Assembly: GCA_000934665.2 (NCBI GenBank) | Contig: JYFJ02000538.1 | Location: 62,001 to 124,480 of the forward strand | DNA length: 62,480 nucleotides | DNA from: Catajapyx aquilonaris | Taxonomy: Eukaryota | Direction of reading: 5' to 3' | Part shown: positions 1-62,480 of the stretch, in pieces | Layout: each line of letters opens with the position of its first letter | How positions within the stretch are numbered: position 1 is the stretch's first letter | The notes under the pieces: model-generated | What the model was told of the DNA's origin: nothing | Databases searched by the model: none | What the model saw: the letters and a program-made list of their open reading frames with translations, nothing else | Program-made: the position numbers and the translations under genes

Positions 1-1193
1 ATATAAATGATCCAATGTTCTTAGCCCCTCCTGCCACGATATTGAGTGGAAACAGTCACAAAATGAAGAATTTGAAATGCAGATTTATAAGATACTGTAC
101 CAGGGTATTTAATCACCCAAGTTTAATTTTTTCATCTGATAATATTATGAACAACTGCCATTAAAAATTCTGGCAGTCTGAGGAAGGTCTCTCCTGGAAG
201 GGTTCCTCCCCGAGAATATCACCAAAATATTTTCATACTTCGACACATTCCACGACAAGGGATCACCATTCTTTCATGATGCAAGAAAATGCATAATTAT
301 GGAATATTGTGCACATTACCTTTGGATGTAGGACCCTTCGTTCACAATGGGCAACCTTGCCTCATGAACTTTCCTGTGTGTTATGATACCATGCAATTGA
401 ATTTCTCTTGCAGGCCCGAAAGTAAAAAAATATATTCCAGTGTATCATGATTGTATAGTGCTATATGGCAAGATAAAGTCATCATAGCATTGCTTTATGA
501 AGAATCCTAATCATGTTTTGCAAGCAAAATGCAGAATACCATTTAGCTGTGACTTCATTTTAGTGCAGCAGTTCGAAAGCAAATTCCATCAGTAACATTG
601 GTTTTTATTTTTATTTGAATTTGCCCACTCTAAAACAACAGCTTCCAACAACCGAAATCTGCCAATGGCGTAAGGCTGTAAGTGATAAGACACCAAATCC
701 CGTCATATTTTCATTTGAAGGGTTTGGATGTGTGCTGTAAAGGTATGATCTGCACCCTATGCAGCTCAACTCACAGATAGATTGAAAGAGACCGCTAGAA
801 GGTTTTAATATCTCCATTCATCTGAACTATTCTATCAGGTTCTGCAGGGAGTTTTAAAAAATGCCCTCCACAATAAATTGAATATACCTTTAGAACACGC
901 TTGTAATTAAGCAGCTTTATTTACTTATTAATGGGAGCTGGAGAACAAAAGGGAGGTCCAAAAACAGGTGGTAAAAGTTGGGGATAAATCCACGGATGGG
1001 GGAAAAATACAAAATAAAGGCCCTCTCCCAATCCTCGTATGAAAGATCACTAGAAAAAAAATGGGATGCAAAATTGTACCCCGCCTGTAAACCTTCCCTT
1101 TCTCCCCTCCAAACTCTCTCTCTCTCTCTCTCTCTGCCCCATTCTTTCCCCCTTGCCCACCCCCCCTCCCGAAAAACAGTTTAATTACACCAA

Positions 1194-4100
1194 CTAGTTG
1201 GCAGCTTGTCCTTCTTGAGACCCGGGAAGCACATAGCGGACATACGGCACCTCCACATCATTCCCGTCGTCATCATTGCAGCACAGCTCAAATACTAGGG
1301 CACGCACATGCGGCTCAATTGGTCGGCGAGATACCTTTCGAACCACATCTGTCATCCTGGAAACACACAACATTAAATGCCATTGTAAATTAATAATTTT
1401 GCTTTTAAAACACACAATTGGCCTCACAAATCATGAGGGTTAACTTACTTGAGGTCCATTCGCTCATCGGTCTTGGCTTTAGGTAAGAAGAAAGCGTACA
1501 GCATGCAGACACCATGTGACAACATGGTGATCTGGAGGCGGTGCTCCCTCTGGAAGTATTCAATGAACTCCCTGAGAGTCATTTCTCCATCGACATCAAA
1601 ACGGTCCCATTGGGTCCAAACTTGGTCGTAGTACTTCTGCTTCTGGGCTGCAATTGGCTCTGAGAATGCCACCATAGGCAGAGCCAGGTTCACGAACCCA
1701 TTCTTAAATCGAGTGAGATGCCTCTCCTCTCCTCCTGCTGATACTCCGGCCCAGCCTGATGCACCTAGTTCAATCTTCTCCTGAACGAGTTTGATAAGCT
1801 CCAGGCAGGCCAAGCCTGACACTACCGCAGTGGTGGTAGCAATGGCAGGAATGATCTTCCCGGCAATCAGCTTGGAGGTGAGACGGTCAGCAGGAGCAAT
1901 ACCATAATTTTCTGCACGCGAGTTGGAGGCAGCCACAATAAAGTCCATGTGGAAGTTGGTGTCATCATCCTTCTCAAACTCTATTGGGCTTATGGAAACA
2001 CCACGCATGCTGGTCGCGGATGGAAGTTCCTTCTGCAGTTGTTCCACACGATCTGAATCCGCTGTGAGAGAAAAAGAATTTAATGAAGGTAAAATACACC
2101 AAAATTGTCATCTCAGGACTCCCAACTGTCAAAAACACATACAGGGTGACAAGCAGGGAAAAACACTGCTTACAGAAATTCAGCTTAATTTTCACACATG
2201 GCTGAAGTACAACATTGGAGTACAAATTGCCATCAGCCATTGCCTACCAGGAATGAAAAGTGACTATGGTTAGAGAAAATCAGATAAACAAGCTGGATTT
2301 TTCTTATGGCATTATTCTTCCTTGTTAGATCACCCTGCATTTATCAACTTGTGCCAACTTACCCATGTTATTGCTGTTTGACTGCATCTCTGCATCATTG
2401 ACTGCAATGCGTACCCCAGATCGTGGGACAAAAACAGGGACCTCTACCTGCTGCACTATGTTGGCCACCAACTCCCGGTCAAGGCATGGAGACAGACCAT
2501 ACATCACAGCCTTCAGATTTGCAGCGGCCATAATGAAGTCCAAGTGCAAAGGCTGTAAAACACAGTAATGAAAGCAGCTGGCACTTTAATGTCGTAAGAA
2601 TTTGATCGACATTTTGGGCCTACATCTCCACCAATTGTTATAACACACTGAGCAGAAATCAGTTCACAGCTGCATCATTGGAAATTTCTTGCACACTCAC
2701 CCCTGTTGCCTCACCTTCAAGTTAATTTCAAGCTAATTTTGACCAGGTATTCACAATTCATAATCAGAAACAATGGGATATTTTTCTCCTTATTTTCAAC
2801 TGATACAAATTGGCCTTAACTACACAAAAGAAGCTACTCAACTGATGGGAGACTTAAATCAGGGGAAGTTAGCCTTGGTTATACATTATACATTGGACGA
2901 AGATAAAATAAATGATCTACTAACATTGGCAGCATCGAAGGTGAGTGGATGTGGGCACCTCTTGGGTCCAGACCAGAAAGGCTGTCCTGAAGAGGTGGTC
3001 TGATCAGGTGGGAAGTTGAAGAGCAACTGCTTGATCTGGTTGTCATACTGCTCCTGCCAATGGAGCCGTGCCCATGCCACACAATCCTCATATTTCTCAG
3101 GCCTGTCATCAACAAGGGCTCTTTTTACAGAATCCAGCACTTCCAAGGGTTGGGCACCTGGCAACTTCAGGGTTCTTTCCAGGAACCGAGGGTCGGAAAG
3201 GTACTGGGCAGCATTCTCAGCAGCCTTTCCAAAAAGGCCTTCAAATGCATCGCGAGCCCACTGCAAGGTGTGTTCTATGGCATTGGGGAAGTTCTTTAGG
3301 GTGCACACTGGGATGGACTTTTCTGGGGGGTCATGAGAAGCCGAGTACGACTCGGTCAAGTTGGGGATCACCACCTGGGTGTTCCCTTTGGTTCCCAATG
3401 TCCCTGACTCCAGGAGAGGCTTCCGGTAGTATAAACACCGGCGGTCCATGTAGATCCCTTGAAGAAAAAAGTAGACACAACTAAATTAGCTGGGAAAGAC
3501 TTCTGAGTGAACAATGTGTGCAAGTTACACTGAACCAAAATTAAAAGTGCGAAATTTTAGTCCCACAAAATCCACTAGCCTCCTGTAGCATGTAACTGCA
3601 ATTCTATTCACTATCTAATCAATGGGCACGCCTTGTGTAAAGCAACCATGTGGATTTGCTGTCGCCATACAGTATATTCTTTATCGTCACTACTGAGATG
3701 GTTATAAACCTACTAGTATTCTATTACCACCACTACTTAATAATCCACTCACTAGCTTCCACATTGTCAAGTGCGTTGGCTACCCCATCAAGAGCATTGA
3801 AGAAGTCGTCGTCATAAAGGTGTTCAGTTTCCTGGCCCACCCTGTTTTCATGGGCCATCACGTTGGCATCAGGGTTCATTTGCTTAACAGCAGCAGCAGC
3901 AGTTACAGACTTGGGCCTCTGCACATCCCACGGACGAAACAGGAACTGACGGTTCAGGTTGGATCTCTCAATCAGGTCCATGTCTGTCACTGTTACCCTC
4001 CCCCTTGGGCCTGTTCCAATGCCCAGCATTGCAAAGTTCTTCAAATGTTCACATCCAATGGCACCAGCACCAACCACAAAGTAGTTCAAGTTTCCAATGG

Positions 4101-7100
4101 CTTTCTGAAACTCCTGGCCAAAGATTGCCACCTGGGCATCATACCTGGAGCCAGTCTGAAAGATAAAAGGTAATGTTGATGTTTGATATTTAATGAAGGT
4201 AGCTCACTCCTTCACATGGTGCAAAACTATATCAATGCAACATTTAAATAATTACAAGGTGGAAGGGCTGGATTCACAAATGGACTTAAATAACGATGTG
4301 CATACAAGTTGGTATGCTGGACATATTAGCAGCCACTAAATGTTTATTTTCCGGCAAAGCGATGGCGTGTACAGAGGACCCTCCGTATCCGCAGAGGTTT
4401 GGTTCCAGGACTTCCCACAGATACAGAGATCTGCGGATGCTAAAGTTCTTGATTTAATATGGGGTAGCACTTGCATACAACCTACACACATTTTCCCGTA
4501 TACTTTAATTCATCTCGAAATTAGTTAATACCTAAAACAATGTAAATAATTGTTACACTGTATTGTAGTGCTTGGAAGACAGCAAATTCAAGATCTGCTT
4601 TTGGAACTTTCTAGTTTTTCTGTTTCCCACCGAGGGACCTCTATACATCATTGTTTGGTATTGTTGCTGCAACAGCTTGAAACCCTCTTGCACTGCACAA
4701 CTTATTTCACCCTTCTGGGAATCCACCCTCTAGAAATCTGAAAAGTTCCTTTCAGAGTAACTCAGACAGGCCTGGTTGTAAAAATGTTTACCTTTGAAAT
4801 TATTTGCATGTTATTGGCACAACACCTAGAATACACAAAGAAGCCTTTGTCTAGACCCTCTGACACTGTGTGTCCAGATGTCTTGCATGACCTAGCAGCA
4901 CCATTGGGATTGCTCCACAAATATTCCCTTGCATCTACAGTTATTCTCCAATGATCCAAGATGGCTTGGACCATACAAATTTCTCCTCTTCTCTTCTCAC
5001 ATTTTAGTATGTGTTCTACAAAGTAATACTTTTGAATGTTACAACAGTAATTTTTAAATGACTATCAACATTTTAACTTCCCCACACATCATTTGCATTC
5101 TTACCACCGGGCCTTATAAACCATTTTGCACCAACACCTGCCACACATACTTCACAAAACCATGTTCACCCTCCGTCTCCTGCTCTCTTCTGCACATTTT
5201 GGGTGGGGGTATAAAAATAGCTCTTTAGGTGAAAATCACTGAATCTGGCACCATTGGTTTTGCTCTCAATTCATGCACAAGATGGGGCTGAAGCGTCCAA
5301 GACCTACAAATTCGAGTTGCATCTTGAGAGAACCATTTACCGCCTCATATGCTATGCATGAGAAAGTGACATCCTATTGCGACATCCGTGCAGTTTTTTA
5401 AAAGGCAGCTTCCACCCATCAAAAAAATCCTAGATAAATCTATATGATTGCCCACTCCCTCTAATACATTATGAAAACATTAAGTGTCAGTTTAAAAATT
5501 CTTCAAAGGTCCAGTTTAAATGGAGGTAATGTGAGTCACTAGGTGCAAAAAAAGGTGGCTCAGGTGTCAAGCGCGCAATGCCGAGAGCTGAAAGCAGTCC
5601 GCCCGACCAATTAGGAGCGAAGATATTCTTTACAACTGCAATGTCACAGGGGAGTTTACCTACGCTTCACAGATCATTCTGAGTCTCTCGCTCCCCCCCC
5701 CTCCCACCCCCAGCAAAAAGTACATAATTTCAAGAATTTTTTTATGCTTTTCAGCTGCACGTCCACTTACTGGGAAATATACCGCAGGGAACTGTATTTA
5801 AATTCACGCAGTATATGTTTGTTTACAATGAGACCTGTGGCCTGTGACGTCGTGTCATTAAAAATATCATGCGAGTGGCGTAAATACTCATGAACATAGC
5901 CTTAGGTAACTCTTCTAGTTTCTATGGTGAAAGAAATTTCCGTCATACCAGTGAATTTTAAATAAATTATTTTGTTTGGCTGTATTATAATACAACCAAA
6001 ATGGCTGCGGGAAACAAAGGGTTAATTGAAATATGACAAAGATGATTACCGGTTTGCAGTTGTCTGCCGTAAGCGAGCTGGTGTCACTTGGCAGGCACTC
6101 AAGGGCATCAAAGTACATCCACTGATGTATGGGCGTGAATTTCCCACTGCAAGCCTTCATTACTTCCTGAGCCACAATTCCTCCTACAAACGCATTGATT
6201 GGGGTGAGGTTTCCCTGACATGTTTTTGCAAATGACCTGAAGAGGTCCTCGTTCAGCCCTTCCTTCTTCTCATCCAGCTCCTTGGCAAGGCTAAGAAAAT
6301 CTTCGGCATCTGCCTCCTTCCAAGGCTCAGGTAAGCCCCCATTATTCCGCTGCTGATAGGTATGAACAGTACGAAATGCCAAATGAAGTTGTGGTGGGCG
6401 ATCAAACTTTCCAAAGTCAGTGTGGAAAAACTCTGGGTCTTGCAGGGAATCCTTCAGTGACTTAAAGTTCATCTGGAAGGGCATCTTCACTTGTGTAACA
6501 ATTCCTCCTTGCTTGTATGGAGTTAAGCCAGTGGTATCCCCAATGCTGAAGGTGTATGGACCTAGGACTCTGATCTTTCGGGGTTCACAGCCATTAAGCT
6601 CAGTCATGCCCTGGACTTCAGAGAAGGTGACGCAATTGCCATCTTCCAAACCATGGCGAGCTTCATCCAGGCAAGTCACCACCCCTTCAGCATCCTGAAA
6701 ATGGGATAATTTGCCAGGATGAACAATGATTAGCAACAATAATCAGACAATATTATCACAAAAGTTTTCTTTGGAAAATACTTCCATTACAATCTAGCAG
6801 AGGCGTCAAAATTAACCAATCACTACAACTTACTTGGCATCATTTTATTTAATATTCTTCCCTCTCCAATGAGAGTAGACATTTTCCCCAACTGAAGCAC
6901 CATAAATCCTTGGTCCAAAATAAATGATGGACTAAGGAATTATATTGCAGTTTCAATAGGAAATTATTGCGAATGTGACAGTAAATAATGTCAACTTTTC
7001 GAAGTGTTTAAAAATATGAAGGCTTTTAAAAACCTCAATGCACTCCTATCCAGTATTCCAAAATTGTGGGCTTCATACGTTATAATTACTGGGGAACATC

Positions 7101-10100
7101 ATTTCTCTGCATGATATCAGATGCAGTCATGCTGCTGAAATTGCTGATCTTACTTGATAATAACATGCAAACTTTTCACAAAGACCTCACCATAGTAATG
7201 CTGGCAATCATGGCTGACACTGGTTGCTCTCCATCACGGTCTACCACCGTGAAGTGTTCCCCAAAATCACAGAACACTTGACCAAACAGGCCTCTGCTAT
7301 CTGCAATTATCAGTGCTGTCTCCAATGCACCACCACCTGCTCGTATTGCCTGTGATACCCTGAGCTGCTCTTCCAAACTGCTATCAGTCAGCACTACCAC
7401 TCTGAATTTGCGAACAATCTCATCAGTGAGTTGGCCTGTGTGTGCCTTGGTTGGGACGTAGGTGTTCAGTTCTGACAGTCGCTGGCAGCAGGCCTCTGCT
7501 CTGTTACGGCCTATGTCTTCAGCCTTGAGAAAGAATTGTGAGCCCAAGTCCCGAACAGTTGCCTGGCGCTGGTCATGCAAAGTGACCGACTTGACTCCTC
7601 CGAGAATGACATTCTTTGCCACCTCCACCCCGAGGCCACCCATGCCAGAAATCAGCACATCAGAGCACGCCATACGCCGCATTGCATCATGGCCCAGCAC
7701 ATAAAGCTGCCGGGAGTACAGGCCCTCATCAATCTCCTCCGGGCCATTGGACGTGCCATTCTGAGCCATGTCCTGCATGTTGGGAAAAGAAAGCAGATTA
7801 GATGGGAAAAAGTACTGACTTAGAATTTTAGTGATGTAACATGTTTTGTCACAAATGTTCAATCTCTAAACATTTTCAAATGAATATCACAATCAATAAA
7901 CCTAAATGGAAATCTTTTAAGGTCTTCGGGGGGAAAATCAAGCACAACCAACTAAACTGCCTTGGACATGATGCCACGAAGGGCCACAAAGGGAGGAGGG
8001 GGGGGGGGGAGAGNGGGGAGAGAGAGAGAGAGAGGAGGAGAAGAGAGAGGGAGAGGGAGAGGGAGAGAGAGAGAAACATACGAGATTTTAAATATTCTCC
8101 TTGTTACTTTAGTTAAAGTAAAATCATCAAGCCCCTTAAATGGTGTGTATGAGTTTGTGTAAGATATTAATTGACTTGGTACAACTTTGTGGCAATGAAA
8201 TCCTTCAAGTCTTCTTTCCCCATTGCATGAATTTTGGCTGCTTTGCCACATCCCAAGTACAATCATCTTTGGGCAATAAATGATGTAATCATCACCTGCA
8301 TGGGAAACTGGATACTGCCGAAACTCATTTTTGTATGGTCTCATCAAATGATTTTCTAGGCACTTCTGCTTCATACCAAACCTATTCATTACAAACAATT
8401 TTCCAGGATTGGAGCATGTGATACAGACTTCAGATTAATAGGAAAGAATGCCTTCCAGGATTGATTTTGATGCTAAATGCACCATCATTTTTAGTGGAGA
8501 TCGTATCTAACACTATCAGAAGCAAAAATGAAACTCAGGTTTCTGATGTGTGAAAACCAGGGATTAAAATTTAATAATTGTCCAATTTTAAAAGTATTTA
8601 ATGGCCACTGGATGATATTGGAAGGTCTTGGAATTATTTTCAATTTTCACAATGATGATGGGGCAGGGTGTGTGTGTGAGAGAGAGTCAACATGACTGCA
8701 CATTCAAATTAAACTGCATATCAGTTAGTTAAAAATAATGAGTAATTCAAAAAACTGGGCATGACTGTGCACTTTTTAATTTCTTCTTGTCACCAGTTGA
8801 AAATTAACAAATTGCAAATTCAGGAATTTCAAGCCTTGATTTTCACAACTCATAAACCTCGGAGGGGAGGGGGAACCAAAGAGAGTTTCACTTTTACTTT
8901 TAACATTGCACTAAAAACTATGGTGCAAAGCAGCAAAATAGATCCTGGAAGGGACCATGTAAAATCTCCTTAATAACATGTCATACAAGGTGGGTTTCTT
9001 CTATCATATCTTTTTCTCCTGAGACCCAATACCCCCTGGTAAAATCCCATCCAGTTCCAAAGTAACATTAGTGCAACCACCATCCCTCGAGTTCACCAAG
9101 AGAGAACCATTAGCCTGCAACAAAGCCTCATAACCAGAACTGATTAACAGCAGCTGGACTACTCAAATATTAAGACATGCAACATTTTCATGGTTTGGCT
9201 TTGTCCCTTCCGCCTCCATGGTAACACTTGACAACTAATTTGTATGCATGGATGACTATTTAACATTTGCTGAATCACCTTCCCTTGAAGTGACCTCTAC
9301 AATAATAACGTGAACTGGCATAACAACATGCAATACATTTATTTTTAAACAGCAATGCAATGTGGCTAGCTCAGGACATAGTAGTGCTGAAACAGTCAAT
9401 TGATCTGTAACACTCTTTAAAAATTAATCCCGGCCAGAAATGGCACAGGGCAAGCAACTACCCTCACTGAGCCTCATCTTTCTGGGTCACTGCAAATCAA
9501 TGACTACTCCCTTGTACGAAATGCAGTCAGAAGGAGCGGACACTGAGAATAACCATGCCACTGTCCTCTTTTCTAATCTTTCTCCCAACACAACTCACAA
9601 AGATCCCCGAGGCACTCTCCGCCACCTCCAGCTCAATGGACACGAATGTCTTCTTGAGCCTGGTCAACGAGGACACAGCGTCTTCGCTGGCGGCGGAGAG
9701 CGGACCAGCCGGGTTCACCTCATCCATGGAGCAAACGCTACCCATGTCTCCACAACAGAAACCCCAACTGATTTTTTCAGTGCATGTGAACTGAATCGAT
9801 TGCCCCCCTTTAACTCCTCCCCACCTGTCTCATGTCAATAGTGAACAGGTGTACTAGTAGGGGGAGGGTGGTTGGGTTGGTCTGGTGATAGCAATGGAGA
9901 CTGGGCAGGAACGAGGTGGGAGAGGGAGGTGGCCGACACACGAATAGTGTCGCATGAAGTGGATCGATGCAAACATTGACCCCTTACCGTCTCCATACTG
10001 CACGGTTCCATCTGTCCTGTCGCGAAATTAAATGACCCCTGACTAAGAAAAAAAAAAGTTGCTAATAGCGCGCGCGACACAAAACCAGTGCACCACAACC

Positions 10101-13100
10101 CCACCCACCAGCGCCTACGTCACCCAGGGTTGCGTCATCGACCGGCAAACCCGATTGGTCCACGACTCAAAGCACTTTTGCCAAATTTTTCCCTCGTCCT
10201 TTGTTGCGGAGCCGTGTACGTGTGCAATACTGTATCCGCCTCGACCGCTCTCTTTTTTTTCCTCCCCACTGTACGTTGTCCTCATAACCGCGTGACTTCA
10301 CCCCCACCACCAGATCCTACCAATCCCTCCAGCCACAAAAAGACGACGCGTCACGACAGGAGAAAAAAAAAGTCCGAACAAGGAAGGCGCGCGCGCAGAA
10401 TTTTTCTGGTCCGTGTGCGAAACAAATTACAGGTGCACGAATTGGCAACGTCATGACTCTTCCAAATGCAGGTTTCGCTCGTTGCCGCCAGATACCCTCA
10501 GTTTCCAGTGAGATTTGGCGAGTGCGGGTATGGGCAACTCTGAATAGAGACGGCAGCCATTTTTGGTCCACGGGAAAGAAGAGCAGATCAATCAATGAGA
10601 ATGCCTCCATCTTTTTTCCTTTCACTAGTCAATGGTACAGTACATGGCATTTGGCAGCATAGGATAATCTGGCTGTCCGCCCCAATGCATCTACTTCTTG
10701 TCATGGTGGAGGGGGCTTGCGTTACTCCCATGACCCCAAGAGCTACGCCGACTGTAGCTTCAGCTATTCTACTGGCAGGGCCACCCACGTAGGACAGGTC
10801 TTATGGATAGGAGACCAACTAACTCTTCAATTACTCTCTCCATCTGTCCCCACCTTTGTGGCTTCTAATAGCCAGATAGGTCGTGAGATAGGCACAGTTG
10901 CTTTGGCTCATTCCTAATAAACCTAATCTGACTGATATACTCCTATAAATCCTGGGCGGAGATATGCTCCAAAACTACATGCTGCCCATTTGAAAAGAAA
11001 AGAAAAAGTGACCAAGGGGGTAACCACTCCTCAAAACAGTGTACACCAGTTCCTGGAACCAGGTGGTTCCACCCTGTTCCAAGCCAGCTCCACCCGGTTC
11101 CAAGCTGGTTCTAGGCCGGTTCCTCAGGGACCCTGTACACTGGGTTCCAAGAAGTGGTTACACCGTCAACTGTGACAACAACGAGTTTCTTTCAATTCAT
11201 TGGGAATAATCTGGACAATCTTCCAAGGAAAGGCTGACCTGCATGATCATTGCTCCTCTCAATGCATAAATGAACATGTCAGATATTATTTTCAATACTA
11301 GAATGCAACATTACCAGGAGCTTAATATTGGACGGTATTATGCAATAATTTGTCAACCAGCAAAAATTTCAAAATTGAGCTAAGCCCAGAAACATACCTA
11401 AAGAATCCCACCTCATTCTGTTAAAATCACGCTGATGAAATCCGCATACTTTTGCCATATAAGACTGAAAAGAACACTGAATTAAATTCACAGGTATACT
11501 CATACACTCGTATGAATCATGTGGGTTGAGTCATTATTGCATAACACCGTCCAATTATGCTGCATGAATGGTGCAGCACATTACTTCAAAGTAATACTTT
11601 TCCTTGAAATTAACACTATTTTCACCTTAAAATTCCTCGAATACAGTCAAGCACTGTAGCATGGTACTACCCAAATAAGTCTTGAATATTTCTAGCATCA
11701 ACATGAGCTTATTCAAAATGTAGTGTCACTGCCACATCTGAGTGATACTCAAGTAACCTGAGAAAACAAACCACTGATAAATGGCAACTCCACCTGTAAT
11801 CAGTGATCAAGCAACTTATGGTTTGCTAAACTCAGTGCCACATACGCCACACAAAACGTGTCTACAAGAAACCACATCAATGCTGAGGAACTCCCAAACA
11901 TGTACAACCACCTAAAGCAGGTGCAGGATCAAGTTGGAGAAAGCTTGAAGAGTGCACTTTTAAGGTTGGGGGAAGATGATGCTTTTCTCTGGTGGGGGAT
12001 ACACCGTGTCACAGGCAGGGCAAACCTTGGCCTTGTTCAAAAAAAGCAACTTCGCAAGGAATGAGCAGAGGGAGGGGGGGTAAGAATCTCTACAGTTGCT
12101 AGGGACAGTGTTGGCAAAACCTGAGCAGCAAGAGCTTTTGTGCACCAATAGCAAAAGTGGCATGGAGGGTGGTACACTGTATCAGTTGGTAGCACTATCA
12201 AAACGTATCCAAATGCTGACGGATAATATCTTAAAATACTCTCCATGCCACTTGGCACCAAATTCTAGGTCATAATCCCAGGAAGCGTGAAATTCACATA
12301 TATTTGAAATCAGGGTGTTCCACATCTTATGATGCAATCCTTCATTCCCAATATAAAAAAGCATCTTTAGTTGATGGAATATGTTGAAACTTTGCCAGTC
12401 TCTACATGCATTAGTTACAAAATTTAAATAATATTTAACAATGGACACCTACAAGGTTAAGTTCTGCTATTTTCAGAAGGGATTGTACATAACATTAAAA
12501 AGTGAAAGTCAGTTTTTCCCTGTCAATAGCTGGAGCTATGACAATCTGGTTTGTTCACCAACATGAGCTCAATATTTAAAACCATTCACCTTCCAAACAT
12601 ATGAAGCAATTTGATGGTTCTCAGTTTGGTAAAATCACAACTTTCGTGTCTTAATTTCTTGCTTTCAAATCCCCTCCAGCCCAAGATTGCTGGAAGTTTG
12701 GGCATTATCTCATCGAGTAAGGAGCGAACTCTAAAGCTTTGTATAGAAGCACTTAAAAAACAAACAAATGAAATCAACTAAGACCTATTACTTATGGCAA
12801 AACCAAACCTTTGGGGCGACCTTTCAGCTATGACATCATAGGACTGCTCTGCCATCAGGTGCAAGAAGAGCATAACTCAAAAACTAAGAAAGGTGAAAGC
12901 TTCCCATGCATGCCCAGCACTAATCCCCCCTGACTCGGAGGGGATTAGTGCAGGGCATGCATGCGACTTTCACCCTTACTAGTATTTGAGTTACGGTCTT
13001 CTTGCATCTAATGGCAGTGCTCAACAGCTCATTTTTAATATTCCATGCATATTATACCGAGCAGAAATGTGGTGCAGACATCCTGATCTGGGCAGAAACA

Positions 13101-16001
13101 GGGGGAAAGGCCAACAGAGAAGCTAAGCAACTGCAAGTGATAATTACTCTGAATACAACCTCCAAAAATCATGGCCTCACCATTTTTGTAGTTGCTGGGA
13201 TAGTGTTGATCCGGTGACTCTTTTATTTATGCCAGTTGCCCTGCCCAGTGACACGACTCAAAATTAGGGATGCTAAAATGAATGGTCCAGCTAATTGAAA
13301 GCTGTATTCCACTGGTTATAATGTTCTTAGGGCATTTACTAATATCATACGCACTATAATTGCCGATAAAAATTTTATCTTGATGACTTGAGGAAAGATC
13401 AGTGCATCAATTTCACTTTGAGGAACAGATATATTACTCCAGAAATTCAATTACTCCAGTTAACTACAAACTATATTGTGTAACTAGCTGGTGGATGCCA
13501 ACTCAAATATAAATTATTGTCAATTATGTGTAAGCATCAGAGTGGCTGAAAAACTGTGTACCAAGACTTTAATATGGGAATAACTAAAACAACACTAAAG
13601 TTATGAAAATAAGTAGAAACTAATTCCCAAATATTGCTCTTTTTACTTGGACTATAGACTAAGTTAGCTAAAATTTGAAATCGACCACCAACTCTGTGAT
13701 GTGCATCAAAAATTATTTAACTTTGTCTGAAGGCATATTTCAGTTCATCTACTATGATGATTCCTTGTGGATCTCGAAAAATGCTGGCTCACATTTTGGA
13801 CAAAGATTAACTCTGTCTTGCTCTTTACCACAAACATGTGCTAATTAATACTGTACATATGCTTCATATTACATGCCTCTAAGAGTACCTGAACGATATA
13901 TTCAAGGATCACCTTTGTTGTCTTTGATAATATGCAATGTAAGTTGTTCCTGAGAATATGATACCTCAAGTGAAATTGTTTTCCTACCCGATTTTAAGTT
14001 GCGACAAATGGGTTTGAAAACTGCACATTTGCAACTTTTCTTGTTTTCAAATGGCTGGAAAAGGTGCCAAGACCTTCCAGAATTTTGATGTTAATTTTAA
14101 TGGCAATGGTAAATGAGGTCAAATTTTTTGAGTCAAGTTGTTCACTAATGCTCACATTTAATAAATCGATGGTTGTACAGGGATGTTGTAGGCCTAATCA
14201 TACTTTAAATGGCTACTTGAATGATGTCACATCCCTGTGCAAGTATTGATTTTATTGAATGCAAGTTTTAGTGAACAAACTGACGCAAGAATTGGACATC
14301 ATTTAGCTTTGCCATTAAAATTAAAATTTTGGAAGGTTCCTAACGCCTTTTGTAGCCAACCAAAAATCAACAATTCACACCTTTCAAATCCCTTTTTCAC
14401 ACCTCAAGGTGCAGGTTGGGCAAAAATGATTTTCACACTTTAGTCTCCTCTCATTTGAAATAATTTCCACTAAAAATTATCATGTAACACAACACAGATC
14501 CCTCAACAAATCCTTCGTCAACAAGAATACACTTTGAGTACGTTGCTAAACTCAGCTGCTGCAGAGCTACCGCATGCCGCAGCGAAACTAAAGAGTAACA
14601 ATAAAATAACAATAATATGGTTATTTTATTGTTACTCTTTTGTTTCACTGTGCCAGTGGCTGAGCTTAGCAACGTACTCTGACATAATGTCCCCAAATGT
14701 GAGCAAAAAAAAAATCATACTATTTTACAAAAGCAACTGATGGTCATTTGGTCCCATGCTGCAGGTAAGGTTACTTCATCCCTTCAACATAATTATGAAA
14801 CACCCTGTAATTATGTTACTATTTGAGTGATGTTGGGCGCATCAACAGTCACACAGTCCTAATATTAACAAGGACATTAATTTTGAAAATGGCAGTCACT
14901 TTGGAATGCACAAATTCCAAGCAATAAGTCAGGGTCACTGCGCTATCATGTGCTTATAATATCCAATTCCTTCCAATATTACGTGAGAGTTCAACATTGC
15001 ACATGTGCAGTATTCCCCAAACAAAAACTTCAATATTCAAGGAGCAAACAACGCCCAAGTCCTTCCCTCGTCGTCATGTTACACCTTGTTTTACCGAGTC
15101 AGCTAAATCATAAACTACAGCATTCATATCTGGAATGCGAACTACCTGATGAATGCAAGAATGCCTCCCACAGCAGCATCCAAACAGACTTGACATCCTA
15201 ACTATCTCGTAAACACCCAGACGACATCACCAGTGTTGTCATTGCTAAGTGAGATACAAAAACAATGGTTACAAACGTGATGGCACTCCCTGTCCCTCCA
15301 TCCAGAATAGCTGATGCCATTGTGTTATGTGCAACAAGAATTCATCCGACAACTGGGGCTTGAGCCAAACAAAAGCTCCACAATAGTCAAATTTCCTCTA
15401 CACCCTGCAATCCAAGGTACTTTCAAAGCAATATTATTCCAGGCATTTTAACATGCTTTTCTTATGGGAGTGTGTCCACAATAATAATGCGGCCATAGTA
15501 CTTGTCCAGGGAAGCAAGATTGCGCCAGATCCTGGATACAGCAGAAACTTGTCAATGCACAATTTTTATTTGGTTCCAGCCAATGATTTTTAATGTACAT
15601 GTTGGTTACACTTGCTCATTACTGAACATTTGCTCGAAACAGACCGATACCACCACGTTTCAGCATCGGTTTTGCTTTGGGTACACGCTCATGCACTGGC
15701 GCTTAATTATTGGGGTTGTCTAATGTAGCAGCCGAGCAGCACAGGGATCAAATGACCACAGACGCTGCATCCCATCCATACTGCTCTCATATGGAGACAA
15801 CGACTCAAGGTACCGCACCAACTTATTGACTGCACGTTGCTACTTGTCATGGCAGCAGAAGGGCATACGTACGGTGTTGGATGTGGAAACGGAGTTAGCT
15901 TCGGCTGCGGCTGCACAGTTCCCTGAGGACAATTTCCGCTTCTTGCTCGGGGGTGATGTCGGACTGTCGGCCGGCTCTTCACGCACTTCAGCACTTGACA
16001 T
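1194..16001 (-). CDS. UBA1: Ubiquitin-activating enzyme E1 (about 1085 aa with the NLS first exon)
   Basis: Exons 15873-16001, 7191-7772, 6050-6694, 3753-4155, 2925-3457, 2363-2552, 1449-2061 and 1194-1356 are all GT-AG with consistent phases. Motifs: [39 protein letters not shown], catalytic [26 protein letters not shown]-terminal DVEVPYVRY. Confidence 0.98.
4372..4643. mobile_element. Non-autonomous pogo/Tigger-type element resembling mammalian MER2/Tigger3
   Basis: TA|CAGAGGACCCTCCGT ... ACCGAGGGACCTCTA|TA imperfect TIRs with TA target duplication. The internal sequence matches my recollection of the MER2 consensus. Confidence 0.75.
7991..8074. repeat. G/GA-rich simple repeat spanning an N
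   Basis: Poly-G and (GA)n tract containing an ambiguous base. Confidence 0.9.
9599..9745 (-). CDS. UBA1: Putative alternative UBA1 first coding exon (MGSVCS..., 49 aa)
   Basis: gacATGG Kozak context, 49 open codons and a consensus gtgagt donor at phase 0, in frame with the acceptor at 7772 (GAC ATG GCT CAG). Confidence 0.6.
9988..10011 (-). CDS. UBA1: Putative alternative UBA1 first coding exon (MEPCSMET)
   Basis: ATG...ACG|gtaagg donor at phase 0, directly downstream of a CpG-rich, promoter-like region (about 10050-10450). Confidence 0.45.
10697..10822 (+). mobile_element. RTE-clade (BovB-like) retrotransposon/SINE 5' fragment
   Basis: CTTGTCATGGTGGAGGGGGCTTGCGTTACTC...GAGCTACGCCG...GCAGGGCCACCCA...GGACAGGTC resembles the conserved RTE/BovB 5' UTR block (from recall). 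Confidence 0.6.
11038..11165. mobile_element. Short MITE-like inverted repeat
   Basis: GTGTACACCAGTTCCTGGAACC ... GGTTCCAAGAAGTGGTTACAC imperfect terminal inverted repeats with internal GGTTCC repeats. Confidence 0.5.
12845..13022. repeat. About 180-bp fold-back palindrome (MITE-like) in UBA1 intron 1
   Basis: The left arm TGCCATCAGGTGCAAGAAGAGCATAACTCAAA...CATGCATGCCCAGCACTAATCCCC pairs with GGGGATTAGTGCAGGGCATGCATG...TTTGAGTTACGGTCTTCTTGCATCTAATGGCA. Confidence 0.85.
14536..14679. repeat. About 145-bp fold-back palindrome (MITE-like)
   Basis: GAGTACGTTGCTAAACTCAGC / GCTGAGCTTAGCAACGTACTC outer arms, with an inner stem AAAGAGTAACAATAAAATAAC / GTTATTTTATTGTTACTCTTT. Confidence 0.85.
15873..16001 (-). 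CDS. UBA1: UBA1 first coding exon A (nuclear, UBA1a-type N-terminus)
   Basis: Encodes [43 protein letters not shown], followed by a phase-0 gtacgt donor. SPPSKKRK matches the UBA1a NLS. A polypyrimidine-AG acceptor lies at 16020. Too short for the ORF track. Confidence 0.9.
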
Positions 16002-16019
16002 CTACTCGGAAACAAAGAC

Positions 16020-16560
16020 CTTGAGGAAAAAAAAAGGAACACGAATTGATCTTGTTCGACTGTTCTAAACTTCGGCAGCAGCGGATCTCCCGAGACCGTC
16101 GTCTTCTCGCCACCAAAAAACTGCTGTCCGTCGGAATACTGGGATGAAAGGCAGGGGTGTGCGTGGGGGCGTCCGGCGATGCCCGTAGCAGCTGTCTGCT
16201 GTACCGGTGCACGCGGTAAAGAGGGAGAGTCGCCCTGCAGTTGCGTAGCTCGAACGAAGTGTCTCCGTCCGAGTCTCGCCGGCAACCCAAAATGGCGTCT
16301 CACTTCACTGTTCCAAACTCAGACTCGCCCCTGCTCGCCCATTGGTCGGAAGGGCTCCTCATGATGAGGAGGGGAGGGGTGGGGAGGGGAGGCGAGAGAG
16401 GGAGAGAGGGGTGGGGGAGGGGGGGGGAAATGCNAGGCGAGAGAGGGAGAGAGGGGTGGGGGAGGGGGGGGGAAATGCGCAATGCATCATGGGAAAAGTT
16501 GAACAAGTGACAGATGGAATGCGATATGCGCATGCGCGATTGGAGTGAAGCCAGCCCGCG
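16020..16560 (-). promoter_or_regulatory. UBA1 distal promoter / 5' UTR region
   Basis: CpG-rich stretch upstream of the NLS exon with a YY1-like CAAAATGGCG (about 16288-16297), CCAAT boxes (ATTGG on + at about 16341 and 16539) and a G-rich tract. Confidence 0.5.
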
Positions 16561-16598
16561 CATTTTCAATGTTTTCAATTTCAGTTTGACAACTTCAG

Positions 16599-16891
16599 TA
16601 GGGGTAAGGTAACTCATGCGTTTGGGGAGGTGGCTTGTGTCCTTGGCAACTATAATTAGCCACGCCTCCTGTACCAGTCGACCAATCAGGATTCGATTTC
16701 AAAGGAGATGGGCGCTATGTTCTAAAACCTCAAAATGCGATGAGTTTGTTTACACTTACACAATTATTGGTAACTAAGCAGGGGAGAAATATTTCCCCAC
16801 CATTCGTTGAACTCTGCAGGGGGCTGGGCTAATTATATGGTTGCCAAGGACACAAGCCACCTCCCAAAAAGCATGAGTTATCTTAACCCTA
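16599..16891. mobile_element. MITE with about 70-bp TIRs upstream of the UBA1 promoter
   Basis: TAGGGGTAAGGTAACTCATGC...GAGGTGGCTTGTGTCCTTGGCAAC versus GTTGCCAAGGACACAAGCCACCTC...GCATGAGTTATCTTAACCCTA. Flanks CAACTTCAG / CAACTACTG may be a decayed 9-bp TSD (Mutator-like). Confidence 0.8.
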
Positions 16892-17732
16892 CAACTACTG
16901 TACTTCAGGCAATATTAGTGATAATTAAAATGACCAACGATCATTCATTTGACCACACCATTAACAAGAATATATTACTGTGGAACCTCGTACTTCGAAC
17001 GACCCTAATTTCAAACATTCCATCTTGTTCAATCACTAAATTAGGATACGGAGTTTGAACGAGGCTTCTAATTTCAACCTGTGCACGCAGTGACAAAAAA
17101 ATGCACTCATTGCGTATGTAAACATCTCTTGCGTGCACATAGCACTAGCTGTGAAAGCATCTCTTGTGTTAGGCTAGTGTGTTGTCAGTCTTCTTTTTCG
17201 CTTTATTGACATTATTAACATAGAGTAGAACTCCGATATTATCAGACTCATCAGTTAGGGTCCCAGATCATATGAATTCACTTTCCATTATAACCTAATG
17301 AGGAAAATTGATTCAGAAATAAAACAATTCAGAATTCAAATGGCCTGGAATAAATTAAGTTCGAAGCACCAGGTCCCATTGTAGATATTTAACCAATTCA
17401 TCATTGTCATTAATTTACCAAACCATTAACATGAACAATCAGGAGATGAGACCCGGAATTAGCTGAAAAAATGTACCTTCCAAATTATATGTCCAGAATT
17501 CCCCACGCAGTTGTATGAGAATGAACATAACAAGTAAAGGGACACCAGCTATTTATTTCGGTGATAAATAATTATGAAGCACTCCAAAAAAACAAAATAA
17601 TGACTTCATTATTCATCCATGGGGGTAGTAAATTTCAATGTAGTCATTAGCACATCCACAGACTTGCCTTTAATAGCAATGAAAAAAGAAAATTCTGCAA
17701 ATACAGATATTGTTAACATAAATTCCACCCCC

Positions 17733-20700
17733 TCAGGCCACGTGCTCTGGATTCTTTCTGAGAATGACGAAACCCTCCATGATTGGAGAAAGTGGTATAT
17801 ATTCCTCGGTTGCCAACTCAGCTCTTTCACCGTATGCCAGCAGCACAGGGGTTGTGTATGTCTGGAACCCGGTAATGGTCTTTGGCTTCCCTGCTTGCCC
17901 AACCACATCCACAGCCTGAAAAGGCAGGTAACATTGGCAGAACAACACTGCAATACGTTCATGAACCCATACTGTACTCACCTGTCCAACACGAACAGAC
18001 ACTGGTTGCGGTGTCAGATTCTCATCAAAGGTGACAAGCATGCGGGGTTGCATGGCTGCTGCCAACATGTAGAGTAGATAATGAGATCGACCCAGAATAA
18101 CTGGAAGAAGACGAAGAACATATTATGCAGGTTGCCGTGAGTAAAAATTACACCTACTGCATGAAATTGACAACAATTATTCCTTTGTGATTCAAAACTA
18201 CACCAAACCACTAATTCTGCTTACTGTTTTTGACATCAAGAAAGGCGACGAGAGTGGCTAGCAACCCTGCAACAGCCACAGGTGACATTAGTTGACGATC
18301 AGAGTGGAAGGGGCAGAGGGTAAGCGTCCCTTTTCCCAGATGGGTAAGCCCTTGGGCTACTCGGACAAGGAAAAGATTGTTGGCATCCTTAGCATGATAC
18401 TGGGCCAACTGTCGGAGCATGGCAGCCAGGCGAGCATTGTTAGTGCCAGCAGAAACCAGGCCCATGGCAAATATGGCGTTGTGGGCCACCTCAGGGTCTG
18501 AGTCGTGAGAAAACTTGCTCAGGGCATCTAGAATGTTCAGCTTAGGGTTGGAGACAGACAAGAGTCCCAAAGCAAGTGGGACAGCCCTGCGAATCACAGG
18601 CTCACAGTAGCGGAGCTGCAGAAAAGGGGATTAACTTCAACTTTCTTCTCAAAATAGAGCTGGATTCTGAAAGAATTTCATTGACTTTCTGACTCACCAG
18701 GTGTCCAAATGTCCTGAAGGCCATCTCAGCGCCTATGTCCTCACCCATGGCAATCAAAGCAATCCCCAGCACTGCTATAGCCTGCTGAGAAGACAGGTCT
18801 GGGTTCTCATCAGACTTCTTTTCCTTTTCACCAGCATCCTTCTTGTCCTTCTTGTCCTCCTTCTTCTCATCCTTTGAACAGAAAAACCATGCATACCCCA
18901 ACATCCAATACGTCTTAATAAATTTATATTACCTTCCTATCTTTGTTCCCTTTCTCGGGTGGTTCATAATGTTCACTGCAGATGTGTAGGAGATGTTGCA
19001 CCTTCAAAACATTACCAGTGCCAGCATAGGCGCACACTTCAACCATAGTGCAAGCCATAGATCGGAATGGCTCAGGCACCACTTCCAGGGCAGCCATAAC
19101 AGTCTCGATAGCATCCTGTTTGCCTAGATAGCACAAACCCAACCCAAGAGGCAAGAAACGTGCATAGGTGTCTTTCAAGTCAGCTTCAGATCGTTCCATC
19201 AACATCTGCAGCACAGCAGAGGTAACGCTCCCACGGCAGGAACCAACAGAGATCATTCCACATGCCAGGGAAGCCATCCCCATCACCTCCATGGTGGACT
19301 TGGGATCAGATAAAACTGGAATCAGGAGTTTGAGAAGGTCTTCTCGATCGGATCCAGCATAAGCCAGTCCCAAGCCAACTATTGATCCAATTCGCATTGT
19401 GTTGGTCTCATGAAGGATGTAATCAGAGAGCAGTGCCTTGGCAGGATCACATTCATTGCGCACCCCACAATTGACAATCCCGCAAGCCAGGAGGGCACCA
19501 GCCTTGATATGATCTTCAGACGAATACAGGTATTTGTCAATCTGAGTCAGACCACCATCCACATCCCACAACAATATCAGACCCAAGGAAGCTGTTGCAC
19601 TCAGCATACCTGAAAATTTGCCACATGTCAGAGTCAATTTCAGGGTTGGATCACACATGGAGAAAATTTTCGTTCAACCTCTGCTACGCTAATAAACCAC
19701 ATAACTGCATTTTGCAGGACGAGTGGGTGTAATTTTCGTGCTAGTTACTGCTAAGTTAGCAGTAACTAGCAGTGGGACGAAAGTTCCACCCAGTATTGCT
19801 AAAAATGAAACTGAATCCCAGCAGCAACTAAATCAGCCTGACTGCTATTATTGCTACTGCTGGTACTGGTGTATCAGGCTGACCAATAAAATCAGTTACC
19901 GTGTTCTTTGTTTTTGTAGAGCCACTTGTTCCCATCTTCCATGAGGAGCTTGTCCTTTCCAAATGCAGCGTTGACAAATCCATTGACAAAGCTGGCGGCA
20001 AGATTCTGGCGAGCTGAATCCACCTGCCCCCCTCCAAATGCAGGGCGTGTGTTTTCCAGATGGGATTTGTACACATCTTCTGGAGTCTTTGGCTCCATTA
20101 TGTCCAACTGCACAACATAAAAATATTAATCACTAAGATGCAATCCAAATCAACTGTTATGACTCATAACACTGATAGATGACATTTTGAAAGCACCGAA
20201 AAATATCAGCCAAGTTGAAAGTACAAGGGCGATTTAAATACATTACCAAACTCCCCTGGGTTTACACCCCCTCCCAGTTAGCGAGTTATTTCTCCGTAAC
20301 TCGTACAAAACGTATGGATCAGTGAGAACCTCAGCGTAAAAACGCGCGTTAACATGTAAGAAATGAAACACAAGTGCCAATAGTTTGATTAGGTTCATAA
20401 AAGTCCAAGGGGAAACCACTCCTCCCGAGAGTCCAGAAGAAACGGCGCTACCAATGGGCACGGAACCATCTGAGCTGGACATTCAATGACAGGAAGGTGA
20501 TTTGGTCTGGCGAATAACCATTTGACGTGCTGTATAGAAACATCAGTCGCAGAGTAATTCGGCAGAAGGGTGAAGGACTCCGCAATGACTTGCGAACTGG
20601 GGGGTGGTTTCCCCTTTGACTTGTACGACGTAAACCCATGTCCTTCAGCCTCTGCATGGTTATTTTTGCCGAAAATACACGCCCCAGGCATTCCTGCCAG

Positions 20701-23368
20701 AATGCTGCAGCCTCAGCAAAAGTCCCTGGTCTGTTTTTCCTGACAATCCCGCACAGCATATGGTCTTCTCATGCTGTTGTCGACTCTAGTGGCCCCGAAC
20801 TTTTCTTCCGCTCTGGTGGTGTAATCCTGCTTTAGGAACATGCATACTGTAGACTCATGAACCAAACAGTTCCCGGCCTGTCTGCCAAAGAGGAACACCA
20901 TCCAGAAGCTTTTTGATGATCTCCCTTAGTGCAACAGGCAACCCTCTTCTCATTATGTTTCTTCGCTGTGATGAGTTGTGGGTGGTGGTTTCTCCTGCCT
21001 CTTGTAGCTAAGATGGGCTCAGAATCATGGGAGTTACATTTGCTTACAACGACAAATGGACACACAGCACTGATACCATGTGACGGGTGTGTGCGTGTAA
21101 TATCACTTCCCTTGTGTATTGGGTGGCCTATCATATTCGTGTATGAACCGAATCAAACCATTGGCACATGTGTTCCATTTCTTACATGTTAATCCATGTT
21201 TTTACACAGACGTTATCACTGACCCGTACGGTTCGTACGAGTTACACCGCAAAAACTCGCGAACTGGGGATGCGCGTGTACCCAGAGATTTGGGTAAGGT
21301 AAATGCATTTCGACATGATTCCTAATTAATTCAGGATTTGCAAGAAACATAAGTCTTTGGATGACTCTCATAAATCCTGCACCATCTGCAGTTGCTTAAG
21401 TAACTATAATTATAATAATTAGCAGGTACACTGACCTCTCGACCCAAGTTCAAGAAGTGCTGGTTCAGCTGAGTATTGGACATGATCTCCTTCAGGTCCT
21501 CACTGTCATCCTCACCATCAGCCAACTGCAGCACAATCTGTTGCCTGCCCAGCATAAATGCAAGCTGCTTCTGCATCAACCTGAAGTACAAAAGAAAGTC
21601 ACAATAACGATATCCCCATGCAACAACGTGAATAATTTTTCATGAGAACCAAACATTCAAAATACACACATGTCAGTGCAACTTCCAAATATTTCATGGA
21701 TGGTCTTAGGATTGTTGAGATGCAGGGCCAATCTTAGAGCCTGTGGGTGCTGCCCAAATCTCACAAAAATGCTGAGGGCAGTCTTCAGCAGAGTGGTGTT
21801 TTCTGGGTCGGGCACATATGGCACGCAACTAGTGAGATACAGACAGACCCGCTGGTAAGCACTCTCATCCACGTAACGCTCCAGCAGGTCCAAGCGCTCA
21901 ATCTCCATCAGCAGGTCACAAGCCTCAGCCTCTGCATTGTGGGCCATGTTGTGTGGAACAATCTCTTGGGCTAGCTTGACCAGCCGCTCCCTGGCTTCGG
22001 TGTTGGAAGAATCAGTCTCTGCCCATTCCTGTGCTGCTTCACCTGCCAGGTGGCGGACATATTCATGTCCCCAGTCTCCAACTTCCCCCAGCTGACCCAA
22101 GAGGCGGTACTTGAGGCATTCACGGGCCTCAGACATGGTCATGGCCAAGACAGAAATAATATCTGCGCAGTATTTCTTTGTGGGAATGTCGGTTATACGT
22201 TCATAGCAGGCCTTAATGGTGTCATAATGAGGGCGAAGAAATTTCAAAGGTTTGGGCACGGAGGTCATAGATGTGGTGGAGGCACGAATCTGATTGCGGA
22301 GTGCCTCTAGGGTGGCCATGTACAGACTTGTGTCATCCTCCTGGTGGGAGAGACAAATAAATTATGACATTTGCGCTTTAACAATTTTTACACACATACA
22401 ATTTTTGTCTGTAATGCTTTGTAATTTTTCACATGCAGCAAACTCATAACAATTCAGAAGAAAGCATTGTAGAGAAAAATGTGGACAATTTTACAGACAT
22501 AATCTCCTTTACTGTCAGAACCATTTGGGTGCAATGAAACATGCACTGTACTCCCGATATTACCAGTGCTAATTAATGCGAGTGTGTGCCCGGATGATAG
22601 GAAAACATGGATAATACGAAAGTGGTCCTAGATACTGTAAAAATGAGCTATTCACAGGTTTTTAAACAGACAACTGTACATATTGTATGCTGATTTAAAT
22701 AAGGTTTAATCAAAATAACAAAACACGCCCTAGATTTTTAATTCGTCTTCCGGAAAAAGTCTGCTTTGTATTTCTTTGTTTGAGACATATTGGCATTTTT
22801 CGCACTTTTTCCCCGAATGCATGGATAATCCACACGGGATAATCGGGTGTACTGTGTAATACAAATTTAGATGCTTTGTGATGATACTACTGATTGAAAC
22901 TATTCACTCCAATTTCTGCTGACTCAGACTGGCCCTCCCTACACAGAACATGCCCATTATGGCCTGCATATTCAAATGCAACTTAACCGAGGTTCATGTG
23001 CACCAAACTTTAATCACATGGCCATTGCAGTGACTTAATTGTAATTAATTCCATCCCTGATCAATACTCACCGAGAGTCTCTCCACAAGCATTTTGAGCT
23101 CATCCTGCAGCTGCTTGTCCTCTTCGGACTGCAGAAGATAAAAGAGACACGTTTAGGCTTATTGTATACCGATGCATGTGGCAGGCCATCGACACTTTGT
23201 CACACACTTTGATTCCTTTCATAGCTTTAAAACTTAACATGCCAATTCCACCAGAGATATTCTGCTCACCAGTTCGGCCTCCTTCTCCTCCTCATTCTTC
23301 TTGTCCTTCTTGTCCTTCTTCTCCTTGGGAGCCGTTGACTCAGCCTTATTCTTCCCGTCCGCCATCAT
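17733..23368 (-). CDS. PSMD2: 26S proteasome non-ATPase regulatory subunit 2 (Rpn1), about 929 aa
   Basis: Exons 23270-23368, 23072-23128, 21670-22340, 21436-21580, 19900-20107, 18933-19609, 18698-18871, 18225-18615 and 17733-18100. Motifs: [75 protein letters not shown]. In the last exon, a 48-nt gtgagt...ttcag segment (about 17933-17980) interrupts VGQ|AVD and is probably an additional short intron, which would give about 913 aa. Confidence 0.97.
19723..19793. repeat. About 70-bp hairpin / mini-MITE in a PSMD2 intron
   Basis: Perfect 16-bp inverted repeat TGCTAGTTACTGCTAA-G-TTAGCAGTAACTAGCA, flanked by TGGGTGTAATTTTCGT / ACGAAAGTTCCACCCA. Confidence 0.8.
20241..21299 (-). mobile_element. 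Internally deleted Tc1-family transposon in a PSMD2 intron
   Basis: TA|CATTACC ... GGTAAGG|TA ends with about 160-bp imperfect TIRs (20241-20400 vs 21140-21299). The minus strand reads [59 protein letters not shown], the Tc1 GRPR-linker/second HTH. No DDE domain is recognisable. Confidence 0.85.
22544..22856. mobile_element. Tigger/pogo-like MITE, copy 1
   Basis: CACTGTACTCCCGAT ... GGATAATCGGGTGTACTGTG termini. Co-linear with the copy at 45931-46247. Confidence 0.8.
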
Positions 23369-23932
23369 GCAATGTAGAGGTTGCCGGAGAAATTTTCTTT
23401 TTCTTTTTTTTCTTCTCCGAACAAAATGCTTGGGACCCGTTCGGTTCGCTGTATGGAACAGTGCGAAGTGACTATTGAAATTTTGATTTTCACCGTGACG
23501 CATCATTTTATAATAGCCCACTGCTTGTGACTCATACTTAGATATACATGAGTTTTGATGATTATAATAGACTTAATGGAGTAAAATATAAACTGTTAAT
23601 TGACTGCTCCCTGGTGAGCATTTACGGTAGTTACGTGCGGGCTTTACAAATAATCCTATGATGCTTGAAAAATGCTTGAAAATACCATTTCAGCATGCGG
23701 GATTCCACAACCTATTTGACTGTAAAATAAAAGTATGATGGGCTTACACTGCTGCAGCTAACAAATATGCAGTGAATCAATGCTGATTAAGGTATAGAAA
23801 TCATTTGTCAAAAATGAGGTGTATATATGATCATCCAGCAGCAAACATTTGGGACAATGGCAATTCACTGAAGATGTTCACCAGCTATTCATTGAATATT
23901 CATGCATAACCGGGGAAGCCAGACATGTTTGA

Positions 23933-24222
23933 CCCTGGAACAGTGATGTGGAGTATTTTAGGACTCCAAAGGAATTAAAATGCATTAAAATGATAATTAC
24001 AATGAACATTTGCCATTTTTTAAAAGTACATGACAAGAAGTGCATGTTTATGTTGAATTAGCGATCATTTTAAGCATTGTTCAAGCTTCAAGGAATGATT
24101 GCACATAGTCAATACATTGAAAAGTATTATATAAAAATTAATAAAAATTAAAATATGGATGGGGTCCTAAAAGACCCCATGTCATGGTTGCCACAACTTC
24201 CAGGCATGTCACGGTTCCAGGG
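23933..24222. mobile_element. piggyBac-like MITE upstream of PSMD2
   Basis: TTGA|CCCTGGAACAGTG ... CACGGTTCCAGGG|TTAA, with subterminal inverted repeats (GGAGTATTTTAGGACTCC / GGGGTCCTAAAAGACCCC). Confidence 0.7.
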
Positions 24223-24755
24223 TTAACGTGGCACTGATTGTTGTTATCCCAATAATTGGTTGTTAATTTTTACACTTATTGCTGGACTAGTTATAGCCAA
24301 TACTAACTTCTTCCCTTGCATTAGGGACTTGTCGGTGGACCACACTGCACTGCACTGCACAGAAAGGTAGCCTATAACTTACAAGTCATATCAATTGCCT
24401 TTATTGCATTTCACTCTGACAATAGTATGCTCACAGCCTATACTTGTTGCAGAAAATGTCACTTTAGTTACCCATATTTTGTTTTGTCATCAGTCATGAA
24501 TCCTGTTACCCTTCACCTAACTTGGAACTATTCCCCACATTACCGGGGCATTCCATCACCTTGTGTAAGGCATGCTTGTTCCAGTTCTGAACCATGGAAA
24601 TTCAATGATTCCTTACGGAAGACAATACCGTATAAAACCACCATGAGGCTCATGTTCCAAGACTCACCTAACGCACTGTGCACATGATAATATATTGCAG
24701 AGATCAATACTTCTTTTTGACCTCCTCAGGATTTCTGCCCATGGTGAGTACATGA

Positions 24756-27700
24756 TTATGCTGTAAAACAATAATTGTGGTCTGAAGGTTCAGCATTAAC
24801 ATTCAGTTTGCCTTCCTGACAGACAACTAATTCTTTGAGGACATTCTCTTTTGTATTTGGTTTCTGCATCCCTAAATCACGATGCTTATTCCTTGATTTC
24901 ACTGACTGGTAATGCGTTTTTTTATCTAGATGTGGACTTCTCTGCAGCCTTGCTTTCTTACTTGGGGGTTCCTCATTGGCTTCTCCTAACACAGGGATGT
25001 CTGAAGAAGAACTTGGAAATGCAATGGTCATGAGAGAATCTAGGCCCATCCTGATTTTGAGCAATGCTTCCAGAGGCTGTTCCTTCAAGGAACCAAGAAT
25101 CGCATTCATGTGCGACCTAATAAGGTAGTCCTCCTCTTCTTTCTCTTCCTGCTCGACCAATGGATGTAGATTTCTCTCCACGTCTACCTCGCAATCTGTG
25201 TCCAGGAAAGTAGAAAGCCATTTTTCTTTCTGTTGATGAAGACTCTTCCTTATGTTGTATATGGTCTTCTTTTTTATAATGTTCTTGACATTACGTATTC
25301 CCCTTTGGCAAGAAATTTTCTCTCTCATCTCATTCAGAATCCTCGTCAATGGCACACCTTGGTGAATTTTACCTGTAGAGGAAAATTAACAATAGATATT
25401 GGTGCGAATTGATGGATTATCACCTCTTGTGTGCATTAAAACTGCACTCTCTATTATTCCACATTAGGTTCTGGGCTATCTAATACGTTCTCTTTGACAA
25501 AAGGGCTAATCGCCCATGGCGAAATAAAATTATTGTTATTATTAATACCTTCTCTTGGATTTTTTAAATGCCCACACAAAGCATGAATAAATAAAGTGAA
25601 TGCTTTTAATATTTACTAATTAAGGCTTTTCTCATCCTGGTTGAGCCACATGGCCTGTTAGGACAGTAGAGTCACATATCAAGCATTATTCTTTCCAGTA
25701 TACTTACGAGCTATTTCTATGCGCTCTTGGGCTGACAGTCTCAAGTAGGCGAGGTTATTTTTGTGTCCAACATGTGTGCGATAATATTGCACAATAATTT
25801 TTCCATCTGAAAACTCCTTAATATCCATTGATGCAGGGCAGGTTCCTCCCATTTTGCATGAACCTTGGGACCTGATGCGCCTCTTCCCATGACTGTGACT
25901 TAAATATGCACCTGATCGATGACATGAATAACGGTATTTCTTGAAGTTTTTTTGAACTGCACAGCCTTTCGATTTTGAGAAAGATGCTAGAGATTTTACT
26001 TCCTCCTGGTCCTTCCACTTCTGGAACTCTGTAAAATATAGCAAAAACATCACTGACACTATTGTATAATGCACCTGTGCACAGAGTACCGAACATAAAA
26101 AAAGATCCTTAAAAATCCGGCAACACATTGTACTACCCATTTCTTACCTTCCACTGATGGGAACTCCAACGTATCCATCTCACAAGTCACTTTATGTGAG
26201 AATAAGAGGTGATTCCTTAGATCCACATTGGACGGAACAGGCAAGTTGCACCCATCCAATGGGCATTTAATAGCTGACATTTTACGAGCTGCTGGTGGAA
26301 CCAGATATCGCAAGTTCACATGGTTGCATGGATTATTACCACAATTAAATGGGCAGAGAGAAAGCTTCTTGACAAGATGTGCTGTGTTGCCTGGACCTGC
26401 ATTAGCTTCCCCTTCTCCTTCCACACACTCTGGAAAATGGTTTTTTTTTAAATTAAAATTTATTCAAGGCAAATTTTCTGTATATTATTGTTGCATTATG
26501 CTTGACAATCCTTTTTTGTCTGCCATTAATCAATTCATATCCTTTATTATAGATACTACGCATTTGTGTTTTCTGTACATCTGCTATCTCTCTCACAGCG
26601 CATGCTATATTCTTATGTGATTTGTCAAGTTTTATTCCACACTCTAACTACCTTACCGCTGGCTGGTGGTAATGATGATACTGGATTTGTGCTCATATTT
26701 GGTAGTGATTCCTTCACCATCTTGTGCTTCTCATGTATGTGCATGTTTAAGGTCTTGCGATAGCCATATATCTTCCCACAAACAGGGCATGTCCATCTGG
26801 CAGAGGGTACAGCTTTTCCTACGCTGGTAGCAATATTCCCCTCTCCCCCTAGAAGCTCTGTGAAAAAGCTTAAATTGTCCATTTGGCCCATGCCCATACT
26901 TGGTGGCACTTCCCCTATGACCCTGTGCTTCATAGCCACATGCTTGTTTAAGGCTTTCTTACAGCCATAATTCCTCCCACAAACAGAGCATGTCATAAGG
27001 ACAGGAGGTGCAGGTTCATTCCTGTGGGTTTCACTCTTCTCTCTTTCGAGATCCTCTGGAGGGGAAAAAATTAAATTAATATCATGAGATGTTCAAATAA
27101 TAAATTAGGCCTACCCTATGACCCATGCTTACTTGTTGGTGGGGTTGGTTGTGAATGGACATTTAGCATACTTCTTGCTGGTAGTATCGGTCTAAACTGT
27201 GGGGTGCTTGCCATTTTCACTGCTTTGACCATCAACTTGTGTGACGTAGACATGTAGTGGCTGGTTAAAGTGTTTGGACCATTAAAAGTCTTATCGCAAA
27301 TGTCACAATTGTAAGTATTTTTCGCACCCAGTGTTGCATTGCCAGTGCTGGGTACAACTGGATTTGCCACCATCAAAACTGCTGGAAAAGCTACCCGAAA
27401 AATGCATCAAATTAAACTTTTCTATAATCAGCCTGCAATCCATGCTCTTACATTGAAGCACAGGAACAATCGCCAGCAGTTGGTCGGCTCCCACTTGTTG
27501 AGGCGTCTCCAGCTCTATCCCATGAACTTTGGTCAGGTGATAGCTTCGGCTGTGGTTAGAACAAAACATCCTTTTGCATATCGGGCAGCAGAACTGCTCC
27601 TTAGGTCTTGGTAACTTGCTAGAATCATCTTTCCCCTCTCCGTCTGCAGGAAGAATAACAACCTATCTAACTACCTCAATGCTGCAAGACACATGCAGTT

Positions 27701-27784
27701 CTTCTACTCACCAGGACGCTGCCCTGGTTCTGTTTCTGCCTCTAGAGTCACCTCCACAGCTACCTCTTGCTCTATTGCTTCCAT
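24756..27784 (-). CDS. Multi-C2H2 zinc-finger protein with a MULE-transposase-type WRKY/GCM1-like DNA-binding domain (about 713 aa)
   Basis: Exons 27712-27784, 27452-27643, 27133-27390, 26657-27055, 26148-26429, 25708-26028 and 24756-25372 are all GT-AG, all phase 1 and open. Five C2H2-type fingers are followed by F-x-x-WK..EE, YSCHRSG...SCKMGGTCPA...YRTHVGH. Confidence 0.85.
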
Positions 27785-28340
27785 AATGAGTGCGGTAGCA
27801 GAAGAAACTAGCAGTGCATGGTTGTGCCTGGTTTAAACTCTGGTTTAAACTCTTGAACAGTTGAACTTGAATGCACCAGGGCGCCCTCACGTTTGGTGGT
27901 TAATTACTGTCAGAGATTGCAGGAATTATGTGAAACTGAGCCGTGTATACAGTACTGACAAGTCATGAAAACAAATTGAACATGCTGTCACATACTACTT
28001 GCATGCAGGTACTTCATTGAAGTCAACCTGTCCTCTCATTTTCGCCGTATATCGCCCGTACTTAAACTACCAGCCGGCAGATGGAGTCGCTGTTCCACAT
28101 TTATTCTTATGGCGCCTTTTTTTTATTGGAGCGCCGCAGTCATCGGCGGAGAGAGGGAGAAGTATCGGAGGGAGCCTGAACGACAGGTCCTAGTCTCTCT
28201 ACCGCTCTCTACCAAATGTCTCTACTCTCTCTCCCCAAACCCGCACCACTCTTGCCCGCACTGCCTTCCCAGCTGCTCCTCGTGTTCCCCACTCCTGTGC
28301 CCTTTTCCGCCACTTTCTGCCTTTCCAGAGCAGCCTAACC

Positions 28341-28625
28341 ATGGCCCAGGCGGCAGCGGCAGTGGTGAAGAAGACCCGAGGCCGAAACTTCAGGGCAAAG
28401 AAGCTGTGGCCAACCATATGAAATGAGAGGCGGAGAAGAGGTTGGAAGTAGAATTGAATTCATCATCAACCATCAAGAGGATCTGGAAGCAACTCTGGTT
28501 CGCTTATGAAAGCCTGAAGAAGAAGGCTAAGAAGCTGGCCACTGTAGTAGATAAGCAGAAGATGTATAAAACTGGTGGCGGTGCCTTCTGCAAGGCCACC
28601 TGCAGTGTAGGGGGGGTCCGGACCT
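28341..28625 (+). pseudogene. Decayed Myb/SANT-like (PIF/Harbinger DNA-binding ORF, MSANTD-like) fragment
   Basis: MAQAAAAVVKKTRGRNF, then a frameshift into KEAVANHMK*EAEKRLEVELNSSSTIKRIWKQLWFAYESLKKKAKK...KMYKTGGG. RxxNF and KTGGG are typical of this family. Confidence 0.7.
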
Positions 28626-29834
28626 TCAGTGACCTCGGAAAGGTAAATCCTGGACCTTCTGGACCTTGTTATAAACTAGTTGAATAACCCTGCCTTAATA
28701 ATATTTGATGAAGATACGACTCGTAAATACTGTAGACAGTTTCTAGCACCTTCTGTGCCCATTTCAATTGCCCCTCCTCCCCCCAAATCAACTTTCAACT
28801 TTCAAGCCCATGTTTTCACTACTGTGATTTTTACATACCTCTCTCTCCCCCCNCCCCCCCCCCCGTGCCCTTCCCCTTTTTATTTAATATAATGAAGGGT
28901 AATTTCCTGTAAAGGTTTGTCATTGTACACTGCAAAATACATGCTGGAAGAGATCCCTTCCCTTTCCTCACACCTTTTCCCCTCCATCCCCGATTTTTAA
29001 ATTTCTGGAAATGGGGTTACAAAATCTCGTGTTGCGCATCTTGAGTGGTAACTTTGCATATGCCATTGGTGTTAAATACATGTCATTGACCACTTATGAT
29101 TAATTGGGAAACGTCTTGAGGCTGTTGATGTTACAATACTTTTTAATGCGTGGCCTCACTGTGCTTCTTTTAAAGTACTGTAACCACTATAAGCAGAATT
29201 ATGAGTGAAAATATAAATGCCCATAATTTTGTTTGATGATTGCAGGAAGAAATTCACTTGTGAAGTTGTGATAACATAACTTCGGTCATGCTTTTGTAGT
29301 AAGTGTAAATTAGTGCATTTTGTTGTATGTTTTTTTCCTGTAAATTCACAATAAATTAAATGGCAGGTTCGAAAAGGCATTTAATGATATATACAAGATC
29401 TTATTCTGTGTTGTTATGATTACAAGAACAATGAGAAGTCATTTTTTTTCTTCTTTTCAGTGACAACTCGTGCATGCTCAGTGATAAATTACACAAATAT
29501 AAAATGTTATGTGCAGCCCAAAAGTCAGCTTGATGGTCATTGCTTCTGCAAATATGGATTTGTGATTTCTTTTGGCATGCTTGCTGTGCTATGTAGGTAA
29601 TAGCCATATTGCAGCATTACCTGGCTTGAATAAACTTTAAAAGTAGTAATACCGCACTGGTTATGCAAAGATAAGTTTCAATATGCAATATCTTCGGTGA
29701 GTAATGGTCCATCTGATTCCCATCATTGAAAATATGTACACAAATGCACAAGATAATTAAAAATAATGGTAGCTTACAGTTTTTTTCATTGTAAGTTTAT
29801 GACTAGGTGACTTAGGTGAAGTCAATACCACCAT

Positions 29835-32800
29835 TCAGCAATGAAGAAAGTCACCAGAGAGGCCAAAAGGAGACTCTTCACTCTCTACCCTAGCCAAATA
29901 GACTCGAGGAACACGCCCCACTTGACCCCTCTTTCGGGCAGTCCACCAACTGTCTCCTTCTTGGCGAGCAGTCACAGTCACCTTCTCTCCCCGATTCAGA
30001 CACAGCTGTCCAGGGGCCAGCCCCACAAATGACCAACGAGCTACGTAGAGTCCATCAGATTGTGACAGCATCTCATCTTCTTCATCTGTAATGTCAAAAA
30101 TACCTGTTGTATAACGCACTCTGCTTCAATCATGTCACGTGTAACATTTCTAACAAATAACTATCTGCAGGTCACACTCCCTCATACCTTTGGTGGTAAA
30201 AGCCATGCATCCATCCTGCATGCAAGACTGGAGATTTAAGCCCTACCATCCACCCAGTTGTTTTCATCCACTGATTCGTACATTTCTTCTGCTTCGTCCT
30301 CCACTTTTTTGAGGGAATGTGACCTAACTGGTGGTAGTGGTCGAGGTGGATGTGGTGGTGGTGGTAACGCTGCTGCTTGTCTGTTTGTGTCCATTCTTGC
30401 AGGCAATGATGGTGGGGGTGTTTTCAAAGGTGGAGGCACAGAGTAGTTGGATGGAGGATTGGTTGCTGGTGATTTGCCTTTGTTCATTTGTTGAATGTGT
30501 TTGATGAGACCTTGGACAAGTGTTCCCTGTGCACTGGCACTGTGGAGGAAGCTGTTTCGCTTGGGCTGATCTGCCTGCTCCTGAAATGAACGCAAGTGCA
30601 GAGTGAGCTAATGGATAGATTAACATCAATCATTGTCTTTAAATAAAAACAACAACAAATGTGATGATAATGGACAAATCTGTATGAACTGTTAAAATAT
30701 GGGTCATTATTTTCATATTCCTTTTAAATTTCTTAACATTACTGAGAATTGTTTTTGCTTGTTGCATCACTGTTTCTACCTCTTTAAATGATATAATTGC
30801 AAGATGGTATGTTATGCACCGGAAATGATAAATTGACTTACGTCATCACTATTGTGGAACCCCCTAAAAATGCGTTCTTTGGAAAATGGTGGTGGAACAT
30901 CGTAGTTGACTGGTGCTGATTTTTTCCCATTGGTGGCAGCCGCATCATCGTACACATCGTCATTTGAATTTTCAGTGGTGAAGCATGTGTCGTCATACAA
31001 TTCCTCATTGTCCACTTCATCTGCAGGTTTTTCTTCTACATCATTGTATAATACTTCCTCTTCAGTAACTGTTGCTAGTGTTCCATCTGCGTCGTTATAA
31101 AACTCTTCTGGTTCAGCATGAGTTTCTCCAGCTTGTCCATCCACATCATTATAAAAGTCTTCCCCATCCTGACTATTGAATACTATGGCATCGTCATAAA
31201 TATCCTCTTCGTCAGGTCCTGCCTCCTGACCTTCTGCGTCATTGTATATTCCTTGAGGAGCATTTTCGGGATCTTCGTATATAAGTTGTTCCTCCTCCTC
31301 TGAAACATGGTTCGCATACGAACCGCAAGCATTGGTTGCCTTAATGGTAGTCTCGACGTCGTTGTAAAAGTCCGAAGGAGGCGGATGTACCGGTCTGAGA
31401 GGCGGAAGAGGTGGCGGTTCATCCCGAGGACGAAGTGGAGGAATAAGTGCTGGGGCCACTGGCGACGTTGGGGATTCAGGATCGTTATAAATATCTTCCT
31501 CCACTTCTGGGGACATAGATTCATACGGTCCTGGTTGTTCGGTTGTCGACGGCGGAGGACGTGGTGGTGGAGGTGGTGACGGCGTCGCGCTTTTGGCAGA
31601 CCGTGGCGGCGGCTGAAGAGTTATTGTTGACGGTGGTGGTGGAGGAGGCCACGAAGATCCTGAGGACCCTGCGTCGTCATACGTCTCCTCTGGGGTTTCC
31701 GGCTGAAGATGTGGATGGCTTGCGACTTTTGTGGCCGCCGTCTCGATGGCGCTCATCCACTGCTCCTTGTCTTTGCGTGTGCGTGCTACAAACTGCAACG
31801 ATTATTAAGTAAGCTTTACAACAGTCATTTGGGCGTGTAAAAGAGCGTGACCGCCGAGGGAAGTGCATTCACCTGATAGCTAGGCTTCCCCGGGCAGACA
31901 ATCTCAAATGCCATGTCGAGCTTCTTCGAATCTTTGACCTCTTCTGGGGCAGGACGAGCCTCGTATCCTGTGAGGTCAATCGACTTTTGGGGCTTGGGAT
32001 CCCTGGAAAAGCGACAATAACAATGAGTAACTGTTCACAAATTCCTATATGCTCGTACTGCAGGAAATATATAATCCAGTTAGTGACATTTTGGTATGTG
32101 GAGTATCATCAACATGTACAAAATTTAAAAATAGGTCAAAACGACTTCCGAGCGACAAACCACAGTGACTCACCTGTCTTTGCCATAGAGATGGAGGAAT
32201 GTCCCCCGAAGTCCTCCCCAGCATTTCCGGAACTTAAATGGAAATATCCTAGGAGTCTTCCTTTCCAGGGGACCACATTTGGCACCGCTCGACGCCAGCT
32301 CCTTAGCCCCTGGCACACCCAGGCTGTCAACCAGCAGGGTGTCCTCGGAGTTGTTCCGATGCAGCGAATCTCTTTCGTCGGCGTCGATTTCGCTCGGAGG
32401 CGCGGACTTTCCAGAAAAGGGAACAAACCTCATGGTTTTTGGGAGGTCGCAGATATTAGCCGGAACACTCTCGATGCCGTCGCCTTCGAAGGGCTCGTAC
32501 AAGTACTGTTCCTCTTCAGCTTGCTTGTTGTTGATATATGGAGGCGGAAGAGGTGGAGGATTCGGTGGAGGACGAATGTCCACAGGCGATATCACAACCT
32601 GTTGCATATCAACGTATGGTTGTCCACCAACATCTCTGGCCAGGGCTGAAGACAACTGTTGCAGGAGACGGTCTCGACGCTTCAGTGTCGCCTCTGACAA
32701 CTTCTCGGTGGCCAAGGTCTCCGATAAAAATTTCTGGACATCTGTGAAGAGTACACTGCCTATATACAGGGTGTTACGTAATAATACCAACAATGATGAT

Positions 32801-34829
32801 ATAGGTCACTTTTCTATACCCCCTAGTCCATAGCATTTGGAACACCCTGTACGTAGACATGCTAGACCAACAACCCCATGAAGCCGACAAGGGACGGGCT
32901 GTTACGTGAGTCATTTGTTAAAGGTCGCTAATCATGCTTTTTTATTATCCTGAGGTCACCACCTCGTGGGCATGGTTCAACTGGCGCAATTGCTGGGATC
33001 CAGGCTGTTGCTGGCACCTACTCACAACTTGTTGTGTTTGTCTAGTTGACAGTCCTACAGCCTACATAAGACGCAAGGCAAATAAGGAACTGAAAATATT
33101 GTGCACAATGAGTGACCCTGGATAATCCCTTACTCGTGTCTAAATGTTACTAATATATATTTTAAAAGCTCATGCAAGGAGCCTATAAGGTGGAAATGGT
33201 AATCTGTTATAGTGCCCTTGGCCTTCAGTTTTCGCAAAATGCTATCGGCGTCTCTCATAAATATTTCTCACACAATAGATTCAGACTCAGGGCTATGAAT
33301 GGGTATAGACGAGACCTTGACGTATAGAGGTGAAGAGTGATATTTGGTCTGAAACCTGTCTAACCCGGCTAATCGCTACAGTTCATATGTGCCTCTAACA
33401 TCACGAATAACAATAAGGGTTAACCACTCCATTGTCAAAAAGTATACACCAGGACTTGCGGGGGTTCGCGACATAATTGCCTCGTAAATAACGATAAATG
33501 GAACAATAACCCATAAGTTTTAGCGGGAGATGGCCGGGTTTATGCAAATTAGGGAAAATATCTGATTAAGTGTATTTACAATACATAACCAAATATTTTC
33601 TCTTATTAATTTGCATTCAATTATATACTCCTCACTGTGCATTTCAGTTGTCTGAAAACCGATGGACATAATAAAATCAAAATTCTATTAAGTTTCCAGC
33701 CATAAAACTGTCCGGATGAAATAAGGAAGTCATTACATTCCCTGAGACAAATCCTTCGCGATCTTTCAATTTTCCAGTGATTAAGTTCTCCCACTGTGTT
33801 TTCACACTCGTTTTCCGGATCGCCGAGCAAGAGTTATAAATCATATAGCAAAACAATGCCCATGAACCAACTCCCTAATGTTGTCCGATGTCTTCGCCAA
33901 ACAAAATAATAATAAAAAATTCAACCAGTATATGCAAGTGAGAGTGGAAAAAAGAATCCGAGAGTTTGTAGCCAGCAATAAGACGTCCGGTGGCATCGTC
34001 TGTGGCGGAAACGACTTATCAACGTTAATGAGGAAGTGGCCAAGGGGATGTTAAGGGAATGGAAAATAAACCCACAGTTTGCTGGGCGGTTCCTGCACTT
34101 TTCTGCAACTATGGTGACTCAGCTCTCTTGTCGCATGATTTGTCGCTTGCTTTCTATAGCTATTTTTCAAGGAGAAAGGAAAAGAGCTTACCGCTACTTG
34201 ATTATACTCTCTGTGATTTCCCCACTGGTAATCAACAGATAGTCTATTAATATTATTCCACTATGGTCCGCTGTTTCCTTTTGAATTTACATAATATCAG
34301 AAGTTGACTAACTTGCAAGATTAAGGCGCATACAATACCAGCAGTGATACGATAACGACCGTAAATTTTGCAGTACCCAGCACGACCCAGCACGTACACT
34401 AACGAATTTTTGAAATACCGCAAATGTGGTTGACCACAAAAAAAAAAATACTGATAAAACTCCTCAGTTGCTGTACAGGGCATTGAAATCAAACGGTAAA
34501 TCCGACTGAAAATCCGGTTTTACCAATCGCCTTTCACCCCTCTCAATTTCCTTTTCTGTCTTTTGCGAGACCTCGACATCAATCAAATTATTGCCCTCTT
34601 GTCTTCCAGTTTAACCTGTCGATGGCCGTCCTTCGCTTATAAAAAAGGTGACGTCACATCCCTCATTTCGTAGTCAAAAAATTCAGTAAGTCAAATTTAG
34701 TTGGCTGAGTGCCTCGGAATTTCGCTCCAGGAGGTACAGTACCTCCAGAATTAAACCATTGGTGGACACGTGCACTGTACCTTGAAGCACTTGTCGCAAT
34801 TCGGGTGCGTCCTGCTTGGTTAGTGTCAT
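29835..34829 (-). CDS. SKAP2: SKAP1/SKAP2-like adaptor: N-terminal dimerisation helices, PH domain, long Pro/Tyr-acidic linker, C-terminal SH3 (about 760 aa)
   Basis: Exons 34781-34829, 32174-32741, 31873-32002, 30842-31792, 30247-30580 and 29835-30085 (alternative acceptor 30103). PELRQVLQDVQKFLSETLATEKLSEATLKRRDRLL resembles the SKAP dimerisation domain. PH: KCGPLERK...FEIVCPGKPSYQFVARTRKDKEQWM. SH3: YVARWSF...WWTARKRGQVGRVPRVYL. Confidence 0.8.
32767..32849. mobile_element. 83-bp Tc1/mariner-type mini-MITE
   Basis: TA|CAGGGTGTT ... AACACCCTG|TA, about 25 bp upstream of the SKAP exon-2 acceptor. Confidence 0.65.
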
Positions 34830-36099
34830 GATGTAAGTAGCGGCTCACACACACTGAGGAGATGATGATGATGACCCGACAGCTAAGTTAGTGTCCTTTT
34901 GCTCCTGCCCAGTCGGGCCTCGGGACTCGGACTGCTTGATTATTTCGAGCGCCTTGGCTTCTTTCCCACTTCGTAGATTGCTGAAGAGGCTGGCAGGGGG
35001 CAGGGCTGGTTAAGATGGATATGAGGAGGCGGGATTTTCTAGTGGTAGTCAAAAATGCCAAAGTGAACATTTATAGACATGGTCATGGACGGTGATTGAA
35101 ATATGCCCAGTGCCATGCCATATGTCATGCAATGCCATATGTTGTGATAAGCACTGGGTCAAAGACAAGTGTCACAGGCTGTATTGTGTGATAGTGTTAG
35201 AGCGAGGGTGATTTCGTAACATCCTGAATCAAACGGCACATTTTCAGCTGGTATATTTGTCACACTGTTATATCCAGTTGCATGTTTAATGACTGCACAA
35301 ATTAAAGCTGGCTGGGTATTTTACTTTAGTCCACTGCATCTGGAATTTTCTATATGGACACATATTGCATGCAGTTCTACTGACAGCGAGTAGGAACCGT
35401 CCTTTTCTTAGAAGTAGTTAATTTTCACTCGAGAGATCAGACCATGAAAATTGTAAGAAAAACTGCAACACAACTACACACTATGGCATGCCTAATTCAC
35501 CTGTTGCAGCATTACCTATCCCTCAACTCTCCACACACCCACATTCACAAGCTGCCAAAGGAGACCATCCTAAGCACACACGGGAGGATAACGAGGGATA
35601 AAGGACTAGGAATTTCTTCCATTTGTATTATTTCTCAAGTCTATGATATTCAGAAGAGACTTTGGAGATATCCCACGGAGACCACATCCCAGACTGAAAT
35701 CGACCCTGGCAATTACCTTGTAACCCTCTGGCTGCTCTCACTTTTCTTTACAACCCAGTCAACATTCTCATTACATTCCTCCACCCTTACAGTGACAAAT
35801 TATACTGATAATAACTGCTCCATGAACATAAAGAATGATAGTGCAGATCAGGTCACCACCAACCGCCCAGTGCAGGGTATCTGAAAAACTATTAAACTCA
35901 TACTTGACTGGTTGGAATGTCAACTAGTCATAAAAAAGGAAGAAAGACCAGTAGGAAAGATTGCAATCACTAGCAGTTGATAAGAAATGTGTCGTTGCAT
36001 TTATTGCTACATGATAATTGTAAGATTGTACTGTACGTATATATTTAATTATATATATTTATATAAATGTATGTAAAAAGAATGACAAGGAATGACGTG

Positions 36100-39000
36100 T
36101 TAGACAAGGGTGGCTGCTGGAGAGCTGCTTTCATTCTCTGGCAGCCAAGCCAAGCCTTCTCCACTAGGTGTCTCACTGGGAGGCAGTTGAACTCTGAAAC
36201 AAACATAACCACAATGTAACGCTTGTTTGCAGACAACCCTAATTCATCACCACCTAGAAATCTTAGCTTACTGCATGGTACGAGATAAAAGACACATTTT
36301 TCAAAAGAAGCAACCCTTATAGCAGTGACAACAAAGATACCCCGAAATCTGAATGACTATGGGAAACACCACTAGAATATCCCAGTGAACGTGTCTATTG
36401 CATCCCCAGATACAGTGAAAACTTATCCATTACAAAAAAGATTCCTCGGTACAGTATTGGTCATATATCGAGGCAACCGCCAGCGACATTATCCGAAGCG
36501 GCAGAAGAAGGAATCTTGCTCGCCCGGCTTGTAGCATGCTTATCTTCGATTCCTTCTTCTGCCACTTCGGAAAATGTCGCTGGCATTTGCCTTGATATAT
36601 GACCAATACTGTACAAGATTCTCGTGATATTTACATTGAGAAGAAAAGCTACAACAACAGAGAACACCTCACCTGGAATTGGGAATGAGAGGCTGACACT
36701 GGGGAACAATAGGACGGTAGCCCCCTCTCCCAGCTTGCACTGCACCTGCCACTTGATTCTGACGCTTAAACTTAGTGCTGTACTTGTAGAAGTCAGACAT
36801 CTCAAATGGCTTGCAGACCTCCCTGTAGGGCTGCCAACTTCCAGGTTCCACTACCAAGTGGTTGGCTGGTGACTCAACTGGCAATGTGGCAGCCATCACT
36901 TCTGGACTCACTTCTGGAGCTACTTGGGGTGTCTCTGGAAGTGAGACAGGTGCTCTACCTGCAGCACTCTTAGGTCTCGTTGGCAGCAAGGGGGAGTCCA
37001 AAGATGTCTCAAGCCACTCTCGCTCTTTTGGTCTTTTTGGAGAATTTGACGTGGGTGGAGATAAGCATGTGGGGGGCTCGGAGTATGCACCTAATCCCGG
37101 AAATGATGCGGACGATATATCCAGTGATGAATCTGGGTAAGTGTGTCCTGGAAGGATTTGTAAAGTTCCTACGCTGACGGCGCGTGGAGGGAGGTGGAGG
37201 AGGGTGGTGGGGCGGAGAAGGGAGGTATGAGGATTGTACTGTTGGTGCTGCATTGGCAATTCCTCTTCCTCCTCAGGAAGGTGTGGGACCGGATCTGTGG
37301 AATGAATGGAAGGCATGGTTGAGTCATTAGCACAGGCCTATGTTGGACCTGGGCCAGTCTCTTGGAATATGCTTACATTGCTCATCTGAGCTGCTGCAGG
37401 GAAAGAAAAGTCACAAAAAGATAATGTGCCTTTTATAATTTAGGTGACTGGTCCTAAACTACATGTATGCAGCATTTCAAGCTTTAATGCACTCACTGCC
37501 TACTCAAGACATAATTTCCTTTAGTTGGTACTGGAACCAAAAGTGAAGTGATATGTGCATAGTCTCCATAATTTTACATATCATGCCATTGAGTTTGATT
37601 TTAAAATAATACCTGTCCCATCAATGGTGTCCAACCGGTCTAAACTCCTGGTGGGCACAACAGGAACTGGTACCACTCCTGTCCCTCGCCTGTCCAAGCT
37701 TCCAAAATATCCAGCCTTCTGTGGTGCCTGCCTGTGTCGCCATTGGTGCCTGACCCCCATGCTTGGTCTCCTAGTGTCTGGCTGTAGCAACTGAGCAGGT
37801 GGTACTGGCGATGGCTGCGGTGGCGTGGGAGGTGGGGGCATCGGTGGTGGAGGTGGGGGTGGTGTCCCTCCATCATCTGGACTAGGAGCAGTGGGAAGGT
37901 CTCCCAGACTTTCCAGGGAGCGGAAAGCCTGAGAGGTCCTCTGCTGGGGGAGATTGTACATGGCGCCACGATGGGGTTCTGATGGCTCTTGGGGACGGGC
38001 AGCAGGAGATAGTGACACCCCATCCCCAGCTGCCATCACTCCACCATCCTGAACTGGTCGGGGCTTCTTGCGCACCAAACGGACTTCCTGAAGGCGTGCC
38101 TCTGTTGCACGCAGCCTACAAATTATCAGAGCAGGTGTTTTCCACATGAATGCCATCTCCAAGTTCAATATTAGTGAGGTATATTTTTGCCACAAGAATA
38201 ATGAATTAAAAATTAAACACTTAAGGCCTGTTTCCCCCCTGAATAATTTTCAAGCACAAAAACCAAATTTGATGAAAAGCACAAAAATGGAGCATAAAAT
38301 CAAACACAATTTGGAATTACAAAATTTTGCACTTTCACAAATTGTGCCCGGCACAAAATGGAAATCAAAGATGGCCAACCACGCAAGGGTGTGAGACGGT
38401 GGACTTATCGGAATTATTTAGGGATAATTCAAGCACAATTGATGGTTAAATTGAGATAAACGATTTTTGGATGGGGGTTCAGTTTAAATTAAATACATTC
38501 GGAACTTTGGGTGCCCCCTTCCCACAGAGTACTCATGTTGTGAAAAGAATAAAAAATGTCCTGGTTGGAACAGGTCTTTAAATTTGTGCTGCACAAAATT
38601 GTCAAGGGACAAAAATTGTTCTGGCTTGCATTTTGTGCAGAACAAAAATTGTGCTGGTGGAAAGAGGCCTTTAGGTGCTGTTAAGAGAAGTTTGAGAGAG
38701 TCTTTGTGACAAAGTTGTAAAATGTTACTTGATGTCATCCTTGTTTTCCAAAATGTAAGTCATTCCCAACTGGCAAGTTATTATGTGCAAATAAGAATAC
38801 TATTTTGCAACCTGCACTTGAAATTCATAAAAGAAGGCAAATGTTAGAGGAAATCATGGTTTTCATCTATTCAAAATGCAAAACACAATCATCCTGCTCC
38901 TAACGCAGCACTTTGTAACTGTTTTTCCTCCCTCCGTGAAACCTTTTTGACTACTGATAACACTTCCCTAAAAGCCTGCTTTATTTTGTAAAACGCAAAT

Positions 39001-42000
39001 ACTATAAGGTGAAGTGGGGTAAGTGCATACACGGGGTAAGTGCATAAACTGGCCGCCATATTGGAATGAAAATGGCTGACATGCTCACCTCTTGTGGGGA
39101 TGTGATGTGCAGCTACACAAAAGAGTGCCTGACGTGTTTTGGTGTTGTCAGCCATTTTCATTCCAATATGGCGGCCCCGTGTATGCACTTACCCCACTTC
39201 ACCTTAACTATAATAGCATCCCTATCCACCACGTCATTGAGAACAATATCATTTTAAGTGGCACTACCAGTAATATATTGTAGTCCTCTTTAATGACAAT
39301 GCATAATGATTCAACAATAATGTTGTGAGCACTTGCTAGCCATCAACATTACAACTGAACACAGGGAAGCCAAATATCTTGCCTCTGTAAAGATTGCCTC
39401 CACAAGTCCTTCCTCTGCCTCCTGACTGCCCTTTTGGCTGTTGGCTCCCCAGCTAGCCTCTGTGCTGCAACACAAATCCTCCTCTGAAGTTCAAGCTCCA
39501 GCTCTAGGGCTGACAGGGTCTCCTCCTGACGCATGACAGCTGACTGGGGCAGTTCAAAGGAAGTCCCCACCCTTCGGCGCACCACCGGGGGCTCCTCTCC
39601 TGGTGCCAGTGGTGTTTCAGGAGGGAGGGATCCTGTCAGTTCTGCCTCACGGGTGCACAGAAGACGGAGCTCCGATGTGCGCTCCTGGAGGCGCTTTTCC
39701 AGGGCCTCCCGGCGTGCCTTCAAAGCAGCTACCATCTCAGCACGGGCTGCTGCACTACCTTCACTAGCACCATCTCCGTCTGGTGGAAAGTAATCAAATT
39801 AAGAAATGGCTGTAATCCAACAATGTTTGTGACAGAATTGTACTGCCCGTCACATGCTGCAAGCAATATGAGATGTCATGAATGAGAGGTTGTTCATAAA
39901 TAAATTATTGCCATTAGTCTTATACATACCTGCCCAAAATGCATTCATTTCATTTAAAACTCCCTTCAGTGTACAATATAATCCATAATCCACAAGAAAA
40001 AATCCATCAGTATTACCTGTCATGACAACACCTGAAATGCTATGGGCACTGCCACTGCGGCTCATTCCGGAAGAAGATCCAGAGGAAGCTGACAGAGATC
40101 CACAACTCCGAGAGAGCCCTCGAGCAATTTCACTCAAGCTTCTTTGCCCAGCTTGATGCTTCTGAATTATTAAGTTCACAAATGAATAATTGAATGCTCA
40201 ATCCATCAAGATACTGGATAGTTAAATGCGACCCTCACCTGCTTTCTATCCAGGTAGAACTGATGTTGTGCAATAGCCATCTGCCAAATGCTCTTCGTAA
40301 GTCCCTGGGTTTTGGCAAACCAAACGTGCACACTGACACCTCCAGGGACTACAGCTCTTCGTGCAAGTAGACTAGGAAAAGAGGAAATAAACCATGAATC
40401 TCTGAAGAGAACAACAAAGTGCAATAGAAAATAAATGAAAGAGAACCTCAATCTGGCATTTAAAATCCCAATAGTTGTTTGCACAATTAATAGCAAAATC
40501 CGTAACAAGTTGAACCTTGTTATTCAACTTTGGTAACAACATTTGAGACAATCAAAACTTAGGATCAACCACTCTCTTTCTCTGAATTCACTACCAATTA
40601 TGCAACCCACCCTAAAGCAGTTCACGATGTGACCACTTGATTTCAACAGATTTTAAGTGCTAACTGCTAAGCACTTGAGTTCACTGAAAATACTTACTGA
40701 GCATCAGTCAGAGCATCAGAAAGTCCTGATCGACTTGAATTGGATCGCCTGGGAGTGTCATGGACTTCTATGGAGAACTTACGATCACGAAAGTACAGGT
40801 TTTCTAGATGCTTCCATGGAAACATCTGAAGAAGAAACATTGGTATTTCGAGAAGGTGATTTACAGTATACTCATGTAGTGTATCAAAAAATATTTGTAA
40901 AAGCTCTCATGTGTGATTCTTGGAATTTCCATAGTGTTTGCAGCCAGATCTGCGAGACCTATTGCATTTATTTAAATAATTTCTATTTCACAGACAGTGA
41001 CAAAGGAGCGTGTCTTTCACTTCATAATTTTGATCTGTCATGGAGTGCCCATCCTACAATAGCATAAAGCTGGCTGAAACAAATCACATGAGCTCAATCA
41101 TTGCCATTGCAGAACCTAAGACAGTCATTTAGTGTACATATACACAGTGCATAAATGCTTCCTGGTTAATTCAAAGTCATCCGAAATTACTAATGACTTT
41201 GAGACACATTTCAACAATCTTGAAGTTAGGAGAACATAACCATGAGATTACAAAAAAGCAGTATTCCAGCTAGTGTCCTTCACAACTAATCACAACAATC
41301 ACTTCTTTCTAGCACTAGGACTTCTTACCCTTCGAGGTGTCTGCCTGTCTCCATAATCATACTGCGCTATTCCTCTGCAACTTACTCCAAGCCACCATGG
41401 CATGCTCCTCTTATCCCGGACCTCATAATAGTGCACGCCATATGTGTTCAAGGTCTCCACAATCTTCAAATAACTGCACAGAAGAACATATGAAGAAAAA
41501 TGATGACCACAAAATGTCAGTTAGGACTTACTCCACAATGGCCAGTCCTCTAGTGTGGCTCCGAAGTTTTCGGTGTTGCTCCAGAACTTGCTCCTCACAG
41601 AATTGAAGAGATGGATGTCTCTTGAGAAGTCCAGAAGGCAGGACTGCTAGCTTCCTCATCTGAGCTCGGGCCACCTCCTCACTTTAGATTTGTAAATCAA
41701 GAGGGTCAGTACAGTACTCTGCAGTAAGGATGGTGCATGAATCACTTACTCGAGTTGGTCCCCATGCTCAGCCTGAAGCGTCAAAGCAGCCAATCGGAAT
41801 GCAGTGTCAGTGTCAGTCGCCACTTGGCCCTGCAAAAATTAATACGAATCACAACACATGCATGGCTGCTTTAAAATGAAAAGGGAGTTCCCCAAATGTG
41901 AATAAAATGAATTAGGTGGTCTCACCTTGAAGACCAGACTGCGTGCCTGAAGGAAAAAAAGCTCCACAGTCTGAGTATCCTTGAGTTGGGTGAATGCCTC

Positions 42001-43026
42001 CACAAAGAACCTGCAAAGTGGTATAGTACAAATTATATGCCTTTCTCATCTACAATCAGTAATCAGCCATGCAGGAACTGGGTGCTGCCTGCCTTGATAT
42101 TACTAATTAAAATATGAGTTAAGATCAACTTACTTGACCAGGAAGTAAAGGGTGAGAAGTGCAGGAGAGTTGGAGGAGCTCTTTGGTAGCTCATGTTCCA
42201 ACACCCTCTTGTCCTGCTGCAACCAGCAAAAGTGGCCCCTGCACAAAAACAAATAGTCACTATAGCAACATCATAAAAGCTTGGGGTGGGGCTCCTGACC
42301 CCACCCAGGCCCCACCTCCACTTAATATGATGCCAATAACCAGTCTGACAAGTGCAAAGGGAACCACATGTGGCCTTCACTCAATAAGAGGGTTATTAAA
42401 ATTTAATGAAACACAACAAGTGGTAAAATACAACATGCTATGGGGAGAGGGGGGGGGGGGNTTGAGACCTAACTGTGACAAGGAGGTACTGTAGGGTATA
42501 ACTAATTGTGACAGTTGAACGAAAGTTTGCATTGACATTGTATACAGGGAATGCCTCTCTCCGTCTCTCCCAGTGGTTCTTATTTTGATTTATAAAATGT
42601 GAACTTCTGAGCAACAAATGCGGTCTTGAAACCACAACTCTGCTAGACTTATAAGACTGATATAAGCTTAGTTTCCCAGGCAGGAAATAACAAAAATATA
42701 AAGTTAGGGAGGAAAGAGGGGAAGTCCACAGTAGCATGATGTATTCGTTTTTTAGGGGCAAGGGCTTAGTCCTGAGTGATCACATTTGACATGGGGATAG
42801 GGAGAATATTTTAAATGGACAGTAAGGGTGGATGACTCTTGACTAAAAATTAACAACAGACATACGTGTCATCCAAGACTGCTAAGCCAAAGAACTCCTT
42901 TTCTCGCAGAGAACAATGTGATGCCACCAGGTCTAGCAACTCTCCAGCAGTCAGTCGTGGCTGGACTGTCAATTCCAGGCGACGTTCGTCCAGGAGAAAC
43001 ACTTGGCAACGCCGACCTTCCGGCAT
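36100..43026 (-). CDS. FRMD4A: FERM domain-containing protein 4A/4B-like (FERM, cytohesin-binding coiled coil, C-terminal PDZ ligand)
   Basis: Exons 42866-43026, 42134-42238, 41926-42010, 41750-41829, 41532-41681, 41329-41473, 40698-40825, 40239-40371, 40017-40161, 39383-39779, 37613-38115, 36673-37393 and 36100-36193. Motifs: MPEGRRCQVFLLDERRLEL, TYGVHYYEVRDK, WKHLENLYFRDRKFSIEVHD, IWQMAIAQHQFYLDRKQ, REAELTGSLPPETPL...RRRVGTSF; ends ATLV*. The model needs one GC-AG intron and contains an in-frame TAG at 37338-37340. Confidence 0.9.
36452..36611. mobile_element. 160-bp hairpin MITE (Tc1/pogo type) in the last FRMD4 intron
   Basis: TA|CAGTATTGGTCATATATC ... GATATATGACCAATACTG|TA, with about 63-bp near-perfect arms. 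Confidence 0.9.
38224..38670. mobile_element. PIF/Harbinger-type MITE
   Basis: TTA|AGGCCTGTTTCC ... GGAAAGAGGCCT|TTA, with a 3-bp TTA TSD and internal GCACAAAA / TTTTGTGC repeats. Confidence 0.7.
39007..39204. mobile_element. 198-bp MITE with TA TSD
   Basis: TA|AGGTGAAGTGGGGTAAGTGCATACACGGGG ... CCCCGTGTATGCACTTACCCCACTTCACCT|TA perfect TIRs, with a second inner inverted repeat GGCCGCCATATTGGAATGAAAATGGCTGACA. Confidence 0.9.
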
Positions 43027-44733
43027 CTATCAAGGGAAAGGGAAGTTGGTTAACTCACAGTAGATTCATTTAGAGCAGTGATGTGTCCTCCTCAAGCCTT
43101 TTGAAACGGGAGAACCCAATTGTGTCACAACCAAAAGAAGCCCTGTGATTCATAAAATTATGCTGGCCAAGACACACACTTCCAACCAGATGGTCCACAG
43201 TCTTCACACTGATTTTTTATATGCATTACAAGGCATCTTATTTCTTATCACAAATCCAGTTATGCAAGTTACCTGGATATAAACCAAGCATGAAAGTGAC
43301 ACAATCATCTGGCCAATCACCATCTACATTGCTAGATTAGCAAGCAATGCTTATTAGAAATTAATGTAACAGTTAAAATTAATGAAGCTACATACAAATG
43401 TTCAAATGACAGAGTTCAGCATGGTCAGCCCATTATTTCACTTGAAATTAGAAGCAGAATTTATGCAGTCTCTTACAAGTCCACACCCCGAGTGCTCTAC
43501 TGTGCATACCAGCTATTTAATAGATGCAATTCCCCATGATTTAAAGGGCCAAGAGTCTCCAATATATCTTGCAGGAATGACATTCAATTGTTCCAAGAGG
43601 AATGCCTGAATGCATGGCCTGAGACACTCCCACCTGTTTCCATCCTTCTCATGAGCTTAATTTCCTCCAGTATTATAATTAGCGCCCAAGAAGCGCGGGA
43701 AGGCCAATGAATGATGCACACTCTGCCCTTGAAAAACTACATGCAATCAAATAAAAGAACAAAGTGCCAGGGAAACTTTTTTGTGCCACTATTATTTTTT
43801 TCCCTGCCTTCTCCATAACCACCATTAAGGCAGACATCACTTTCCCTTATTCACTATACCATGCAGCTGGTAACATGAAGCATATAATCAGATGTGATGA
43901 TAGCATAGCTCCCTCTTTTTCGCATCACAAAAAAACAGGTTTATGGCGTCAGAAAAAACCAGAAGTGTTTACATTACTAATTTTAGTTGACATTGGAGCT
44001 AAAAAAGGGGGAACATTACTGTACAGCATTTCACCCATTTAGTTTTCAAAATAAGGTAATCAACGTGTCATCGCCTCCCTGCAACCTTCAGAAATCCCAC
44101 CCAAGAGATTTAAATCAATTTGCATATCCACAAGGTCCGTTTCTCTTCAAAGGATTCGAAACTATTGGCATCAGAATTACTGTGACCAAAGTTTCTCTGT
44201 CTAGGCAGGATCAGGCACAGAAACTTTCCGTTCCCCGAAAATAACATCCGACATAATAATAATTCCGACATAATAATACCGCGAATCTTACTCATTATAC
44301 TCCTTGCAAACCCCAAAGAAAATGTAGGTTACGACGAACCTTGCACGCGATAAGTTTCGCAATTTTTTCTCCCTTTCTTTTATACACACAATCACCAATA
44401 GGTATTTTGCGTGAGTTCCAATTGAAATGTCTGTAATATTTGTTTTTAAGTACGTACGCTCAAAATTCAGCACTACTGAGATTCAACTGGAACAAACTGT
44501 ATTTCTACACCATTGTCAGTCCAGGATAATTAACAGTTTAGGTCACGATCCACATTTCCACCACCACACGTCGCGACAACCCCGGAAAAGGCACAAATAG
44601 CACATTGTGCATTATGTATGCACCTGCGTTCTTGAATAATGAAAAGCGCTCCACGCCTAACATAAACCCGCTGTTTGAACTACGGGTTACAGGGTACGTG
44701 GGCAAAAAAAAAACAACAATGCATCCAAATTAC

Positions 44734-44778
44734 CTTGATCCGACTTGCAATCTCCTTGTAGAGTCGATCCGACCCCAT
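44734..44778 (-). CDS. FRMD4A: Putative alternative first exon of FRMD4 (MGSDRLYKEIASRIK)
   Basis: atcATGG start and AAG|gtaatt donor at phase 0, compatible with the acceptor at 43026. CpG-rich surroundings. Confidence 0.5.
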
Positions 44779-45930
44779 GATCGGAACCAGGGCCGAAAAA
44801 CACACGCGCCCGTCACAAACAACAGCTCTGTCGCATGTGAATTATTCCTGACGCATACATCACGCATGTTGTGTATCCCACACACCGGTCACGAGGTTGC
44901 CATGCTGTGCACCTGAGACTCCACGAATGAAAACGGTTTTTGTGTTTTAAAGGGGGGGAAATATCCAGACTAATCCTCCACCCCCTTCAACCCCTCTTCT
45001 AAAAAAAGAGGGGGTCTTCCGGTGACCCTTCGAGTCCAACGGACTCTTACTTCCGCTGTCTTTTTGGTTATCGCATGCCCGGCCGAGGGGTCATTCAAAG
45101 GTACCGCATGTTTCAAGCAGATGCCAAATATAGAAGTGTGCTGAAGCCAGACAGATGTATCATGTGGGGAAATAAATAATTCGTCCCCTTACATGACCAA
45201 AGAAGGTTACATTAATAAACTGTCAAAAAAACATATTTTTTTTTAGGAAAAGAAGGGAGATCTTGCAACCGCTTGTGTGGTGTTTCATACATATTCATTG
45301 AAATTCTGCATAACAATAATTACGATGTTCCGTGACATCTAGCCACGTTGTAAAACGATAACATGTCATTCATCGTAAAATCGGCTCCAAACAATTTCAT
45401 TGCTGCAGCTAGTTGGGTGTATGTCTGCAGCTACAAATTATCAAGTAATAATACTAACAACAACAATAACGGGGAGTGCCTCATAAGTGGATTTAAAAAA
45501 ACAACCTGACCTTGACCATTACACATTATGACACTGACATACTTGAAAATCCAGGGATTGAACTCTGGACTCTGAAACTGCTGTGGGCTAGGCCACTACA
45601 CATATAGCCCAGTTAACTTTTTACTACAAAACAATACATGCGGATGACCCTTTCATCTCTTGCTGAGGAAGGATATTGCCAGGGGGGTAGGGAGGTGTTG
45701 AGTCCTCGTTTGAAACTTGCTTCAAAGAGTGTATTTTTCTTGTTATTTTTTCCCATGGGAGGTTTTTTTTACCCGCCCTAATACCTTTTGCATGTTATCA
45801 GCACGATGTCTACGCTACTTGTAAGACAAGGGAAAATATGATAAATGATCGAATTGGGGATCACCAGTGATTTAATCTGATTTATTGGCAGAGCCAAAGT
45901 AATTTCCATTTACAATAAAATGACATAATA

Positions 45931-46247
45931 CACTGTACTCCTGATTATCCAGGCTAATGACTGCATGGGTTTCACCGGATAATCGGAAAATGGTTCTAGA
46001 TATCGTAAAAGCGAGCTGTTCAGAGGTTTTAAATGAATTATACTGTACGTACTGTATGCTGCTTTAAATACAGTTTAATCAAAATAATTAAACTTCCCAC
46101 ACATTTTTAGCTTGTCTTCTGGAAAAAGTATGTTATATCATTTTATTTGTTTCCGAGACATATTGACATATTTTTGGAATTTTATTTATTTTCCTTTGTT
46201 TTGGCAATGCATGAAAAATCAGCACCAGGATAATCGGGAGTACAGTG
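45931..46247. mobile_element. Tigger/pogo-like MITE, copy 2
   Basis: TA|CACTGTACTCCTGATTATCC ... GGATAATCGGGAGTACAGTG. Same family as 22544-22856. Confidence 0.8.
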
Positions 46248-46892
46248 CAGATCAAATCAACTTAAGACATGAATGAGGTGGGGAAAATGTATGGCACTTC
46301 AGTACAAGTTGACGACAACCATTATTGGTGACAACTCAATTAAATTAAATGTATTGTTTAGAGCAGATTTGCTTTATGGGCAACCATAGGCACATGCACA
46401 ATGAGTATTTGCATCAGAAGCTAATCATTCTGCTACCACTGTGCATAACATTACACATTCAAAAAAAGTTTTAAAAAATTCTGTAGAAGTCATTCGAACT
46501 CAGGCTCCTGAAAGCTAACACAGGAGATCACAGAACATAGAATAAATTATTTGTGGGTCTGATTTCACCACACAGATTAGTCAAGAAAATGACCTTGTCA
46601 AAGTATATCACATTGTCATCTGCAAAAGTAACAGACAGGTTTCACATGGAAACAATAATTCTTTTGTTATGGCCAGCACAGAATTAGCATGTCAAATGTT
46701 GACAATTAGGGCACATAACAACCGAAACAGTTATTTACCCTGTGAGGGGAAAAAATGCAATCAACTTGCACTAACTTTCTGCCATACTACTTGTGTCAAT
46801 TACTGATTAAACCAGCTCGACCTAACCAACCATGCACTGATAATAATCTTCATATTTCATATTCTGCAGTTAGTGTATGTCAATGATAATAT

Positions 46893-46911
46893 CAATAACA
46901 ATAACAATAAC

Positions 46912-46947
<36 letters not shown>
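46893..46947. repeat. (AAC/AAT)n microsatellite
   Basis: AATAAC units followed by a pure AAT run. Confidence 0.95.
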
Positions 46948-46948
<1 letters not shown>

Positions 46949-47993
46949 TGTAACATCCCACAATAGGAATATATGGCTTATTATTTTGGTGACCTCTTCA
47001 ATTCCATTCTTTATCATATGTCAATGAAAACAGACTTTGCAAGGGAAAGGAAATGGCAGCAGCACTTGAGAAAGCCCACATGCACACACAGAGAGAGCCT
47101 ATCACAACTCTTTTCCACATTAACAAATTATTTCCTACTGAATGTTGAGGGATCAAACACAAGATCTTACAATTAGACATGTTCATGGCATCCCTTGAGT
47201 CTAAACTCTAAAGCATTATGCCATCATGCCACCGCACCGGCTTGGTATACTCAGGTGGAATTTCTCTGTTTTGCAAAAACTTTTCGTGCGGCATGTGTTT
47301 CCATTATATGCAAAAAAAATCTTAAGACAATCTTCTGCCAAAACCTAAATTAAATTGCATAACAGAGACAAGGTTCCACCAAATGCAACATGCATTGCAA
47401 GTATGTTTCACTGTGGTAAATTTTCACTACTTGGCATATCATTCATTACAATTTACAGAACCACCAATATAAGTACAATGCAAGCAAAAAATAATACACA
47501 GTATCACTCACCATGTGCCTACCAACCCAAGCATCACAAGCCTTGATCGCAATCAAACCGGCTCACTTCAGAAGCAATAAAGGTAATATTACTCAGAAAT
47601 CAACCTTGAATTCGGGAAGCCTGTTCTAGATGACAAGGCACACTGTATATGTGATATTCTTGCAACACTGATACTGCTGCTACAATTTTAAAATTAATAT
47701 ACACTTAAAACCACTTAATACTTCATAAAAACAATTCATAAACAAATTGCAGGGAATTTGGCATGAATGCTTGAATATGTGGCAATAAACCTAAGTGACG
47801 CTACGTAGCAAGTTATGCTTGATAAAGGGTCAGTACTTGGCTACACGTATTCCAATTTTGTTTGACTGTCAAGACGTAACATTCTGCGGACAATGGCAAC
47901 TTTGTGTTACTGGTTCGTCACTTGCTTACGCGCTACAACTGTCATTCTAGTGACAATGCGCAGAACTCCTAGCAAATGAGGCATGCAACCCAC

Positions 47994-48014
47994 CTTGTCA
48001 AAGCTCATGTCCAT
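47994..48014 (-). CDS. FRMD4A: Putative alternative first exon of FRMD4 (MDMSFDK)
   Basis: gacATGG start and AAG|gtgggt donor at phase 0, downstream of a CpG-rich region at about 48250-48550. Confidence 0.45.
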
Positions 48015-50158
48015 GTCAGCTGGTGTGAAAGCTCCATCCCGAGTCCCCCTCCTGCGCTGCTGGGTCCATCCCTCCTTCCTCCTCCATTGTGTCCGCCGCT
48101 GAACCTCATTCGCCCCCGAATTAGGCCAGATTACTGGACCCAACCATACAAAAACAGCCCTTTCATCCAGCTACAAACTTCCTGCGATTAATCCGTCTGC
48201 GTCCTTCAGTTCATACCACCCAGTTTCAAGCCTCCTTCCCCCAACAGAACGGGGATACCCCCTCCCACAAAAAACGGGATTCTGCTCAGCCCCGGGGCCA
48301 GGAAGTGTCACTTCCCGGGCGATGCAGCGCTACACTCGACGCCCTACCAGAACCGCGAATGTGGCACTCTTTTCCAGCCAGTCCGGAGGTTCTGGAGGCC
48401 CGGAACCCGGTGAAATCCTGGCTGAGATACGGGAGAACAAACTGTCTCACATCGGCTCGTCCGCCATTAGCAAAACACCGATTTCATTTGTTTTTCTTTC
48501 AGGAGAGGATGCGGCGGCGTTGCCAGATCAGCTGCTTCTCCTTGTGGAGGGAAATTCAACGCGATAAAATAATGACGAAATGAAGTTTATTAGCTGGAGA
48601 ATACAATGTCACCAATGCTGGTTGCAATAGTTGGTTATAATGGAGCAACCTGGCCTAAAACTAGGACACATAACACAAGTACAGTCACAGTACAATATTT
48701 TAAAACGAAATAAAAGTTTTGCATCAAATTAACGAAAATTTGAACCCGCAACAATGTCAAAAATAATTCCCAGAGGTGCAACAAAGCCTAATAAAATTCA
48801 AGATTTTATTTTGAATGCAAGCTGTCCCTATTGCAATGCTGTGGTTGAATGCGAATTGCAGAATTAAGACGAGGAATTTATTTGCAAAATCTCAGGATGT
48901 ACCCTACATATTTCAAATAGCATTTCCCCCATTATTTTGTAAATGTACTTTCTGGTAAAATGATTAAGCTAGCAGTGAATAATGCTGTATTGACTGTTTT
49001 AGTTCAGGCGATTCGGTTCAAATGTGCAAAAGGCTGCCCAGAATTTTACGAGGCTTTTTAAAACCAGTGACTAATTCTGTGTAGGCTAAAGGACTGTAAT
49101 TGGCAGTACATAGGGCAGGAAAGATGTGCAACCCTGGCGAAACTAATTACAGACTTGTGACATTTCACATTTTGTTCCTATATGAAATAGTCTGCATCAA
49201 TATATCCCATTACCATATGAAACGTACAAGAGAATGTCCCATGGAAACGCCCTTGGCAGAACTACGAAAACCAAACACGACTATTTAGCTTGCCATAAAA
49301 ATAAACTGCAAAAGCACGGAGATATTGATCAATATCAGTCAGTTATCGAGCATCCATGGCATTATTTCGCCATCAGAGCAAGTTGTTCGAATTGTATTGG
49401 TTGAAAAAAAAATCACATTGCCATGCAATGATGTGTCACTTTGGCGAGTTTTGCACGTCACGTATGGGCAGTCCAGACGCTATGGCAACCCCGCCCCGAC
49501 AAAAGTACGCAAACGCCAGCAGGTGCCTGATAATCATAGCCACTGATAAACGCCGAAAGACTCCTGGCACGTACGCAACCGCCCGACGTCAGGCGATACC
49601 GTCGAATGTATGACATGTCAGCTAGTTAAACGTTCGTTTTTCCCGGTTTTATTAGTTTTCTACCATTCCCCTGGCGGAAAAGCCACGCAACAGTCTGGGG
49701 AACGTCACGCAAAATCGCTTCGCTCTCAAAAGTAGCCGCTATCATCGCTGCGCTTAGTCCAGCCTAGCCGCTATCGTTGCACCCAAGCTTGTTATTAATT
49801 GTTAACGCTGATGCAATTGCTTAGTGACACGATTTCCGATAAAAACCACAAATGTAACAATGCGTCTATTTTTTTTACTCATGTGGTTCCTCGTTCCATG
49901 AATGCAGACCAATTTTCCACTTTGTAGCGCTTTGTAGCAGTTAGCACCGCTACATGATCGCGTTTAATCCCTTCCCAGCCACCAACCCGGTTGTCGCATT
50001 GGTGACGTCACTTCCCTCCGCCCCCCCCAAATCGGCTGCCCCCTAGCCCCTCACCCCTCCCGCCCTCAAAAAAAAGAGAGAGGCGGGTGGAGGAGGGAGA
50101 AGGAAGGAAGGAAGGAAGGAAAGAGGAGCTGGGCTGGGAGTGAGGGAGAGAAGGAAAA

Positions 50159-58272
<8,114 letters not shown>

Positions 58273-59123
58273 AAAGAGGTGGAAGTGTAATTCTTAAGTG
58301 GGTTGCGGAGTCAGGTGTACATATTATATGATATTAGCACCTTAGAACTTGCTTCTTTTGATCGAGTTGTGGGGAGGAGAATTGTGGTATACACTTAATA
58401 AACTGCGGACCTGCTTTTTGTGCAGGATAAAGTCGCCTCTAATATTGTCGTTTTACATGGCCAGCGTAGGAAAGAGGAAATTGTTGCGTTTATTGGGATG
58501 CCGTCTGAGCAGCGCTGTAACATGTTAATTTATTAACCGGTAAATTATGTTTCACTTTTTCCGGTAACAATTTTGTTCTTGATCTGTTTACACCTAGGTT
58601 CGCGTAGCCAGATTCCTATATATTCTTCTCTTTCTGGCGGCCACCTTGTTGTGTGAGAACTGTACATTCAGACGCCCCCGAAGGGAATAAATTTACCAGT
58701 TTACTTGTGCATTGCAGTGTTATCTAACTTGAAATTATTTGTTCCTTTTATAGACTGCCAAAAATTCCCCAAAGTCAATGGCTTGAGAATGGCATAATAA
58801 ATTTCTACTGCCGAAAATTGGTCAACAAGACATCCAATATGATCGCGAGGTGACAGATCCGTCACGTTAGATGGGAACCTGGCAGAGCCTGTCATGTTTG
58901 CCGTATGCCATATCTAATTGCAGAAGTTACCAGCAGGGATCTTGTGCTAACCAGGAAAATAATGTGCCTTCCCTCCTTTGGTGATGCCTGAAACTGACTT
59001 CCTCTATCTGTAACAGCTTCATGAAGTCTTGAAACAAACAGAAACAAGTTTGCAAAACAACATGCTTTTAAATATACAAACACCGGTACAAAATTAGGAT
59101 ATTTCACATTTCAGAGGCACATT

Positions 59124-61976
59124 TCACAGGTTTTCATCAAAAAAGCGATGGTTCGAGTCCTTACGGATTTGGCGTATTTCAGACCTCAGCGCCCTCACTT
59201 CTTGCAAAAGGGCAACATTAGTCTGTTGGAGAACTTCGTAGTCCTCCTGGAAGAGGGAGAAAAATGATAACTTCGCCTTTGTAACTTTACAATTATGCAG
59301 CATACCTGCAGTTGCAAATAGTTCTTGGTGTCAACCACACGGAAACTAAAAAGAAGCTTTCGGAGTTCGTATAAATCATCCTCAATCCTCGAGAGCTGAG
59401 GTTGATATAAACTATTGACAGGAGCTGGATTGATATCTGGTTGTGGGTGGGCATCAGCTGCATCTAATTCATCTCTTGAAGGTTGTACAAGCTCTGAAGA
59501 GATGCCATTGTGAAGGGTCACTTGTCCATTTACAAGGACTGGAGGTTGTGGATCTGGAGTTGTAGCTTTGCTGACTGGTTTCAGGACTTCCTTAGCATCA
59601 GTACGGGCTGTCTCTGTCGGGTTGTCATTCACATCCCTGTGACTGCAAGTGGAAACTTTTCTCAATATTCACAAAATGATGTTGGTTACAGCAGACGTAA
59701 CCAGGTTTGAGACACAATTTGCAACAGTGCAGCATCAATATTTATAGCACAGGGTCAACACTTTTCTCTTACTCTTGTTGCTGCACCTTCTCCACCCCAG
59801 GTTCTCCGGTCACTTCCAGCATCTCATCTGGAGAGTCCAAGTATTGTAAGTAGGAGTTGAAACGGAGACTGGACCTCGAAGATCCGTGCGATCCATGCAG
59901 CGGGGAGATGAATCCTTCCAGTGAATTCCTTCCGCTCAATGGTGAATTCGTGTCTTCTGCTCGAAACAACAACAGGAGTAGTTTTACTGTCCTTCATGTA
60001 GGCCAAGCCAAACACTGCATGCACTGCTTTCAGACGTATGAATTATAATTACAGTAAAACCTCAGTATAACAATCTTCAAGGGACCATCCAAAAGTAGTG
60101 TTATAAGAGGGAAAATTTACCTCATGGAAATGATCAAGGGACTGGAAAAAAATTGCCATTAAAAGCGGGAAAGTGGTACATACACAAGGTTGCCACAGGC
60201 TTCCCATTTTTAATTTCCCTGACTTTTCCCTGACTTTTCCCTGACCTTTTATCAAAATTCCCTGACCTTTCAACATACCCATAGCAAGCTCAAAAAACCC
60301 ATTCCAAAAAAGAACACAGCAAGGGGTGTAAATCAGACGCATTTTTGGTTTTTGTTTTGTTTAATGAAACGCATGCCGGCCCGCAATGATAATCACATGT
60401 ACAAACTGAGACGGTCCTATCCGCGACTGACGTTAGGTCAGCGATTTTAAACACATTTTCCCTGACCCATTTTCAAATTCCCTGACTTTTCACTGATTTC
60501 CCTGACCATTTTTTTATTCCCTGACTTTTCAAGGATTTCAAGGATTTCAAGGTCTGTGGCAGGAGCATTATAGCGAGGTTTTACTGTACATGATTACAAT
60601 CCGTATTACTTTACAATGGGTAGTGCAAGCATACCTGCTGGAGTACTCTGATTAGGTGCTGCCTTGACTTCTTGCGGAAAGACATCATCATCCATCTCTC
60701 CAGAGTCAATTGATGCCATGCTTTCATGCAGGATGGCATCAGCTCTCTGGGACAGCTTCTGCAGACGCTTGCCCTTTGATGCAGCAGAGGATGTGCTTCC
60801 TCGGCTTTTCCTTCTGGGCAGTGTTGGCTGAGTCCTCAACACTGTCACTGATGTTGGGTGTGCTTCAAATGTCTGCAGCGGGCTGGAAGATTGTCGTAAG
60901 TCATATGTAATCACTTGACCTTTGGTGGTGCCCACTGCCAGGGTTATCCCATCCTGAAGCATGTCGATTGACATAAGTGATGACCCCACTGGGAAGCACT
61001 TGATCTTCTGTCGCATCTGAATGTCAAAGCAGCACAGGTTCTGATCAAGTCCAGTTGTGATGAGCAGTGTTGAGTTTAGAGGAGAAAAAACTAAGCAAGT
61101 GGCTGGAGCCTTGTGGACATCTTCCCATGTGTGCAGATGTTGAGCTGTTGCCCAATCCCACAGGGAAACATCCCCTTCCTCTGAAGTTGTACCCAACAAG
61201 TGCAAAGCCACACGACTCATTCGGAGGCACATGACACTCTTAACTGCCTGGTGAGATTTGTTCATGACGCCAGTACGTTGTCCAGTGACCATCCCAAACA
61301 TGCTTATCTCACCCTTGGAGGTCGATGCAATTAGGGTTGTGTCTCGCGTGTTGAAGGCAACTCCTGATACACTGCATGATTCGTCGACTACAATCTCCTT
61401 ACGAGGACGGTGAAAACGAGTGTCCCAGAGAAGGGCTTTGCCAGTCCGGCTGCCAATTGCAAGAAGGTTGCTGTTGGTGTTTGTGAAGCACAAGCGCTTT
61501 GCCCCAGCCTGGAAGTATATCATTCTCAGTGTGATAGCTAGCATGGGTGATATCAAAAACCTACCAGCTCAGGCATTTTACCACTGGTAAGTTCCGTCGT
61601 CTTTCCCTGCACATCTTCTAGAGTCACAACACCCTTTTCTTCCACTGCGGATGCAAAAATCTTCCCATCTTGGCTCCAAACCACATCACTCACCAATACT
61701 GTAATGTGAAAATATGGCTCAGATAATTCTGACAGAACACTTGATCTAAGCCATGCTTCATCCATCTAAGATTCTAAGTCTTAGGCAAGGGTACGGAGGA
61801 TAGCAGGATTTAATTTTGTATCAGTTCTGTCTAATTTCTGACTCTATGTTTCAAGCAGTGGTAAAGTTACAAGTGTAACATCTCTTTTGTAAATATACTA
61901 CAACACTATAAGCTCCAGCTTTTACCACAGATTTGCAAACATTCATAACTCTTCAGCAATACTTACTTGGCTCCAT
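59124..61976 (-). CDS. NEDD1: NEDD1/Grip71-like WD40 gamma-tubulin-targeting protein (about 552 aa; 5' end uncertain)
   Basis: Exons 61967-61976 (tentative), 61565-61698, 60635-61508, 59773-59959, 59306-59636 and 59124-59246. WD40 repeats include HKAPATCLVFSPLNSTLLITTGLDQ and DGITLAVGTTKGQVITYDLR...FEAHPTSV. The C-terminal coiled coil reads NVALLQEVRALRSEIRQIR. Confidence 0.75.
60052..60586. mobile_element. Tigger-like MITE with a nested TTCCCTGAC-repeat element
   Basis: Outer TA|CAGTAAAACCTC ... GAGGTTTTACTG|TA. The inner segment (about 60185-60562) is bounded by GGTTGCCACAG / CTGTGGCAG and carries about 8 TTCCCTGAC motifs in two clusters. Confidence 0.75.
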
Positions 61977-62480
61977 AAAATACAATAAAATTACATATGT
62001 CAACAGCAATGAACCTCTAACTTTGGCTTCACCTCAGTCTCCTGCATGCATCAAGACAATATGTGATAACCACAATGCAATAACACAATCACTTTTGAAG
62101 GTTGAAGACTAATGTTCCACCTGCAAGCAGTGGTGGGCAGCAATAAGGTGGGGCAACATTATGTAAAAGTCTGCAAGCAACCCACACCAAACCCTTGTCA
62201 ACCTATTACATGCCTCAACACCTAACTTATGACCTTGGAGCACATAATGAAACAACCAATGAAACAGACTTCAATACCCATATTAAAAGCAGCTTTTGTT
62301 GCTATGCTCATTTCATCTACTCCCACATTAAGACAGCTGATGATGACTATTTCTCTACTGACAACAATTCAACCTCCCCATCAAGTCAATTGTAATTTGT
62401 GCTGAGTCTGCACAGCTTTGGCATTCAACTGGCTGAAAGGTTCTGTGAAACATTTGTGGTACTAGCTGGGCTATACAGGG

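Follow-up and report, generated by a model that had tools for sequence, protein, structure and literature searches.

The window analysed here, a stretch of 62,480 nucleotides, carries on its minus strand a gene for the ubiquitin-activating enzyme UBA1 (Table 1). A search with the second coding exon returned 2,795 proteins at E ≤ 1e-10. The best 120 of these 2,795 are E1 enzymes of about 1040–1070 residues, with top identities of 79–83%, and the named entries among them are arthropod 'ubiquitin-like modifier-activating enzyme 1'. When one protein, P0003, was aligned to the window with tblastn, seven collinear coding blocks were recovered that together cover its residues 33–1043. Pfam searches of the minus-strand frames within 1448–7865 identified ThiF (in three exon frames), E1_FCCH, E1_4HB, UBA_E1_SCCH and E1_UFD, so the E1 domain set is complete: two ThiF halves, FCCH, 4HB, SCCH and UFD. 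Because all seven blocks map within 7781–1224, this UBA1 is a compact invertebrate gene and not the 26-exon vertebrate gene. The initial annotation, by its wording 'exon 2', had implied a vertebrate-type UBA1; that implication does not hold, as the gene is arthropod-like, with few large exons and approximately eight that are coding.

The canonical first coding exon was located at 16001–15873 by a pattern search. Its peptide (MSSAEV...PPSKKRK...) agrees with the N-termini of arthropod UBA1 proteins, most of which, among those listed, carry MSSAEV...PP.KKRK... ahead of D-MA.NG. Intron 1 of the gene accordingly spans 15872–7773 (8.1 kb), and the segment of interest, at 9745–9599, is intronic. The acceptor at the 3′ end of this intron, ttttcccaacatgcag, precedes the exon that begins at 7772 and opens GAC ATG GCT CAG AAT GGC (DMAQNG...); it is common to the canonical first exon and to the candidate described below.

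Table 1. Features of the UBA1 locus and of its first intron, in window coordinates.
Feature	Position	Strand	Basis or remark
Canonical first coding exon of UBA1 (NLS-type KKRK, 43 residues), donor ACC/GTACGT, phase 0	15873..16001	minus	pattern search of window
UBA1 second coding exon (DMAQNG..., first ThiF half)	7191..7772	minus	3′ end approximate
UBA1 coding blocks	7781-7194, 6697-6053, 4155-3742, 3455-2889	minus	tblastn with P0003
UBA1 coding blocks, continued	2570-2382, 2038-1451, 1355-1224	minus	tblastn with P0003
Candidate alternative first coding exon, coding part (MGSVCS...SGIF)	9599..9745	minus	translation, codon score, periodicity
5′ splice donor GTGAGT, phase 0	9593..9598	minus	sequence; abuts TTT of candidate
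Internal CpG island, promoter-like region in intron 1	9990..10420		CpG observed/expected 1.26
Two TCAGTT initiator-like motifs	9789-9794, 9766-9771	minus	motif search
Rival short first exon MEPCSMET (ATG + 7 codons), donor ACG/GTAAGG	9988..10011	minus	also phase 0 with 7772

Within intron 1, a stop-free segment of 147 nt with a Kozak ATG had been proposed to join the second exon through a gtgagt donor in phase 0, and both parts of this proposal stand. Sequence and translation agree that the minus strand from 9745 to 9599 consists of an ATG and 48 further codons (ATG GGT AGC ... ATC TTT), giving a peptide of 49 residues that is acidic in composition (seven D/E against three K/R). The start codon lies in the context gagacATGG, where position −3 is a purine and position +4 is G. 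The surrounding stop-to-stop frame extends over 100 codons (9829–9530) and contains no in-frame ATG 5′ of 9745. At the other end, TTT/GTGAGT is in phase 0 with the GAC ATG GCT of the 7772 exon, such that the join is in frame. The segment therefore combines the elements that an alternative first exon must have: a start codon, an uninterrupted frame and a donor whose phase suits the common acceptor. When the sequence was read by eye, no pyrimidine-rich tract ending in a YAG acceptor was seen upstream of its ATG, which suits a first exon better than an internal one. Use of the segment as first exon means loss of the NLS exon.

The openness of the frame is uninformative by itself, because open frames of around 100 codons are common in intron 1, where several run to 94–160 codons. 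Across the 8.1 kb of intron 1, the sense strand has no GTRAGT other than this donor. In 500 local shuffles of intron 1, 5.4% produced a GTRAGT after an in-frame ATG-initiated frame of at least 49 codons, and the true chance of frame plus donor is probably below this value because the real intron is poorer in GTRAGT than its shuffles (one per strand versus 5.1 expected). We rejected this depletion as a sign of selection, since it is equal on the two strands (1 and 1) and thus compositional. Among the nine minus-strand GTRAGT sites below position 17000, three are found at mapped exon ends and six are not, the candidate donor being one of the six.

These frequencies bear on an alternative that we hold to be quite possible, namely that the candidate is a non-functional open frame in the GC-rich shore of a CpG island within the intron. 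In that case the 49-codon frame, with its donor and MG..S motif, would be a coincidence, singled out for its interesting N-terminus. The internal promoter, if active, would work through the short exon that ends at 9988 or through a non-coding leader, and the resulting NLS-less E1 would, like those of other arthropods, begin with the MAQNG of exon 2 or slightly ahead of it. The wealth of long open frames in the intron and the 5.4% of shuffles that recreate the arrangement both favour such a coincidence, whereas the uniqueness of the donor over 8.1 kb of sense strand speaks against it.

The codon statistics of the segment divide in a similar manner. With codon tables derived from the UBA1 introns and from 15 segments of the window that are proven to be coding, we obtained a coding-versus-intron score of 17.7 for the candidate, which is above 81% of 359 real-exon windows and tops all 518 open intronic windows (maximum 7.8), with GC content accounting for much of this score (60% in the candidate versus about 42%). 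A composition-matched comparison of in-frame with off-frame scores selects the proposed frame (+8.1, against −3.7 to −27.3 for the other five frames); by this measure the candidate is only third among the peaks of intron 1, and the two other segments that match or exceed it lend weight to a non-functional frame. Scored by codon log-probability with a coding model built from the window itself, the candidate (z = 2.74, p = 0.002 versus shuffles) falls among the real exons, which range from 2.0 to 4.7 between the 5th and 95th percentiles, and is above the 95th percentile of the null (2.57). The same value is attained by 3.3% of null windows, which again suits the reading as a chance frame.

Three-base periodicity is the strongest independent coding signal of the candidate (χ2 = 23.3). 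A occupies 27% of first codon positions and 4% of third positions, and G occupies 43%, 16% and 43% of positions 1, 2 and 3. This χ2 value was attained by 0.1% of 5,000 composition-preserving shuffles that kept the frame open (p about 0.001), by none of 1,547 open intronic windows of 147 nt and by 3% of real-exon windows. We also assembled a wider null of 689 open intron and spacer windows, from which the 13 overlapping the candidate were removed; four of the remaining 676 attain 23.3. The periodicity argues against a non-functional frame. At least one of the four null windows, 23249–23395, itself looks like a first exon of the adjacent gene RPN1 that has escaped annotation.

The coding signal also has sharp edges. 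The per-codon coding score averages −0.24 in the 28 open codons 5′ of the ATG, +0.36 inside the candidate and −0.08 past the donor, its sign flipping precisely at the start codon and the splice site. GC content peaks at 60% over 9600–9750, GC3 moves from 0.46 upstream to 0.78 inside and 0.52 past the donor, and the observed/expected ratio of CpG is 0.85 within the candidate versus 0.43 and 0.31 in its flanks. The coincidence of the score with both borders and the step in CpG speak against a non-functional frame. The GC3 value, however, exceeds that of all 1,762 real-exon windows of 49 codons (mean 0.54, maximum 0.755), and the candidate consequently lacks the codon usage of the proven exons. 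A GC3 of 0.78 is compatible with a young or foreign exon or with a GC-rich non-coding patch, and it is among the observations that a non-functional frame would explain.

Upstream of the candidate, at a distance of 250–670 nt, lies a CpG island that carries a CCAAT box, TGACG motifs and a GCGCGCGC run. Its CpG ratio can be set beside those of the window (0.48), UBA1 exon 2 (0.44), the canonical promoter (0.97) and the canonical first exon (0.93). We regard this region as a putative internal promoter, promoter-like in its motifs and CpG-rich like the canonical one. Two TCAGTT motifs follow, 23 nt apart; with the A of each motif as reference, they precede the candidate ATG by 47 and 24 nt. We take TCAGTY to be the arthropod initiator consensus and read the two motifs in this sense as a lead only; TCAGTY occurs 66 times in the whole 62-kb window, with 28 of the matches on the minus strand. 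The motifs are possible transcription start sites. Transcription from the second would leave a leader of 24 nt without an upstream ATG, and transcription from within the island would place the ATGs at 10011, 9832 and 9785 ahead of that of the candidate.

The island region includes a rival first exon, MEPCSMET, that also splices in phase 0 to 7772 and sits nearer to the island than the candidate does. Its presence supports the view that the 49-codon frame is non-functional. We considered whether the likeness of MEPCSMET to MGSVCSMDE arose by duplication and rejected this origin, as a local alignment of the two DNA stretches scores 18, against a mean of 17.9 for shuffles.

The upstream start codons are of interest for a further reading, which we judge improbable: the candidate would be transcribed and coding-like and yet yield no stable lipid-anchored E1. 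The segment might belong, as first exon, to an independent short transcript nested in intron 1, or be left over from a captured coding sequence. In another form, inclusion of the exon would regulate UBA1 output, either through upstream ATGs or through out-of-frame inclusion after the canonical exon or the exon ending at 9988, leading to decay. A start in the CpG island, with its three preceding ATGs, would suit this reading, as would the finding that either upstream phase-0 exon, when joined to the AGs just before the candidate ATG, meets a stop codon no more than about 10 codons on. The GC3 of the candidate, unlike that of proven exons, is what one would expect of foreign or recent sequence. 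Against this reading, the minus strand of 9598–7773 contains no second coding-like segment of comparable periodicity, and in a Pfam search of 115 open frames of at least 90 codons nothing was matched within intron 1. A repeat search over 7700–16700 found no copy of the candidate segment, no repeat or transposon copy turned up within the window, and Rfam at gathering threshold gave no match in 7000–17000. This reading leaves the phase-0 fit to exon 2 unexplained.

Searches for relatives of the candidate peptide were negative throughout. A word-index search of a library of 5.8 billion clusters, among longer proteins and those of near length, returned none. A HMMER scan of 1.84 billion representatives returned one match, P0123 (E 1e-7, in seven stretches), that we rejected as a homologue because it is a tandem-repeat, Ser/Pro-rich protein with a repeat-inflated score. 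In metagenome contigs, 597 pattern matches to the peptide were obtained and none was confirmed. Exon 2 found 95 relatives in the same kind of contigs; 80 loci were kept, all at most 79% identical, and tblastn of the candidate peptide upstream of exon 2 in these 80 distant UBA1 loci gave a best E of 4.5. No arthropod UBA1 among the best 120 of the 2,795 matches starts with Met-Gly. The want of a homologue in libraries, metagenome contigs and UBA1 loci is what a non-functional frame predicts; these blanks weigh little, because the nearest relatives of this species' exon 2 are only 79–83% identical.

The N-terminus of the candidate had been described as carrying an MGxxxS motif, and it is there as claimed (M-G-S-V-C-S-M). 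N-myristoyltransferase acts on Gly2 following the initiator Met; position 3 is not charged, aromatic or Pro, position 6 is small and uncharged, with Ser the best residue, and position 7 is not Pro. The corresponding PROSITE-type pattern is G-{EDRKHPFYW}-x(2)-[STAGCN]-{P}, and the candidate agrees with it at every position. This pattern is short and common and is matched by many proteins that are not substrates. Cys5 lies within about six residues of Gly2, where a cysteine is placed in dually acylated proteins. Because the peptide is acidic, stable membrane binding would need this second acyl group. Lipid anchoring of a candidate UBA1 isoform is thus plausible, and the motif is the evidence for it.

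Weighing these observations, we favour the interpretation that 9745–9599 is probably a lineage-specific alternative first coding exon of UBA1 that would replace the NLS and carry an acylation motif, a judgement in which the arguments are evenly balanced. The case for this exon is computational and comes from a single species. In the mechanism we propose, transcription would begin at the internal promoter of intron 1, represented by the CpG island at 9990–10420, the start sites coinciding with the TCAGTT motifs (9792 and 9769) or lying close to them, and the GTGAGT donor would be spliced to the common acceptor at 7772. Translation from the ATG at 9745 would then produce an E1 that has lost the 43-residue NLS N-terminus (MSSAEV...PPSKKRK...) and gained a 49-residue acidic peptide beginning MGSVCS. 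Following removal of the initiator Met, Gly2 and Ser6 would suit N-myristoyltransferase, and Cys5 would be placed to take palmitate as a second acyl group. Such an isoform would not enter the nucleus and could be retained on membranes. We put forward the full proposal, a myristoylated, Cys5-palmitoylated E1 isoform made from an internal promoter in intron 1 that tethers ubiquitin activation to a membrane surface, tentatively and as a doubtful one.

E1 is generally regarded as a soluble nuclear and cytosolic enzyme, and spatial control of ubiquitination is credited to E2 and E3. If a lipid-anchored E1 is real, the first step of the ubiquitin cascade can be localized as well, beyond the level of E2 and E3, and the enzyme would constitute a third kind of ubiquitin E1 isoform. 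Mutants G2A and C5S would in that case offer a simple handle on the role of local ubiquitin activation. A full-text search of the literature returned general reviews only, and in the parts of these that it covered no lipidated, myristoylated or membrane-anchored E1 was found.

The proposed N-terminus can be compared with several known systems. Src-family kinases and G-alpha-i/o subunits carry a myristoylated Gly2 and a nearby palmitoylated Cys, and lipid anchors are known in the ubiquitin system at the E3 level, where RNF11 and ZNRF1/2 are N-myristoylated RING E3 ligases. The candidate resembles dually acylated N-termini in its Met-Gly, a small uncharged residue at position 3, Ser6 and a Cys within the first six residues. 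The likeness to the Src-family, G-alpha and E3 N-termini is one of motif class, with no homology, and the candidate differs from them in being acidic and lacking a basic cluster.

Parallels also exist among UBA1 proteins themselves. Some annotated arthropod UBA1 proteins start at MA.NG ('isoform X2' of Nicrophorus vespilloides (P0118), P0030 and P0093), so that loss of the NLS exon through an alternative 5′ end is a pattern already established. The candidate is like these short isoforms in that the NLS exon is dropped via an alternative 5′ end and the same exon-2 acceptor is used; unlike the candidate, they add no new coding sequence. That annotated short isoforms begin at MA.NG is also what one would expect if the candidate frame were non-functional and an NLS-less E1 arose from exon 2. 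On our preferred reading of the segment as an alternative first exon, a further precedent in logic is that of the vertebrate enzyme. Published abstracts describe UBA1b as translated from the second methionine, Met41, with the nuclear and cytoplasmic forms corresponding to initiation at Met1 and Met41. As in UBA1a and UBA1b, a single E1 catalytic body would be fitted with N-termini that set localization, the long form bearing a basic NLS; here the canonical exon has PPSKKRK and the alternative form would be without it. The vertebrate short form differs in that it uses a downstream start codon and the NLS is simply missing, whereas the candidate exon would add a new peptide of 49 residues that bears an acylation motif. 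Even without lipidation, first exons that exchange the NLS for another targeting peptide would parallel the logic of UBA1a and UBA1b.

The intron that separates the canonical, NLS-bearing first coding exon of UBA1 from its second coding exon contains an internal CpG island whose CpG observed/expected ratio stands well above that of the window as a whole, and within which a CCAAT box and TGACG motifs are found. Irrespective of any use of the 49-codon candidate first exon, MGSVCS..., this island probably serves as an alternative promoter from which NLS-less UBA1 transcripts start. A short ATG frame inside the island, MEPCSMET, is a second candidate for an alternative first exon of UBA1.

The CpG observed/expected ratio is low over the whole window and in UBA1 exon 2 (0.44), and about 1 at promoters; this pattern suggests a genome with gene-body DNA methylation. 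Two G/GA-rich tracts of one repeat family lie close to UBA1 landmarks, one approximately 200 nt upstream of the exon 2 acceptor and the other just upstream of the canonical promoter. Because both contain N bases, the assembly appears uncertain at these two tracts.

Features of the window.
Feature	Position	Strand	Remarks
G/GA-rich tract	7992-8091		low complexity
MEPCSMET frame	9988-10011	(-)	ends ACG|GTAAGG; in phase with UBA1 exon 2
CpG island, UBA1 intron 1	9990-10420		CpG observed/expected 1.26 vs 0.48 for window
G/GA-rich tract	16368-16473		low complexity
RPN1/PSMD2, proteasome subunit	17600-23410	(-)	Pfam RPN1_RPN2_N, PC_rep, RPN1_C
Periodic frame	23249-23410	(-)	peptide contains KKDKKDKK
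C2H2 zinc fingers, gene fragment	26628-27406	(-)	
SH3 domain, gene fragment	29838-30125	(-)	
CUPID/FERM_C, gene fragment	39352-40523	(-)	FRMD4-like
Ubiquitin-specific protease (USP) gene	52690-58100	(+)	DUSP and UCH domains
WD40 open frame, gene fragment	60609-61568	(-)	320 codons

UBA1 is adjoined by RPN1/PSMD2, for which a frame of strong periodicity looks like the first coding exon. With the USP gene also present in the window, three ubiquitin-proteasome genes thus lie within 60 kb. The CpG pattern, the MSSAEV...KKRK type of UBA1 N-terminus and best matches in insects together point to an arthropod whose close relatives are absent from the libraries searched.

Follow-up and report, generated by a model that had tools for sequence, protein, structure and literature searches.

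A single-copy, spliced gene related to Mutator transposases in Catajapyx aquilonaris and its C-terminal match to the HCF-1-binding consensus

The window analysed here, a stretch of 62,480 nucleotides from Catajapyx aquilonaris, carries a minus-strand gene with zinc fingers, remains of a Mutator-like (MULE) transposase and the tetrapeptide DHNY close to its stop codon. The first-pass annotation had read it as a domesticated transposase acting as a host transcription factor or transposon repressor through HCF-1. The locus raises the questions of whether it is a gene or a transposon, what became of the catalytic core, and whether the terminal motif was gained with a host function or came with the transposase.

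Gene structure, transcription and copy number

The gene (27784..24756, minus strand) consists of seven exons with 713 codons and one terminal stop (Table 1). All six introns (61-335 nt) have GT-AG borders and lie in phase 1, so that the intact frame described in the first-pass annotation was recovered throughout; the joint of intron 4 is backed by a contig, and the remaining five introns are predicted. The five C2H2-type fingers that had been named are present as pattern matches starting at residues 43, 117, 197, 264 and 363. Pfam backs finger 2 (zf-C2H2_jaz, 31 bits at a cut-off of 22.6; zf-met, 27.6 at a cut-off of 21.2) and the finger pair of exon 4 (zf-C2H2_4, 30.3 at a cut-off of 27) only, fingers 1 and 5 being pattern matches without Pfam support. 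At the DNA level, the first half of exon 4 aligns with the second (score 61 versus a shuffle maximum of 31). For an origin of exons 1-3 and 5 from one duplicated module the DNA gave no support, relatedness being confined to these two halves. No counterpart of the acidic leader of exon 1 was found in the transposon relatives. The DDE core and the SWIM finger had been reported as unrecognisable; profile search of the protein detected neither, and tblastn of the window gave best E-values of 0.99-3. Pfam search of the ORFs spanning exons 2-7 gave no match to a THAP domain.

Table 1. Positions of the exons and other features of the gene within the window
Feature	Position	Strand	Remarks
Exon 1	27712..27784	-	ATG at 27784; acidic leader, aa 1-24; predicted splice, without contig joint
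Exon 2	27452..27643	-	C2H2-pattern finger 1; run X1 contig on 27490-27644
Exon 3	27133..27390	-	Finger 2, jaz/matrin-type spacing
Exon 4	26657..27055	-	Fingers 3 and 4, internal tandem duplication; contig and intron-4 joint
Exon 5	26148..26429	-	Finger 5, the finger preceding the WRKY-like domain in parent MULEs
Exon 6	25708..26028	-	WRKY-GCM1/FAR1-type CCHH zinc domain, predicted DNA-binding; contig 25803-26023
Exon 7	24756..25372	-	HTH-like helical module; stub preceding the deleted core; hairpin of helices; disordered tail; contig 24735-25222
Linker, aa 552-590, including acidic patch	25128..25244	-	Pre-catalytic stretch of parent; DDE/SWIM deletion comes after
Basic NLS-like patch PPSKKARL, aa 644-651	24945..24968	-	Aligns with transposase EPxNKK motif; putative NLS
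DHNY, aa 706-709, [D/E]HxY consensus	24771..24782	-	Four residues before stop; predicted disordered tail
3' UTR	24400..24755	-	Contig cover 24450-24737; AATAAA at 24400-24405 by signal scan

One public run (X1) provided five contigs at the locus, and all five fall on exons (2, 4-5, 6 and 7) or on the 3' UTR, with a depth of 2-7; exons 1 and 3 are without contig cover. One contig omits exactly positions 26430-26656, which correspond to the predicted intron 4. At low depth, with one of six joints covered and the kind of run unrecorded, the contigs look like spliced RNA.

The gene was found once at the DNA level in the draft assembly (20,583 contigs), where only matches of 44-59 bp to a repeat in intron 6 occurred elsewhere. 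The best inverted match of the flanks scored 24, compared to a shuffle mean of 25.6, whereas two TIR-bearing relatives used as controls scored 136 and 122, and no match to the TIR of the parent element L067 was found around the gene. Both the expected single copy and the absence of TIRs noted at first sight were hence reproduced. Single copy, immobility, an intact ORF and a spliced transcript (one run, one joint), as expected of a domesticated gene, were all observed here, and the DDE domain, the TIRs and the 8-11-bp TSD that mark an autonomous MULE are absent.

Descent from a MULE transposase and loss of the catalytic core

With exon 6 as query, 22 other places in the genome were matched, many of them MULE transposases with C2H2 fingers, DDE core and SWIM. 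Closest to the window gene among the relatives with a catalytic core is L067, which is flanked by TIRs of 86 bp and a perfect 9-bp TSD and has a Pfam MULE match (E 5.9e-12), the D, D, CxxH and E motifs and the tail DHGYL-stop; it is frameshifted, and its 5' exons are missing. In the closest paralogue, L027 (53% identity over 43 aa in exon 5), the core is gone by a different deletion, SWIM is retained and the tail is frameshifted. A further copy, L028, is core-less and 80-88% identical to the TIR-bearing copy L029. Introns 5 and 6 of the window gene have position and phase in common with L027 and L028. On the grounds of homology and of introns shared with TIR- and TSD-bearing MULEs, the gene is classified as MULE-derived, as had been proposed.

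The window protein can be aligned to L067 over the helical module and for about 40 further residues (p = 0.002, 1000 shuffles). The alignment picks up again at the post-SWIM helices, with 36 residues in the window protein versus 434 in L067 between the same landmarks. Judged from this alignment, DDE and SWIM are removed in frame, a loss of about 400 residues relative to L067. A reading of the linker as a decayed remnant of SWIM was rejected (p = 0.94); its match is to the flank ahead of the catalytic domain. The acidic patch and the NLS-like patch to which the first-pass annotation had drawn attention are both there, but both can be aligned to the parent transposase and are inherited from it, as are introns 5 and 6.

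Exon 6 gave a weak Pfam match to FAR1 (E 0.0033, below the cut-off). Among 75 sequences the zinc ligands C36, C64 and H86 are invariant, and H89 is present in at least 90%. The model built from these 75 sequences (pLDDT 85.6) contains four strands. Its best fold was yeast Aft2 on DNA (Z 6.5, rmsd 3.9, 77 aligned), followed by AtWRKY1 (Z 6.4, rmsd 2.9, 58 aligned), where Z values of 6.4-6.5 lie in the range that the fold-comparison tool calls common. Foldseek against the PDB returned nothing at E <=0.001, with WRKY domains among the weak rows. The four-strand sheet with CCHH ligands, together with Z values that are modest and agree with the sequence evidence, indicates that exon 6 encodes a predicted domain of the WRKY-GCM1 superfamily. 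For WRKY-GCM1 domains and Aft2, an origin from MULEs is described in PMC1702500. The model of exon 7 has confident helices at the start and in the middle and a tail of low confidence from about residue 120; the predicted disorder of this tail fits the need of a short linear motif.

No orthologue was found in protein searches, in which the best full-length relatives reached at most 47%; domestication is therefore likely and short of proven. Compared to paralogues, pN/pS was 0.40-0.67, with dS at or near saturation and the active-transposon phase included. For the finger duplicates of exon 4, pN was 0.37 and pS 0.30 (ratio about 1.2) at only 30 synonymous sites, and all zinc ligands were retained. 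Both differences seen in the X1 contig are non-synonymous (H282R, E290K). In neutral simulations, an ORF of this length was intact in 0.6% of cases at 0.05 substitutions per site (broken in 99%).

These data were also weighed against the assumption that the locus is the remnant of a non-autonomous MULE, not yet broken and transcribed by chance, that no host selection keeps and whose motifs are transposon leftovers. Such a relic would be consistent with the inheritance of all cited motifs, the finger duplicates without a selection signal, the residue-altering nature of the observed variants and the failure to find an orthologue, and core-less copies readily arise as plain derivatives in this genome (L028; L027 with its frameshifted tail). 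However, the frame of 713 codons and all six pairs of splice sites have stayed intact although TIR and TSD are gone and no DNA-level sibling was found; neutral decay permits such intactness only to about 0.02-0.05 substitutions per site, and the TIR-bearing relatives examined are frameshifted. A mere relic is for these reasons considered distinctly unlikely.

Two of the related copies deserve separate mention. The L028 copy (L028:3980-5650, on G000:C10) bears SWIM, lacks the core, has an apparently open three-exon frame and ends in DHQY; matching TIRs were not found, unlike in L029, and the copy is possibly a younger domestication. At L027:197-1930 (G000:C7895), the finger exon overlaps the end of a same-strand frame that was labelled F-box/LRR-like by eye, and C12475 carries a related copy.

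The terminal DHxY motif

In PMC13631171 the HCF-1-binding consensus (HBM) is given as [D/E]HxY with x free. At the composition of the window protein, [DE]HxY is expected 0.07 times anywhere, so that the motif alone is weak and its conservation constitutes the evidence. Of 16 contigs of a second MULE family of the genome (family A), 13 have DHxY as their coding end, directly at the stop or no more than a few codons ahead of it; 12 of these were counted by pattern and C2341 by eye, and the other three contigs are without that segment in the DNA examined. Across the 12 pattern-scored contigs, both codons are in use for each of D, H and Y without amino-acid change, x is Q, T, A or V, and the adjacent N, S and A are likewise conserved. 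A full DDE segment is present on three of the DHxY-ending contigs. Two more subfamilies end in DHAYI and DHQY and bring the number beyond family A, including L067, to three. None of the DHxY-ending transposon copies in the genome is an intact autonomous element. Exon 7 has only six near-invariant columns, of which D, H and Y make up three.

By these comparisons, DHxY is inherited from the transposase and was not gained at domestication. Since the motif is already found in parent transposases, it is itself no sign of domestication. The HCF-1-type motif of the first reading thus stands as a terminal element that is conserved family-wide and lies in a predicted disordered region, but not as a mark of a host gene.

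Among 150 database relatives, [DE]HxY falls within the final 40 residues of nine, whereas 500 shuffles gave 0.81 on average and at most 5; reordered control motifs occurred 0-3 times in the same set. Divided by class, the terminal motif was found in eight of 110 core-less proteins and in one of six that have DDE alone; none of 16 proteins with an incomplete core and none of 18 with DDE and SWIM (many of which appear truncated) had it. A second homologue search, biased by being seeded with motif-bearing tails, gave a terminal HBM in 9 of 28 proteins, including the MULE-domain proteins P0299 (cockroach), P0302 and P0305. Core-less homologues keep the motif in Ixodes (8/8 members, three species), Dermacentor (4/4, three species) and Schistocerca (6/6, six species). 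The terminal motif was found in krill, crab and cockroach gene models too; core-less neighbours from cricket (0/4) and louse (0/2) are without it.

A quick tree (95 rows, 149 columns) was restricted to proteins of at least 300 aa with 80% coverage; its deep branches are weak, and the DDE labels assigned by regex missed several core-bearing proteins. The window gene paired with L027 (97) and L028 with a DDE copy (100); the locust core-less gene grouped with locust DDE proteins (92), and the tick genes formed a group of their own (99). A 27-row group containing all 12 HBM rows had an SH-aLRT of only 80. With the reservation of weak deep branches, the tree suggests several independent losses of the core with the motif retained.

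In all cases the motif lies at most about 10 residues from the C-terminus, and the residues past Y vary in number and kind. The terminal position, compared to internal motifs in THAP proteins (PMC11811203, PMC13631171), would also suit a domesticated regulator in which DHxY serves, for instance, another Kelch-type receptor, as a C-terminal degron, or transposase self-association; moreover, an HBM does not ensure HCF-1 binding, as exemplified by THAP5 (PMC13631171). The conserved positions are, however, exactly D/E, H and Y with free x, as in the published consensus, and the variable residues after Y are unlike an end-anchored degron. A role other than HCF binding is accordingly judged quite improbable.

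In sister MULE subfamilies, a PHD finger or an Ulp1 (C48) protease is found at the tail in the position of DHxY (L097:901-1200, L109:2809-3108, L106:205-654). In L028 (L028:5570-5731, G000:C10) and other family-A copies, the stop codon is centred in a long palindrome (folding z -14.9), the 3' flank being an inverted copy of the coding tail that could give a hairpin RNA. A stop-codon hairpin of this kind is absent from the window gene (z -0.9) and from L067.

Proposed function and relation to known systems

The window gene is best explained as a single-copy, spliced MULE-derived gene that lost its core in frame and probably encodes a DNA-binding regulator recruiting HCF-1 by its inherited tail. 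Finger 5, the WRKY/GCM1-type domain and the helical module, which may have gripped the TIRs in the parent, would retain DNA binding, with the specificity extended or altered by the four fingers upstream. The basic patch is predicted to direct nuclear import, and DHNY in the disordered tail would dock in the Kelch propeller of HCF. HCF could then recruit TFIID and chromatin co-factors, with nearby promoters being activated more likely than silenced. For THAP1, DHNY is described as essential for activation (PMC11811203), and Hcfc1 as a bridge between HBM factors and TFIID at CpG-island promoters (bioRxiv 10.64898/2025.12.28.696747). HBM-dependent recruitment of HCF is tied mostly to activation in these sources (PMC11811203; bioRxiv 10.64898/2025.12.28.696747), which makes activation likelier than repression here.

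An HCF Kelch gene is present in the genome. Prediction of a complex between a mayfly HCF Kelch domain (P0178, aa 1-352) and the last 40 residues of the window protein gave scores of 0.01 and 0.00, calculated without alignments and with a tool unproven on peptides, and these scores are taken neither for nor against docking. The HCF gene itself (L037; G000:C951:9137-10150) has two Kelch-coding stretches in one 364-codon open frame, separated by about 66 extra codons that represent a stop-free intron or an insertion.

The same core-less protein could have been kept by the host as a transposon inhibitor that would act by occupying the TIRs of its parent MULE subfamily or by poisoning the multimers of the transposase, and would also compete for HCF. 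In favour of this, the module predicted to bind TIRs is retained, the genome still contains an element of the parent type whose TIRs are near-perfect and whose TSD is perfect, and several core-less derivatives exist. Against this, the helical module has diverged from that of the parent (pN 0.31-0.33, versus 0.09 between L027 and L067), four upstream fingers are carried, searches for DDE-bearing pieces of the parent subfamily found only two, and HBM-dependent recruitment is activating in the cited HCF-1 papers. Inhibition as the main role is regarded as unlikely.

The window gene is neither a THAP protein nor an autonomous MULE; by analogy, it would work like a transposon-derived transcription factor of the THAP or Aft type. 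Plant FHY3/FAR1 retain the transposase core and SWIM, unlike the window gene, in which both are missing. With FHY3/FAR1 and the animal FHY3-like factors (PMC10027918) it has in common that a MULE-derived regulator carries a FAR1-like DNA-binding domain (Pfam E 0.0033). Core-less regulators derived from MULEs are already known (PMC1702500; PMC10027918). The solo factors with an insert-containing WRKY-GCM1 domain (yeast Rcs1/Aft1, Aft2, Candida Rbf1 and nematode solo versions; PMC1702500) resemble the window gene in a MULE-derived CCHH domain without catalytic core, in single copy and in the lack of ends, and Aft2 on DNA was the best structural match. Unlike the Rcs1/Aft-type factors, the window gene adds five C2H2-pattern fingers, the helical module and a transposase tail ending in DHxY; the available text of PMC1702500 makes no mention of an HCF motif for WRKY-GCM1 factors.

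THAP factors with an HBM (THAP1, 3, 7, 11 and the transposase-like THAP9; PMC13631171, PMC11811203) likewise combine a transposase-type zinc DNA-binding domain with [D/E]HxY, and THAP1 has the identical DHNY (PMC11811203). They differ from the window gene in superfamily (P element versus MULE), in the DNA-binding fold and in the position of the motif, which is internal and beside a coiled coil instead of terminal. Arthropod MULEs bearing N-terminal C2H2 fingers, the Spectre clade among them (PMC6446971), share C2H2 fingers, short TIRs and an 8-11-bp TSD with the parent elements, the TIRs measuring 74-76 bp in Spectre compared to 68-86 bp in the relatives found here; the clade likeness is one of features. 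Unlike these elements, the window gene is without DDE, SWIM, TIR and TSD. HCF is not mentioned in the available text of the MULE survey PMC6446971, and the main texts of the open-licence PMC and bioRxiv literature yielded neither a MULE-HCF link nor an HCF motif in MULEs.

In the literature searched, no precedent was found for transposases whose own tails carry a conserved HCF-1-binding consensus that is kept when the core is lost independently. Should the motif bind HCF, an animal Mutator clade would be tied to a named host co-activator. As the parent transposases already had the hook, one internal deletion would give a ready-made transcription factor, and this would account for the recurrence of the layout in arthropods. 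The route leads from transposase to transcription factor with the effector motif in place, parallel to that of THAP proteins from P elements.

That MULEs insert within or close to genes is described in PMC6446971. A tentative explanation, for which we claim modest probability, is that an arthropod Mutator clade uses a C-terminal HCF-1 hook to anchor its transpososome at active promoters marked by HCF, in place of the PHD finger with which sister subfamilies end; this would provide a mechanism for such insertion. Retroelement integrases offer a parallel, some of them relying on short targeting motifs at the C-terminus. If tethering occurs, these elements would amount to ready-built transcription factors for which one internal deletion suffices for domestication, and this would have happened repeatedly in ticks, locusts, crustaceans and this genome.

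In the surroundings of the gene, positions 28000-28400 of the window have a GC content of 0.56 and a CpG o/e of 0.74, versus 0.35 across the gene, and represent a candidate promoter. A broken plus-strand frame at 28341-28700, ending near KTGGG and accompanied by an X1 contig at 28442-28782, presumably resembles a Harbinger Myb/SANT gene; a Pfam scan of the frame gave no match. A high-copy 80-bp repeat lies at about 28610-28700. In the upstream neighbour, the SH3 domain alone was confirmed, and its label as SKAP received no further support. Between the 3' end of the gene and PSMD2, a MITE-like element with 18-nt inverted ends (23929-24226) is overlain by numerous divergent X1 contigs. Two inverted repeat arms of 144 nt, 80% complementary and 742 nt apart, were located at 20256-21285, below the exon of PSMD2/RPN1 that spans 21657-22361.
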